The position numbers and the translations under genes are program-made. This document shows, one piece after another, positions 1 to 50,131 of a DNA stretch of 50,131 nucleotides; position 1 is the stretch's first letter, and the number at the start of each line of letters is the position of its first letter. This DNA comes from Bacteroidales bacterium UBA2287 (lineage in GTDB: Bacteria; Bacteroidota; Bacteroidia; Bacteroidales; Tenuifilaceae), in contig DDWL01000030.1 of the NCBI GenBank assembly GCA_002345675.1, positions 1 to 50,131 on the forward strand. The letters are read 5' to 3'. Below the pieces are notes generated by a model, which saw only the letters and a program-made list of their open reading frames with translations, ran no database searches and was not told the origin of the DNA.

Positions 1-176
1 AAATTTCTTTCGACCACCCCTAATTACAAATCCGAATATTAATGAAGAGCCGGATTGACTTCGTCGAGCTCGCAAAGTGCGCTCGGTTTCAAATCCGGCT
101 CGACGAGCACACAAGTTACTACAAAATAGTTAATTACAGCGTAAAATGCAAAACCGATTTTAAATTTTGCTTGTAA

Positions 177-1238
177 CTACACCTTTTTTGCTTCGCTGTT
201 AATTCTATTCATAAGCTCGTCGATACGGGCAAGTGCGTTCTGAAAAAACTGAAAACGCTGCTTTTCGGCTACACCGCTAATAAGGGTCGACTTTTTAAGA
301 ATATGGCTCATCCAAGCTTCGGTTTTACGGCAGTAGTTCTGGTTTTTTGTAAACATGGTGTTAAACGAAAAGTGGCTCAAATAAACAGCCTGGCTGCTAC
401 CAATATTTACAAGAACGCAGTTATTTGTAAGTTCAACCTCGCTAACGTAAAGGTGGTAGTTTTTTTGTTCGCCTGCCGACATGTCCCTATCGTCGGCATT
501 TGCCTCGTCGGCTTGATTGAGACTTTCGTTAAGTTTTGTTTGAGCCTCGGCTTTAAGCTGAATATCCTCAATTTCCTTGCTCAAATCGGCACAAACCCTA
601 AGTGCATGCTCCTTATTTTCGAAAACCCCCGAATCCCAGTAAAACGCAATTTGCTTAAGGGTACTCTGAATGGTTGTATCGGTCCAAACTTCAACTGAGG
701 GTATTTGTATGTAGGTATCGTAAATTTGCTTTCCGGTTTCTAAAAGTTCGGTAAACTGCGAATCGGCATCGAACTTAAGTTTGCCAAGATCGGGCAAGTT
801 AAGGATAGTTCGCATCCAGTAAAATATTTTAAAACTTGCTAATACTGGGTAGTTATAGTGGTAAAAAACAGGAATATCTTGACAAGCATAAACTATTTTG
901 CTCTCCTTTGCCGATGCTATTATTTTAACATCCTCAAGCTGTTTAACCAAATACGCTGCAAAACTCTCGGCACTTGAGTCAATGGCTGCAAAGTTAAATG
1001 TAACCATCCCCGACTTAACCTTACTAAAGGTGTCGAACGAAATTTTGTAATGGTCGCAAAGCTTTATAATCTCATCAATTGTAAGCTGCGTTTCGCCACG
1101 CATGCGTCGGTATGCACTATCGGCGCTTATGCCAAGAACGTCGGAAAGTTCGCTTACCATCGACGAATTTGTGGGTATTACATCCTCAATTCCTTGTAAA
1201 AACTGAGCCTGATGGCTCTGTACTTCATTTTCCTTCAT
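177..1238 (-). CDS. Putative HTH-domain transcriptional regulator (family not recognised)
   Basis: 353-aa ORF. The N-terminal segment 'LSDVLGISADSAYRRMRGETQLTIDEI' is HTH-like. The gene is divergent from a lipoprotein gene, with dyad repeats in the shared intergenic region. Confidence 0.45.
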   Translation of the reverse strand: MKENEVQSHQAQFLQGIEDVIPTNSSMVSELSDVLGISADSAYRRMRGETQLTIDEIIKLCDHYKISFDTFSKVKSGMVTFNFAAIDSSAESFAAYLVKQLEDVKIIASAKESKIVYACQDIPVFYHYNYPVLASFKIFYWMRTILNLPDLGKLKFDADSQFTELLETGKQIYDTYIQIPSVEVWTDTTIQSTLKQIAFYWDSGVFENKEHALRVCADLSKEIEDIQLKAEAQTKLNESLNQADEANADDRDMSAGEQKNYHLYVSEVELTNNCVLVNIGSSQAVYLSHFSFNTMFTKNQNYCRKTEAWMSHILKKSTLISGVAEKQRFQFFQNALARIDELMNRINSEAKKV

Positions 1239-1252
1239 ATAATACTCACATT

Positions 1253-1413
1253 ATTTTTTGCGGAAATCAATAATCGACCCCACAAATATTTGCGAAATAT
1301 ACAACTTTTATTTTTGCTGTTGCGAAAATCGCAAATTTCGGCATTTAAGACTAAAACCCATGTTTGTTTTTTGCGAAAATCGCAAGTTTTGAAAAGGGCA
1401 CTTCGCAAATCCG
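1253..1413. promoter_or_regulatory. Operator-like dyad repeats in a divergent promoter region
   Basis: Two perfect copies of TTGCGAAAATCGCAA (TTGCGA-N3-TCGCAA inverted repeat) at 1320-1334 and 1371-1385, 51 bp apart. Half-site-like copies sit at 1289-1300 and 1401-1410. Confidence 0.4.
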
Positions 1414-1453
1414 TTTTTATTCGGTTCCCCACCGCTTTACCTTTGACCTGTAA

Positions 1454-2251
1454 ATGATGAAGAAAGTTTTAAAATCTTCGTTGAAACTAAAAGCCATGAA
1501 AAGAACTAAACTGTACCTTTTATTACTACCCAGTTTTTTCATAGTTGCGTGCAGCCCCGTTTACTACGTTCCAAACACAGTAAGCACACCACTATTTCAG
1601 GAGGAAGGCGAACTGAACCTCACGGGAATGGCGGGTGCATCGAATCACACAAGCAACGTTGGACTAAATTCCGCTTTTTCAATTTCGAACAATATTGGTG
1701 TTATGTTTAACATAGCCTCATTCGTTGACACTGACAACAAGTTCGAAGGCGACCAATCGAACTCATCCGAAAACTTAAACTACAACGCCAGTCGAAGGTC
1801 CCAAATGGCCGAAATTGGGATTGGCTACTTTAAAACCATAGAAGCCAGCAGCAACTTCATTTTCGAAACGTATATTGGCTATGGTCAGTATTCGGGAAAT
1901 GTAGCTATCGACCAAGAGCAAAGCGTTTCGTTTGGCATTAACCGCCCATTTATTCAGCCAGCTGTGGGCTTTAAGCATAAGTATTTCGAAATGGCATTTG
2001 GCGCTCGAATTATAAACCTATACTACACAAATGTAAGCCCATCGTCTGCTTTTTTGGCTAACCAGTATACCATGCAAAAATTCAACGCACTTAACAACAA
2101 AACACTACTCGAACCCTTTGCAACACTAAGGGCTGGAACAAAAAAAGTAAAACTTCAAATTCAAATTGTAAAGGCACTGAAAAATGGCAACAGCGATCTC
2201 GCCATCGACGGAGTTAATATTTCCGCTGGATTACACTTTCAGTTTAACTAA
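1454..2251 (+). CDS. Hypothetical lipoprotein
   Basis: Signal peptide with lipobox-like 'FFIVAC'. No recognisable catalytic motifs. Confidence 0.5.
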   Translation: MMKKVLKSSLKLKAMKRTKLYLLLLPSFFIVACSPVYYVPNTVSTPLFQEEGELNLTGMAGASNHTSNVGLNSAFSISNNIGVMFNIASFVDTDNKFEGDQSNSSENLNYNASRRSQMAEIGIGYFKTIEASSNFIFETYIGYGQYSGNVAIDQEQSVSFGINRPFIQPAVGFKHKYFEMAFGARIINLYYTNVSPSSAFLANQYTMQKFNALNNKTLLEPFATLRAGTKKVKLQIQIVKALKNGNSDLAIDGVNISAGLHFQFN

Positions 2252-2271
2252 ACACTAAAAAAACAAAAACT

Positions 2272-3384
2272 ATGAAAACAATTACGCAAATGGGATTTAG
2301 CATTCTGGTTGGAATTCTTTCCCTAATAAGTTTAGCAACAAGCGGACAGGAACGCCAAAAAATTGCAGTAATAAGCATGGAAACCAAAAACGTACCGTAC
2401 GACAACGAAGCCCTTACAAGTTTGGTTCATCTCGAACTCGAAAAAATTGGGCAATACGAAGTACTCGATAGGTTCGATGTTTCGGATATTTTAAAGGAAA
2501 ATAATATCGACCTAACAGCATGCCTTGGCAAAAACTGCCAGGTTCGTGTAGGAAAACTTTTAAAGGCCGACAAAATGGTGTCGGGAAGTATCGAAAAGTT
2601 TGGACAAAAGGTAATAATTGTACTGCGACTAATTGATATTGAAACCGAAACTTTCGAGAAAAGCGACGTTGCCGAGTACATAAATCAACTCGAAGAAATT
2701 CAGCTTATGGTTCAACTTTCGCTTAACAATCTTATGGGATTGGCCAGCGACCAAAAAACAAAGGAGTTACTCATTTCGTACTCGCAGCCAATTAGCAGTC
2801 CAAAAACCACGGCCAACTTAAACGGCCCACGCATGGGAGTTTCGTACATTTCGGGCGCTATTGGCAAAAGGCTTTCGGCTCCAAAAAGCGAAGGGGGTTA
2901 TAATATGTACCCTGCAATGATGATGTTTGGTTACCAGCAAGAAGTTCAGTACTTAACAGCAGGTTACTTTCAGGCTCTTGTTGAAATGATATTTGCAGTA
3001 AACGGGTTAGAATCAGGTATGTTTGCACCATCGCTAATGATTATGAACGGGTTACGATTTAACCAAATTGGCTTGGAGTTTGGCGTTGGGCCTATTATTA
3101 GAGCGTCGAAAATGGCTTCAGGTTACTATGACAATGAAGGTAAATGGGTTATGGCAAGCTTTGTTCCTGCCGAGTTGAGCTACCTTAAACTTGAGGAAAC
3201 CATTGACAGCAGAGGAAACCTAAAACTAACAACAGGAATGATAATTGCCGTAGGCAAAACCTTTACCTCGGGTTACCTAAATGTTCCTGTTAACGTTTTC
3301 TTTTCGCCTCGAAAAGAGGGTAACGTTTACGGGTTGTCGTTTGGGTTTAATGTGGCTAAAACGAATAGGCCAATAACAAAGTAG
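2272..3384 (+). CDS. Hypothetical secreted/outer-membrane protein
   Basis: N-terminal signal peptide and a Gly/aromatic-rich C-terminal half. Separated from the upstream lipoprotein gene by a 20-bp gap (2252-2271). Confidence 0.5.
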   Translation: MKTITQMGFSILVGILSLISLATSGQERQKIAVISMETKNVPYDNEALTSLVHLELEKIGQYEVLDRFDVSDILKENNIDLTACLGKNCQVRVGKLLKADKMVSGSIEKFGQKVIIVLRLIDIETETFEKSDVAEYINQLEEIQLMVQLSLNNLMGLASDQKTKELLISYSQPISSPKTTANLNGPRMGVSYISGAIGKRLSAPKSEGGYNMYPAMMMFGYQQEVQYLTAGYFQALVEMIFAVNGLESGMFAPSLMIMNGLRFNQIGLEFGVGPIIRASKMASGYYDNEGKWVMASFVPAELSYLKLEETIDSRGNLKLTTGMIIAVGKTFTSGYLNVPVNVFFSPRKEGNVYGLSFGFNVAKTNRPITK

Positions 3385-3432
3385 CAAAACATGTTTTAAG
3401 CTGAAACACCTACTTTCAAATAACTAATCTCA

Positions 3433-3471
3433 TTTACAGCCTCGAACAAATATTTGAGGCTGTAAATTTTT
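3433..3471 (+). terminator. Rho-independent terminator
   Basis: 11-bp perfect stem TTTACAGCCTC/GAGGCTGTAAA followed by a T-run. Confidence 0.6.
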
Positions 3472-3528
3472 GTACAAATAGATATTTATGAAAAATGCGA
3501 ATCATTTGTATTTATTATTAAAAATAAA

Positions 3529-3559
3529 TTGCTCTTATAAATTTTATGTCGTATGTTTG
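3529..3559 (+). promoter_or_regulatory. Candidate Bacteroidota sigma-A promoter
   Basis: TTG at 3529-3531 and TATGTTTG at 3552-3559 (matches the TAnnTTTG -7 motif). The box lies 20 nt upstream of the arsR ATG. Confidence 0.3.
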
Positions 3560-3578
3560 CGTCATAATACATTAAACA

Positions 3579-3920
3579 ATGACTTACCATAAAACAGCAC
3601 TTTTCGAAGCAGACTTGCAAGAACTTTCGGCGTTAGCTAAAACACTATCGCACCCAGCAAGGCTCGCCATTTTAAAGTACCTGGCAAATGCCAACACCTG
3701 CATTTCGGGCGACATAACCGACGAAATTCCGCTGAGTCGCACTACCGTTTCACAGCACCTTCAGGAGCTAAAAAAGGCTGGCTTAATTCATGGCGAAATC
3801 GACGGAACTAAGGTTTGCTACTGCATTTGCAAGGAAAATGTCGAAAAGGCAATGGCTACTTTTAATTCCTTTTTTAACGAGGTTAACCTAGGCAACTCAA
3901 ATAACTGTAGTACAAAATAG
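3579..3920 (+). CDS. arsR: ArsR/SmtB family transcriptional repressor
   Basis: wHTH motif 'HPARLAILKYL...CISGDITDEIPLSRTTVSQHLQELKKAGLI'. First gene of the ars operon. Confidence 0.85.
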   Translation: MTYHKTALFEADLQELSALAKTLSHPARLAILKYLANANTCISGDITDEIPLSRTTVSQHLQELKKAGLIHGEIDGTKVCYCICKENVEKAMATFNSFFNEVNLGNSNNCSTK

Positions 3921-3944
3921 TAACCAAAATAACACCAGTCTAAA

Positions 3945-4391
3945 ATGACGAAAATCCTAATTCTTTGTACTGGCAACTCGTGCCGTAGCCAAATGGCCGA
4001 GGGTTTCCTTAAGTCGTACTGTAATAATGTTGAAGTTTATTCAGCCGGAACTGCACCTTCGGGGCAAGTACACCCTTTGGCCGTTAAGGCCATGAACGAA
4101 GTTGGTATCGACCTGTCGACAAACCAGCCCAAAAGTGTCGACCAGTTTCTAGGTATCGACTTCGACTATGTAATTACCGTTTGTGGTGGAGCCAACGAAA
4201 GCTGCCCAGCATTTACAGGTAAAGTTGCCAACCGCTGGCACATTGGTTTCGACGATCCTGCCGAAGCAACTGGAACCGAAGAAGAACAAATGGTGGTTTT
4301 CCGTCGTGTTCGAAACGAAATTTCCGAGGCCTTTGCCTCTTTTTATAAATCGCAAATACTTAAACAACATGGATGCAACTGCTGCCAATAA
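3945..4391 (+). CDS. arsC: Arsenate reductase, LMW-PTP (thioredoxin-coupled) type
   Basis: P-loop 'ILILCTGNSCRSQMAEG' and 'DYVITVCGGANESCP' motifs. Confidence 0.9.
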   Translation: MTKILILCTGNSCRSQMAEGFLKSYCNNVEVYSAGTAPSGQVHPLAVKAMNEVGIDLSTNQPKSVDQFLGIDFDYVITVCGGANESCPAFTGKVANRWHIGFDDPAEATGTEEEQMVVFRRVRNEISEAFASFYKSQILKQHGCNCCQ

Positions 4392-5187
4392 CAAAAAAAT
4401 TAAAGAGATTGTACGCGAAAAGTATTCGCAAATTGCTTTGCAAAGCCAAGACTCCGGATGCTGCTGTGGTTGTAGTTGCGGAAGCAATGAAGAAACTGTC
4501 GACTACACCCAGTTTAGCGAAAGCTACGATAGCCTTAAAGGCTACAATTCCGATGCCGACCTCGGCTTAGGCTGCGGGCTACCCACTCAGTTTGCCAAAA
4601 TTAAAAAAGGCGACACGGTAGTCGATTTAGGTTCGGGAGCGGGTAACGATTGCTTTGTGGCTCGTGCCGAAACAGGCGAAAACGGCAAGGTTATTGGAAT
4701 CGACTTTTCCGACGAAATGCTCGCTAAGGCTCGCACAAATGCCGCTAAACTTGGCTTTTCGAACATTGAATTTATTAAGGGCGACATTGAGGAACTACCC
4801 CTCGAGTCGAACATTGCCAATGTGGTGGTTAGCAACTGTGTTCTTAACCTCGTTCCCGACAAGCAAAAGGCGTTTAACCAAATATTCCGCATTTTAAAGC
4901 CACAAGGGCATTTCAGCATAAGCGATGTTGTGCTTATTGGCGAACTACCCAGCAAACTTCGGGATGCTGCCGAAATGTATGCAGGCTGCGTATCGGGAGC
5001 CATTCAAAAAAACGACTACCTCGACGTAATTCGTAATGCAGGCTTCAAAAACACTATAATTCAAAAGGAAAAAGCAATTACAATTCCCGATGAGATAATG
5101 CTAAACTTTTTAAACTTCGAAGAGCTTAAAGCCTTTAAGCAAAGCGGTGTTGGAATTTTTAGCATAACTGTTTATGGCGAGAAATAG
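4369..5187 (+). CDS. arsM: Arsenite S-adenosylmethionine methyltransferase
   Basis: SAM motif 'VVDLGSGAGNDCF'. Cys-rich N-terminus 'GCCCGCSC', with conserved Cys in 'LGCGLP', 'SNCVLNL' and 'AGCVSG'. The ATG at 4369 overlaps the arsC 3' end by 23 nt. The longer track ORF from 4183 is an artefact. Confidence 0.85.
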   Translation: MDATAANNKKIKEIVREKYSQIALQSQDSGCCCGCSCGSNEETVDYTQFSESYDSLKGYNSDADLGLGCGLPTQFAKIKKGDTVVDLGSGAGNDCFVARAETGENGKVIGIDFSDEMLAKARTNAAKLGFSNIEFIKGDIEELPLESNIANVVVSNCVLNLVPDKQKAFNQIFRILKPQGHFSISDVVLIGELPSKLRDAAEMYAGCVSGAIQKNDYLDVIRNAGFKNTIIQKEKAITIPDEIMLNFLNFEELKAFKQSGVGIFSITVYGEK

Positions 5188-5235
5188 CAAATTTATTTGT
5201 TAAGGTGCTTCACAACGACAAAAAGAATTTGTTAA

Positions 5236-5271
5236 AGTGGGTTCAGTTTAAGGCTGAACCCACTTTTTTTA
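5236..5271 (+). terminator. Rho-independent terminator of the ars operon
   Basis: Stem AGTGGGTTCAG/CTGAACCCACT followed by T7. Confidence 0.7.
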
Positions 5272-5348
5272 TTTCAGACTATTCAAAACAAAGGCTGTAG
5301 TTTAAAATAGCGTGTGTTATTTATTCACACCGCGTTTCCAACCGAGCG

Positions 5349-5733
5349 TCCCGATAGTTATCCATAGCCGTCAGGTTAAGGATGCATTTATCTGATAATC
5401 AACATCAATTTGGTGATAAAGAGAAGTAAGTATTTTAGCTACGGAGTAGCTAACTGTTTATAGAAACAAAAATTATTATTAACCAAAAGCTCCAGAGGAG
5501 CGTCCTGTAATTATGGCAACCGAGCTTGCGAGCTCAGCCCCGCCTGCGTGCTATCACTTCGGCAGGCAGGGAAACTAAACAACTATTCACAGAGCGCTCC
5601 TCTGGAGCTTAAATGCTTGTGTAAATATTTACTATAAACATAAAGCCCCGCTGGGGCAGGTTAAAACAATTGATAATATTGATTTTAAAATATTAGCCTG
5701 ACGGCTATGGATAGTTATCGGGATGCGAGCTCA
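5349..5733. mobile_element. 359-bp MITE-like element (5362-5720) inserted into a palindromic repeat unit
   Basis: 14-bp perfect TIRs CCATAGCCGTCAGG/CCTGACGGCTATGG. It is flanked by a DIRECT 8-bp repeat ATAGTTAT (5354-5361 and 5721-5728). The reconstructed empty site TCCCGATAGTTATCGGGA is identical to the solo hairpin at 9493-9510. The element is non-coding and contains a nested ~120-bp unit with 16-bp inverted repeats (5489-5504 and 5593-5608). Confidence 0.55.
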
Positions 5734-5967
5734 GCGGAGCTAAACTACATCCAAAACAACTCTTATTCTGTTAATTATCTGCACATTAAAGAAATATTTA
5801 AGGTGCTATTTGTAGTTTTTTACGACCCACACTGTACTAATCTCTGAATATCATATATTTGTTTATAATTTTTGTTTAATTTTATCTACGTTTTACAGCT
5901 TTCGTTTTTCTTTTGATTTTTTTGCACTAAAAAGTCTCAATAAAAAAGTCACCTTAAATAACTGTAG

Positions 5968-6753
5968 ATGAAAAAAGATCATAAAATCTCCGAAAAGAGT
6001 CATAACCTTTTTATCTTTCTTTCTACATTTTTTATTGCTAATGCCCTATTAGCCGAGTTTATTGGAGTTAAAATTTTATCGCTCGAAAAAATTCTCAGCA
6101 TAAATCCTGTTAACATTCCTTTTATTGGTGATTCGTTTTTAAGCCTAAACATGAGCGTTGGCGTAATAATTTGGCCAATTGTTTTTATAATATCCGATGT
6201 AATAAACGAGTATTACGGACGAAAAGGGGTTCAGAAAATAAGCTTAATTGCTGCGCTATTAATTCTTTACTCCTTTGTAATTGTTCTTTTCTCAACCGAA
6301 TCGCCTCCTGCCGATTTTTGGCTCGAAAACAACTCCGTCGACTCCAGCGGAAATGCATTTAACATTAACTTTGCTTACAACTCCATTTTCCGCCAAGGAA
6401 TGGGAATTATTGTAGGCTCCCTTACTGCATTTCTGGTTGGTCAGTTTGTCGATGCGTACACGTTTCATTACCTTCGAATTCTTACAAACCACAAGTGGCT
6501 TTGGCTTCGTGCAACTGGCTCCACTGTTGTTTCGCAACTTGTCGACAGTTTCCTAATTCTTTTCATTGCCTTTTACCTGTTGGGAAATTGGTCCTTTATC
6601 GAGGTTATTTCTGTAGGGCTAATTCAATACTTCTATAAAATTTTCATTGCAATTGTTTTAACTCCCGTAATTTACTGGATGCACATTGTAATTGACAAAT
6701 ACCTCGGCGAAGAACGAGTTAAAGAAATGATAGAAAAAGCCACAACGGCATAA
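5968..6753 (+). CDS. yhhQ: YhhQ/DUF165 family queuosine-precursor (VUT-type) transporter
   Basis: Motifs 'PIVFIISDVINEYYGRK', 'VGQFVDAYTFHYLR' and 'ATGSTVVSQLVDSFLILFIAF' match YhhQ. Confidence 0.75.
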   Translation: MKKDHKISEKSHNLFIFLSTFFIANALLAEFIGVKILSLEKILSINPVNIPFIGDSFLSLNMSVGVIIWPIVFIISDVINEYYGRKGVQKISLIAALLILYSFVIVLFSTESPPADFWLENNSVDSSGNAFNINFAYNSIFRQGMGIIVGSLTAFLVGQFVDAYTFHYLRILTNHKWLWLRATGSTVVSQLVDSFLILFIAFYLLGNWSFIEVISVGLIQYFYKIFIAIVLTPVIYWMHIVIDKYLGEERVKEMIEKATTA

Positions 6754-6925
6754 CTTTTTACCCAATATTTTTTTACTCAACTATATAGCCTTTCACTTAA
6801 ATACAATTGGATATTTAATTGAATTTCTGCTTATTAAACACACCTCCCCTCAATATTGCTACTCCTGCACAGCGGATTTAAAAAACTGTTTAAGTTTTTT
6901 ATTTGGAAAATCAGTATAACATTAG

Positions 6926-7049
6926 CCACGGGCTTAAGCCCGTGGATTTAATGCTGGGAATGATATGGCTTTAGCCAAACTTTCAAATCGTTTTTGGGCT
7001 CAAAGCCCAATATTTTTAACATTAATTCCCCACGGGCTTAAGCCCGTGG
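6926..7049. repeat. Twin 20-bp perfect palindromes flanking a third hairpin
   Basis: CCACGGGCTTAAGCCCGTGG at 6926-6945 and 7030-7049. Hairpin TTGGGCTCAAAGCCCAA at 6994-7010. Confidence 0.5.
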
Positions 7050-7180
7050 CAATTGAAAATAAATCAAATTTAAACAGTTTTTGGTCTTCTTTTTATTGTT
7101 CTCCCAAGCTAAAAAACACCTTTACTATTACAAACTCCTACTTTTTTTATATCTTCACAACACCTAATTAATAACACAAA

Positions 7181-7774
7181 ATGATACTACTTGACTTTAG
7201 CACTTGGTGGGATGGTCTTTCCTCTTTTGCTACAATTTTCTGGATTATAGCCATTCCAGCTTCGCTGGTTTTTGTAATTCAACTGGTAATGACCCTCATT
7301 GGCGCTGATGCCGACCACGATGGAATTGACGCCATTGGCGACTCCGACGCTAGCATCGAGGGCGACTCGGGTGTTGGATTTCAGTTCATCAGCCTAAAAA
7401 ATTTCATTGCCTTCTTCACCGTTTTTGGCTGGGTAGGTTTAGCCTGTATTTACGGAGAACTCCCCTACTGGGCAACTGTTCTTATTTCAACCGTTTCGGG
7501 AGTTCTTATGATGGTACTAATGGCCTCCATTTACTACTTTATGGGAAAACTTTCCGAATCGGGAAATGTTAAAATGGAAGGCGCCATTGGCAAAACTGCT
7601 ACTGTTTACCTATTCATCCCTCCAAAGCGCAATGCAACTGGCAAAGTTCAGCTGCAGCTGCAAGGGTATCGCACGCTCGATGCCATGACCGACGACGAGG
7701 AGCAAATACCAACAGGAGCAATTGTTCAGGTTGTCGACATAATTAACGACGAAATTCTTTTAGTGAAAAGATAG
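7181..7774 (+). CDS. NfeD-like membrane protein (flotillin partner)
   Basis: Polytopic N-terminus plus a C-terminal OB-like soluble domain. Located immediately upstream of the flotillin gene, as with YuaF/YqeZ-flotillin pairs. Confidence 0.65.
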   Translation: MILLDFSTWWDGLSSFATIFWIIAIPASLVFVIQLVMTLIGADADHDGIDAIGDSDASIEGDSGVGFQFISLKNFIAFFTVFGWVGLACIYGELPYWATVLISTVSGVLMMVLMASIYYFMGKLSESGNVKMEGAIGKTATVYLFIPPKRNATGKVQLQLQGYRTLDAMTDDEEQIPTGAIVQVVDIINDEILLVKR

Positions 7775-7777
7775 GAT

Positions 7778-7852
7778 AGTCGGAAGTCGGAAGACCGAAG
7801 ACCGAAGTTTGTCGCACTAAATCTTCGGACTCCCGACTTCGGACTTCGGACT
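7778..7852. other. Long imperfect hairpin built of GTCGGAAG/GACCGAAG repeat units
   Basis: AGTCGGAAGTCGGAAGACCGAAGACCGAAG ... CTTCGGACTCCCGACTTCGGACTTCGGAC, lying between nfeD and the flotillin gene. Confidence 0.45.
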
Positions 7853-7855
7853 TAA

Positions 7856-7911
7856 AATAACTCAATAACTCAATAACTTAATAACTTAATAACCAAATAA
7901 CCAAATAACTT
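7856..7911. repeat. 7 tandem copies of an 8-bp unit AATAACYN
   Basis: AATAACTC x2, AATAACTT x2, AATAACCA x2, AATAACTT. The array ends 4 nt before the flotillin ATG (7916). Confidence 0.7.
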
Positions 7912-7915
7912 AAAA

Positions 7916-9343
7916 ATGGGACAATACATTGCAGTAGGCATAATTGCCATAGTAGTTTTCACCTTTATTCTTATTGTTTCGCTACTTAAGCGTTACAAGC
8001 GTTGCCCTTCGGACCGTGTGCTTGTTGTGTACGGCAAGGTAGGCAAAAGTAAAACCGACGAATCGCGTTCGGCAAAGTGTATTCACGGTGGCGCAGCCTT
8101 TATTTGGCCAGTAATTCAGGACTACTCGTTCCTTAACCTTACTCCGCTCTCCATCGAAATTAACCTAACCAACGCCCTTAGTCAGCAGAACATTCGTGTC
8201 GATGTGCCTTCGCGTTTTACCGTTGGTATTTCGACCGAGCCAGGCATTATGGATAATGCCGCTGAGCGTTTACTTGGTCTTGCACAAGACGACATTAGCA
8301 ACTTGGCTAAGGATATTATTTTTGGGCAGCTACGTTTGGTGGTTGCCACCATGGAAATTGAGGAAATTAACAACAACCGCGACAAGTTTCTTGCAGCCGT
8401 TTCGGCAAACGTTGAGGCTGAACTCAAGAAAATAGGATTGAAACTTATTAACGTTAACGTTACCGATATTAACGACGAGTCGGGATACATTGAAGCATTA
8501 GGAAAAGAGGCCGCAGCAAAAGCAATAAACGACGCAAAGAAGAGCGTTGCCGAAAAGAATCGTGACGGTGCTATTGGCGAAGCAAACGCACATCGCGACC
8601 AGCGCGTTCAGGTGTCGAGCGCCGATGCTACGGCGGTTGAAGGTGAAAACATGGCAAAAATTACCATTGCCAACTCCAACGCAAAGCGTCGTGAAAACGA
8701 AGCCGAAGCCGAGCGCTTAGCAGTGGCTGCCGAAAAGGTTACCCGTGCAAAAGCTCTCGAAGAAGCATACTCGGCCGAAATGAAGGCCGAAACCGCCCGT
8801 GCCGAGCGCGAAATGGCAACCCAAAAGGCCGACATTGTTGTACCTGCACAAATTAATAAGGAAAAAGTTGAAATTGACGCCGAAGCCATTGCCGAGCAAA
8901 CCCGTAGGGAAGCACGAGGCGAAGCCGACGCTATTTACATGAAAATGGAAGCCGAAGGAAAGGGTATATACGAAATTCTCACCAAGCAAGCCGAAGGTTT
9001 CGAAAGACTTAACAAAGCTGCTGGAAACTCGCGCGATGCTGTAATGATGATGATTGCCGATAAGCTACCCGAACTTGTTAAAACCCAAGTTGAAGCCGTT
9101 AAAAATCTTAAAATCGATAAGGTTACTGTTTGGGACAATATGGGTTCGGGTAAAGATGGGAAAAGTCCTGCAACTGCCAGTTTCCTATCGGGAATGCTGG
9201 GTGCAATTCCTCCATTCGAAGAACTTTTTAAAATGGCTGGAATGGAACTACCTAATTACCTAAAAGGTAAAACCATTGAGGCTGAAACTCCAAAGAAAAA
9301 GATTAAAAAGGATGCTGAGGATATTGAGCCTGTGAAGGAGTAG
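7916..9343 (+). CDS. Flotillin-like SPFH/band-7 protein
   Basis: N-terminal TM segment, SPFH core, and a long Ala/Glu-rich coiled-coil C-terminus typical of FloT/YqiK. Confidence 0.85.
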   Translation: MGQYIAVGIIAIVVFTFILIVSLLKRYKRCPSDRVLVVYGKVGKSKTDESRSAKCIHGGAAFIWPVIQDYSFLNLTPLSIEINLTNALSQQNIRVDVPSRFTVGISTEPGIMDNAAERLLGLAQDDISNLAKDIIFGQLRLVVATMEIEEINNNRDKFLAAVSANVEAELKKIGLKLINVNVTDINDESGYIEALGKEAAAKAINDAKKSVAEKNRDGAIGEANAHRDQRVQVSSADATAVEGENMAKITIANSNAKRRENEAEAERLAVAAEKVTRAKALEEAYSAEMKAETARAEREMATQKADIVVPAQINKEKVEIDAEAIAEQTRREARGEADAIYMKMEAEGKGIYEILTKQAEGFERLNKAAGNSRDAVMMMIADKLPELVKTQVEAVKNLKIDKVTVWDNMGSGKDGKSPATASFLSGMLGAIPPFEELFKMAGMELPNYLKGKTIEAETPKKKIKKDAEDIEPVKE

Positions 9344-9355
9344 CATAAGTAGAAC

Positions 9356-9387
9356 AAAAAGGTCGGCAAAAATTGCCGACCTTTTTC
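9356..9387. terminator. Bidirectional rho-independent terminator
   Basis: AAAAAGGTCGGCAAAAATTGCCGACCTTTTTC, between convergent flotillin and blaR1-like genes. Confidence 0.65.
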
Positions 9388-9492
9388 ATTATTATAGTCA
9401 ATTAAATATTTTTATTCGTCTGATTGTTAGAATTATGCTTAATGATTGTCTGCTTAGTTATTATTTTTATTATCATACATTTGCGCCTTTGC

Positions 9493-9510
9493 TCCCGATA
9501 GTTATCGGGA
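9493..9510. repeat. Solo copy of the palindromic hairpin repeat TCCCGATAGTTATCGGGA
   Basis: Perfect 7-bp arms. The same unit recurs at 37680-37697, 46213-46230 and 50081-50097 (degenerate), and is the split target at 5349/5721. Confidence 0.6.
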
Positions 9511-9557
9511 TCTGCGTGAAACAAAAATTTACCCAAGCATTTTCATTATAACCCTTT

Positions 9558-11528
9558 TTACTTTTTATCTAAATTGAATATTACCGGGAACGTATAGGCA
9601 ACACGAACAGCTTGACCTCGTTGCTTTCCGGGAGTCCATTTCGGCATATTTTCCACCATTCGAACAACTTCGTTGTCGAGCAAGGGGTCAACGCCTCTTT
9701 CAACTTTTACATCGGAAACGCTACCGTCCCTATTTACAATAAACGAAACAAACACTCTCCCCTGAATACCCTTTTCCCTGGCTTCTTTAGGATACTGTAC
9801 ATTTTTTGCAAAGTATTCTCGAACTTCGGTTATGCCTTCGTACGAAAACTTGGGCATTTCTTCAACAACAACAAAAACGGGGTTCTCTTCATCAACTTCT
9901 TCTTTCATAGCCACTTCCTTACTCTCGCTTTTTGTTATCGGAACAACCTTCTCGTCTACCAGCGTTTTATCATCGCATTCTGCGCTAATCCTAGTCTCTA
10001 AAAAATATAAACCAACCACATAATCTTCATCAATTTTTGTTTCGGAAACCGAAAGATTGTAAGTGGTTGTTTCATCGCATTCATAATCAACATAGCTATA
10101 CCCTTTCGCTTTGTTAACTTTATTAAAAGTAACAAGTTTTGGCTCTTCATATTTTTTACTTTTATGAAGAATTAAACTTTTTTCAACCATGCGCTCCTCA
10201 TGCGCTCCAACTAAATAAAATCTGTAGACTATTCCATTTTTAAGAATAACCGAATAGCCCTTGTTAAAATTATTTGCTGCAAAAAGAAAATCCTTTAAGT
10301 AAGTTTCATTCCCAGCTACTTTCTTAAGCCGAGCAACCATTTTAACAGTTTGCTCCTTTTCCTTTTGATGTTGAAGTGCTAAGTTCTCATTCGGCACAAT
10401 ATCTGCGGGGCTTAAACGTGGGCTACTTATCGTACTAATTTCAGTAAGGGGTTCGTTTTTTGTTTGGGCGAAATCGTTCCCTTCAGATTTTTCGGGCGCA
10501 TCAATTTTTTCTTCAGTTGGTAACAATGCATTGCTTTCAACAATTTCGCTATTACTTAGCAAATTGGCTTCAAAACTGGGTTCAATTTTTGGAATTTCAA
10601 CGTAGCGAAACTCAGTTCGAAACGACATTAGCGCAACAAGAGCTCCAACAATTGGCAGTATGGCTAAGTACCTTACAAGTACTCTTTTGGTCATTTTATT
10701 TTTTGTCATCATGGCAAATCGGTTTTTAATTAGTTTGGCACTAAATGCATTGGCAACCTTTGGCGCTATGGCATTCGAAACGCAGTCGAGTATTAGCTGT
10801 TGGTAAGCATACTTGCTTACTCCGCCACTAACCACTTGTAAATCGGCTAGGTACTCGTGCACTTCACACATATCCTTTTTTAAAAGGTACGCAATTGGGT
10901 TAAACCAATGAATAACTTGAAAGAGTTCGGCCAAAAGAAGGTCGAGCGAATGGAGCTGCTTTACATGCGCAAGTTCGTGCGCTAAAAGCAAACTATTTTC
11001 ACTCCGCAGGTAGTCGCTTTCGGTTAAAACTATAATTCCAAAAAACGAAAAGGTTTGATCCCAGTAATTCGAAACCACAACCTTTACCCCATTTATTTTT
11101 TCAATTCGTGAGTGTTTTGAAAGAGTAACAACAAATTGAACAAGTTGAACAAGCAACCTAAGGAAAAACGCACTGCTTATAAATAGGTATAGGTAAAAAA
11201 TTAAATTGGTTAAGTTTGCTTTACTCCAAAACGCTCCCGAAGGTTCAGCGCCTTCAATTTCAACACTTTCAACATGCATATTTACGTTACTTGCAGCATC
11301 GAGCGCAGGAATTTCGACAGTTTGATAACTGGTAATTGTTAGCAAAGGAAATAGAAGGGAGAAGGCAATAAGAAATAAAAGATAGATGCGATTTGCTGTA
11401 AAAAGTTGATTTTTACGGAACAGTATATAGTATAGCCCGTAGAGAATGGTAAAAACACCACTCGACTTTAGCAAGTAAGCCAGCAAACTATGTATTTCCA
11501 TCGCTTTCTCCCTCCTTACGTTTTTCAA
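9558..11528 (-). CDS. BlaR1-like M56 peptidase fused to a TonB C-terminal domain
   Basis: HEXXH motif 'HELAHVKQLH', four N-terminal TM helices, and a C-terminal TonB-C domain ('GVDPLLDNEVVRMV...PKWTPGKQRGQAVRVAYTFPVIF'). Confidence 0.8.
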   Translation of the reverse strand: MKNVRREKAMEIHSLLAYLLKSSGVFTILYGLYYILFRKNQLFTANRIYLLFLIAFSLLFPLLTITSYQTVEIPALDAASNVNMHVESVEIEGAEPSGAFWSKANLTNLIFYLYLFISSAFFLRLLVQLVQFVVTLSKHSRIEKINGVKVVVSNYWDQTFSFFGIIVLTESDYLRSENSLLLAHELAHVKQLHSLDLLLAELFQVIHWFNPIAYLLKKDMCEVHEYLADLQVVSGGVSKYAYQQLILDCVSNAIAPKVANAFSAKLIKNRFAMMTKNKMTKRVLVRYLAILPIVGALVALMSFRTEFRYVEIPKIEPSFEANLLSNSEIVESNALLPTEEKIDAPEKSEGNDFAQTKNEPLTEISTISSPRLSPADIVPNENLALQHQKEKEQTVKMVARLKKVAGNETYLKDFLFAANNFNKGYSVILKNGIVYRFYLVGAHEERMVEKSLILHKSKKYEEPKLVTFNKVNKAKGYSYVDYECDETTTYNLSVSETKIDEDYVVGLYFLETRISAECDDKTLVDEKVVPITKSESKEVAMKEEVDEENPVFVVVEEMPKFSYEGITEVREYFAKNVQYPKEAREKGIQGRVFVSFIVNRDGSVSDVKVERGVDPLLDNEVVRMVENMPKWTPGKQRGQAVRVAYTFPVIFNLDKK

Positions 11529-11883
11529 TTTCCTTTTCGAGCAGCAGCTTCAATTCCTCCAATTCGCTAAGGCTTACATCTCGATCCGAGGCAAAGAACG
11601 AGGCGAAACGCTTAACCGAACTGTTGAAGTGCTTTGTTAGTACATGGCGAAAACTCAATCGTGCATACTCTTTAACCGACACTAACGGGTAGTACTGATG
11701 ATTTTTTCCGTAGGCAGTGTATCCAACCATGCCCTTCTTCTCGAGTATCCGGACCATGGTCGAAACGGTAGTGTACGCTGGCTTGGGCTCAGGAAACTCG
11801 TCGAGAATTTCCTTTACGAAAGCCCTTTCGAGCTTCCACAAATACTCCATTACCTGCTCTTCTGCTTTTGTTAACTCTTTCAT
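11488..11883 (-). CDS. BlaI/MecI/CopY family repressor
   Basis: wHTH 'EQVMEYLWKLERAFVKEILDEF...YTTVSTMVRILEKKGMV'. Overlaps the downstream blaR1-like gene by 41 nt. Confidence 0.8.
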   Translation of the reverse strand: MKELTKAEEQVMEYLWKLERAFVKEILDEFPEPKPAYTTVSTMVRILEKKGMVGYTAYGKNHQYYPLVSVKEYARLSFRHVLTKHFNSSVKRFASFFASDRDVSLSELEELKLLLEKEIEKRKEGESDGNT

Positions 11884-12102
11884 AGTACAAATATAACTAA
11901 GGTTTTTAGTTACACAACTAAATTACATAGTTTTTAATACAAAAAACGCCTATTGCCTATATATCATGTAATTACAAAACCCCAAGAGTCCATTTTTAAA
12001 TTTCTTTCTAAAATAACTTTAAATGTTTTATGGAAAAACATTCCTCCTGCATCATGGTATTACAACCAGACACAAATTTACTAACCTTTAAAACGTAAAA
12101 CC

Positions 12103-12786
12103 ATGAAATCGAAAAATCCGAAAGCCGACCTCGAGAAGAGCAAGTCTCTTTTCTTTCAAATTGGGTTAATTGCAGCCCTATCTCTATCGCTACTGGCGTT
12201 CGAATGGAAAAGCAATGGTAATCTTAACAATTTGAAGCCAAATGGAGATGACCCCGTAATTGAAGTAATTGAACTACCTACACCAATAATCGACAAGGAA
12301 CCTCCTAAACCGATTATTATTCCAAAAATCCCTGAGGTTATAAACATTGTACCCGACGAATATGAACCGAAGGATGAACCAATTATTTGGGAACCAACTG
12401 ATGAAGATTTACCAAGCATCCTTCCATATCGTGACCCTACCGAAGATGTGGAGGATCCCGACGAAGTGGTTCCTTTCGTTAATATCGAAGACAAACCTAC
12501 TTTTATGGGCAAACCTTACAACGAATTTTCGCGCTACATTGGTCGTAACTTAAAGTATCCCAAATTACCTGCACAAAACGGCATTCAAGGAATGGTAGTA
12601 ATTGAGTTTGTTGTCGACACCGACGGATCGGTTACCAAAGTTCGGGTTTTAAAGGGAGTTGACCCCCTGCTCGACCAAGAAGCAGTAAGAGTTGTAAGCT
12701 CATCGCCAAAGTGGGAGCCTGGCCGTCAGCGCAACAAGCCTGCAAGAGTTAGCTTTACCTTCCCAATCTATTTTCGCTTAAGCTAA
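12103..12786 (+). CDS. tonB: TonB family energy transducer
   Basis: N-terminal TM anchor, Pro-rich spacer, and a TonB-C domain nearly identical to that of the blaR1-like protein. Confidence 0.8.
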   Translation: MKSKNPKADLEKSKSLFFQIGLIAALSLSLLAFEWKSNGNLNNLKPNGDDPVIEVIELPTPIIDKEPPKPIIIPKIPEVINIVPDEYEPKDEPIIWEPTDEDLPSILPYRDPTEDVEDPDEVVPFVNIEDKPTFMGKPYNEFSRYIGRNLKYPKLPAQNGIQGMVVIEFVVDTDGSVTKVRVLKGVDPLLDQEAVRVVSSSPKWEPGRQRNKPARVSFTFPIYFRLS

Positions 12787-12810
12787 TCTACCTTGTAATT
12801 ACTAATGGTT

Positions 12811-12846
12811 AAACCCAAGGGCAATATTCCTTGGGTTTCTTTTTTT
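12811..12846 (+). terminator. Rho-independent terminator
   Basis: AAACCCAAGG-loop-CCTTGGGTTT followed by T8. Confidence 0.7.
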
Positions 12847-12957
12847 GAAATAATTATTGCCTGCTAAGGTTAATTTTATTGAGTTTACCAATAATTAGCT
12901 TTATAGAAACTCAAAAAATAGCAAGATTTTACTATTTTTGAATCCCAGCAATTTAAA

Positions 12958-14046
12958 ATGAGTAAAAACACCGAACCTATTGCAAGCGAAAATCCCCTTC
13001 AGAAAATGAAGGTTGGCAGAGCGTTATATCCTATTATTATTGGATTAGGCGTTGTTGGGTATATGTTTTACCGAGAATTCGACCCCGAAGCACTAAAAAT
13101 TATACGATTTAACAACTGGAGTTTTTTTTGGCTTGGCATTGCCATTGTCCTTATGGCTTTTAGGGATCTTGGGTACATGGTTAGGCTACGAATTCTTACA
13201 CGAAAAAAATTTTCATGGGTACAATCGTTTCGTGTTATCATGCTTTGGGAGTTTACTTCGGCAATTACACCCTCGGCAATTGGAGGAACAAGCATCGCAA
13301 TTCTTTATGTTAATAAAGAAGGGCTAAGCGTTGGGCGCAGTTCGGCTGTTGTTATGGCCACTTCGTTTCTCGATGAGCTGTACTTTATTATCACATTTCC
13401 GCTACTACTTCTTATAGTAAAATCGAGTGTTCTGTTTGGCATTTCGGGGCACGAAGGCGAAATTAGCTTCTCGAACGAGCTTTTTCTTTTTGCAATTGTA
13501 GGTTACAGCCTAAAGTTAGCTTATGTTTTAGTTATTTCGTATGGCCTTTTTATTAACCCCAGAGGTTTAAAGTGGCTAATACTTATGATTTTCAAACTAC
13601 CATTTCTGCGAAAATGGAAACAAGGTGCAAACAATGCTGGCACCGAAATAATTGAAAGTTCGAAGGATTTTCGCCAAATGCCTTTTGTGTTTTGGCTTAA
13701 AGCCTTTGGCGCCACTGCGCTATCGTGGACTTCGCGCTACTGGGTTGCCAATGCGCTGCTGCTGGCTTTCTTTGCCACAACCGATCAGTTTCTCATTTTT
13801 GCCCGTCAGCTGGTAATGTGGATAATGATGCTTGTTAGTCCAACTCCCGGAGGTAGCGGCTTTGCCGAGTTTGTTTTTGCTCGCTACCTTGGCGAATTTA
13901 TACCTGTTCAACCTGCACTTTTAGGAGCCGTTGCAATTGCCATGGCATTAATTTGGCGTACTGCAACATATTACCCTTACCTTTTCATTGGCGCAATTAT
14001 TTTCCCGCGGTGGATAAAGCGAAATTTCGGTAAACCGAAGCAGTAA
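12958..14046 (+). CDS. Flippase-like (LPG-synthase-TM/UPF0104) membrane protein
   Basis: Polytopic, with the conserved C-terminal 'PTPGGSGFAEF' motif of the MprF-flippase-like family. Confidence 0.6.
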   Translation: MSKNTEPIASENPLQKMKVGRALYPIIIGLGVVGYMFYREFDPEALKIIRFNNWSFFWLGIAIVLMAFRDLGYMVRLRILTRKKFSWVQSFRVIMLWEFTSAITPSAIGGTSIAILYVNKEGLSVGRSSAVVMATSFLDELYFIITFPLLLLIVKSSVLFGISGHEGEISFSNELFLFAIVGYSLKLAYVLVISYGLFINPRGLKWLILMIFKLPFLRKWKQGANNAGTEIIESSKDFRQMPFVFWLKAFGATALSWTSRYWVANALLLAFFATTDQFLIFARQLVMWIMMLVSPTPGGSGFAEFVFARYLGEFIPVQPALLGAVAIAMALIWRTATYYPYLFIGAIIFPRWIKRNFGKPKQ

Positions 14047-14281
14047 TTACCACTTCGCTCTTACACCAAATTGTGTAATTTTCTCTTAAAACATTAAGGA
14101 AACACTCTTCGGGCTAAAACACTAAACTCATTATGCTCGCGACTATTAAAATTCAACTCTTAAATAGAGGTTGATGAACTTTAATGCAACATGTTCGTAT
14201 AATTCAACTAAAATAAATTATGTTTGCCCCCCTGCCTTAAAAAAGCAATGGAAATAAATCGAACACTATAAAATTCAAATT

Positions 14282-16528
14282 ATGAAGAAAATTTTTATTC
14301 TTTCGCTTGTACTCTCTGGATTCGCCGCTCTAGTTTCAGCACAAAATACAATACTCGAAGCCCGCGGAATGGCTGTTGGCACTGTTGTAACCTTAAAAGG
14401 ACTAGTAACCAACGGAAGCGAGCTGGGATCGATTCGCTATTTTCAGGATAATACTGCCGGCATTGCTGCCTATGGGTCGTTGGTTAATTCGGTTAACCTA
14501 GGCGACTCGGTTACAATTACTGGCACACTTAAAAATTACTACGGATTGCTTGAACTCGATCCATTATCGAATGTTACTATTCGATCAACAGGAAACAATA
14601 GCCCAGAACCAATTGTACTAACTCCTGCTCAAATTGGAGAAACACACGAAAGCAGGCTCGTTAAAATTAACAATGCAATATTTGCCGATGCTGGCACCCC
14701 TTTTACAGCACCAAAAAAATACACGTTTACTGCCAACGGAGAAACTGGGTATTTGTACGTTAACACGGGGCAAGATCTTGTTGGACAAAATGTTCCCATC
14801 GGGCTAGTAAATATAACAGCCATACTATCGCAACGTACATATACAGGTTCAGGGGGGTACCAAATTTTACCTCGCACCATGGCCGACCTTCAAATGGCAA
14901 GTTCAATTTATTTAAACAGTTCGCTTAACAACACAAACGTAACCCAAAGCGAATTAGATTTTAGCTGGACAACCAATATTGCTGGCACAACCGAAATGTT
15001 TTACGGGCTTTCGCCCGAAACCGTAAGAGAAAACCAATCGGCAGGCACAGGTGGAAGCACTAGCCACACCATTTCGCTATCGAGCCTACCTACAGGCGAT
15101 GTTATTTGGGTTCAGGCTTTTTCGGTTAGCGAAAGCGACACTGCGTTTTCGGGAATTACTCCCTTTGTAACAATTTCAAACTCTACCGGAGACATAAAGG
15201 TTTACTTTAATACGCCCGTTAACCACTCGTATTCAAATGGGGTAAATGCCACTTACCTGTACCAAGCTATCGACGATACACTTATAAAGCACATAAGCAG
15301 AGCTAAGTACACCATCGATTTAGCCATTTACAATTTTAACAACGATGGCATTAGCAATATTAGCAATGCGCTAAATGCAGCAGCAGCACGAGGGGTCGTT
15401 TGTCGAATAATTGGCTGTGGAACATCGGCAAACCTAGGAATTGGCGAACTTACAGGAACAAACATGAACACGCTAATTGGGCCTGGCAGCTCTGGTCGCA
15501 GCGGCTTAATGCATAATAAATTCTTTCTTTTCGACACCGAATCGACCGATGCAAACGACCCAATTGTTTGGACTGGCTCCACAAATCTAACCAGCGGCAA
15601 CATTAATCTCGACGCCAATAACGTAATTATTATTCAGGACCAGAGTTTGGCACGCGCCTATAAAATTGAATTTGAAGAAATGTGGGGTTCAACAAGCAAT
15701 TCGCCTAATGCATCGAAAGCCCGTTTCGGCTCATTCAAAACGAACAACACACCTCACGAATTTATTATAAATGGTAAAAGGGTCGAGAGTTACTTTAGTC
15801 CAACCGACGGGGTTAACTCAAAAATTGTTCAAACAGTTGCCACTTCAAATAACGATTTGAGCATTGCCACCATGCTACTTACCCGCGACGAAATTGCCAG
15901 CGCCATTGCATCGAGCCATGCAAGCGGTAGTGCGACAAATATGCTTACCAATGCTCAGGGAAATAACGGAACAACTGTGAATGCAACCCTGCTTGGTGCA
16001 CTTGGTGTCAGCCATTACGTTTTTTATTCGGGAACGTCGGGGGTAATGCATAACAAGTATATGATTGTTGACCAAGGCGCAGTTGACTCGGATCCCATGG
16101 TTTTTACCGGCTCGCACAACTGGAGCGCTGCTGCCGACAACGATAACGATGAAAATTCGCTAATAATTCACGATGCAACCATAGCCAATATTTACTACCA
16201 AAACTTTGTGCATCTTTTCACTTCGAATAACGGAGTATTAACAGAAATCGAATCTCCAGTAAATTTTAGCAACAACCAATTAGCAGTTTTCCCTAATCCT
16301 GTTAAGGACAACCATTTTACCGTATCGTTCTCCAATTCGGTTAACGAGACTGGAACCATTCAACTTATCGACATTACTGGAAAAGTAGTACATACCAGCT
16401 CTGTTAAAATAAGGAGCGGCGACAATTCCTTTGGTTTCAATATACCAAATTCGAGCAAAGGATTTTACATTCTTCGCATTTCAACTGCAAGCAGAGTGTT
16501 GAACCACAAGGTTCTTGTTGAACAATAA
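14282..16528 (+). CDS. Secreted PLD-superfamily protein (2x HKD) with a T9SS C-terminal sorting domain
   Basis: Signal peptide, N-terminal OB-like beta domain, two HxKx4D motifs ('HNKFFLFD', 'HNKYMIVD'), and a C-terminal ~80-aa Por-secretion CTD. Confidence 0.7.
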   Translation: MKKIFILSLVLSGFAALVSAQNTILEARGMAVGTVVTLKGLVTNGSELGSIRYFQDNTAGIAAYGSLVNSVNLGDSVTITGTLKNYYGLLELDPLSNVTIRSTGNNSPEPIVLTPAQIGETHESRLVKINNAIFADAGTPFTAPKKYTFTANGETGYLYVNTGQDLVGQNVPIGLVNITAILSQRTYTGSGGYQILPRTMADLQMASSIYLNSSLNNTNVTQSELDFSWTTNIAGTTEMFYGLSPETVRENQSAGTGGSTSHTISLSSLPTGDVIWVQAFSVSESDTAFSGITPFVTISNSTGDIKVYFNTPVNHSYSNGVNATYLYQAIDDTLIKHISRAKYTIDLAIYNFNNDGISNISNALNAAAARGVVCRIIGCGTSANLGIGELTGTNMNTLIGPGSSGRSGLMHNKFFLFDTESTDANDPIVWTGSTNLTSGNINLDANNVIIIQDQSLARAYKIEFEEMWGSTSNSPNASKARFGSFKTNNTPHEFIINGKRVESYFSPTDGVNSKIVQTVATSNNDLSIATMLLTRDEIASAIASSHASGSATNMLTNAQGNNGTTVNATLLGALGVSHYVFYSGTSGVMHNKYMIVDQGAVDSDPMVFTGSHNWSAAADNDNDENSLIIHDATIANIYYQNFVHLFTSNNGVLTEIESPVNFSNNQLAVFPNPVKDNHFTVSFSNSVNETGTIQLIDITGKVVHTSSVKIRSGDNSFGFNIPNSSKGFYILRISTASRVLNHKVLVEQ

Positions 16529-16655
16529 AATTGAAGTATTGGTAATTTGAGAAAATGTTTGGCGTGAGAAAAACCTCACGCCATTCTCATAGAATCGAAT
16601 AATTCGTTGGCTATTGAAAACTTGAAACTCTGCCTCTCTTAGTTCAACCCAACAT

Positions 16656-16684
16656 AAAAAAAGGGTTGCAAAGCGCAACCCCTA
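16656..16684 (-). terminator. Rho-independent terminator of purQ
   Basis: GGGTTGC-AAAGC-GCAACCC flanked by an A-run (a T-run on the - strand). A second hairpin at 16561-16582 lies downstream of the PLD gene. Confidence 0.6.
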
Positions 16685-16708
16685 ATATTTTGAACTAACA
16701 CTTAGCAG

Positions 16709-17407
16709 CTACTTCTTCTCATCAATAAATTTAAGTAGCGATTCGAAAACCAAGCGCCCATCGGTATTGCCCAACTCGTCGTCGGCTGCTCGTTCGGGGT
16801 GAGGCATCATGCCAAAAACATTCATGCCCTCGTTACAAACACCTGCAATATTTTCGATGGAACCATTTGGGTTAACTGTTTCGGAAACATTTCCACTTTC
16901 GTCGCAGTAGCGAAATAAAATTTGGTTGTTAATACGCATTTGCGCAAGGGTGTCCTTATCGGCGTAGTAACGGCCTTCGCCATGGGCAATTGGAATTTTT
17001 AGCGCCCTATTGCGGGGAAGGAATGCTGTTGGAGCTGCCGATTTGCTATCGGGTAAAATGTAAGTGTTTTTGCATTCAAATTTTTGAGAATTATTGTGAA
17101 GCAGGGCGCCGGGTAAAAGACCAGCCTCGCAAAGTATTTGAAAGCCATTGCAAACACCAAAAACATAGCCTCCATTATTGGCAAATTCAATTACCTTAAC
17201 CATAATTGGCGAAAAGCGAGCCAAGGCGCCAGAGCGAAGGTAGTCGCCATACGAAAAACCGCCGGGCAGAACCACAACATCAACCCCTTGCAAGTCGGAG
17301 TCCTTATGCCACAATTCAACAACTTCATGTTCCATTATATTTGTAAGAACATAAATCATGTCCTTATCGCAATTCGACCCTGGAAAAATAACTACACCAA
17401 ATTTCAT
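16709..17407 (-). CDS. purQ: Phosphoribosylformylglycinamidine synthase subunit PurQ
   Basis: Class-I glutamine amidotransferase. 'MKFGVVIFPGSNCDKD...VLPGGFSYGDYL' is typical of PurQ. Confidence 0.9.
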   Translation of the reverse strand: MKFGVVIFPGSNCDKDMIYVLTNIMEHEVVELWHKDSDLQGVDVVVLPGGFSYGDYLRSGALARFSPIMVKVIEFANNGGYVFGVCNGFQILCEAGLLPGALLHNNSQKFECKNTYILPDSKSAAPTAFLPRNRALKIPIAHGEGRYYADKDTLAQMRINNQILFRYCDESGNVSETVNPNGSIENIAGVCNEGMNVFGMMPHPERAADDELGNTDGRLVFESLLKFIDEKK

Positions 17408-17643
17408 AATTGTATCGCATTGAATGTTCGAACAAAGATATGTATAAATTACATTTCAGCAAAAAGTAACACAACGCCTGTTTGCAACAGACTTGATTTT
17501 CCAAGATGTATTTCAACGCGATATGAACACAAAAAACCGGGATTTTAAATACTGTTTGTTTTTCTAAAAATTAAGCTGAATAACACATTCGTTTTGTATT
17601 GTTGCTGAATTTTAAAGATATATTTTTGCAAAAAATTAACTGC

Positions 17644-18408
17644 ATGCTCTTTAGGCCATTTTTAATAGCTCTTACAGCCCTTCTTGTTGACATTTCAATT
17701 TTAAGCGCAACCGCCACAAATACCAATACCGAAACACACGACAAAATACCTGTTGCTACCGATTCGCTGAGCATTCACCTTTCGGCAAACCTGCAATCGC
17801 GGCACCTTTGGCGAGGATCGGTTACGTGCAGCGCATGGAATATTCAGCCAACAGCAACGGTAAGCAAACGAAACTTTTTGGTTGGCTTTTGGGGCGCTTA
17901 CACCGTTAACAACAGTTACTCCGAGGTAAACCTTTACGGTTCCTATACAATTGGACGATTTTCGGTGGCCGTTCTCGACTACTTTTGTCCCGATGAAACG
18001 CTGAAATTCAACCGCCTTTTCGACACAAACCAAAAAACGACCCAGCATACAGTTGATGCAACACTAACCTATAATGGCACAAAAAAGTTTCCCTTATCGT
18101 TAATGGTTTCAACCTTAGTTTGGGGCGATGATATTAATGCTACCACCGAAAAAAACTACTACTCAACATACATCGAAGCAGGCTATACTTGGGAAAGAAC
18201 ACAAACCCAAAAATTCGAATTTTTTGCGGGTATAACTCCTGTTGAAGGGTACTATGCCAACTCGCTTAACCTTGTAAACATGGGCTTTTCGGCCAGCCAA
18301 ACCATAAACGTAAGCAGCACTTTTAAACTACCCATATTTGGTAAAATAATTGCAAATCCACACACCCAAAATCTTTACTTCGTATTTGGGGCAACAATAG
18401 GTAGCTAA
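17644..18408 (+). CDS. Hypothetical secreted beta-rich protein
   Basis: Signal peptide 'MLFRPFLIALTALLVDISILSATA'. The start is taken at the internal ATG. Confidence 0.45.
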   Translation: MLFRPFLIALTALLVDISILSATATNTNTETHDKIPVATDSLSIHLSANLQSRHLWRGSVTCSAWNIQPTATVSKRNFLVGFWGAYTVNNSYSEVNLYGSYTIGRFSVAVLDYFCPDETLKFNRLFDTNQKTTQHTVDATLTYNGTKKFPLSLMVSTLVWGDDINATTEKNYYSTYIEAGYTWERTQTQKFEFFAGITPVEGYYANSLNLVNMGFSASQTINVSSTFKLPIFGKIIANPHTQNLYFVFGATIGS

Positions 18409-18640
18409 TTAGCTTGTAACAAAATGAAAGTTTTATTTGGGTATAGCTTTCTTAACAACGTTTCCTCTCTGCAATAATATAAGCATAAAATTCCTCCATA
18501 TACTTTGCAGATTAGCAAAGTATTTATATTTTTAGCAAGTTAAATCGATGCTAATTGGTTATAAAAATGCCTTTAATTGGGCAAAAACCGCTTAGTGTGG
18601 TTTAATAATTATATTACAATAGGCTTATTTCGAGAAGTTT

Positions 18641-19480
18641 ATGAACGTCACCAGTCAGGATTTACAATACTTCATTTTAACTTTAAAGAATTGTACAAAG
18701 TACGACCTAACGGAGTACTCCGACAAATCGTTAATGCGTAGGCTTCAAAAAATACTGGTCGATTTCAATCTCGATATTCCTGGTTTAGTTGCTGCTATAC
18801 GTAACGACGCCGACTTTTCGGAAAAAATTGTAAAAGAAATCACAGTTAACACTACCGAACTTTTTCGCGACCCACAGGTATGGCACATGCTTCGCTCTCG
18901 TATTTTACCTCGGTTTAAAAACAATAAAACAATTAATATTTGGCATGCAGGCTGCTCAACGGGACAGGAAGTTTACTCAATGATGATTCTCCTTAACGAA
19001 ATGGGCATGCTCGAAAACGCAAAGATTTTCGCATCCGACCTTAACTCCGATGTACTTGAACAGGCTAAGCAAGGCGTTTACAAGTATCGTTTCAATATTG
19101 GATATCTCGACAATTTCGACAAGGTAATTAAGCAAAACCCCTTAAATTACGAAGAATTTAACGACGTACCCTACGAAAAATATTTCGATATCGACAAGGT
19201 GAGAGATACCATAACCATAAAAAAACACCTTACCGAAAAACCTATTTTTCGCAAGCACGATTTGGTTAAGGACGGGAACCTGTTTTTTGCTAAGTTCGAC
19301 CTAATTCTTTGCCGAAACGTAATTATTTACTTTAACTACTCGTTGCAAAACAAAGTTTTCGAACTTTTTCATACAAACCTATACACCAAGGGAATTTTAT
19401 TGCTTGGCATGCACGAAACCATACTGGGTCCGTGGGCCGCTAAGTTCGAAAAAATGGGACAAGCATACATTAAAAAATAA
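18641..19480 (+). CDS. cheR: CheR-type protein-glutamate O-methyltransferase
   Basis: CheR_N helix bundle 'TVNTTELFRD', SAM loop 'IWHAGCSTGQEVYSM', and C-terminal 'LILCRNVIIYF'. Confidence 0.85.
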   Translation: MNVTSQDLQYFILTLKNCTKYDLTEYSDKSLMRRLQKILVDFNLDIPGLVAAIRNDADFSEKIVKEITVNTTELFRDPQVWHMLRSRILPRFKNNKTINIWHAGCSTGQEVYSMMILLNEMGMLENAKIFASDLNSDVLEQAKQGVYKYRFNIGYLDNFDKVIKQNPLNYEEFNDVPYEKYFDIDKVRDTITIKKHLTEKPIFRKHDLVKDGNLFFAKFDLILCRNVIIYFNYSLQNKVFELFHTNLYTKGILLLGMHETILGPWAAKFEKMGQAYIKK

Positions 19481-19501
19481 AATTGCACAAACTGTTAAAA
19501 C

Positions 19502-21886
19502 ATGAAGTTTTTTAGAAACTTAAATATCACTCAACGCATTCAAATTGTAGCACTTACTATGCTGCTTTTACTTTTCATTATTTCTGCGTTAGTTGTGTTC
19601 AGTTTCTCCCTAAAGCGAGTATACAGCACTACCGACAGGCAAATGGAAACTTACCTAAACCAGATTTCGGTAATTGTTAACATGGCCGAGCAAAAAACAA
19701 GCTCGGGGTTCGACTTTAACGACCACGCAATACTAAAGCCAATTTTCAGTTCGAGCGCCTTTCTTAAAACCGACTACCCATTTCTTGTAAGCACTTCGGG
19801 CGAATACCTTATTCACCTTTACAAGGAAAAACATAAAATACCAAAAGCAGAACTATCGCAAATAGTTTCGCACTCAAGCCAATTTGGCTATGTAAAATAC
19901 TTCGAAACTAAAAACGACAAAGAAGAAGAGTATCGATTGTACTTTAAAAAAATCGATACCTATAATGCAATAGTTGGCGTTCCTGTTTCGGTAAACGAAC
20001 TAACATCGAGTTTAAAAGCAAACAGGGTAGTTCTGCTAATATTTGTTCTGTTAGGTTCAGTAGCATCAGTAATTGCGCTATATTACGTATTAAGGCCAAT
20101 TCGAAATGCCATTAACAATGTAACATCAAGCATTGCCATGTTATCGCAAGGCAAAATTCCCGAGAAAGCAACCTTCGAGTTTAACGATGAGATTGGCGAC
20201 ATAACAAAACTACTCAACAACCTTATTGATGGAATGGAGCGCACCGCCGATTTTGCCATTGAAATTGGGAATAAAAATTTAGAAGCAACCTTCGAGCCGC
20301 TTGGTCCAAACGACAGGCTTGGCAATGCGCTAATTAACAATCGCGAAAGCCTTAAAAAAGCCTACGAAGAAGAACAACAACGCAAAGAGGAGGACGATAA
20401 GCGTAACTGGGTTACCATGGGTCTTGCAAAATTTGGGGAAATACTTCGTCAAAACAACAACAACCTGCAGCTGCTCTCCGACAATGTTCTTCAAAACCTT
20501 ATCGACTACCTAAACGCCAATCAAGGTGGCCTTTTTACCTATAACGACGACGATACAAGCAACATTTACCTCGAGTTGGTTTCGGCATTTGCCTATAATC
20601 GTAAAAAATTCAAACAAAAAACAATTCAACTTGGCGAAGGCTTGGTTGGCAACTGCGCCGTTGAGAAGAAAACCGTACACCTAAGAGAAGTTCCAACAAA
20701 CTACCTCGAAATCACTTCGGGATTAGGCGACACACCACCACGGTCAATTATTGTAGTGCCCTTAAAGCTTGAGGATAAAATTTTTGGAGTTATCGAAATA
20801 GCTTCGCTAACCGATTTTAGCGACCACGAAATCGACTTTGTCGAAAAAATTGGCGAAAGCATTGCGTCAACTCTTTCGGCTGTTCGCAATAACATCAAGA
20901 CAAATTACTTGCTTGAGCAATCGCAACAGCAACGGGAAGAAATGGCCGCTCAGGAAGAAGAGATGCGCCAAAACATGGAGGAAATGCTTGCCACTCAGGA
21001 AGAAATGTCGCGCAAGTCAATTGAAATGGAGGGTATGTCGTCGGCAATAAACGAAACGCTTCTATTCGCCGAGCTAACCGAGGACGGGTACTTCACTTCG
21101 TCGAACATGAAAACCATGCAGCTGCTTGAGTATAGCCGCACCGAACTTGAGGTTAAAAAAATCGAAGACATTATCCACCCCGACGATTTCGTATTTTTCC
21201 AAGCAGCATGGAACGAAGTTCAATCGGGCAGCCCATACAAAGGCACTCTTCGCTGGGTTACCCGGAACGACGAAAATCCTTATATTTTAACAAGTATTAC
21301 CCCAACCTATAGCGAAACTGGTGAACTATTTAAAATTTACATTATTGGCCAAGACGTAACCGAGTCGAAGCTGCTTGAGCTAAGGGCTCAAAAGCAAGCC
21401 GAAGAAATTGAGCAAAGTCTACTCGAAATTCAAGTTGAACAAGACATTTCGAAGAGCAAAGAAGAGGAAATGTCGCTTCTACTTCAGGCACTCGACCAAA
21501 CCTGCTTGGTTACCGAAATTAGTGTCGATGGTACTATAACCTATATCAACCATAAAAATGTTGATACACTTGGCGACCGCAAAGAGCTTATTGAAGGCCG
21601 AAAGCATGACGAGTTAGACATGATGGCGCGCAAAAACCCTGAGCAGTACAAAGCAATGTGGGATCAGCTACTTGTTGGTAAAAAAGTTACCCGCGAATTT
21701 TCGCTTTTGGTAAATAATAATAAGGTATGGGTTTCCGAAAACTACATACCTGTTCGTAATTCATTGGGCGAAATTTCGAAAATTATAAATATAGGAATCG
21801 ACATTTCATTGTTTAAGCAAAAGGAAGAGGAACTTTTAGCTCAGCTAAAAGGCGGCAAGGGAAACAAAAACGAAGAAAAGTCATAG
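19502..21886 (+). CDS. Membrane sensor: TM-periplasmic domain-TM-HAMP-GAF-coiled coil-PAS-PAS, with no output domain
   Basis: Two TM segments flank a ~150-aa extracytoplasmic domain. The GAF domain has 'LEITSGLGDTPPRSIIVVPL...GVIEIASL'. A Glu-rich heptad segment 'EEMAAQEEEMRQNMEEMLATQEEM' follows. Confidence 0.7.
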   Translation: MKFFRNLNITQRIQIVALTMLLLLFIISALVVFSFSLKRVYSTTDRQMETYLNQISVIVNMAEQKTSSGFDFNDHAILKPIFSSSAFLKTDYPFLVSTSGEYLIHLYKEKHKIPKAELSQIVSHSSQFGYVKYFETKNDKEEEYRLYFKKIDTYNAIVGVPVSVNELTSSLKANRVVLLIFVLLGSVASVIALYYVLRPIRNAINNVTSSIAMLSQGKIPEKATFEFNDEIGDITKLLNNLIDGMERTADFAIEIGNKNLEATFEPLGPNDRLGNALINNRESLKKAYEEEQQRKEEDDKRNWVTMGLAKFGEILRQNNNNLQLLSDNVLQNLIDYLNANQGGLFTYNDDDTSNIYLELVSAFAYNRKKFKQKTIQLGEGLVGNCAVEKKTVHLREVPTNYLEITSGLGDTPPRSIIVVPLKLEDKIFGVIEIASLTDFSDHEIDFVEKIGESIASTLSAVRNNIKTNYLLEQSQQQREEMAAQEEEMRQNMEEMLATQEEMSRKSIEMEGMSSAINETLLFAELTEDGYFTSSNMKTMQLLEYSRTELEVKKIEDIIHPDDFVFFQAAWNEVQSGSPYKGTLRWVTRNDENPYILTSITPTYSETGELFKIYIIGQDVTESKLLELRAQKQAEEIEQSLLEIQVEQDISKSKEEEMSLLLQALDQTCLVTEISVDGTITYINHKNVDTLGDRKELIEGRKHDELDMMARKNPEQYKAMWDQLLVGKKVTREFSLLVNNNKVWVSENYIPVRNSLGEISKIINIGIDISLFKQKEEELLAQLKGGKGNKNEEKS

Positions 21887-21888
21887 CT

Positions 21889-22725
21889 ATGATTATTCGT
21901 TACGACATAGGAATTGTTGAAACAAGGAATATTATTAAAACAATATTCGACACTTACGGTTACGACTTTAGGGACTATGCCCTTACGTCGTTTAAGCGTA
22001 GGCTCGAAGATGTTATTACCGAAAACGGGCTTAGGGATGCCGATGGTCTTATTTACAGGCTGCAAAACAACAAAGATTTTTTCGACAGCTTTTTAAAGGA
22101 AATTACACCCGAAACAACCGAAATGTTTCGCGACCCATCGCTTTGGCGAACTCTTCGCGACGATATACTTTTGGATATAGTAAAGAGCAGCACCAATAAG
22201 CCAAAAATATGGATTGCAAACTTCGATTCGGGCGAAGAGCTTTACTCGTTACATATTATACTAAAAGAGCTACACTTGCTCGAAAGCGTTCAGGTATACC
22301 TTTCGTACATGAGCGAAAGCGTTAAAAAGAAAGTTCTTTCGGGACGTATTGACCAAAAGCAAACAGAAGTTAACGAGGCAAACTACGAAAGAACAAATGG
22401 ACAGCACAAATTTGGGGAGTACTTTACCTCCTCGCCAATGGGAACTTTTTTCGACACATCGCTGCTAAGTGGAGTAACCTTTACCAAACAGGATACATTT
22501 TTCACCAATCCACCCGGAGGTATTAAGTTGTTGTTGTTCCGAAACCAAACCATATACTACAACCAATCGCATCAGGATAAGGCACTTGGCAACCTTCACG
22601 ACAGCCTTGTGGCTGGTGGTTTCCTCGCCTTGGGAACTCGCGAGACTTTGGATAATACAAACATTAACCATAAATTTACCGTTGTTAACGACCCTGACAA
22701 AATTTACAAGAAAAAAACAGGGTAA
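21889..22725 (+). CDS. CheR-like paralog with degenerate SAM-binding motifs
   Basis: The CheR_N-like 'TPETTEMFRD' is retained. The SAM loop is 'IWIANFDSGEELYSL' (GCSTG lost), and the C-terminal 'CRNV' is replaced by 'FRNQ'. Confidence 0.65.
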   Translation: MIIRYDIGIVETRNIIKTIFDTYGYDFRDYALTSFKRRLEDVITENGLRDADGLIYRLQNNKDFFDSFLKEITPETTEMFRDPSLWRTLRDDILLDIVKSSTNKPKIWIANFDSGEELYSLHIILKELHLLESVQVYLSYMSESVKKKVLSGRIDQKQTEVNEANYERTNGQHKFGEYFTSSPMGTFFDTSLLSGVTFTKQDTFFTNPPGGIKLLLFRNQTIYYNQSHQDKALGNLHDSLVAGGFLALGTRETLDNTNINHKFTVVNDPDKIYKKKTG

Positions 22726-22735
22726 CACAGTTATT

Positions 22736-23296
22736 ATGTATAAAGCAGTTATAATAGGCGGTTCGGCAGGCAGTTTCCAGGTAATTACCAGGATACTAAA
22801 CTCCTTGCCCCCAACTTTTCCTCTCCCAGTGCTACTTAGCCTTCATAGGCTTAAGCATGTGAGAAGCGGATTTGTTGAAGCGCTTTCCATAAAATCGTCT
22901 ATTCCAGTTATCGAACCATACGATAAGGATCAAATAAAACCAGGAAAAGCCTATCTTGCACCTGCAAATTATCACATGTTTATTGAACTGGGCAATCGAA
23001 TCGCCCTTTCGACCGAAGAACCAGTAAACCACTCGCGCCCATCAATCGACCTGTCGTTTTCAACAGCCGCACAGGTATACCGCGAAAAATTAATTGGAAT
23101 AATTCTTTCGGGAGCCAATAAGGACGGAGCATACGGCTTAAAGAAAATTAAAGACTTTGGAGGGTTAACCATTGTTCAGGACCCCGAGGAATGCCAAGTA
23201 AAAACCATGACCGAGGCCTCGCTCAAATTATCAAAAGTTGACCATGTGCTTAGCACTCAAGAAATTATTCGATTTTTACAAAACTTAAAACAATAA
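22736..23296 (+). CDS. cheB: Stand-alone CheB-type methylesterase (no receiver domain)
   Basis: 'VIIGGSAGSFQ', 'PANYHMFIE', 'RPSIDLSFS' and 'ILSGANKDGAYGL' match the CheB catalytic domain (Ser/His/Asp). Starts 10 nt after the cheR-like stop. Confidence 0.85.
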   Translation: MYKAVIIGGSAGSFQVITRILNSLPPTFPLPVLLSLHRLKHVRSGFVEALSIKSSIPVIEPYDKDQIKPGKAYLAPANYHMFIELGNRIALSTEEPVNHSRPSIDLSFSTAAQVYREKLIGIILSGANKDGAYGLKKIKDFGGLTIVQDPEECQVKTMTEASLKLSKVDHVLSTQEIIRFLQNLKQ

Positions 23297-23297
23297 A

Positions 23298-24104
23298 ATG
23301 GGAACAATGGGAATCCGTAAAGCAAAACATGCATTTATACATAGTGTCCTCTTAGCTCTACTCTTGCTAAGTGTTTGCGGTACCTATTTTTCTTTCCATA
23401 ACCTAGTGGCAACAACCCAAAATGCTTTTTACTTTTGGCCTATTGTTTTCACTATTGCCACCCTTATTATAGGTTTAGTTTTATACCTTAATGTTAGCAG
23501 AACTAACGACCAAAATCAAAAAATTGCCGAACAACTCGAAAGCCTAAAGAGAACTATTGAGCAAAGTAAAAATGGGCAAAATGGTAAAACAAAAGAGGAG
23601 CATAAAGCACAGCAACAAACAAATACAATAGAAGACGCCAGCAAGTTGCTACCCAGTTCAAATTTTGAAAACATAGATATTTTTGCTGAACAGCTACTTA
23701 AAAATATATCAAAATCGTTCGAAATAGTTCAAGGTACATACTTTGCCAAAAACGAAAAAACTAACGAGTTTAAATTTGTAGCTGGCTACGCTTTTTACTC
23801 CGAATCACAACCACAAAGTTTTGTTGAAGGGGAAACGCTACCCGGTCAGGTTGCTAAAAATCGCGAGACCTTACTATTAGAGCAAATTCCCGATGGCTAC
23901 ATTACAATACTGTCGGGTCTTGGGAAAGGAACGCCTCACTATTTGCTACTTGTACCCATAGTGAACGAGCAAGGAAGTTGTGATGGCGTTTTTGAGGTTG
24001 CCTCATTTAAGCCAATTCCTTCGAGTACCGTTCAAATTCTTACTGCTTTAGGAAAACTGATAGACCCGCTTTTACACAAAAACGCAAACTCTTCGCAAGA
24101 ATAA
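23298..24104 (+). CDS. Membrane-anchored GAF-domain protein
   Basis: Two TM helices, a coiled coil, and a GAF domain paralogous to those of the flanking sensors ('YITILSGLGKGTPHYLLLVPI...GVFEVASF'). Confidence 0.55.
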   Translation: MGTMGIRKAKHAFIHSVLLALLLLSVCGTYFSFHNLVATTQNAFYFWPIVFTIATLIIGLVLYLNVSRTNDQNQKIAEQLESLKRTIEQSKNGQNGKTKEEHKAQQQTNTIEDASKLLPSSNFENIDIFAEQLLKNISKSFEIVQGTYFAKNEKTNEFKFVAGYAFYSESQPQSFVEGETLPGQVAKNRETLLLEQIPDGYITILSGLGKGTPHYLLLVPIVNEQGSCDGVFEVASFKPIPSSTVQILTALGKLIDPLLHKNANSSQE

Positions 24105-24108
24105 AGAT

Positions 24109-26721
24109 ATGGTTTCACACAATAAAATATCGCCCGAAAGTTTCACAAGAGCCCTTAACCAAAGGGTATTCTTTGCCACGGTTATTGGGTTCTTGCTAAC
24201 AATAACAGCATGGCTTATTGTCTTTTCGAAAAGCGATTTACAGTTCTCCCTTTCGGGTTTAATTAGCATTCACAGCCAAAACCCAATTCTTTGGCTAATC
24301 GACCTAATTCCTCTAATTTTTGGATACTCTACCTGGTTTCAGGCAAAGCGCCAGCTCGATAAGGTAATGTTTCTCGAAGATGAAATTCGACAGCGCGACG
24401 AAAACATTAGTAAAAACGCCCTTTTTGCAAAAAAAATTGGTGAAGGTCAGTACAATGCAGCCTTTCAAATTAGCGACGAAGACGACATTCTCGGAAAGTC
24501 GCTGCTTGTAATGCGCGACAACCTCCTAAAGAACTACGATAAAGAATCGGAAGAGAGCTGGATTGCAAAGGGGAAAGATGAAGTTTCGTACATTCTTCGC
24601 CTGCATAATAATATCGACGAGCTATCATACGAAGTGCTTGTTAAGCTTATTAAGTACATTAACGTTGTACAAGGGGCACTCTACATTTTCGATGAAGATA
24701 AACAAACCCTTCGCAATCTTGCAACATACGCCTTTAACCGAAAAAAACATGTATATCAGGAGTTTAAGGTAGGTCAAGGACTTATTGGGCAATGTGCGTA
24801 CGAAAAGGACATTATATACCGCACCGAAATTCCCAACGATTATATTACAATAACCTCTGGCGTTTTAGGCGATAAGAAACCAAAATCGATACTACTTGTT
24901 CCTCTTATTACCGACGAGAAACTGCAAGGAATTATTGAGTTAACCTCGTTCGACGATTCAATTCCCGATCTCACCATTCGCTTCCTTCGCGAAATGGGCG
25001 AAATTTTAGCACGTACCATTTTCAACTTAAGAATAAACATTAAAACCGAAAAACTCCTTCAAGAGGCTCAGCAAATGGCCCAAGAACTTAAGGAGAACGA
25101 AGAAGAGTTACGCCAGAATGCCGAGGAAATGCGTGCCACCCACGAAGAACTCGAAAAGTCGAACGCCAAACTCGAAATGAAGATTAAGGAAGTTGAAAAT
25201 GCGCAAAAACGCCTTCACTCGCTACTCGAAAACGCATCCGAAATCATTTCAATATACAGTAGTAGCATTAAACTAATGTATATAAGCCCATCGGTAACCA
25301 AAATTTTGGGCTATACGCCCAACGAAATGATGAGCGGAAAGGATATTGATCGCCTTACCCGAAAGGGCGAACAAGAACTTAACGACATGTTTAAAAAGTT
25401 GCTCGACTCACCACGAATTCCCATCACCATCGAGTACACTTTTATGAAGAAGGATGGCGAAAAAATATTCCTCGAAGTTACAGGCCGAAACCTACTCGAC
25501 GACAGCGCCATAAATGGAATAATTCTTAATTCTCGCGATATAACCGAGCGTAAACGCGCCGAAAAGGAAGAGCGTATGCGAAGCAAAATGCAATCGCTCT
25601 CGGAGAATTCGCCCGATATGATTATTCGTTTAAACACAGCTGGGCAGTTCTTTTATGCCAACCCAATGGTTGAGCCTTACCTTGGCATACCTCCCAAGGA
25701 TCTTATAAACCAAACGCTTAACTCGGTTAACATTAACGAATCGCTTGCAAACTTCTTTAAAGAATCAATTAAGGGTATAAAAACTCAAAAAGAGCAGGTA
25801 GAAATTGATCTTAGCTTCGAAGCTATTTGTGGCAATGTTATTATGCACATTGTTGCCATACCCGAGTTTAACGAAAACGAACTCGAAACAATTCTTTTTG
25901 TTGGGCACGACATTTCGGAAGCAAAACGTATTGAGCAAGAGGTACAGGATAAGAACCGAAAAATTACAGAGAGTATAAACTATGCCCAACGTATTCAAAC
26001 CTCAATTCTACCTAATAATCGAATAATTCGCCAATACCTACCAAAATCGTTTACGTACTATAAACCCCGCGATGTGGTTAGCGGCGACTTTCCTTGGTTC
26101 TTTTTAAAGGATGATTACGTTTACATAGCTGTGGTCGACTGTACAGGGCACGGAGTTCCAGGAGCACTACTCTCGTTTATTGGTTACTTTACGCTAAACA
26201 ATGTAGTTGACCACGACTCCACTTACACCGCTGGTAAAATATTAGATTTACTTCACTACGGAGTTCGAAAAACCCTAAAACAAGACAGACCCGACGCCGA
26301 CGCACGCGATGGAATGGACATAGCGTTATGCAAAATTAACCTTAAACGCAAAGAGCTTCAGTATGCCGGAGCACATAGGCCATTGTATATGCTTCGAAAC
26401 GGGGAACTATCTGAATTTAAAGGAAATAGAAAGGCAATTGGGGGAATTCCTCATCCAAAAAAGGAAGAGGACGATTTTACTAATTACCCTATCGACATAA
26501 AACCTGGCGACAAAGTATTCTTCTTTTCCGATGGGATGCCCGACCAAGTTGGCGGTCCCGAAAACAAGAAATATGGCCCAGCAAGAATACGTGAAATAAT
26601 TTTATCGAACCCAAACTTCACAATGCCACAATATAACGATATATTTGCAAAAGACTTTGAAGAGTATATGGGTGACAACAAGCAAGTTGATGACGTTTTA
26701 ATAATTGGAATAGAGTTTTAA
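24109..26721 (+). CDS. Sensor PP2C phosphatase (SiaA/RsbU-like): TM2-GAF-coiled coil-PAS-PAS-SpoIIE
   Basis: PP2C motifs 'VVSGDFPWF', 'VVDCTGHGVPGALLSF', 'DGMDIAL' and 'FFFSDGMPDQ'. The GAF domain has 'YITITSGVLGDKKPKSILLVPL'. The Glu-rich segment is 'EEELRQNAEEMRATHEEL'. Confidence 0.8.
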   Translation: MVSHNKISPESFTRALNQRVFFATVIGFLLTITAWLIVFSKSDLQFSLSGLISIHSQNPILWLIDLIPLIFGYSTWFQAKRQLDKVMFLEDEIRQRDENISKNALFAKKIGEGQYNAAFQISDEDDILGKSLLVMRDNLLKNYDKESEESWIAKGKDEVSYILRLHNNIDELSYEVLVKLIKYINVVQGALYIFDEDKQTLRNLATYAFNRKKHVYQEFKVGQGLIGQCAYEKDIIYRTEIPNDYITITSGVLGDKKPKSILLVPLITDEKLQGIIELTSFDDSIPDLTIRFLREMGEILARTIFNLRINIKTEKLLQEAQQMAQELKENEEELRQNAEEMRATHEELEKSNAKLEMKIKEVENAQKRLHSLLENASEIISIYSSSIKLMYISPSVTKILGYTPNEMMSGKDIDRLTRKGEQELNDMFKKLLDSPRIPITIEYTFMKKDGEKIFLEVTGRNLLDDSAINGIILNSRDITERKRAEKEERMRSKMQSLSENSPDMIIRLNTAGQFFYANPMVEPYLGIPPKDLINQTLNSVNINESLANFFKESIKGIKTQKEQVEIDLSFEAICGNVIMHIVAIPEFNENELETILFVGHDISEAKRIEQEVQDKNRKITESINYAQRIQTSILPNNRIIRQYLPKSFTYYKPRDVVSGDFPWFFLKDDYVYIAVVDCTGHGVPGALLSFIGYFTLNNVVDHDSTYTAGKILDLLHYGVRKTLKQDRPDADARDGMDIALCKINLKRKELQYAGAHRPLYMLRNGELSEFKGNRKAIGGIPHPKKEEDDFTNYPIDIKPGDKVFFFSDGMPDQVGGPENKKYGPARIREIILSNPNFTMPQYNDIFAKDFEEYMGDNKQVDDVLIIGIEF

Positions 26722-26758
26722 ATTGTAATATACGGTAAATTTCCTAATTTTACAGGCT

Positions 26759-27334
26759 ATGGATAAAAAGAATGTTAAAGGGTTTCTCGAGTTCGTGTAC
26801 GACTTTTACAAGTCCATGAAAGCTCACGAAATCACCCTCGTTTACGAAGGTGAAATTACCCACCAAATTACAAAGGCCTTCACCTCCCTTACCGAATCGA
26901 ACATGGCCAAAGAGGAGGAGTCCAACACCGTTCAGAAAAAAGTATTCCATGTTATGGTGGAGTGCCTTCAAAACATTAGCAAGCATGCCGATAGTTTTGG
27001 CTCCGACGATTTTCTATTTGCTGGTCGTGGAATTTTTATGGTTAGCAAAGGCGAAATCGAATACCACGTTACAACTGGTAACGTAATTGAGAATACAAAA
27101 ATTGAAGAACTCTCGAAAATACTCGACAACATTAACTTGCTCGACAAAGAGGGTTTGAAAACACTTTACAAAACCCAAATGCGCGAAGGAAGACTCTCCG
27201 AAAAGGGAGGCGCAGGCTTAGGTTTTATCGACATTGCACGTAAAACGGGTCGAAAACTTGAGTACCATTTCCTTCCAATCGACGAAGAAAACCATTTCTT
27301 CATTTTAACATCAACAATATCCAGAAACGAGTAA
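26759..27334 (+). CDS. GHKL-type Ser/Thr protein kinase-like protein (SiaB/RsbW-like)
   Basis: N-box-like 'ECLQNISKHA' and G-box 'GGAGLGFIDIARK'. ~190 aa. Located immediately upstream of a DUF1987-like gene. Confidence 0.55.
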   Translation: MDKKNVKGFLEFVYDFYKSMKAHEITLVYEGEITHQITKAFTSLTESNMAKEEESNTVQKKVFHVMVECLQNISKHADSFGSDDFLFAGRGIFMVSKGEIEYHVTTGNVIENTKIEELSKILDNINLLDKEGLKTLYKTQMREGRLSEKGGAGLGFIDIARKTGRKLEYHFLPIDEENHFFILTSTISRNE

Positions 27335-27345
27335 AGAATAGAGCT

Positions 27346-27729
27346 ATGGAAACCATAAAGATCCTGGGTACCGACGACACCCCAACTGTAATATTGGATG
27401 CTGAGAACGAAATTTTTGAGATTTCCGGTCGCTCATTGCCCGAAGATGTTACAGCCTTTTACGATCCAATTCTTAATTGGCTCGACGAGTATGCAGGGAG
27501 CCCAAACGCAAAAACAGCATTTACATTCAAACTAGTATACTTTAATACAGCTAGTTCCAAGTTACTTCTCGATATTTTAATGAAACTTGAGCAAATGCAC
27601 GAGGACGGAAAAGATGTGCTTGTCCGTTGGTTTTACCCCGAAGATGATGAGGATATGCAGGAAGCTGGGGAAGAGTACGCCGACATTGTTGATGTTCCCT
27701 TTGAGCAAATAAGCTACACCCTTAGTTAG
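27346..27729 (+). CDS. DUF1987/SiaC-like small regulatory (phospho)protein
   Basis: 127 aa. 'FEISGRSLPEDVTAFYDPILNWL' and 'YFNTASS' resemble the SiaC family (recalled from memory, not searched). Confidence 0.6.
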   Translation: METIKILGTDDTPTVILDAENEIFEISGRSLPEDVTAFYDPILNWLDEYAGSPNAKTAFTFKLVYFNTASSKLLLDILMKLEQMHEDGKDVLVRWFYPEDDEDMQEAGEEYADIVDVPFEQISYTLS

Positions 27730-27762
27730 TCACAAAAAATGCACGGTCGATACTGTTAAGCT

Positions 27763-30700
27763 ATGAGTGAAGAAATTCTCAAAGCTTTAATGCAACTCTT
27801 TGCAATTATTGCAAAGCAGGACGAGGGAGTTGAATCCAACGAGCGCAACTACGTTGTGACCTTTCTTAAGCAACAGATTAACGATGAGGCCGTTGAAGAT
27901 TACATAAAGCTTTTCGACCAGCACGCAGGACTTCTCGACGAGAAGGAAGATGAAGATGAGGCAGAAGAGGGAAAACCAAAAAAGGTAAAACTCACATCGG
28001 TTAAGGACTCCGTAAAAATCCTTGGAATTTGTAAAAAGATTAACAAAACTCTTACCCAGCGACAAAAAGTAGTTGTACTGGTTAGGCTTTTCGAACTTGT
28101 TAATGCCGACCGCAAGTTCACAGACCAACGCATGGCCATTATTAATACCGTGTCGGAGGTTTTTAAGTTAACAAAGGAAGAATTTTCCGATATTGAGAAC
28201 TTTGTAATTGTTGAAACCGCTGAAGAGTTAGACTACTCGAGTATTCTTACTATTCACGCAAAACCCGAGCGTGGCGAACACTGCAAGCACATTCATACCG
28301 AAGCGCTAAGCGGCTACATTTATATTCTACAAATTAAAAGTGTCGACCTCTACTTTCTTCGCTATACTGGAACAGAGGATATTTTCCTTAATGGACTACC
28401 CATTAACAACAAGCGCATTTACCTTTACGCCAGCGGGAGTTCCATTAAGCTATCGAAAGGAAAACCCGTTTACTATACCGACGTTGTTGCGCATTACCTT
28501 GCCGACTCCACCGCCACTCGAATATCGTACAGCGTTGAAAAGCTAGGCTTTAAGTTTAAAACTGGGGGCATTGGCCTTCGCGACATCTCGTTTAAAGAAG
28601 AGCACGGAAAACTCATTGGCATTATGGGTGCCAGCGGAGCTGGAAAAACCACTCTACTAAACGTACTGGCTGGCATTGAAAATCCCACCTCGGGTCGCGT
28701 ACTAATTAACGGCATCGATCTTCATAATGAAAAGGATAAACTCGAAGGAGTAATTGGGGTTATACCTCAGGACGATCTTTTAATTGAAGAACTTACTGTT
28801 TTCCAGAACCTATACTACAACGCAAAGCTTTGCTTTAAGGATAAAAGCGAAGAGGAGCTTACCGAACTGGTCGATAAAACCCTTTTCAACTTAGGCCTAC
28901 TCGAAAGAAAAAACCTGAAGGTTGGCTCACCTATGAACAAAATGATTTCGGGTGGTCAACGAAAGCGTTTAAATATTGCCCTTGAGTTAATTCGCGAGCC
29001 TTCAATTCTTTTTGTCGACGAGCCTACATCGGGCCTTTCGTCGCGCGACTCGGAGAACGTAATGGACCTTTTGCGCGAGCTTACCCTAAAGGGTAAACTT
29101 ATTTTTGTAGTAATTCACCAGCCATCGTCGGAAATATATAAAATGTTCGACAATATGGCAATTCTCGACACTGGGGGATACCTTATATACTACGGAAACC
29201 CAGTTGAGGCTGTGATGTATTTTAAGCGGATTGACATGCAAATTAACAGCGACGTTGGTGAATGCCCAACCTGCGGAAATGTTAATCCCGAGCTTATATT
29301 CAACATTATAGAAGCAAAGGTTGTCGACGAATTTGGTCGTTACACACCAATACGTAAGGTATCACCGCCAAAGTGGGAAGACCATTTTCGTGAGAATATA
29401 AAACTTCGCGAAGTTGAAGACGAATCAGTTGCACCTCCCCAATCGCTCAACATTCCATCGAAACTAAAGCAATTTGTTATATATACAACCCGCGATTTTC
29501 TGTCGAAAATTAGCAACACCCAGTATATTGTACTTAACCTACTCGAAACACCAATTCTAGCTTTTGTTTTAGCCTTTGTAATACGCTATATCGCCGATCC
29601 AAACTCCAGTGTATATATTTTCAGCGAAAATGAGAATATACCCATTTACATTTTCATGTCGCTTATTGTAGCACTATTTATAGGACTTACAGTTAGTGCC
29701 GAAGAAATTTTTAGGGATAGAAAAATACTTAAACGCGAAGCGTTTCTTAACCTAAGCCGCACCTCGTACCTCTCGAGTAAAATTATTATATTAGTTACCC
29801 TTTCGGCAATTCAGTCAATAGCTTTCGTACTTATAGCTAACAGTATTCTCGAAATTAGGGGCATGTATCTCGAGTACTGGCTAATAATATTCTCGACTTC
29901 AGTTTTTGCAAATCTTCTTGGATTAAACATATCGGCAACATTTAACTCGGCAGTTACCATATATATTGTTATTCCTCTGCTAATGATTCCAATGATGGTA
30001 CTTTCGGGAGCCATGTTTAGCTTCGACAAGCTAAATAGAGCAGTAGGTAGCTTTAACAAAGTTCCGCTTATTGCCGAATTTATGGTTACTAAATGGGGAT
30101 ACGAAGGGTTGGTGGTTCATCAATTTAAAGACAATGCCTTCCATAGAACTTTTTACGAGATTGAAAAGGAAGAGCGAAATGCTAGCTACAAAACTATTTA
30201 CTACATTCTCGAACTCGAAAAGAGGTTAAATTCATCAATTGAACTTCTTGAACAAAAAAGCGACAAAAAGGCCAAAGATAAACTAAACGACAACCTTGCA
30301 GTAATAAGGAAAGCTCTCTTTACCGAAACCAATTTTATGGCTCCTGGCATACCGTACAGTTTTTTTAATAACTTAAACGAAATTGACTTTAACGAAAAAG
30401 TAGCCTATGCTACAATAGATTATTTAGACGATTTAAAGAGCCATTACCAAAAAATATATCTATCGGCTAATCAAAAAACCGATAGAATTAAAAACCACTT
30501 AATTAGCAAAGACCCACAGGCATACGAAGCAAGGCGAAGAGCATACCACAACGAGAGCATTGCCGATTTGGCAATGAAAACTATTGAAAAGAATAAAATT
30601 CTCCAGTATAAAGACGAACTTGTTCAACAGTACGACCCTATTTATCGCGACCCATTACCTGGGCACAAACTCGACTTTAGGTCTCACTTTCTTGCTCCCC

Positions 30701-30858
30701 GCAAGCACTTTTTGGGATTTTACTTCGACACATTTTGGTTTAATCTTTGCTTTATTTGGTTCATGACCCTCGTTCTTTACATTACGCTTTATTTTGAGTC
30801 GATAAAGTGGGTTCTTGAACTTTTTGCAAAAATTCGACTGCCCAAATTTCGTAAGTAA
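27763..30858 (+). CDS. ABCG/ABC-2-type transporter (fused ATPase and permease) with a ~270-aa N-terminal cytoplasmic extension
   Basis: Walker A 'GIMGASGAGKTT', signature 'SGGQRKRL', Walker B 'ILFVDEPTSGL', and a six-TM ABC-2 domain. The N-terminus has two helical repeats and a beta-rich segment 'EDIFLNGLPINNKRIYLYASGSSIKL' that may be FHA-like. Confidence 0.8.
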   Translation: MSEEILKALMQLFAIIAKQDEGVESNERNYVVTFLKQQINDEAVEDYIKLFDQHAGLLDEKEDEDEAEEGKPKKVKLTSVKDSVKILGICKKINKTLTQRQKVVVLVRLFELVNADRKFTDQRMAIINTVSEVFKLTKEEFSDIENFVIVETAEELDYSSILTIHAKPERGEHCKHIHTEALSGYIYILQIKSVDLYFLRYTGTEDIFLNGLPINNKRIYLYASGSSIKLSKGKPVYYTDVVAHYLADSTATRISYSVEKLGFKFKTGGIGLRDISFKEEHGKLIGIMGASGAGKTTLLNVLAGIENPTSGRVLINGIDLHNEKDKLEGVIGVIPQDDLLIEELTVFQNLYYNAKLCFKDKSEEELTELVDKTLFNLGLLERKNLKVGSPMNKMISGGQRKRLNIALELIREPSILFVDEPTSGLSSRDSENVMDLLRELTLKGKLIFVVIHQPSSEIYKMFDNMAILDTGGYLIYYGNPVEAVMYFKRIDMQINSDVGECPTCGNVNPELIFNIIEAKVVDEFGRYTPIRKVSPPKWEDHFRENIKLREVEDESVAPPQSLNIPSKLKQFVIYTTRDFLSKISNTQYIVLNLLETPILAFVLAFVIRYIADPNSSVYIFSENENIPIYIFMSLIVALFIGLTVSAEEIFRDRKILKREAFLNLSRTSYLSSKIIILVTLSAIQSIAFVLIANSILEIRGMYLEYWLIIFSTSVFANLLGLNISATFNSAVTIYIVIPLLMIPMMVLSGAMFSFDKLNRAVGSFNKVPLIAEFMVTKWGYEGLVVHQFKDNAFHRTFYEIEKEERNASYKTIYYILELEKRLNSSIELLEQKSDKKAKDKLNDNLAVIRKALFTETNFMAPGIPYSFFNNLNEIDFNEKVAYATIDYLDDLKSHYQKIYLSANQKTDRIKNHLISKDPQAYEARRRAYHNESIADLAMKTIEKNKILQYKDELVQQYDPIYRDPLPGHKLDFRSHFLAPRKHFLGFYFDTFWFNLCFIWFMTLVLYITLYFESIKWVLELFAKIRLPKFRK

Positions 30859-30894
30859 AAAAATTGTTTTATTTTTACTTTTCAGTAAAAACCA

Positions 30895-31833
30895 TTGAAA
30901 CGGAAAAACCACATCGTTATGATTCGATACATAATTTTAATTTGTATAGGTTCGATTGCTCTAAGTTCCTGTAACAGGTGCAGTTCAGAAAAAACTGATT
31001 CTTGGAACGATATTCCACAGGAAGTTATTGATGGCAATAATTTTGAAGACATTGTTGTTCCCGTTGACGTTATAAATCAAATGGTAAACGTTTCGTCGCC
31101 CGTTGAAACGGCTGCGCTAATAAAAGGCCTAAAAATTCCCTTTAATCGCGACTACCTTGCCGATACAAAATTCACTAATAGCTACAGCACCAGCTTTAAA
31201 AAGGCTTTAGGGCTTGGGGTTTTTGGTGCCGATATGGGTTACCTAAACATGTACGAGAAACCTACTCTGGTTATCGACTACCTCTCGAGTGTTAACTCCT
31301 TAGCCGATGGCCTTCAGGTTGGCCAATTTTTCGACTTTAAAACCCTAAAGCGAATTGCAACAAACAAGGAGAATTTAGACTCGTTAATGGTTATTTCGCA
31401 GCAAAGTTTTAACAAAATCGATAACTATTTAAAGCAAACTAACAGGGGTAGTTTAAGCGTTGTAATTATTGCTGGGGTTTGGTTAGAAGGCTTTTATCTT
31501 TCAACCCGTGTTTATCAGGACTCAAGACACTCACGCATTCGCGAAACTATTGGCGAACAGAAAATTGTAATGAGCAATTTAATGGTTCTTCTCGAAATAT
31601 TTAAAAAAGATTCAAATATTGCGGCTCTTATTAAAGACTTTAATGAAATAAAAGTTTTGTTTAATGATGTAGTGATTACTGTTGTAATGGGCGAAGAACC
31701 TATACCCATTGTTAAAAATGGCGTTGTTACGTTTATTCAAAGCGACAAGCAAACAGTTGAAATGTCGGACGAAACTCTTGGCGCAATTATTGAGAAGGTA
31801 CAGAGTATACGTAAAAAAATTGTAGAAGGCTAA
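30895..31833 (+). CDS. Hypothetical lipoprotein
   Basis: Lipobox 'ALSSC'. Last-but-one gene of the operon. Confidence 0.45.
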   Translation: MKRKNHIVMIRYIILICIGSIALSSCNRCSSEKTDSWNDIPQEVIDGNNFEDIVVPVDVINQMVNVSSPVETAALIKGLKIPFNRDYLADTKFTNSYSTSFKKALGLGVFGADMGYLNMYEKPTLVIDYLSSVNSLADGLQVGQFFDFKTLKRIATNKENLDSLMVISQQSFNKIDNYLKQTNRGSLSVVIIAGVWLEGFYLSTRVYQDSRHSRIRETIGEQKIVMSNLMVLLEIFKKDSNIAALIKDFNEIKVLFNDVVITVVMGEEPIPIVKNGVVTFIQSDKQTVEMSDETLGAIIEKVQSIRKKIVEG

Positions 31834-31852
31834 CCGAGAAACTCATTGAATT

Positions 31853-32299
31853 ATGAAAAATATTGCACTTTTCTTTTTATTAACAGCAGGCATTTTTGGT
31901 TACTCCACTGTAGCCTACAGCCAATCGGAAGATGAACTTGTTGAGATTTGCGGAATGATTGCTGGAGAAGCTACCTTTTTGAAGGACTTTAAAATTCGGC
32001 TCGACTCGGGTGATCCTCCCCCAATTCAACGTTTCTCGGTAATTCTTAAAAAAGGCATTAAGTACCGTTTCTCGGTTTGTAACTCAAAAGATCAGGATGG
32101 AAAAGTTGTACTTCAACTTTTAGATAATAACCGATTATTAGCCACCACACATATAGTTGCAACTGGCAAAGACTGGCCTTTTATTGACTATGTTTGCACA
32201 AAAACTGGAGCATATCACCTTTTCTTCAGCTTTAAAGATGGTAAATCGGGCTTAGCTGTTGGTCTACTATCGCTTGTTGAAGCAGAAGGCGGAAGTTAA
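31853..32299 (+). CDS. Hypothetical secreted protein
   Basis: Signal peptide 'MKNIALFFLLTAGIFGYSTVAYS'. Last gene before the terminator. Confidence 0.45.
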   Translation: MKNIALFFLLTAGIFGYSTVAYSQSEDELVEICGMIAGEATFLKDFKIRLDSGDPPPIQRFSVILKKGIKYRFSVCNSKDQDGKVVLQLLDNNRLLATTHIVATGKDWPFIDYVCTKTGAYHLFFSFKDGKSGLAVGLLSLVEAEGGS

Positions 32300-32320
32300 A
32301 CTGGCAAAACGCACAAAAGT

Positions 32321-32350
32321 AAAGGGGAGCAAAGTGCTCCCCCTTTTTAT
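32321..32350. terminator. Bidirectional rho-independent terminator
   Basis: AAAGGGGAGCA-AAG-TGCTCCCCCTTTTT, between convergent genes. Confidence 0.65.
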
Positions 32351-32365
32351 TTATAACAGATGCAA

Positions 32366-33349
32366 TTACTTGCTCTCAATCTCGGCAACAAGCTTTTTAA
32401 CTTTATTCCAGCGGTCACCATCCATTTTAGGGCCAAGCACTTCGATAACATTGCCCGAAAGGACTGCTCCAATTTGGCCACATTTGTCGAGTGGGAGGTT
32501 TTTAATTAACCCATAAATGAAGCCCGAAGCATAAAGATCGCCAGCACCAGTTGTATCGATACAGTTTACTTTAATTACGCCAACCTTAACCTCTTCCTTC
32601 CCTCGCTTAATTAAGGAACCTTCGGAACCCAATTTAACAACTGCTATATCGACCAAACCACCAATAATGTGCAACGACTCTTCGGGGCTTTTACCTGTAA
32701 AGGCCTTTGCTTCCTCCTCGTTTGCAAAAACTATTGAAACATACTTTTCGATCATTTCATTTAAAAATTCGCGACTAGCCTCAACCACATTATAGCTTGC
32801 CATGTCGAGCGATATTTTTAAGCCCTTGGCATAAGCCATTTCAATGGCCTTACGAATTAGACCTTGGTTTTGCACTAAATAACCCTCGATGTGAAAGTAG
32901 CTGAAACCATCGAACATCTCGGGGCGTATATCATCGGGAGTCATTTCAATGGCTGCGCCAAGGTAAACGGCAAAAGTACGCTCCGAATCGGGAGTAACTA
33001 ATGCTAAAGCCCTACCCGATTCGGCTTTACCTTTAAGCATTATTGGGTTAATTCCATTGTTTTGCTGATCTGTTTCAAATGCATCTCCATAGGGATCGGT
33101 ACCAATTTTTCCGATAAAAGAAGTTTGAATACCAAGGTTTGCCAATCCGTTAATAGTATTGGCAGCGCTTCCCCCTGCAGCTAAGGTTTGGGGAATATCT
33201 CTTGTAAAAGCTAAAGCTTTTTGCATAAAAACCTCGTCGACAAGCTGCATGCTTCCTTTTGGCAATGCCAAATGAGCAAGAACTGATTCGTCGGGGAGGC
33301 TGGTCATAATATCAACAAGGGCATTGCCCAAACCTAAAACCTTTTCCAT
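32366..33349 (-). CDS. PfkB-family carbohydrate/nucleoside kinase (adenosine-kinase-like)
   Basis: N-terminal 'LGLGNALVDI' and the C-terminal PfkB signature 'DTTGAGDLYASGF'. Confidence 0.8.
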   Translation of the reverse strand: MEKVLGLGNALVDIMTSLPDESVLAHLALPKGSMQLVDEVFMQKALAFTRDIPQTLAAGGSAANTINGLANLGIQTSFIGKIGTDPYGDAFETDQQNNGINPIMLKGKAESGRALALVTPDSERTFAVYLGAAIEMTPDDIRPEMFDGFSYFHIEGYLVQNQGLIRKAIEMAYAKGLKISLDMASYNVVEASREFLNEMIEKYVSIVFANEEEAKAFTGKSPEESLHIIGGLVDIAVVKLGSEGSLIKRGKEEVKVGVIKVNCIDTTGAGDLYASGFIYGLIKNLPLDKCGQIGAVLSGNVIEVLGPKMDGDRWNKVKKLVAEIESK

Positions 33350-33428
33350 ATTTTCAGTAATTTGATTGACAAATAAGAGCGAAGTTACTTTGGCGAAAAT
33401 GAATAAAACAGGTTAAAACTACTATAAA

Positions 33429-33459
33429 AGAAAAAGCCCCGATGATTTACCGGGGCTTT
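33429..33459 (-). terminator. Terminator downstream of tRNA-Asn
   Basis: GCCCCG-loop-CGGGGC, with a T-run on the - strand. Confidence 0.6.
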
Positions 33460-33460
33460 G

Positions 33461-33534
33461 CTCCTCTTCTAGGACTTGAACCTAGGACCCCATGATTAAC
33501 AGTCATGTGCTCTAACCAACTGAGCTAAAGAGGA
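33461..33534 (-). tRNA. tRNA-Asn (anticodon GTT)
   Basis: The reverse complement folds as a cloverleaf with acceptor TCCTCTT/AAGAGGA, D-arm GCTC-AGTTGGTTA-GAGC, anticodon loop CTGTTAA, T-arm CTAGG-TTCAAGT-CCTAG and discriminator G. CCA is not encoded. Confidence 0.85.
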
Positions 33535-33628
33535 GTGTTGGCGATTCTTTCGCGGTGCAAATGTAATATAAATAATCCTTTTTTACCAAATTATTTTTAA
33601 TGTTTTTTTTAAGGAAAGTGCTATGGCA

Positions 33629-34576
33629 CTACGAAACAACTTGATTCTGAGGACAACCATTAATCCAATCTCGTATATTTTTAAGCACAATTTCGGTTCT
33701 TCGGTCAATGGCTTCGGTTGTTGCGTATGCAATATGGGGCAATAAAACAACATTGGGCGCTGAAAGCAACGGGTGATTTGGTTGAATTGGGGGCTCGTAT
33801 TCGTAAATGTCGACCGCTGCGCCACCAATGGAATTACTTTTTAACGCCTGAGCCAATGCTGCATAATCGACAACTGACCCGCGAGCTGTATTTACAAGAA
33901 TTGCATTTGCCTTCATTAGTTCAATTAGTTCGGCATTTACAAGACCTATGGTTTGAGGATTAGAGGGAATATGAAGCGAAATAATATCGGCAGTATTAAA
34001 TAGAGTGTGAAGCGAAACCATTTCGACATTTTTGATTGCTTTTGCTGTTCGACTATGTGCAATAACTTTACAGCCAAAGGCTGAAGCAAGTTCGGCAACT
34101 CGCTGCCCTATTGCCCCTAAGCCAACAATTCCGAAAACCTTTCCATTTAGTTCTCCTCCTAGAAACCCGTTTCGTGTTTTACCACTAATTGTAGCATCAT
34201 GAAGCGGCACAATTCTTCGTAACACATTAATTGACATTGCAATAGCAAGTTCGGCAACTGCACTTGTACTGTAACCTGCCGCATTACATATGGTAATTTT
34301 ACGCAGTTTACAGTAATCGAGGGGTAAATGATCGACCCCAGTGAATGCAACCGAAATCATTTTTAACTTTTTACATAATTCAATTGTGCGGACCTCAACG
34401 GGATAGTTGCTAATTACCGTTATTTCGGCATTGGAAATACGAGTTAGCAATTCCGCTTGACTTTCAATAGGAGAATTAAAGAATTCAACTGCATGTCCAA
34501 GAGCCTTCATTTCGGTTGAAAACCGAAGCTTTTCTTGTTCGCTAATTCCAATAGGTTCGGCAAATACAATGTTCAT
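33629..34576 (-). CDS. D-isomer-specific 2-hydroxyacid dehydrogenase family protein
   Basis: NAD Rossmann motif 'GIVGLGAIGQRVAELASAFGCKV', the catalytic His region 'LLPHIAYATTEA', and the conserved Arg/Glu. Confidence 0.85.
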   Translation of the reverse strand: MNIVFAEPIGISEQEKLRFSTEMKALGHAVEFFNSPIESQAELLTRISNAEITVISNYPVEVRTIELCKKLKMISVAFTGVDHLPLDYCKLRKITICNAAGYSTSAVAELAIAMSINVLRRIVPLHDATISGKTRNGFLGGELNGKVFGIVGLGAIGQRVAELASAFGCKVIAHSRTAKAIKNVEMVSLHTLFNTADIISLHIPSNPQTIGLVNAELIELMKANAILVNTARGSVVDYAALAQALKSNSIGGAAVDIYEYEPPIQPNHPLLSAPNVVLLPHIAYATTEAIDRRTEIVLKNIRDWINGCPQNQVVS

Positions 34577-34740
34577 ATAATACGACGTAAGTTTAACACA
34601 GAGATTCTATGTTTTGCATTTTACAAAATAAACGTTTTTATAGGATTCGAATTAACTATAATGACGCTAATTTTTATCAAATAGCACAACCTGTCCCGAT
34701 TAAAACGGGTTTGGTTGAACTTTCTAAAAAGAAAGATTAA

Positions 34741-34838
34741 CCACAAAGACCACAGAGGAAAAACAAAGAACCACAAAGTTAATATTGTAATATACCGTGC
34801 TTTGTGGTCTTTGAGAAAAACTTTGTGCCCTTTGTGGT
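34741..34838. repeat. ~100-bp MITE-like palindromic element with CCACAAAG/CTTTGTGG arms
   Basis: Left arm CCACAAAGACCACAGAGGAAAAACAAAGAACCACAAAG; right arm CTTTGTGGTCTTTGAGAAAAACTTTGTGCCCTTTGTGG. A paralogous copy lies at 37698-37783. Confidence 0.45.
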
Positions 34839-34934
34839 TTGGCTTTTAATCTTTTTAAACAGCCTCATCTATAATGAAATGTATTTGTTCTCACTCTTCA
34901 ATGATATTCCTCATATGGAACTGACGTTCTAAGT

Positions 34935-35459
34935 TTATTTTATGTAGTGAGTAGTAAACCGCCAAGGTTTCGAAGCCCACTCAGCACCTGCATAATCGAC
35001 TCCAATTCGAGGGTTTGTTTCAATTATTGGAGACAATCCAGTTTCTTCGACCCATATTCTTGACGAAGCGGAAAGGTCTTCACCATAAAAAGATTTATCG
35101 ATACCGAGAAGCCGGGTAAGTTTTCCAGGACCATTACAACCCTTTAACCCACGGATTAAAACTGCTTGGGGGTCGTTTTTTTGCCCTGTAACAAAATTTA
35201 GCATCCAGTACATGCCGTATATTAGGTAAACGTAAATATGACCTCCCTCGCCAAACATAACCTCCGTTCTGGGCGTGCGACCTTTGCTTGCATGGCAAGC
35301 CAAATCGTCGGTGCCACGGTAGGCTTCAACCTCGGTAATTATATAACTTTCGACAAAGCCTGTGTTGCCTCGCCGGCAAAGATTTTTCCCAATAAGTTCG
35401 GGAGCAACAATTAGCACGTCGCGAGAAAAGAAATCGGTTCCAATTCGAGCAATAGCCAT
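34935..35459 (-). CDS. mpg: DNA-3-methyladenine glycosylase (Mpg/AAG family)
   Basis: 'FFSRDVLIVAPELIGKNL...IYVYLIYGMYWMLNFV' is typical of the PF02245 family. Confidence 0.8.
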   Translation of the reverse strand: MAIARIGTDFFSRDVLIVAPELIGKNLCRRGNTGFVESYIITEVEAYRGTDDLACHASKGRTPRTEVMFGEGGHIYVYLIYGMYWMLNFVTGQKNDPQAVLIRGLKGCNGPGKLTRLLGIDKSFYGEDLSASSRIWVEETGLSPIIETNPRIGVDYAGAEWASKPWRFTTHYIK

Positions 35460-35478
35460 TGAAAATTGACCTTATACT

Positions 35479-36762
35479 TTATAATACTAAATTTCTTGAA
35501 ATAACATCGGCATGGGGATTAAAATAGCCAAAGTAAACATGTGGAAACTTCTCCTTTATTCGCCTCATAACATGCTCAACCCCAAAATGTTTATCGGTTA
35601 CATTGTACTCCATACGGCTAAAGAACCAATCGGGGTCGATATTAAAATTTCGCCACTGAATCATCGACAGTTTAGTGTCGGCAATTAAAGTATTAAGCGC
35701 ATCAATTTCGGGTTCTGTATCGGTTAAGCCAGGCATAACAAAGTAGTTAATGGATGCCCAGCGACCATAACGGCGAGCAATTTTTAACGACTCAACAGCA
35801 TCGGCTCTTGTATAGTTTACAGGGCGAAAATACAGGTTGTACCACTTATCTTGAGCCGAATTCATGCTTACTCGAATGCTGTCAAGCCCTACGCGAAAAA
35901 GATCCTCAACTGCCTTGTGATTACTGCCGTTGGTGTTAAGGTTAATAATTCCCTTGTCGGTTCGTTTTCGAACTTCAACTATAACATCGCGAATAAGTTC
36001 CCACTGCATAAGCGGTTCGCCCTCGCAGCCCTGACCAAAGCTGATTATTGCATTGGGAGCGTTTTGAAGGTGTGGAACAGCAAATTCGATTATTTCGCTT
36101 ACCGAAGGAACAAAAGTTAGCCTATGTTGCGTTGGAGAAATTGGCGATTCCTTTTCGTCCTGCTTTGAAATGCAGCCAATACAGCGAGCGTTACACGATG
36201 GAGAAATTGGAACAGGAGCCTCCCACCTATCCATTACAAAATTACGAGCAGCAGGGCACAAGTAAGTAAATGCACAATTTTGAACAATATGCTCGACCAA
36301 ACGATTTTTTGGGTACTTCTTAAGGATATCCTTTCCCTTTTTAATAATAATTTTCTGATTAAAAAACTGGCAATCCTGTCTCTCGTCGGGGTCGATACGA
36401 ACTGCCGGAACATAAAACTTACCCTTATACCAGCCTACGGCTGTATAGGCATACAGCGGAAGAACAGGTGCATTTGGCTCGTTTCGCCAAGCAGCCAACG
36501 AAAGCTGAGTGTGAGCTGGCGATATAAATGCTGAAACGGCATTTCCCTGCTTACGCTCGACCAGTTCGCCTTTAGCATTATATCCCAAAGCCTTGCGACC
36601 AGGCAACTCAAACAGATCACTTCCCTCGGGGAGAGGAATCATATTATCAATGGAAAGAGGATATACGCTGGTTCCCGAGCGGCCAGCAGCAAACATTCGA
36701 GTATCCTCGAAAATATTTCCACAGCCATCGCTATACACTAAAAGAGGAGATTTATGCTTCAT
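35479..36762 (-). CDS. Radical SAM domain protein with an unassigned ~190-aa N-terminal domain
   Basis: C-x3-C-x2-C cluster 'CNARCIGC' at ~residue 195. No C-terminal SPASM-like Cys cluster. Confidence 0.7.
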   Translation of the reverse strand: MKHKSPLLVYSDGCGNIFEDTRMFAAGRSGTSVYPLSIDNMIPLPEGSDLFELPGRKALGYNAKGELVERKQGNAVSAFISPAHTQLSLAAWRNEPNAPVLPLYAYTAVGWYKGKFYVPAVRIDPDERQDCQFFNQKIIIKKGKDILKKYPKNRLVEHIVQNCAFTYLCPAARNFVMDRWEAPVPISPSCNARCIGCISKQDEKESPISPTQHRLTFVPSVSEIIEFAVPHLQNAPNAIISFGQGCEGEPLMQWELIRDVIVEVRKRTDKGIINLNTNGSNHKAVEDLFRVGLDSIRVSMNSAQDKWYNLYFRPVNYTRADAVESLKIARRYGRWASINYFVMPGLTDTEPEIDALNTLIADTKLSMIQWRNFNIDPDWFFSRMEYNVTDKHFGVEHVMRRIKEKFPHVYFGYFNPHADVISRNLVL

Positions 36763-36823
36763 TGCATGTTCGTTTTGTAAACGAACAAAAGTAGCTAAAA
36801 GAGCGGGGATGAGCTAAAATAAA

Positions 36824-37048
36824 TTAGCCAAAGTTGCACCCACAGCAACCACCACCCATTCCGCATGAAGGAGCAACCTGAGATTCTTTGCTGTGCTTTG
36901 GTGCGCTGAACTCGTTGCATTCCTCTCCATTTTTAGGACAAGGAGCAATAAGTTTACTACATGGGCCAAATGCTGGGTCAATCCACTCGACCAGCTTTCC
37001 TTCGGCCTCGAACTTTGTGTTACACGGTTTGCAGTAAAAGGTTGGCAT
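36824..37048 (-). CDS. Small Cys-rich protein with a Gly/Cys tail (function unknown)
   Basis: 'MPTFYCKPC...GPC...APCPKNGEEC...CGMGGGCCGCNFG'. The start is chosen at the internal ATG (37048) to avoid the dispersed repeat at 37077-37099. The track ORF extends to 37084. Confidence 0.4.
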   Translation of the reverse strand: MPTFYCKPCNTKFEAEGKLVEWIDPAFGPCSKLIAPCPKNGEECNEFSAPKHSKESQVAPSCGMGGGCCGCNFG

Positions 37049-37076
37049 AGTACTTTGGTTTAGCAGTAATAAAATC

Positions 37077-37099
37077 TCACGCAAAGGCGCAAAGACGCT
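37077..37099. repeat. Dispersed 19-23-bp repeat TCACGCAAAGGCGCA(A/G)AGACGC
   Basis: Copies at 37077-37099 and 46143-46166 (same orientation) and 46753-46774 (inverted). Confidence 0.5.
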
Positions 37100-37143
37100 A
37101 TATTCTAACTGTTATAAAAGAAACCTGAGTAGTTACATTTATT

Positions 37144-37572
37144 TTAACAGCTTCCGCTATCGCACGAGCAGCCGCAACCGCAGCCACCAGCGTTACCGCT
37201 ACCGTGTTTCTGCATTAATACAGGCAAACCTTCGCGGTACCACTGGGTTATGCCACCGTCGAGATTGTAAACGTTAGTAAATCCCTGAACCATGAAGAGG
37301 TTAACGATTTTAACGCTTCGTATACCATTGGCACAGGCAATTATTAAAGGTTTGTCGTTTGGCAGCTTCGAGTATGTATCGACAATTGTAGATATTGGCA
37401 TGTATTCAACCTGAGTTGAATCGAACTTAATAACATCAAGTTCTTCCTCCTCGCGAATATCGACAATAATTGCATCCTCCTTTTCAATGGCCAAAACGGC
37501 ATTTATAGGAGTTACATGTTTAATTTCGGGCAGGGTAAAAACCTGATTTTCGGCATAAAGACTGTAGTTCAT
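37144..37572 (-). CDS. Rhodanese-domain sulfurtransferase with a Gly/Cys-rich C-terminal tail
   Basis: Active-site loop 'IIACANGIRS'. C-terminus 'GSGNAGGCGCGCSCDSGSC'. Confidence 0.8.
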   Translation of the reverse strand: MNYSLYAENQVFTLPEIKHVTPINAVLAIEKEDAIIVDIREEEELDVIKFDSTQVEYMPISTIVDTYSKLPNDKPLIIACANGIRSVKIVNLFMVQGFTNVYNLDGGITQWYREGLPVLMQKHGSGNAGGCGCGCSCDSGSC

Positions 37573-37697
37573 AAATCTGTTTTAAAAAGTTGGGCAAATT
37601 TACTTATATGTAATTCAATGTCGTTTATTTAAGAATAATTATCGCAATCATGCAATACCTATTAAAAAAAAACCACAAATCCCGATAACTATCGGGA

Positions 37698-37783
37698 CAC
37701 AAAGAGAAAACAAAGAGCCACAAAGAAAAAGTCTTTATATAATCTACTTTGTGAACTTTGAGAAAAACTTCGTGCTCTTTGTG
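37698..37783. repeat. Second copy of the CACAAAG-arm MITE-like element, abutting a hairpin repeat unit (37680-37697)
   Basis: ACAAAGAGAAAACAAAGAGCCACAAAG ... CTTTGTGAACTTTGAGAAAAACTTCGTGCTCTTTGTG. Confidence 0.45.
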
Positions 37784-37902
37784 ATTAAACTTCCCTTAGA
37801 TTATAGTTAGTCTCTTTTTATTCTAACTAAAAGACATTGATTGATTGATTTATAATTACTGAAACCAGTAACGCAACCAACAATTCAATGTTCACTATTA
37901 TT

Positions 37903-38311
37903 TCATTTTTTCCTTTTTCCCCAGGTTCGCAGCTGGCACATACAGCCTCCGGTTAAGGTTTCATCGTTATCGATAAGTAAAGGGAAACCATCGCGTTCCC
38001 ATTCGCAAATACCACCAATTAGGTTGGCAACTTGGGTAAAGCCCTTGCCTTTCAGAAACGCAACAATCTCTTTGCTATGAACACCAACAGCGTCGGCAAC
38101 AATAATGGGTTTGTTAGTTGGAAGATGATGATAGAACTCTTCGATTTCGTCGTAAACGCAATGAAGACCTTCGGGCACATCGAAACGTTTGTTGTTGAAA
38201 AGCAAGTCGAGCCTAAGGTCGAGAAGAACTGCCCCTTTACGAAAAGTTCATTCGCCTCGCGAGGCGAAAGGTGAAGAATATTGTCGATTTTGAATCCAAA
38301 GCCAGAAAATA
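37903..38311 (-). pseudogene. Rhodanese-like gene interrupted by a frameshift at a C4/G4 homopolymer (38232-38235)
   Basis: The N-terminal frame '...ISPREANELFVKG' and the C-terminal frame 'AVLLDLR...VPEGLH...IIVADAVGVHSKE' join into one rhodanese fold only if a G is added in the GGGG run. Asp replaces the catalytic Cys. Confidence 0.55.
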
Positions 38312-38326
38312 AGCTTTCCATATCGT

Positions 38327-38575
38327 TTATTTTGAACCTGCCTTCTTTATCCAACCCTCAAGAGTCGATTTTGTAGGCATTTTACCCTGCACTTTAACTT
38401 CGCCATCGATAATTAGCCCTGGCGAAAGCCAAACGCCAAAATCGCTAAAGCGATTAACGTTGGTAACCTTTTCGATATTTGACTCAACGCCAAGTTCAGC
38501 AATTACTTCGCGGCAAAGTGCTTCTAACTTTATGCAGTTAGGGCATCCAGGGCCAAGTACTTTTATTTCCACCAT
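38327..38575 (-). CDS. Thioredoxin-fold small redox protein (CPxC, 'redox-active disulfide protein 2' type)
   Basis: 'KVLGPGCPNCIKLE'. 82 aa. A paralog lies at 43409-43648. Confidence 0.7.
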   Translation of the reverse strand: MVEIKVLGPGCPNCIKLEALCREVIAELGVESNIEKVTNVNRFSDFGVWLSPGLIIDGEVKVQGKMPTKSTLEGWIKKAGSK

Positions 38576-38972
38576 AGTTTTAATTAATCTGCTTGTTTAG
38601 TTGTTAATGAACTTTTGCACATTAACGCCCCGTAAGTGGAGAACCAATGCAATTCATCGTTTTTGTTAACTTCAACTTCTAATGCTGGTAAAATTACAAT
38701 TAATTATGCTTAGTTGATGTGTTTCCGTCTCCCTATTCCTATCTCTTCGAATTGGGAAACACTTGTAATGCAAACCAGCTGGAGTTTTTGGACTACTGCC
38801 ATTAATATTTTAAATACTCCCTGACTAAAAGTAGCCAAATGCACCAGTTGATTAATAGTTTATTGAAATTTAAATGTTAGTTTATAGAAAGATTTTTTGA
38901 TGAAATTTTGATGAAACAAATAAACTCCTTCAACACAAAGAAGTAAGGAGTTGTATAAAAAAGTTGCGTTAT

Positions 38973-40034
38973 TTAGTACCTATTCCTATTGGCAAACCAT
39001 ACCAGCGAAAGCATTACAGGCACTTCAACTAAAACGCCAACAACGGTAACCAAAGCAGCAGGCGACTGCAGTCCAAACAGCGCTATGGCAACCGCTACTG
39101 CTAATTCAAAAAAGTTACTGGCACCAATCATGGCAGCTGGCCCGCATATAGGGTATGACAGTTTTAATAATTTTCTCCCACCATACCAAGCAATAAAAAA
39201 GATAAAGTAGGTTTGAATTACCAATGGAACAGCGGCCAAAAGAATAATTAGCGGATTGTTTACAATGTTTTGACCCTGAAAAGCAAACAGAAAGATAAGC
39301 GTAACTAGCAGCGCAATTATACTTACTGGCTTAAGCTTGGGTAAAAAGATGTTTTTAAACCAATCTTCTCCCTTGCTTCGCAACAATAGTCTTTGGGTAA
39401 TAACCCCTGCAACTAGCGGAACAACAACAAATATAAGCACGCTATATACAAGTGTATCGTAAGGTATTTTAATATCGGTAATGCCCAAAAGCAAACCAAC
39501 AATGGGAACAAAAGCCACAAGGATAATTAGGTCGTTAACCGAAACCTGAACCAGCGTGTAGTTGGGATCGCCATCGGAAAGGTAGCTCCAAACAAATACC
39601 ATGGCGGTACAAGGAGCAGCACCAAGCAGAATAGCGCCAGCAATGTATTCGCCTGCCAAAGCAGGATCGATCCAAGCCTGATAAATCTTTGCGAAGAAAA
39701 TCCACGCAAAAAAAGCCATAGTAAACGGCTTAATTAGCCAGTTAATAACAACGGTCCAAATAACCCCTTTGGGTTTTTTCCCAACCTGCTTAATGCTAGT
39801 GAAATCGATTTGAAGCATCATGGGGTAAATCATTAGCCATATTAATACGGCAACGGGGATGTTTACCTTTGCAATTTCGAGGCTGCTTACAATAGCAATG
39901 CTGTCGCCAGCAAAGTGCCCAATTACTATTCCTATAATTATGCAAAGAGCAACCCATAGGGTTAGATACTTATCGAAAAAGCTAATATTCTTTTTCGATT
40001 TATCAGCAGCTACTACATCTCTTAACTCACTCAT
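38973..40034 (-). CDS. acr3: ACR3-family arsenite efflux transporter
   Basis: 'FFDKYLTLWVALCIIIGIVIGHF' and the overall 10-TM BART-superfamily pattern. The start is taken at 'MSELRD'. Confidence 0.85.
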   Translation of the reverse strand: MSELRDVVAADKSKKNISFFDKYLTLWVALCIIIGIVIGHFAGDSIAIVSSLEIAKVNIPVAVLIWLMIYPMMLQIDFTSIKQVGKKPKGVIWTVVINWLIKPFTMAFFAWIFFAKIYQAWIDPALAGEYIAGAILLGAAPCTAMVFVWSYLSDGDPNYTLVQVSVNDLIILVAFVPIVGLLLGITDIKIPYDTLVYSVLIFVVVPLVAGVITQRLLLRSKGEDWFKNIFLPKLKPVSIIALLVTLIFLFAFQGQNIVNNPLIILLAAVPLVIQTYFIFFIAWYGGRKLLKLSYPICGPAAMIGASNFFELAVAVAIALFGLQSPAALVTVVGVLVEVPVMLSLVWFANRNRY

Positions 40035-40065
40035 AGTATTTGTTTTAAATTTTGATATGTGGCAA

Positions 40066-40430
40066 CTAAACAGAAATTGTTTCACGATAAAACTTATAGA
40101 ATTGTTCCTTACTTAAATCCCTAACCCTTCGGAACTCGCTCAAAATAAACTCATCGGTTCCTGTTGCATGGCTTGGGTCCTCGAAGCCAATATGCAAGCG
40201 ATGTTTTACCTTTCCAAAAAATGCAGGGCAGGTTTCGTTGGCATCGTCGCAAACGGTGATAACGTAGTCCCACTCCTCGTTAATGTACTGGTCGACCATT
40301 TTGGGGTGTGGTGGCTAATGTCGATACCCACTTCGCTCATCACCTTAATGGCTTTAGGGTTTACCTGCGTAGCAGGTTTGGTTCCTAACGGGACAGTAAT
40401 TTTAAATGCGGTTACCCTACTCAATGGCAA
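40066..40430 (-). pseudogene. arsC: Arsenate reductase (LMW-PTP type) remnant: 5'-truncated and frameshifted
   Basis: The C-terminal frame 'DYVITVCDDANETCPAF...' and the middle frame 'LGTKPATQVNPKAIKVMSEVGIDISHHTPK' match the intact ArsC at 3945-4391. The P-loop CX5R region is absent (a stop lies just upstream). The frame changes at CCCCAAAA (~40300). Confidence 0.7.
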
Positions 40431-40445
40431 TGCTTATTTGTTTTG

Positions 40446-40478
40446 GCTAAAAAAGGCAGAGGATTTTGCCCCCTGCCT
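40446..40478 (-). terminator. Terminator downstream of the arsP-like gene
   Basis: On the - strand: AAAAGGCAGGGGGCAAAATCCTCTGCCTTTTTT. Confidence 0.55.
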
Positions 40479-40498
40479 TTTAAAAAATGTGTTCAATA

Positions 40499-41830
40499 CT
40501 ATATAGCTCCGTAAATCATTCCACTAATGGTTGCCATTATAATAACCAGTAAAACGTAAACTAATGTTTTCTGAGTTCCCATAACTTTTCTAATAACCAG
40601 CATATTTGGGAGAGAAAGCGACGGCCCCGCAAGAAGCAAGGCCAACGCAGGGCCTTTACCCATTCCCGACGATAGCAAACCCTGTACAATAGGCACCTCG
40701 GTTAATGTTGCGAAGTACATAAATGCGCCAACAATGGATGCGAAAAAGTTAGAGAAAACGGAGTTTCCACCTACAAGCGACGAAATCCAACTACTAGGAA
40801 TAACTCCAGGAATGCTGGTAGAATCGTGAGTTGAACCTAAAAGGAATCCTGCTACAATAACTCCCAATGCCAACAATGGCATAATTTGCTTGGCAAAATC
40901 CCAGCTGGCAATAGTCCATTCGCGGTTCTCGTCCTCCTTTTGCATGGTTATAATGCTTAAACCGGTTATTGAAACAAGCATTGGAACAAGAGGCGCTAAC
41001 GAGCCGCCAATATAAGTTGAAGCAAGAATTCCCGAAACGGCAGTAGCAACAGCGGCAGCAGCAACCAACCACCATTTTATTTTTAGTATTTTAATTAAGG
41101 AGTAAACCAAACCGAGCCCGAAAATGCTGGTTATAATCCATTTGTTGCTCCATATAAAGTACCACGCACCGCTTGTATCGTCGCTGGTGGGTTTCCCCCA
41201 GTTGGCAAATACAAGAATTAGTACAAGAATAAAGAAGTGAAACGATGTTTGCCACATTGGCCGAACCTCGGGAGGCAACTGAATATTCATTTGCTCGGCG
41301 GCTTTTACCTTTTCTTCTTTACGGTAAATTATGGCCATAATGCTTCCAATTATAATAGCAAAACTTACTGCACCTATAATACGAGCAACGCCCATCTCGA
41401 AACCAAGAATGCGAGCCGTAAGAATGATTGCCAGAATATTTATGGCAGGACCCGAGTACAAAAAAGCAACTGCTGGGCCTAAACCTGCACCACGCTTATG
41501 AATACTCGAGAAAAGGGGTAAAATTGTGCAACTGCATACAGCCAAAACTGTTCCCGAAACAGCTGCAACCGTGTAGGCAAGCCACTTTTTGGCGTTTGCG
41601 CCAAAGTACTTTAGCACCGCACCCTGACTAACAAAAACCGAAATTACTCCAGCAATAAAAAATGCTGGCAGTAGGCAAAGTATCACGTGCTCCTGTGCGT
41701 ACCACTTGGCAAGGTCGAGCGTTGCATCAACGGCTGTGCGGAATGTTGCGCTATCGACAGGCATAAAGAATGCCAAGGTGAAGAAGAAAACTATCCAGAA
41801 AAGGATTTGAAGTTCTTTTTTAATTTCCAT
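40499..41830 (-). CDS. DUF318/ArsP-like permease (two-repeat form)
   Basis: Polytopic. The Cys pair in 'AVCSCTILPLF' resembles the TPFcSCS motif of organoarsenical permease ArsP. The family is frequently paired with the CPxC small redox protein. Confidence 0.65.
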   Translation of the reverse strand: MEIKKELQILFWIVFFFTLAFFMPVDSATFRTAVDATLDLAKWYAQEHVILCLLPAFFIAGVISVFVSQGAVLKYFGANAKKWLAYTVAAVSGTVLAVCSCTILPLFSSIHKRGAGLGPAVAFLYSGPAINILAIILTARILGFEMGVARIIGAVSFAIIIGSIMAIIYRKEEKVKAAEQMNIQLPPEVRPMWQTSFHFFILVLILVFANWGKPTSDDTSGAWYFIWSNKWIITSIFGLGLVYSLIKILKIKWWLVAAAAVATAVSGILASTYIGGSLAPLVPMLVSITGLSIITMQKEDENREWTIASWDFAKQIMPLLALGVIVAGFLLGSTHDSTSIPGVIPSSWISSLVGGNSVFSNFFASIVGAFMYFATLTEVPIVQGLLSSGMGKGPALALLLAGPSLSLPNMLVIRKVMGTQKTLVYVLLVIIMATISGMIYGAI

Positions 41831-41841
41831 TATTACTTAAT

Positions 41842-42555
41842 TTATAAAAAAACCAATACTACATAGTAAACTCCTACTCCAATAAAAATAACCGCTACAG
41901 CCCTACGAAACCAAAGTTCGAAGGTTTTAATTCGGCTATAAAACGACCCAATACTCGAAACGCTAAATGCCAAAATCCAAGCAATTATTATAACTGGTAA
42001 GCCGGTTGCTATGGCAAATACAAAGGGAAGAAAGTATCCACCGGTTGACGAAACCGAAAGGGGAATTAACCCTCCAAAGAACAGCACCCCGCTGTAAGGG
42101 CAAAACGCCAAGGCGAAAACAACTCCTAAAAGTAATGCGCCCCACGAACTTCCTTTGCTTGCCTTTTCTTCGGCACGCGAAGATAGTTTTCCCGAAAAGT
42201 AGAGCTTTATCTTTATAAAGTCGAGCATAAAAAGCCCAATAATAATAAGCAGAGGGCCAACAAACATTTCGCCGTAAATGCTAATGAATCGCTGAATTTT
42301 ATAGATACTTGCTCCCTGCTTAAGAATAAGAATTAGCAGCACCCCAAGCACTGTATAGGTAATTGCCCGCCCAAGGGTATAAAGAATGCCGTTGAGAAAA
42401 ATCCTTTTCTTATTAAGAATATCCTTGCTTATAAATCCAACCGCCGAAATATTGGTTGCCAAGGGGCAAGGGCTAATGGCTGTCATTAGCCCAAGCAAAA
42501 AGGCAGTTAAAATAGGAAACTGAGAGTTATCGACAAAGTTTTGCAAAAAGTCCAT
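41842..42555 (-). CDS. CcdA/DsbD-transmembrane-like thiol-disulfide transporter
   Basis: Six TM helices with Cys in TM1 ('TAISPCPLATN') and a central 'AFCPYSGV'. Confidence 0.65.
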   Translation of the reverse strand: MDFLQNFVDNSQFPILTAFLLGLMTAISPCPLATNISAVGFISKDILNKKRIFLNGILYTLGRAITYTVLGVLLILILKQGASIYKIQRFISIYGEMFVGPLLIIIGLFMLDFIKIKLYFSGKLSSRAEEKASKGSSWGALLLGVVFALAFCPYSGVLFFGGLIPLSVSSTGGYFLPFVFAIATGLPVIIIAWILAFSVSSIGSFYSRIKTFELWFRRAVAVIFIGVGVYYVVLVFL

Positions 42556-42556
42556 G

Positions 42557-42952
42557 CTAGTTCTTTAAAACTTCGTTGATTTTAGCAACCAAATCGCGTT
42601 CAAATTCCTCTTTGTTCTGTGTACGTGAGTAATTACGAATAACTTCGGAAACGTCGGCAACAACCTCTTTCTTTTTCTTTTTGCCCACAATTACAAGGGT
42701 TTGCGATTTTGCACTATGCTTAGCAATAAGATCCTTATTTGCCTCATCGGCCAGTTTTACCTCCTTAAAAGAAACCTTGTCGGCAGTAAAATTCTTCTCA
42801 ATAACTGCTTTTACTTCGGCCTCAGCAGCATTGCACGCTTTGGCTTGGCAGCACGAAAGGTTAGCCTTAAAGTAAAGAACCTCTACTTTTTGAGCTTTAA
42901 GGGCTACTACTGAAAGCAGCACAAATGCTAAAATGGTGAAAAGTCGTTTCAT
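42557..42952 (-). CDS. Secreted CxxC protein (HMA- or thioredoxin-like; fold uncertain)
   Basis: Signal peptide. 'VLYFKANLSCCQAKAC'. Lys-rich linker. Confidence 0.45.
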   Translation of the reverse strand: MKRLFTILAFVLLSVVALKAQKVEVLYFKANLSCCQAKACNAAEAEVKAVIEKNFTADKVSFKEVKLADEANKDLIAKHSAKSQTLVIVGKKKKKEVVADVSEVIRNYSRTQNKEEFERDLVAKINEVLKN

Positions 42953-42955
42953 ATT

Positions 42956-43387
42956 CTATTTGGTTAAAAGTGTATTAACTTCATCAATAATTGCATTTTT
43001 AAGCACATCGGGGTTTCGCAATGCATTTGCAAATGCCAATTCGGTAAGATTTGTGTGCGCCTCGCCCGATACAACTACTAGGCTGCTTCCAGCAACTTCG
43101 TACTTTTCAGAAATCGCCTCGTTAGCCTTTTCGGAGAAGTCGAGTTCGAGAAATTTCACATCCTCATTTTGCGAAAAGTTTGCTGCTATAGTCTCGGCTG
43201 CCAAATTTTGAATTGCCAAGCAAGTTTTGCAGCGCTGCTTCGAGTGAAAGTAGTATACCATAACCTTAGCTTTTTCAACCGGAGCAACCTCAACGGTGCT
43301 ATCAGCCTTTTTGTCGGTCTTTTGTCCACAGCTAAAAAAGCCAATTGCCATTATACTAATGGCCAGAATAAGGGAAATTCTTTTCAT
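42956..43387 (-). CDS. CxxC lipoprotein paralogous to the upstream secreted protein
   Basis: Lipobox 'GFFSC'. 'VMVYYFHSKQRCKTC'. Confidence 0.45.
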   Translation of the reverse strand: MKRISLILAISIMAIGFFSCGQKTDKKADSTVEVAPVEKAKVMVYYFHSKQRCKTCLAIQNLAAETIAANFSQNEDVKFLELDFSEKANEAISEKYEVAGSSLVVVSGEAHTNLTELAFANALRNPDVLKNAIIDEVNTLLTK

Positions 43388-43408
43388 TAATTTTAGTTTT
43401 AAAAGTTA

Positions 43409-43648
43409 TTATTGACACTTCGAAATAATTTCTTTAAGCTCGTTAACGCTTGGTATTTTGCCCGAAAAAATAACCTTTTCGTCGATTACCAACCCTGGCA
43501 TACGCATTACACCATAGCCCATAATTGCTACGATATCATCAACTTTTGTAACATTAGCGTCGACACCAAGTTCCTGTACAGCGTTACGTGTGGACTGTTC
43601 GAGTGTTTTACACTTGGGGCAACCGGTCCCCAGAATTTTAATTTCCAT
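43409..43648 (-). CDS. Thioredoxin-fold small redox protein (CPxC)
   Basis: 'KILGTGCPKCKTLE'. 79 aa. Confidence 0.7.
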   Translation of the reverse strand: MEIKILGTGCPKCKTLEQSTRNAVQELGVDANVTKVDDIVAIMGYGVMRMPGLVIDEKVIFSGKIPSVNELKEIISKCQ

Positions 43649-43793
43649 ATCCTTTTATCAGTTTAGTTAAACATTATATGGTTAATTTTTAATGTAAAGT
43701 GATGAATGCAAAATGTAAATTGGAGTGAATAAACATTGCTGTTACCCCATAAATTTGTGTTTTACATTTAGTGTTTTACATTTTACTTTGCTT

Positions 43794-44096
43794 TTATTTA
43801 TCGCCTTCGAAGAACTCTTTCATCATTTGCCTTGCTTCCTCCCACGCATCGCGTTTTATGCAATACTTTATTTTAGGTGGATTGAATTCGCCCTGAATTA
43901 GTCCGGCATCCTTAAGTTCGCTTAAGTGCTGCGAAAGCGTGCTACGGGCAATGGGCAAATCGTCGGCAATGTCGCCGCTGTAGCAGCACGATTGCTTCGA
44001 GAGAATTTCCATTAGCTGTATTCGAACTGGATGGCTTAGCGCCTTGGCGTAACGGGCAAGCTTAATTTGCCTTTCGGTGTACTTTGGTTTAATCAT
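43794..44096 (-). CDS. arsR: ArsR/SmtB family repressor
   Basis: 'LSHPVRIQLMEILSKQSCCYSGDIADDLPIARSTLSQHLSELKDAGLI'. The start is at 'MIKPKYTE'. The upstream part of the track ORF covers the operator repeats. Confidence 0.8.
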   Translation of the reverse strand: MIKPKYTERQIKLARYAKALSHPVRIQLMEILSKQSCCYSGDIADDLPIARSTLSQHLSELKDAGLIQGEFNPPKIKYCIKRDAWEEARQMMKEFFEGDK

Positions 44097-44115
44097 ACAT
44101 AGGTTGCAATAAAAA

Positions 44116-44163
44116 CATTTCGCAAATATACGAAATGTTTTTATTTCGCAAAAATACGAAATG
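44116..44163. promoter_or_regulatory. Tandem operator-like dyads upstream of the second arsR
   Basis: CATTTCGCAAATATACGAAATG (44116-44137) and ATTTCGCAAAAATACGAAATG (44143-44163), each TTTCG-N9/10-CGAAA. Additional TTTTACATTT(T) motifs lie at 43758-43784 and 44176-44190. Confidence 0.45.
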
Positions 44164-44617
44164 AATATTTTAGGGATTTTACATTTTGCAACATTAATGG
44201 TAAAGTGCAAGCGAATGGCCATAAACCAAAAAAGTTCGACTTAGTCCAAACCTACACTTTGGTAGGCAGGTACTATGTCGAACTTTAATAAATGTTTGCT
44301 AAGCTTAATTAAGCCAGCGAATGTGGGAGTTGGGGCAAAACTCTCTTAAATTTCTCTGAAAGTGGTTCCTACCGCTAATACCAAGAATCCTACAAGCAAT
44401 AGAATGTAGTTATACTCACTTAAAATTTGAACATGAGCGTAGTGGCCTATAATTCCAAGTATACCAGCGATTAATCCAATAATCCAGGTAATTTTTTTTG
44501 GTGCTGAAGGCATTTTCATAATTTTTATCTTTAGGAGAATAAAATGTTGTTCATTGTAATGCTATGTCTTTAATAGTTTTGGGATAGAGTTTCTTTTGCA
44601 CAATCCTCTTAGCTTTT

Positions 44618-45202
44618 TTACGATTTATGCTGAAAAAGGTAGAATAAACCAAGTTGAAAACCCCTGTTGTAAGAGTTTATGGCATCGCTATTATTAATAT
44701 TGGTAAAGCCGTGGTTGTATCGAAAGTCAATACCAAATCCGGTGGAAGGTTTCACATAGCTCATCCCCACACTTAATCCAAAGTCAGTACTTTTATAATT
44801 ATCTTTAACGTCAGCAGTTGCATTACCTGTTTTCGATTTTGCACTTGCTAAAATACCCAGCTGAGGACCAGCCTGGAGTCTGAATCCATTATCGAACATG
44901 TATTGTATTAATAGGGGTATATTGACATAGTTCATATTTATCAACATGTCTACGCCAGCAATTTTCGATTTTGAACCTTGTACTGAAAAAACAGCTTCGG
45001 GTTGTAGTGCAAAATTATTGCTCATGTGAATATGGCCTAACAAACCAGCATGATAGCTGAGTTTAGGGTCGAAATCGTTACTGTTATCGCCCATTATAGT
45101 GTAGGCATTTAAGCCCCCCTTAATGCCAATGTTCACATGTTGCGAATGAGCAGCATTTGTTATAAGTAAAAGAGCCACAACTGTAAAAAGAAAAGATTTC
45201 AT
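44618..45202 (-). CDS. Outer-membrane beta-barrel protein (OmpA-N/OMP_b-brl-like)
   Basis: Signal peptide, alternating amphipathic beta strands, and a C-terminal aromatic residue. Confidence 0.6.
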   Translation of the reverse strand: MKSFLFTVVALLLITNAAHSQHVNIGIKGGLNAYTIMGDNSNDFDPKLSYHAGLLGHIHMSNNFALQPEAVFSVQGSKSKIAGVDMLINMNYVNIPLLIQYMFDNGFRLQAGPQLGILASAKSKTGNATADVKDNYKSTDFGLSVGMSYVKPSTGFGIDFRYNHGFTNINNSDAINSYNRGFQLGLFYLFQHKS

Positions 45203-45458
45203 AGTTTTTTAGTTTAGATTGAAGACCGTCACTATATTTCTGGCGAATCATCAAAGTGAACATCAAAAGTAAGTTTGTTTTCACATTGAATGTTACATAT
45301 TACCTGCAATTGATTACAAAATTCACGGGTCTACTTTCACTGCTCCTATACCTAAGAACTTAAATTTCAGCAGAATTATAAATAGCAAGTAAACCGTTTT
45401 AGCCTACCCTTTGAACTAATCCTCACCCATTTCGTTTTAATAAGTAAATATTGTAAAA

Positions 45459-46121
45459 ATGAAAACATGGGACGACCTTAAATACAGCACAATTAGTGTT
45501 TACAGAAACAATGAAATTGCCGAAGGAGCTTACCTTCTTTCGTTTAAACGAAACTTTAACTTTGTGGCAGGGCAAGTAGTAGCGCTTGGAGTTACACCAA
45601 CTATTGCTCCTCGCCTTTACAGCATTGCAAGCGGCGAAAACGATGAATTTATCGAAATTTTATATTCCGAAAAATTGGACGGATCGCTTACACCCATGCT
45701 TTCGCTATTAAAACCTGGTGACAACCTTATGGTTTCGGAACCATTTGGGACATTTACACAAACCTCAAAGTCAGATGTTTACATTGCTGCCGGCACAGGA
45801 ATTGCTCCATTTATGTCGAGAATACGATCGGCAAAAGCCGAAAACCCCACAGTTATTCACGGTGCAAGCTACCCCGAGTTTTTCTACTATAATAAAGAGT
45901 TCGAAAATTTTGGAAGAAACTACATTCGCTGCTGCTCCCGTTGTAGCGACGACCAACTGTTTCAGGGACGAGTAACCGACTATGTGAAGCAGTGGAGTAA
46001 CCTCGACCCCAATAAAAAGTATTACCTTTGCGGCAGCGCCGAAATGGTTGTTGAAACTCGCGATGCTCTAATTGCTAAGGGCGTACCATTCGCAAACATT
46101 AACGCGGAGATTTATTTTTAG
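45459..46121 (+). CDS. Ferredoxin-NADP reductase-like FAD/NAD(P)-binding oxidoreductase
   Basis: FAD motif 'RLYSIAS' and NAD motif 'AAGTGIAPF', with C-terminal 'YYLCGSAEM'. Confidence 0.7.
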   Translation: MKTWDDLKYSTISVYRNNEIAEGAYLLSFKRNFNFVAGQVVALGVTPTIAPRLYSIASGENDEFIEILYSEKLDGSLTPMLSLLKPGDNLMVSEPFGTFTQTSKSDVYIAAGTGIAPFMSRIRSAKAENPTVIHGASYPEFFYYNKEFENFGRNYIRCCSRCSDDQLFQGRVTDYVKQWSNLDPNKKYYLCGSAEMVVETRDALIAKGVPFANINAEIYF

Positions 46122-46142
46122 AATTAAACGCAAAGAGGAAAT

Positions 46143-46166
46143 TCACGCAAAGGCGCAGAGACGCAA
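46143..46166. repeat. Dispersed repeat copy (direct orientation)
   Basis: TCACGCAAAGGCGCAGAGACGCAA. Hairpin unit TCCTGATAACTATCGGGA at 46213-46230. Confidence 0.5.
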
Positions 46167-46290
46167 CTTTTTTGCTTTTTAATATTTAACGCAAAGAGTA
46201 AGTTCACGCAAATCCTGATAACTATCGGGAGCAGAGGCGCAAATAAAGTCGAATTTATGTACAGATTTTTTCAATAACTATATATGACTA

Positions 46291-46680
46291 ATGACTGAAA
46301 ATGAAATTTCAAAGATAATTGTTGATGCTTGTTATCGTATTCATAGCCAGTTAGGACCAGGTTTATTCGAATCTGTTTATGAGAAAATACTTGTTATTGA
46401 ACTTGAAAAAGCAGGTTTAAAAGTATTTAGCCAAGTTACCATACCTGTTATTTGGGATAATATTCAGATTGACCAAGGCATTAGAGCCGACTTAATTGTA
46501 AACTATAAAGTAATTGTTGAAATAAAATCGGTTGAAGCAATTTCTCCGGTTCACCATAAACAACTGCTTACATATCTTCGATTAACAGATATGAAACTTG
46601 GGTTGCTTATTAACTTTAATGAAAAGTTAATAAAGGAAGGAATAACAAGGATTGTAAATAACTTAAAGTTTGGATTTTAA
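46291..46680 (+). CDS. GxxExxY protein (PD-(D/E)XK-like)
   Basis: 'GPGLFESVY' (GxxExxY) with downstream acidic and Lys residues ('VEIKSVE'). Confidence 0.7.
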   Translation: MTENEISKIIVDACYRIHSQLGPGLFESVYEKILVIELEKAGLKVFSQVTIPVIWDNIQIDQGIRADLIVNYKVIVEIKSVEAISPVHHKQLLTYLRLTDMKLGLLINFNEKLIKEGITRIVNNLKFGF

Positions 46681-46752
46681 GTGAAAGCTAGAGGATACTA
46701 TAAGTGATTTGCATTTCACACGCAGCAACCAGATTTTTTTCATTGTCAAAAT

Positions 46753-46774
46753 AGCGTCTCTGCGCCTTTGCGAG
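46753..46774. repeat. Dispersed repeat copy (inverted orientation)
   Basis: AGCGTCTCTGCGCCTTTGCGAG. Pairs with 46143-46166 to flank the GxxExxY gene. Confidence 0.5.
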
Positions 46775-46794
46775 AGAAACTTAATTAAAATAAA

Positions 46795-47823
46795 ATGTCG
46801 AAACCTGCCCTATTTGGTCTTACCCTTAACGAGCTAATTGCACTTGCAAAGGAGGAGAAACTTCCCGGTTTTACTGCCAAGCAAATTTCGGAATGGCTTT
46901 ACAAAAAGGAAATCACGTCAATCGACGAGATGACAAACCTTTCGCTCAAGGTGCGCCAGCAGCTTTCGGAAAAGTACTGCTTTGGACTTTCGCAACCAGC
47001 AAAGGTTTCCGAATCGACCGATGGGACAAAAAAGTACCTTTTTACTACCAGTAACCTAAAATTTGTTGAAGCAGCTTACATTCCCGACAACGACCGAGCA
47101 ACGCTTTGCGTATCGAGTCAGGTTGGCTGCAAAATGGGCTGCCTTTTCTGCATGACCGGCAAGCAGGGCTTTCAAGGGCACTTAAGTGCTGGCGAAATTA
47201 TTAATCAACTTCGCAGTATTCCCGAGTGGAAAAATATAACGAACATAGTATACATGGGAATGGGCGAGCCGTTCGACAATTTGGACAACGTACTAAAGTC
47301 GCTCGAAATTCTCACTTCGGAATGGGGAATGGCCATGAGCCCTCGCCGCATAACCGTTTCAACAATAGGCGTAATACCTGCTATGAAAGAGTTTCTCGAG
47401 CGGAGCAACTGCCATCTGGCCGTAAGCCTTCACACCCCTTTCGACGAAGAGCGACGAATGCTAATGCCCATTCAAAATGTTTACCCTATAGAAGAGGTTG
47501 TTAAAGAAATTCGAAAATTCGACTTCTCGGGGCAACGGCGCGTGTCGTTCGAGTACATAATGTTCAACGGCATTAACGACACACCACGGCACGTAAAGGA
47601 GATGTCGCGACTTTTGAATGGACTCCAGTGCCGTGTTAACCTCATTCGTTTTCATGCCATTCCCGACACACCACTAAAGGGTTCGCCCGACGATGTAATT
47701 TTAGAATTCAGGAATGCTCTTACCGCCAAAGGCGTTTTCACCACGCTTCGGTCATCGCGAGGTCAAGATATTCAGGCAGCCTGTGGACTACTGTCGACAA
47801 AGGAAAACATGAAACGCGAATAA
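46795..47823 (+). CDS. rlmN: Dual-specificity 23S rRNA/tRNA A-C2 methyltransferase RlmN (radical SAM)
   Basis: 'CVSSQVGCKMGCLFCMTG' cluster, 'MGMGEPFDN', and C-terminal 'AACGLL'. Confidence 0.9.
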   Translation: MSKPALFGLTLNELIALAKEEKLPGFTAKQISEWLYKKEITSIDEMTNLSLKVRQQLSEKYCFGLSQPAKVSESTDGTKKYLFTTSNLKFVEAAYIPDNDRATLCVSSQVGCKMGCLFCMTGKQGFQGHLSAGEIINQLRSIPEWKNITNIVYMGMGEPFDNLDNVLKSLEILTSEWGMAMSPRRITVSTIGVIPAMKEFLERSNCHLAVSLHTPFDEERRMLMPIQNVYPIEEVVKEIRKFDFSGQRRVSFEYIMFNGINDTPRHVKEMSRLLNGLQCRVNLIRFHAIPDTPLKGSPDDVILEFRNALTAKGVFTTLRSSRGQDIQAACGLLSTKENMKRE

Positions 47824-47941
47824 TTTTTTACCAATTTTCAATATTATTTTAAATTTTTCTTCAGAAATCTTTGTCATTCAATTTTACTTTCTTACTTTTG
47901 CAAGCCCAAAAAGTGTTGAACACTATTAATATTATAAATAA

Positions 47942-48253
47942 ATGTACGCTATTGTAGACATTGCCGGACAGCAGTTTAAAGTGCAGAAAGATCAGAAGAT
48001 CTACGTTCATCGCCTCGAAGGCGAGGAAGGCGCTAAGGTCAGTTTTGACAAAGTACTGCTTGTTGACAACGAAGGAGCAATTAAAATTGGCAGCCCTTCA
48101 ATTGAAAACGCCATGGTTTCGGCCACCATATTAGGTCATGTGAAAGGCGATAAAGTGATCATCTTCAAAAAGAAGAGACGCAAAGGTTATAAACTGAAAA
48201 GAGGCCACCGCCAACAGTTCACACAAATTCATGTAGAAGAAATAGTAGCTTAA
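47942..48253 (+). CDS. rplU: 50S ribosomal protein L21
   Basis: '[15 protein letters not shown]...' is a canonical bL21 N-terminus. Confidence 0.95.
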
Positions 48254-48272
48254 CAAAATAAATTTTTGAACA

Positions 48273-48533
48273 ATGGCACATAAAAAAGGGGCTGGTAGTT
48301 CGCGAAACGGACGAGAATCCGAAAGTAAACGATTAGGCGTTAAGCTATTCGGCGGACAGGTTTGCAAAGCTGGAAACATTATTGTACGTCAAAGAGGAAC
48401 TAGGCACAATCCTGGTCAAAATGTAGGTATTGGTAAAGATCATACTCTTTTTGCTTTGACCGACGGAGTTGTAGCTTTTCGCAAGAAAGCTGAAAACAAG
48501 TCGTACGTTTCCGTTATTCCTGCCGAGAACTAG
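48273..48533 (+). CDS. rpmA: 50S ribosomal protein L27
   Basis: '[24 protein letters not shown]' is canonical bL27. Confidence 0.95.
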
Positions 48534-48626
48534 TACCATACCACGTAAAACGTAATTAAAGTCTCCTGTGGCTGCACTACTATCGGTGCCGATACAGGAG
48601 ACTTTTTCATTATAACAATTCGACTT

Positions 48627-49901
48627 ATGCTCACATTAAGGCAAATTCGCGAAAGCCGTAACGAGGTTATCGAGCGCTTAGCGGTAAAAAATTTCGATGC
48701 CGAAAAAATGGTTGCCGCCATTATCGACCTCGACGACCAACGTAAAACTATGCAGGTTAAGCTCGACAATAACCTTGCCGAGCAAAACAGCATTGCAAAA
48801 CAGGTTGGAAACCTGTTTAAAGAAGGAAAAACCGAAGAGGGAAATGCTGCAAAGCAAAGGGTTGCCGACCTTAAGGAAGAGTCGAAGGAAATGGGGCTAC
48901 AACTTGCTGAAACAGAAAAGAAGCTTAACGATGCATTGGTACTGCTCCCAAACTTACCACACGCTTCGGTTCCCAAGGGAAAAACCCCTGCCGACAACCT
49001 CGAAATTCGTTCGGGAGGAAAAATGCCACAGCTTAGTGCGAGTGCTGTTCCCCACTGGGATTTGGCAAAAAATTACGACATTATCGACTTTGAACTAGGC
49101 GTTAAAATTACAGGTAGCGGGTTTCCTGTTTACAAGGGAAAAGGGGCTAAACTTCAGCGTGCGCTTATAAACTTTTTCCTCGACGAGAATGTGGCAGCTG
49201 GCTACGGCGAGGTTATGCCTCCGCTTATGGTTAATGCCGACTCGGCATACGGAACCGGTCAACTTCCCGACAAGGAAGGGCAAATGTACTATGTTAATGC
49301 CGATGATTTCTACATGATTCCAACTGCCGAAGTGCCTGTTACCAATATTTTCAGGGATGTAATTGTTCAGGCTTCGAGTTTACCAATACGACTAACAGCA
49401 TATACGCCTTGCTTTCGCCGCGAAGCAGGTTCGTATGGAAAAGATGTAAGAGGATTAAACCGTTTGCATCAGTTCGACAAAGTTGAAATTGTGCAGGTTC
49501 AACACCCCGAAAAGTCGTACGAAAGCCTCGACGAAATGGTTAAACACGTTGAAGGCATTTTGAACAAACTCGAACTACCCTATCGAATTATCCGTCTTTG
49601 CGGAGGCGACATGAGTTTTGCTTCGGCTTTAACATACGACTTTGAGGTATACTCTGCTGCGCAGCAGAAATGGCTCGAGGTTAGCTCGGTTTCGAATTTC
49701 GAATCGTTTCAGGCAAATCGCCTAATGCTTCGCTACAAAGAGGAAGGGGACAAAAAGAACCAACTGGCTCATACCCTTAATGGTAGTTCGTTGGCATTGC
49801 CACGTATTGTAGCATCGCTACTTGAGAACAATCAGGTTGATGGAGGCATTCGAATTCCAAAGGCACTTCAGAGCTACTGTGGTTTTGAGATGATTGAGTA
49901 G
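48627..49901 (+). CDS. serS: Seryl-tRNA synthetase
   Basis: N-terminal coiled-coil arm plus class-II motifs ('FRREAGS', 'GSSLALPR'). Confidence 0.95.
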   Translation: MLTLRQIRESRNEVIERLAVKNFDAEKMVAAIIDLDDQRKTMQVKLDNNLAEQNSIAKQVGNLFKEGKTEEGNAAKQRVADLKEESKEMGLQLAETEKKLNDALVLLPNLPHASVPKGKTPADNLEIRSGGKMPQLSASAVPHWDLAKNYDIIDFELGVKITGSGFPVYKGKGAKLQRALINFFLDENVAAGYGEVMPPLMVNADSAYGTGQLPDKEGQMYYVNADDFYMIPTAEVPVTNIFRDVIVQASSLPIRLTAYTPCFRREAGSYGKDVRGLNRLHQFDKVEIVQVQHPEKSYESLDEMVKHVEGILNKLELPYRIIRLCGGDMSFASALTYDFEVYSAAQQKWLEVSSVSNFESFQANRLMLRYKEEGDKKNQLAHTLNGSSLALPRIVASLLENNQVDGGIRIPKALQSYCGFEMIE

Positions 49902-50080
49902 AAAAGAAAAATATTTAACCAATGAAAGCCTCAGCCGTAATGTGTTGGGGCTTTTTACACTTATGTGATTGGCTAAAAAGACTTAAAAAATAACCACAAA
50001 GGTCACTAAGATTTACGCAAAGCACACAAAGCAACGCATGCACGAGTATTAAACTTTCTATACTTTGCATCTCCTCTGTA

Positions 50081-50097
50081 CACGATAATTATCGGGA
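50081..50097. repeat. Degenerate copy of the hairpin repeat (CACGATAATTATCGGGA)
   Basis: Palindromic core CGATAATTATCG. Preceded by CACAAAG-type sequence at 49985-50020. Confidence 0.4.
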
Positions 50098-50131
50098 TTC
50101 GCGTTATTCCTGTTTTCCTCGCTGGGTCACC

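Follow-up and report, generated by a model that had tools for sequence, protein, structure and literature searches.

Non-autonomous derivatives of the insertion sequence (IS) IS231, such as the MIC231 cassettes of Bacillus cereus, are mobilised in trans. MIC231 is cited within the same work in which the IS231-like part of the IS4 family is characterised by CAT tips, repeats of 10-12 bp and the end signature CAT-------AA--TAA (Table 1, PMC2266710). Another member of the IS4 family, ISRm22 of Sinorhizobium meliloti (IS4Sa), has all of its copies inside REP sequences, on the axis of the palindrome, and some of these copies are accompanied by imperfect direct repeats, which the authors attributed to recombination between copies (PMC1525189; PMC2266710). 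Insertion into short repeated extragenic palindromes has also been described for IS1397 and ISKpn1 of the IS3 family and for ISPpu9, ISPpu10 and IS621 of the IS110 family (PMC1525189). The latter two groups differ from the element described below in their chemistry, which involves a DDE enzyme with a frameshift (IS3) or a DEDD enzyme with a guide RNA (IS110), and their duplications are different or absent. Tn10, with its IS10, is in turn reported by Halling and Kleckner in 1982 to prefer the symmetric target NGCTNAGCN.

Here we describe a short non-coding insert in the genome of Bacteroidales bacterium UBA2287 (Bacteroidota; contig DDWL01000030.1). The stretch of DNA analysed, hereafter the window, comprises 50,131 nucleotides. 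The insert at 5363-5709 is, with a probability of roughly 87%, a non-autonomous deletion derivative (MITE) of the IS231-like group of IS4-family ISs, which would have been mobilised in trans and would have produced a 10-bp duplication at the symmetric centre of a hairpin. In its position it resembles ISRm22, another case of an IS4-family element inserted at a fixed position on the axis of a repeated extragenic palindrome, as are both copies in the host genome. Unlike the window MITE, ISRm22 is autonomous, has 6-bp direct repeats and resides in an alphaproteobacterium (PMC1525189).

The insert and the interrupted hairpin

The features of the insert and of the hairpin repeat to which its target belongs are as follows.

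5349-5362, + strand: left half of the interrupted 18-bp hairpin (TCCCGATAGTTAT, then C)
5353-5362, + strand: target-site duplication of 10 bp, left-hand copy, GATAGTTATC, with the 8-bp ATAGTTAT as its core
5363-5709, no strand: body of the MITE, 347 bp, non-coding, probable IS4-family (IS231-like) derivative
5363-5380, + strand: left terminal inverted repeat (TIR) CATAGCCGTCAGG, 13 bp and perfect, with the conserved TTAAG
5692-5709, - strand: right TIR, which reads CATAGCCGTCAGGCTAA on this strand
5710-5719, + strand: target-site duplication of 10 bp, right-hand copy, GATAGTTATC
5710-5723, + strand: right half of the interrupted 18-bp hairpin (G, then ATAGTTATCGGGA)
9493-9510, + strand: solo uninterrupted hairpin TCCCGATAGTTATCGGGA, analogue of the empty site
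37680-37697, - strand: solo hairpin in the opposite orientation
46213-46230, - strand: solo hairpin with one mismatch
50080-50097, no strand: degenerate solo hairpin with three mismatches

There are just two occurrences of the 14-mer CCATAGCCGTCAGG in the 50-kb window, one at 5362-5375 on the + strand and one at 5697-5710 on the - strand, where chance would give 0.08. The 8-bp ATAGTTAT is found on both sides in direct orientation (5354-5361 and 5711-5718), and the direct repeat extends to 10 bp, reading GATAGTTATC. The original prediction had described a 359-bp insert with 14-bp TIRs and an 8-bp direct target duplication. Its length has to be corrected to 349 bp (5362-5710, limits that take in one target base per side) or to 347 bp with the refined tips (5363-5709). 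The TIRs are indeed perfect and present at the two ends only, but the tip is CAT and they thus measure 13 bp; likewise, the direct repeat is real but amounts to 10 bp after comparison with the family. The reading with an 8-bp duplication and 14-bp TIRs was therefore abandoned for one with 10 and 13 bp on account of the family tips, the family duplications, an IS of Clostridium and the symmetry of the target, all of which are treated below.

No open reading frame of at least 40 amino acids lies wholly within the insert, and a 46-aa frame merely starts at its right edge, in keeping with the non-coding nature proposed earlier. With a size below approximately 600 bp and no transposase gene, TIRs and a flanking duplication, the insert has the properties by which a MITE is recognised. 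When it is excised in silico together with one copy of the repeat, the 18-bp hairpin TCCCGATAGTTATCGGGA is restored, identical in every base to the solo hairpin at 9493-9510 as had been foreseen, and both readings of the tip (13/10 and 14/8) restore the same empty site. Allowing up to three mismatches, this hairpin has ten strand matches in the window, two of which are the interrupted halves, against 0.01 expected. The comparison with the solo sites at 9493, 37680 and 46213 that had been suggested was carried out, and an uninterrupted hairpin is present at each of them (at 46213 with one mismatch). Flanks of the other solo hairpins in the window are unrelated to those of the MITE.

The hairpin is close to a perfect palindrome at its centre, where a direct and an inverted repeat differ by only two bases, so that the window copy alone leaves the duplication unproven and the family data are needed to settle it. 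The earlier reasoning, that the repeats are direct and hence a duplication, was accordingly insufficient for a single copy with a GT/GT centre, while its conclusion is upheld by family pairs with duplications of 9-11 bp. The same palindromic target, in which the orientation hangs on two central bases, could be taken to speak for a palindrome that arose by chance or was made locally, for example by foldback duplication, with no transposition at all, and some family members (L191, L141 and L154) do have inverted flanks. Such an origin has next to no probability, given that a 14-mer expected 0.08 times in the window sits exactly at the two ends, that the restored empty site corresponds to a separate family of repeats and that the same 18-nt terminus is carried by many unrelated elements with 9-11 bp direct duplications of unrelated sequence. 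The scan for the terminus family, with the transposases and duplications that it brought to light, effectively refutes it.

As to the gene context, genes for ArsR, an ArsC of the low-molecular-weight (LMW) phosphatase type and ArsM are followed by a terminator at 5234-5266, and the Vut_1 (YhhQ) gene lies downstream of the insert (5968-6753). The location between the ars operon terminator and yhhQ was thus correctly recognised from the start. At this locus in the relatives L008 and L009 (approximately 87-91% nucleotide identity), arsM is followed by an acr3 gene and the terminator is the same, and a whole block is replaced by unrelated sequence of approximately 105 bp (L008) or 120 bp (L009). 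This block and the elements that surround the insert are listed here.

5277-5763: block of host repeat unit and MITE, 487 bp, missing in the closest relatives
5293-5304, + strand: left arm GGCTGTAGTTTA of the outer 12-nt inverted repeat, between whose arms the host repeat unit lies
5339-5348, + strand: left near flank CAACCGAGCG, common to the flank of copy 2 and to the internal unit at 5517-5538
5724-5735, + strand: right near flank TGCGAGCTCAGC, repeated exactly inside the element at 5527-5538
5741-5752, + strand: right arm TAAACTACATCC of the outer 12-nt inverted repeat
Predicted empty-site junctions: CGTCCCGATAGTTATCGGGATGCGAG at locus 1 and CGTCCCGATAGTTATCGAAATGCGAG at locus 2 (the site of copy 2)

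The terminus family and its target

A metagenome scan with CCATAGCCGTCAGGYTAA yielded at least 120 loci with at least 133 ends from very different environments. Among the matches listed, conservation of the terminus extends through CATAGCCGTCAGGYTAAG and gives way to unrelated interiors; many of the ends coincide with contig ends, as is typical of repeats, and paired ends delimit short elements of 86-479 bp or long ones of 1.43-2.0 kb. Species-representative genomes of the GTDB collection, to which the host genome does not belong, as the lack of a self-match shows, were scanned as well with a longer left-end pattern and gave eight loci, all of them in Bacteroidota MAGs, among them L251 and L258 (see below). 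Members of the family come from Bacteroidota MAGs and from metagenomes that are termite-gut, human-gut, marine or cyanobacteria-like. One family end (L171) from an unrelated metagenome lies in the same hairpin as the window element. The 14-mer TIR alone proved too unspecific as a probe, as it gave single chance matches only among the matches listed for viral contigs. When the interior of the element was compared by BLAST with 240 pattern-matched loci from viral and metagenome sequences (L011-L250), the ends alone matched, and a literature search for the terminus sequence retrieved no paper.

The same 18-nt terminus bounds transposase-encoding elements of 1.43-1.57 kb, namely L131, L167 and L258. 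The transposases of L131 and L167 score 204 and 190 bits, respectively, on NCBIfam NF033592 (IS4 family; cut-off 115) and also match Pfam DDE_Tnp_1. L258 is a complete IS of 1461 bp in a Sporocytophaga MAG, and proteins homologous to its transposase bear the name 'IS4 family transposase'. The motif Y-x2-R-x3-E-x6-K is legible in L258 (YRYRWQIELVFKTWK) and in L167 (YSLRWQVEIMFKAWK), and in L131 its last K is replaced by E. Transposase-encoding ISs with the same TIRs, for which the original prediction had recommended a search as possible parents, have thus been found in the IS4 family, although in other organisms; approximately 70 kb of host DNA contained no autonomous IS4-family partner. The InsG protein of E. 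coli IS4 was considered as a close relative of the partner transposases and discarded, as it gives a weak local match only, despite the similar TIRs.

The likeness to these ISs continues inward from the termini. The left subterminal 41-45 bp of the window element resemble transposase-5' ends, with 90% identity to L251 (the left 41 bp of this 436-bp MITE) and 87% to L161, and over 40-45 bp the right side of the element resembles the transposase-3' ends of such ISs as the left does the 5' ends. A derivative formed by internal deletion would be expected to look like this.

Among ends picked up independently of the search pattern, CAT is preceded by different bases (C in 13, G in 8, T in 3 and A in 1), and CATAGCCGTCAGG is almost invariant. 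An annotated IS4-family IS on plasmid pCM008-A of Clostridium tagluense has perfect 18-nt TIRs, CATAGCCATCAAGCTAAG, which match the window terminus at 16 of 18 positions; they start exactly at CAT, are preceded by A and are accompanied by an 11-bp duplication. If the CAT tip is assumed, 14 pairs including the window element have duplications of 9-11 bp, mostly 10 bp, among the matches listed. Of the 31 TIR pairs of other loci, 17 have no clean duplication, and among these 17 at least seven have inverted flanks; copies that had entered one and the same repeat family may have recombined with each other, which would account for this pattern.

The 10 nucleotides before CAT are themselves palindromic. 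Across 143 distinct flanks they contain 2.14 pairs, compared with 1.28 for the controls, which corresponds to a z of 10.5 (6.7 when the dominant metagenome is left out); the excess is weaker at a length of nine and absent at 8, 11 and 12. The consensus of the flanks before the tip is GGCTnnAGCC. The variable base before CAT, the tip of the Clostridium IS, the 9-11 bp duplications and the symmetry over 10 nucleotides together set the limits of the element at 5363-5709 and the lengths of its TIRs and duplication at 13 and 10 bp, respectively. Throughout the family, the direct repeat at the flanks behaves like a target duplication. The consensus recalls the preferred target of Tn10 and IS10: it contains GCT...AGC with two-fold symmetry, and this site falls within the segment that is duplicated. 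Tn10, however, duplicates 9 bp and not 10, and the window target GATAGTTATC shares with its site only the outer G...C and the symmetry.

Compared with the IS231 subgroup, the window element has the same CAT tip and the TAA at positions 15-17, but positions 11-12 are AG and not AA. The 10-bp duplication lies within the 10-12 bp range of the subgroup and is a better fit than the 14/8 reading. The partner transposases are approximately 33% identical, over more than 80% of the protein, to IS4-family elements of Bacillus and Clostridium, which were the best plasmid matches. Judged from its ends, its duplication and these transposase matches, an assignment of the window element to the IS231-like subgroup would fit. 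It differs from IS231 and MIC231 in that the host belongs to Bacteroidota, the terminus CATAGCCGTCAGGYTAAG is a strongly conserved variant of its own and a passenger gene is absent.

The second copy and the interior of the element

Exact matches of its proteins assign the window to an uncultured Bacteroidales/Tenuifilaceae-like organism, DNA of which is also present in the metagenome assemblies ENA ERZ27315057, JGI 3300040971 and others. A second copy of the element was recovered from the same samples as the window, in five assemblies (contigs L266 and L267), and measures 351 bp (L267 4231-4581; sample ERZ27315057, contig k141_133639, a 49-kb contig). It lies between a response-regulator gene and an AhpC/thioredoxin-like gene and shares with the window copy the hairpin, the orientation and the GATAGTTATC on either side. 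The question of further copies is thereby answered by this copy and by the many family members elsewhere. Overall the two copies are 77% identical, with 100% identity in the first 43 nucleotides and 74% in the rest, and copy 2 has one mutation in its right TIR. The divergence of the interior and the mutated TIR indicate that the copies are old, and it is doubtful that the element would be active at present.

A repeat in two copies explains the breaks of assemblies with short k at 5368 and 5695. Contig breaks at the ends of the element had been regarded as a sign of many copies, a notion that was dropped, as a two-copy repeat suffices at k = 31. On one contig (JGI 3300037043; L263) an arsM gene identical to that of the window is followed by the MITE and then by the response-regulator gene, which joins the two host copies. 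The copies are 100% identical over a 67-nt stretch that runs from the left flank into the left end of the element, and this contig is either the product of genuine recombination in that stretch or a chimera created during assembly.

Identity between the near flanks of the copies amounts to 93% on the left (27 nt) and 85% on the right (26 nt). In view of these figures, the mobile or duplicated unit might be larger than the MITE, and a single insertion of the IS4 type might have been followed by copying of the host repeat unit, hairpin and MITE together to locus 2, by the machinery of another element, recombination or template switching. Apart from the flanks, which exceed the 77% of the MITE, the identical duplication and orientation in both copies are in accord with such a course, as is the outer 12-nt inverted repeat around the host unit. 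The flanking unit CAACCGAGCG...TGCGAGCTCAGC has furthermore never been seen empty, the solo hairpins of the window having unrelated flanks. As the flanks are as conserved as the element and no empty unit was seen, a composite duplication accounts for copy 2 as well as independent transposition does. Beyond approximately 27 nt of flank, however, identity falls to 41-64%, and outer terminal repeats or a duplication are absent. Moreover, the IS4-family ISRm22 is known to insert precisely and always at a given position of a repeat family (PMC1525189), and the identical 67-nt stretch looks like gene conversion, which would inflate the identity of the flanks. We regard the larger unit as possible but rather unlikely, and it concerns the origin of copy 2 alone, not the nature of the element.

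Comparison with related genomes bears on both loci. At locus 2, relatives have a glycosyltransferase gene directly after the response-regulator gene, and the closest strain (L282) already possesses copy 2. An empty allele with an intact hairpin was found in none of the close relatives at either locus, where the whole block is absent or the synteny is different.

Inside the element the following features were delineated.

5435-5453: hairpin TTAGCTACGGAGTAGCTAA, with conserved stems and a loop that differs in copy 2
5487-5513, + strand: left arm of the inner inverted repeat
5517-5538, + strand: internal version of the element's own flanking unit, lacking the hairpin, CAACCGAGCT|TGCGAGCTCAGC, in both genomic copies
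5539-5571 (approximately), + strand: G+C-rich hairpin CCCGCCTGCG...GGCAGGCAGGG, in the window copy only, copy 2 being unrelated here
5584-5610, + strand: right arm of the inner inverted repeat
5645-5657: hairpin GCCCCGCTGGGGC, kept in both copies and terminator-like on the - strand

The arms of the inner inverted repeat are 27 nt long and 85% complementary, with a perfect 14-nt core (5489-5502 and 5595-5608). A nested unit of approximately 120 bp with 16-bp inverted repeats had been described before; the inverted repeat is genuine, but its arms and perfect core have the lengths given here, and a hairpin placed at 5550-5576 is in fact the G+C-rich one at approximately 5539-5571. The inner palindrome is present, as stated, but not as a nested element of its own: since it occurs in both copies, it belongs to the body of the element and is not a later insertion into the window copy. 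No additional copies of the inner-repeat core or of the hairpin-less flank unit were found in the window. It is an odd feature that outside the element the arrangement is CAACCGAGCG, then hairpin and MITE, then TGCGAGCTCAGC, while both copies contain the hairpin-less CAACCGAGCT|TGCGAGCTCAGC inside. This internal copy of the flanking unit hints at nesting among these repeats.

So much secondary structure could also point to a structured non-coding RNA, in which a long closing stem, unbroken on the + strand by virtue of two G.U pairs, would surround several hairpins. The predicted fold is very stable (-163.6 and -161.3 kcal/mol for the two strands, z of approximately -11.6 against shuffled sequences), and the GT/GT centre can form G.U pairs on the + strand only, making a continuous stem of 27-34 bp possible. 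Both strands fold equally well, however, as DNA palindromes should. Between the copies, 93 of the 127 predicted pairs are unchanged and 21 are broken, another eight being gapped, four changed on one side and still paired and one compensatory. The differences in the arms of the inner inverted repeat are not compensatory either, and the central hairpin is missing from copy 2. Apart from one tRNA in another part of the window, Rfam searches at gathering and permissive thresholds gave nothing but hairpin noise below threshold; for the element nothing exceeded the threshold, the best match beneath it being a plant microRNA model with 27.5 bits against a gathering score of 55 bits. Finally, transposase-encoding ISs have the same termini as the element. 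The non-compensatory changes and the lack of an Rfam match rule out the RNA for practical purposes, and we consider it highly improbable.

Proposed origin and significance

The designation of the insert as a MITE in the original prediction is thus borne out by the second genomic copy, the IS4-family ISs with the same termini, the duplication throughout the family and the repeated hairpin as target. Under the proposed mechanism, a DDE transposase supplied in trans would bind and cleave the element at the 13-bp TIRs CATAGCCGTCAGG, the YTAAG next to them and the subterminal motifs. By analogy with the chemistry of Tn5, Tn10 and IS231A, this enzyme would excise the element by cut-and-paste and join both 3' ends to the target strands with a 10-bp stagger, which would give rise to the duplication GATAGTTATC. 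A transposase dimer would be expected to favour a two-fold symmetric target of 10 bp; the centre of the 18-bp hairpin TCCCGATAGTTATCGGGA offers such a target, which may be the reason for the insertion at its axis of symmetry. Mobilisation in trans is probable on this analysis.

A broader view is more tentative. The elements that end in CATAGCCGTCAGGYTAAG could constitute a very large lineage of ISs and MITEs across phyla, specialised in the axes of REP-like hairpins, whose MITEs seed self-nested 'onion' palindromes and recombination substrates; we think this rather less probable than not. Such palindromes would be seeded, were this the case, because the MITEs carry hairpins of this kind and copies of their own flanking unit internally. 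In the same connection, the contig joining both host copies suggests that MITEs may act as recombination substrates.

For the annotation of the host genome, two highly structured intergenic segments of approximately 350 bp represent mobile DNA and neither an RNA gene nor a regulator, and an element in two copies accounts for the assembly breaks at the locus. The 18-nt probe CATAGCCGTCAGGYTAAG retrieves a widespread IS4-family lineage and its MITEs from metagenomes, a lineage that makes duplications of approximately 10 bp at a two-fold symmetric target. An example from Bacteroidota is thereby added to the known habit of some ISs to land in repeated palindromes. The MITE is real, yet it is ordinary bacterial mobile DNA, and the current view of transposition is unchanged by it.

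Possible nesting of the MITE interior and its flanks

The miniature element (MITE) copy located between the arsR-arsC-arsM operon and yhhQ (copy 1, window 5363-5709) shares sequence with its own surroundings. The matches between its interior and the outer flanks are as follows:
5339-5348 plus 5724-5735, outside flanks, found in uninterrupted form in the interior at 5517-5538
5322-5334, short direct match to 5584-5596
5577-5587, short direct match to 5754-5764
The outer block may be a relative of the MITE's own core, in which case the arrangement would be one of self-nesting.

Related elements in other metagenomes

Among the matches listed, metagenome Ga0272440 contains dozens of different MITEs with the conserved family terminus (e.g., L133, L172, L174, L187, L191, and L240). 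Their insertion site is a palindrome of the GGGCTAAAGCCC type, and the same palindromes are also found inside many of these elements. Some of them are arranged head-to-head with one target copy in common (L172), and L191 is a near-perfect foldback of 86 bp (84 bp with CAT tips), the flanks of which are inverted. In the termite-gut loci (e.g., L154 122-2125, L165, L156, and L169) a conserved motif, GCTCGGCGTAG(C/T)..., precedes many of the ends among the matches listed and is also found solo, as the hairpin GTAGTCTCTGACTAC. The flanks of the 2.0-kb termite-gut element in L154 are inverted and not direct repeats.

The two MITE loci in related strains and contigs

In a contig retrieved as L263 and L271 (JGI 3300037043 Ga0377233_052936), the arsM flank of copy 1 runs directly into the response-regulator flank of copy 2 (the second copy of the MITE in the same genome, L267). 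The junction corresponds approximately to window 5339-5405, and the switch falls within a 67-nt stretch identical between the two copies. Either the assembly produced a chimera here, or the two MITE copies truly recombined with each other.

A contig of a sister strain (L282 536-1174; ENA ERZ27239244 k141_63603) displays zero differences from L267 over approximately 640 nt spanning copy 2. The flanking response-regulator gene is approximately 4% and the downstream gene approximately 13% different. Recent exchange or conversion of the segment is possible, as is strain mixing in the assembly. Another contig of the same assembly (L006 1-70; ENA ERZ27239244 k141_52329) carries a yhhQ 99% identical to that of the window. 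Upstream of 5815 it departs from the window and resembles the upstream sequence of L008, a close relative without the 5277-5763 block; the contig is too short to tell on copy 1.

The ars genes and solo hairpins of the window

The arsR-arsC-arsM operon of the window has no acr3 (SBF-family) arsenite efflux gene (window 5187-5233 versus L008 1518-2645). In the closest relatives acr3 is located between arsM and the terminator common to them and the window. A second ars-like cluster is found elsewhere in the window (38981-40385, minus strand), with 73% identity to the acr3 of the relatives and 71% to arsC. The sole Rfam match in the window at the gathering threshold is a tRNA gene (33461-33534, minus strand).

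Short repeated motifs (e.g., CACAAAG, CGCAAAG, and CTTTGTG) surround the solo copies of the 18-bp hairpin in which both MITE copies sit (window 9470-9520, 37640-37790, 46100-46240, and 49990-50100). Together, the solo hairpins and these motifs look like a broader intergenic repeat family in this Bacteroidota genome.

Follow-up and report, generated by a model that had tools for sequence, protein, structure and literature searches.

A CheR/CheB methylation module genetically linked to a SiaABC-type partner switch and an ABC exporter in Bacteroidales

CheR and CheB are the enzymes behind the "memory" of chemotaxis receptors. In an operon of Bacteroidales bacterium UBA2287 they are instead joined to a phosphatase-kinase-phosphoprotein switch, with neither such a receptor nor CheA nearby. 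This raises the question of what these enzymes modify and what the switch in turn controls. We addressed it on a window of 50,131 nt, the whole stretch of DNA that was analysed (GCA_002345675.1 DDWL01000030.1:1-50131), in which the operon lies at 18641-32299. The initial annotation had regarded this wiring of CheR/CheB, SiaABC-like proteins and an ABC transporter as undescribed; in keeping with this, the searchable full-text literature yielded no account of it. The reading we favor, to which we give an even chance, is a membrane-anchored SiaABC-type switch that has acquired a chemoreceptor-style methylation module and lies upstream of an ABC exporter, such that a coil in the sensor phosphatase would be methylated and the SiaC-type protein would gate the transporter.

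A conserved eleven-gene operon

An ORF check of the window recovered all eleven co-directional + strand genes (g1-g11) listed by the initial annotation, with the 1-37-bp spacing it had given (in order 21, 2, 10, 1, 4, 37, 11, 33, 36 and 19 bp). Pfam searches likewise upheld its gene and domain assignments, the HAMP domain of g2 and the GAF_2 domain of g5 scoring below cut-off. Terminator-like hairpins were found at the ends of the operon only:

18500..18523, + strand: terminator-like hairpin upstream of g1 (9-bp stem, then a T-run)
32321..32345, no strand assigned: bidirectional intrinsic-terminator-like hairpin at the operon 3' end (G+C-rich, T-runs on both strands)

The former probably delimits the transcription unit on its 5' side; the latter matches the terminator that had been placed after the operon. 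The same gene order recurs in all 80 related Bacteroidales loci: 29 are complete with eleven genes, 20 are complete with ten, and the 31 incomplete ones are consistent with it. This recurrence is an arrangement beyond chance. Two Cytophagales loci also carry the operon in the same order, with a single CheR.

A SiaABC-type partner switch

Three consecutive genes encode the components of the switch:

24109..26721, + strand: g6, central sensor phosphatase (Pfam GAF, two PAS, SpoIIE 1.4e-17)
26759..27334, + strand: g7, SiaB-family Ser/Thr protein kinase (Pfam DUF6272 3e-43)
27346..27729, + strand: g8, SiaC-family (DUF1987) phosphoprotein (Pfam SiaC 3e-42, 143.5 bits against a cut-off of 24.5)

The g6 protein is composed, in order, of a membrane hairpin, a HAMP-like linker, a GAF domain, a coil with Glu-Glu (EE) heptads, two PAS domains and a SiaA-type PP2C domain. 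Its residues 598-870 match the PP2C domain of Pseudomonas aeruginosa SiaA (6K4E, E 1.1e-38), and residues 605-868 match the NCBIfam SiaA model at 9.2e-50, below its full-length equivalog cut-off. The g7 protein, which is 76-98% identical among the loci, scores 173.8 bits against the NCBIfam SiaB_fam_kinase model NF038262 (cut-off 85) and aligns over residues 21-183 with P. aeruginosa SiaB (6KKO_A, E 6.2e-13). The g8 protein matches SiaC (6KKO_C/6K4F, E 1.3e-15), with a score below the NCBIfam equivalog cut-off; its LLYLNTSSIK aligns with LVYFNTASSK of SiaC, which places the predicted phospho-acceptor Thr68 (codon 27547-27549) on T68, the experimentally mapped phospho-site of P. aeruginosa SiaC (PMC7647112). 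The motif around this residue is at least 95% conserved, and T68 itself invariant, in 63 sequences. Thus g6, g7 and g8 are, at the sequence level, direct homologs of the SiaA PP2C domain, SiaB and SiaC respectively, and the matches to the crystallised P. aeruginosa proteins together with the aligned T68 strengthen the earlier label "SiaABC-like". With scores below the equivalog cut-offs, g6 and g8 are to be taken as family members and not as functional orthologs of SiaA and SiaC.

The SiaABCD system of P. aeruginosa (PMC7647112, PMC8457831) shares with this operon the membrane-anchored SiaA-type PP2C, the SiaB-type kinase, the SiaC-type DUF1987 protein with T68, and the order phosphatase, kinase, phosphoprotein, target (here a candidate one). 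It differs in three respects: the target there is the diguanylate cyclase SiaD, whereas here a TerB-FHA-ABC transporter follows; g6 has a GAF domain, the EE coil and two PAS domains where SiaA has its own sensor region; and CheR, a pseudo-CheR, CheB and extra GAF proteins have been added. The reported lack of SiaD holds up, with no GGDEF or SiaD-type diguanylate cyclase in the operon or the 50-kb window, and with the siaC-like gene followed by the TerB-FHA-ABC transporter in all loci that reach that far. By analogy with P. aeruginosa, g7 would phosphorylate g8 at T68 and the PP2C domain of g6 would remove the phosphate; with the two acting oppositely on this residue, the phospho-state of g8 would therefore report sensor activity.

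CheR and CheB without CheA, CheW or CheY

The methylation module comprises the following genes:

18641..19480, + strand: g1, CheR methyltransferase (Pfam CheR 1.2e-39, plus CheR_N)
21889..22725, + strand: g3, degenerate CheR paralog (Pfam CheR 1.1e-17, plus CheR_N)
22736..23296, + strand: g4, CheB methylesterase/deamidase, catalytic domain alone (Pfam CheB_methylest 1.2e-49)

The g1 protein matches Bacillus subtilis CheR (5FTW, E 2.4e-31), and conservation across 67 sequences is at least 95% for both the SAM motif IWHAGCSTGQEVYS and the motif DLILCRNVIIYF; g1 is predicted to be an intact, catalytically competent CheR. Its paralog g3 (31% identity to g1) has ANFDSG in place of AGCSTG in the SAM motif. 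This degeneracy, already attributed to the second cheR, extends to all 78 sequences compared. Hence g3 is probably non-catalytic; it has kept the N-terminal helical domain and may serve as an adaptor. The single CheR of the Cytophagales is intact and equidistant from g1 and g3.

The g4 protein matches Thermotoga maritima CheB (3SFT, E 3.5e-28) and has an invariant Ser-His-Asp triad (S10, H37 and D130); a Pfam search found no receiver domain in it. The longest form of the ORF begins with a TTG at 22586 and overlaps g3 by 140 nt, while the ATG at 22736 yields a protein of 186 aa and a 10-bp gap to g3. The best 120 homologs are of a comparable length (171-200 aa, nearly all 184-190 aa), which bears out the description of this gene as a receiver-less cheB. 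Such receiver-less versions are known in the F3 chemosensory class (PMC9239204).

Conceivably, CheR and CheB could work on conventional chemoreceptors whose genes lie elsewhere in the genome, and sit in this operon for reasons of co-regulation only. We consider this improbable. In its favor, Proteobacteria have chemosensory clusters that combine a partner-switch output with a complete CheA/CheW/MCP set (PMC7184735, PMC9855816). Examples of chemosensory signalling to a partner switch are the Che1 system of Shewanella oneidensis and ancestral F7 clusters that contain STAS and PP2C genes. They resemble our operon in the genetic linkage of Che components to a phospho-switch of the PP2C/kinase/antagonist type, and differ in having a full MCP-CheA-CheW array that reaches the switch via a phosphorylated receiver domain; here, in contrast, the link from CheR and CheB to the switch phosphatase seems to be a direct one. 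Against a role with distant receptors, the order CheR, CheB, GAF protein, PP2C, SiaB, SiaC is strict across at least 80 species from two classes, and this CheB lacks the receiver domain that would couple it to CheA. Moreover, a domain scan of window ORFs of at least 110 aa, including every non-overlapping ORF of that size, found no MCPsignal, CheA, CheW, Response_reg or GGDEF domain, in agreement with the earlier claim that an MCP signalling domain, CheA, CheW and CheY are absent; nor are there further Che genes in the 50-kb window. Similarly, no CheA, CheW or CheY was called in the Pfam-annotated ±10-kb flanks at the loci L081 and L084. In general, Bacteroidota lack flagella and have few classical chemotaxis genes.

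A candidate methyl-accepting coil in the sensor proteins

If CheR and CheB act within the operon, the membrane sensors are their candidate substrates:

19502..21886, + strand: g2, accessory membrane sensor (2 TM, HAMP, GAF, EE-heptad coil, two PAS)
20936..21007, + strand: EE-heptad coil of g2, EEMAAQEEEMRQNMEEMLATQEEM, candidate methyl-accepting segment (heptad search)
23298..24104, + strand: g5, small membrane-hairpin protein with a GAF domain (GAF_2 24.9 bits against a cut-off of 28.6)
25081..25152, + strand: EE-heptad coil of g6, QELKENEEELRQNAEEMRATHEEL, candidate methyl-accepting segment (heptad search and conservation profile)

The g2 protein has a ~140-aa external segment between its two TM segments and no output domain; Pfam detects GAF_2 (7.7e-15), two PAS domains and a weak HAMP (18 bits, below cut-off). 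Among the 49 complete loci, 29 carry g2, which is restricted to part of the lineages; it is 38% identical to g6 over 270 aa (E 3.5e-49). The GAF domain of g5 is similar to those of g6 (E 1e-17) and g2 (E 7e-13), and the motif quoted as evidence that the three are paralogs is indeed found in all of them.

We defined EE heptads as at least three consecutive [EQ][EQ][LMIV] heptads. Translated in all six frames, the window shows them in g2 and g6 only; they are found in 77 of 79 g6 orthologs and 40 of 44 g2 orthologs, as against one of 2108 other ORFs. Across 73 g6 sequences, E339, E340 and E347 are invariant and position 333 varies almost solely from E to Q (58 E, 13 Q). The coil core, LRQNAEEMxATxEEL, is kept across two classes at 46-49% overall identity and is among the most conserved non-catalytic segments of g6. 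Its placement after a TM-HAMP unit is MCP-like, and it includes EExxA(T), the classical CheR site consensus. The "EE(L/M)" heptad coils of g2 and g6 thus resemble the methylation helices of MCPs.

Accordingly, the substrates of CheR and CheB would be the Glu-Glu heptad pairs in the g6 coil after HAMP-GAF and, where g2 is present, those of its paralogous coil. As g1 methylates these pairs and g4 demethylates or deamidates them, the PAS/PP2C output would be reset in a chemoreceptor-like manner, which could provide adaptation without CheA or CheW. With the classical MCP-CheA-CheW adaptation module the operon shares a CheR with N-terminal helical and intact SAM-binding domains, the CheB triad, and a candidate substrate with heptad Glu-Glu pairs and an EExxAT site following TM-HAMP. 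It differs in that operon and window are devoid of the MCP signalling domain, CheA, CheW and CheY, and in that the proteins presumed to be modified are of the GAF/PAS type and include a PP2C phosphatase.

It is also possible, albeit unlikely, that CheR and CheB modify another protein of the operon (g5, g7, g8 or an acidic loop of the TerB domain of g9) or that CheB is mainly a glutamine deamidase, the EE heptads being an ordinary acidic signalling helix. Searched alone, the coil segments found no match to the MCPsignal model in Pfam even at E up to 10, the extended MCP methylation consensus is matched in part only, and similar acidic heptad coils are seen in ordinary PAS histidine kinases (e.g. 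L045_2_1840), such that the motif of g6 and g2 could be a generic signalling helix. The acidic loop of g9 (aa 60-76) is a low-confidence region. Among the best 150 CheR relatives, CheR-CheB fusions occur and none is fused to an EE-type coil, so there is no Rosetta-stone support for the coil as a substrate. What counts against these alternatives is the strong conservation of the g6 coil, the fact that those of g2 and g6 are the only MCP-like Glu-Glu heptad arrays of the window, and the location of the coil-bearing g2 between both CheR genes; g5, for its part, evolves fast and has neither an EE coil nor conserved Glu or Gln pairs.

The transporter cassette and the output of the switch

The last three genes of the operon form a cassette:

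27763..30858, + strand: g9, ABCG-type half-transporter (Pfam TerB, ABC_tran 3.3e-32, ABC2_membrane 1.1e-20)
30916..31833, + strand: g10, predicted lipoprotein (lipobox Cys C19 invariant; helical bundle plus small sheet)
31853..32299, + strand: g11, predicted small secreted protein (signal-peptide-like N-terminus)

In g9 a TerB domain (aa ~1-150) and a regulatory domain with the FHA β-sandwich fold (aa ~158-235, nt 28234-28467) precede an ABC ATPase fused N-terminally to an ABC-2 membrane domain, which is the layout of ABCG-type exporters; the match to TIGR00955 (1.1e-75) is below the cut-off of that model. The Pfam FHA model did not match the FHA-fold domain at E up to 10. Read by eye, its conserved segment YTGTEDIFLNG keeps the structural NG and has E205/D206 at the position expected of the phosphate-contacting Asn; the canonical pThr-binding residues (Arg, Ser-x-x-His, Asn) were not recognisable. 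Neither g10 nor g11 belongs to a Pfam family; g10 always follows the transporter, and g11 always follows g10.

Is this cassette the output of the switch? A somewhat unlikely alternative is that the switch is real and its SiaC-like protein controls a target not linked to the operon, for example a diguanylate cyclase, a regulator of a sigma factor or some metabolic enzyme. The cassette would then be merely a conserved downstream neighbor or co-transcribed cargo. In three genomes (L082, L083 and L085) the TerB-FHA-ABC-g10-g11 cassette indeed occurs without neighboring Che or Sia genes, preceded by an LPG_synthase_TM gene, and L083 has a SiaC-family gene on the opposite strand at a distance of ~10 kb; the lack of obvious pThr-binding residues in the FHA-fold domain points the same way. 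On the other side, g9 starts 33 bp after g8 with no terminator at their junction, and wherever one of the 80 loci reaches this point, the two genes sit side by side in this order, as they do in the two Cytophagales loci. Other candidate outputs, namely GGDEF, STAS, sigma factor or HTH proteins, are missing from operon and window. Furthermore, P. aeruginosa SiaC acts on the product of the neighboring gene, and those who solved the SiaC-SiaD structure suggest that a DUF1987 protein modulates the protein encoded next to it (PMC8457831). The co-encoded transporter is thus a plausible output of the switch, but not a secure one, because the cassette also exists without the signalling genes.

Under the favored reading, with the transporter as output, one phospho-form of g8 would bind the cytoplasmic N-terminus of g9, consisting of the TerB and FHA-fold domains, in a manner comparable to SiaC-SiaD. 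This binding may gate the export of a possibly lipid-related substrate, together with g10 and g11. We take the conservation of the EE heptads and the FHA-fold domain of the transporter as independent support for such a methylation/switch mechanism. A regulated exporter of related design is Rv1747 of Mycobacterium tuberculosis, an ABC exporter with N-terminal FHA domains that is regulated by Ser/Thr phosphorylation. Unlike Rv1747, g9 has a single FHA-fold domain, located after TerB and without evident canonical pThr-binding residues, and its proposed regulator is a SiaC-type protein rather than a Hanks-type kinase.

Architecture of the operon

The initial annotation had described eleven tightly packed plus-strand genes (g1 to g11) closed by a terminator. 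Each ORF is present at its annotated position, the successive gaps measure 21, 2, 10, 1, 4, 37, 11, 33, 36 and 19 bp, and a strong bidirectional hairpin with T-runs at 32321-32345 follows the last gene. The interior contains only weak 5-6-bp stems, in a count no higher than in shuffled sequence. The longest ORF for g4 starts at TTG 22586 and overlaps g3; a start at ATG 22736 gives a product of 186 aa, as long as every close homologue. The window has a G+C content of about 0.40 throughout, a gene 5' of the operon encodes a type IX secretion sorting domain, and close homologues carry the names Tenuifilaceae or Bacteroidales; the source is accordingly placed in the Bacteroidales, near Tenuifilaceae.

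Pfam matches of the operon products (18641-32299, plus strand, in order) and flanking hairpins
18500-18523: terminator-like hairpin, 5' of g1
g1, CheR: CheR (1.2e-39) and CheR_N
g2, sensor: GAF and two PAS; HAMP weak
g3, degenerate CheR: CheR (1.1e-17) and CheR_N
g4, CheB: CheB_methylest (1.2e-49); no receiver domain
g5, small GAF protein: GAF, sub-threshold
g6, sensor-PP2C: GAF, two PAS and SpoIIE/PP2C
g7, SiaB-like kinase: DUF6272 (3e-43)
g8, SiaC-like protein: SiaC/DUF1987 (3e-42)
g9, transporter: TerB, ABC_tran and ABC2_membrane
g10, lipoprotein
g11, secreted protein
32321-32345: bidirectional hairpin with T-runs, operon end

A Sia-type switch with a conserved phospho-site

The Pfam profiles back each of the CheR, CheB, PP2C and DUF1987 assignments, and the label 'SiaABC-like' has become much firmer through matches to the Pseudomonas aeruginosa proteins: the PP2C domain of g6 matches the crystallised SiaA PP2C domain (6K4E; E 1.1e-38), g7 matches SiaB (6KKO chain A; E 6.2e-13) and scores 173.8 bits against a cut-off of 85 on the NCBIfam model 'SiaB family protein kinase', and g8 matches SiaC (6KKO chain C, 6K4F; E 1.3e-15). 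In P. aeruginosa, T68 of SiaC, within the peptide LLYLNTSSIK, is phosphorylated by SiaB and dephosphorylated by SiaA (PMC7647112). This peptide aligns with LVYFNTASSK of g8, where the threonine is residue 68 too, and the g8 segment FKLVYFNTASSK is essentially invariant across 63 orthologues. Homology thereby shows a predicted switch of the SiaA/SiaB/SiaC type, with T68 of g8 as its target. SiaABCD is defined by four parts, of which three are present here, while the canonical diguanylate cyclase SiaD is absent from the window, as first noted: the operon encodes a SiaABC-family switch and not a SiaABCD system.

Phyletic distribution and the conserved core

The g4 CheB subfamily occurs in at least 582 species genomes. 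In a synteny survey that scanned one genome per species, the neighborhood was found to be kept in order across the 80 best loci retrieved: 29 have the complete order from g1 to g11, a further 20 the same order without g2, and the other 31 end at contig ends, each being a contiguous piece of either order. Identity to the window proteins across these loci is 76-98% for g7, 72-93% for g8 and 76-91% for CheB, and for g5 only about 27-46%. L081 (Fulvivirga maritima) and L084 (a metagenomic contig with L081-like proteins) are more distant and are both taken to be Cytophagales; they have the same order with one CheR, and the PP2C protein of L084 itself bears dCache and HAMP domains. The orders in the Bacteroidales and the distant loci together define a core of CheR, CheB, the small GAF protein, the sensor-PP2C, the SiaB-like and SiaC-like proteins, the transporter, g10 and g11; judging by these arrangements, g2 is an optional extra sensor.

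One locus labelled 'Thiohalospira sp.', a gammaproteobacterium (JBKHIH010000047.1), contains a full operon of the Bacteroidales type, whose products are 67-87% identical to those of the window, and is therefore probably mis-binned. Several loci labelled 'uncultured Rikenellaceae' look Tenuifilaceae-like.

The CheR and CheB enzymes

The g1 protein and Bacillus subtilis CheR (5FTW; E 2.4e-31) can be aligned over their full lengths. Two motifs of g1, IWHAGCSTGQEVYS for SAM binding and DLILCRNVIIYF, show at least 95% conservation across 67 sequences. The CheB, described earlier as receiver-less and recovered by Pfam as a methylesterase domain without a receiver, matches the CheB catalytic domain 3SFT (E 3.5e-28), and its S10, H37 and D130, in the aligned positions of the catalytic Ser, His and Asp, are invariant. 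By homology, then, g1 is a predicted active CheR and g4 a predicted active receiver-less CheB. The reading of g3 as a degenerate CheR paralog also stands: it is 31% identical to g1 and has ANFDSG where g1 has AGCSTG. This degeneracy is common to all 78 orthologues, which keep the N-terminal helical domain and other motifs. Since the single CheR of the Cytophagales loci, with its motif intact, is about 40% identical to g1 and g3 alike, the two arose by a lineage-specific duplication, and the copy adjacent to cheB then lost the cofactor motif.

When g1 was searched exhaustively against 1.84 billion representatives, 32,429 matches resulted. The best 150 of these are stand-alone CheRs and nine longer proteins: seven fusions with CheB, one protein with a C-terminal extension and one with an N-terminal extension; none of the 150 has the Glu-Glu coil described below, or a PAS or GAF domain. 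The fusions come in either order, CheR-CheB (P0439, P0470, P0491, P0493) or CheB-CheR (P0471, P0481, P0496), with a receiver-less CheB part, which suggests that CheR and a receiver-less CheB form an evolutionarily mobile two-enzyme unit.

With chemosensory pathways the operon shares CheR and CheB only. MCPsignal, CheA, CheW and CheY, already thought to be missing, were looked for in the window and not found, so the operon should not be filed as such a pathway. It is quite improbable, in our estimate, that CheR and CheB act on conventional receptors encoded elsewhere in the genome. Proteobacterial chemosensory clusters linked to partner switches differ in keeping full arrays. That the wiring is undescribed agrees with full-text literature searches, in which no description of it was found; the one cheB mentioned in the co-zorb paper is that of E. 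coli. We regard each part as familiar; what is new is how they are combined and the class of substrate that this implies.

A candidate methyl-acceptor coil

Over 270 residues comprising a linker, the GAF domain and then a coil, the proteins g2 and g6 are 38% identical (E 3.5e-49); in this coil both have Glu-Glu pairs exactly seven residues apart (the 'EE coil': NEEELRQ / NAEEMRA / THEELEK in g6; REEMAAQ / EEEMRQN / MEEMLAT / QEEMSRK in g2). Formulated as three consecutive [EQ][EQ][LMIV] heptads and searched in the ORFs of the 80 loci, this pattern is present in 77 of 79 g6 orthologues, 40 of 44 g2 orthologues and just one ORF among 2108 others; the window, translated in all six frames, has it at two places only, inside g2 and g6. 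Across 73 g6-type sequences E332, E339, E340 and E347 never vary; among the residues at position 333 are 58 E and 13 Q, and among those at position 325 are 33 Q and 29 E. The core LRQNAEEM(R/Q)AT(H/Q)EEL is common to Bacteroidales and Cytophagales proteins of 46-49% overall identity.

In chemoreceptors the sites for CheR are Glu or Gln pairs with heptad spacing, some of them Gln-encoded, in the coiled coil that follows the HAMP domain. AEEMRAT of g6 and MEEMLAT of g2 fit the classical consensus for such sites, Glu-Glu-x-x-Ala-Ser/Thr. In a Pfam scan the coil segments alone gave no match to MCPsignal and only generic coiled-coil noise, so the resemblance to MCPs is one of motif only, and homology to them is not supported.

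The one further ORF with the pattern encodes a PAS-PAS histidine kinase (L045, 2-1840, plus strand), with a like heptad coil (TNEELSATNEELSATNEELYHQREEL, NEEL repeats) just before its HisKA domain. This coil could point to a further CheR/CheB substrate, or be a sign that such coils are generic signalling helices, which they can also be, given that an ordinary PAS histidine kinase has one. Together with the missing MCPsignal match, this kinase speaks for the alternative that the methylation target is a different protein within the operon, which we consider improbable. The EE coil of g6 and g2 is retained as the candidate methyl-acceptor.

The exporter cassette

The N-terminal part of g9 contains a beta-sandwich whose best structural matches are all FHA domains. 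A search of PDB sequences with the g9 N-terminus found nothing. Pfam FHA does not match the domain, and in its conserved segment YTGTEDIFLNG the usual phosphothreonine-contacting residues are not evident. For these two reasons it is described as an FHA-fold domain of uncertain ligand, and for the second a canonical phosphothreonine-binding function was down-weighted. The lipoprotein g10 has an invariant Cys19, and its model, a helical bundle with a small sheet, gave generic structural matches only; g11 is a small secreted protein of no known family. A second, divergent copy of the g10 gene (27% identity) lies about 4 kb upstream of the operon in L064 (748-1641, plus strand).

The TerB-FHA-ABC, g10 and g11 cassette also occurs without adjoining Che or Sia genes at three loci, L082 (where the gene calls are fragmentary and include none of g10 size), L083 and L085, each with an LPG_synthase_TM gene directly 5' of it. 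That gene, of the flippase-like UPF0104 group (9136-9951 in L083, 8868-9953 in L085), has an orthologue in the window at 12958-14046 (plus strand; 52% identity), 13.7 kb upstream of g9. The arrangement hints at a functional link of the cassette with membrane-lipid handling, and at an insertion of the signalling module between the LPG_synthase_TM gene and the cassette in this lineage.

As the cassette can occur alone, it and the signalling module are separable units joined in many lineages, which tempers, without removing, the case for the transporter as the output. The three stand-alone loci would fit a switch that has some other output; however, g9 starts 33 bp after g8, the pair is adjacent and in the same order in every related locus that covers both genes, and the authors of the SiaC-SiaD structure proposed that DUF1987 proteins generally modulate an adjacent gene product (PMC8457831). 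We regard another output as unlikely, though worth bearing in mind, and keep g9 as the candidate effector.

A model for methylation-based adaptation of the switch

In the model we propose, CheR and CheB would act as a reversible methylation pair on the EE coil of g6 and, in loci that have g2, on that of g2 as well, and this methylation would reset the PP2C output, giving adaptation without CheA or CheW. As CheB has no receiver domain, feedback is proposed to come from conformation-dependent availability of the substrate. The degenerate g3 may act as a non-catalytic adaptor, and one phospho-form of g8 would bind the TerB/FHA-fold N-terminus of g9 and so gate export. We judge this composite of methylated coil, Sia-type switch and g9 gating to have an even chance of being right. 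The claim in its general form is held more tentatively, with a slight lean against it: that CheR/CheB glutamate methylation operates on non-MCP sensors (a HAMP-GAF-coil-PAS PP2C phosphatase and its paralogous co-sensor), that a Ser/Thr partner switch may thereby adapt without CheA, CheW or a receptor array, and that its switch protein may gate an FHA-fold ABC exporter.

Many non-flagellated Bacteroidota encode CheR and CheB, whose role there is unexplained; to our knowledge, the only established substrates of these enzymes are chemoreceptors working with CheA and CheW. The operon, kept in no fewer than 80 species from two classes, is a concrete candidate answer, offering a candidate substrate and a candidate effector, and a defined downstream phospho-switch whose phospho-site is known. 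If true, the model would give the chemotaxis adaptation enzymes their first defined role and class of substrates independent of CheA, widespread in Bacteroidota; it would extend methylation-based adaptation beyond chemotaxis arrays and the SiaABC paradigm beyond c-di-GMP control, and add a second FHA-bearing ABC exporter under Ser/Thr-phosphorylation control, after Rv1747. Even if the methylation target differs, environmental Bacteroidales and Cytophagales, mostly known only as metagenome-assembled genomes, have in this conserved module a well-defined new signalling cassette.

Other loci in the window

Features of the window outside the operon are:

3579-5187 (+): ArsR-type HTH, low-molecular-weight phosphatase (ArsC-like) and SAM methyltransferase
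9558-11883 (-): BlaR1/BlaI-like pair, a 656-aa peptidase M56 protein with a C-terminal TonB_C domain adjoining a Penicillinase_R-family repressor gene
12103-12786: separate TonB_C protein
14282-16528 (+): 748-aa protein with DUF5689, two PLD-like (phospholipase D/nuclease) domains and a type IX secretion C-terminal sorting domain
16709-17407 (strand opposite to the operon): purQ-like amidotransferase
17599-18408 (+): 269-aa ORF of no family, separated from g1 by a terminator-like hairpin
38973-44222 (-): SBF/ACR3-type transporter, ArsP-type permease, DsbD-like membrane protein, two small ORFs and ArsR-type HTH

From its domain combination the 748-aa protein is a secreted or surface PLD-family enzyme, and its gene has no synteny with the operon in related loci. 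The clusters at 3579-5187 and 38973-44222 look like arsenic or metalloid resistance genes. The 269-aa ORF has weakly conserved counterparts (28-56% identity) in the corresponding place in 24 related loci, and the purQ-like gene is syntenic in 48.
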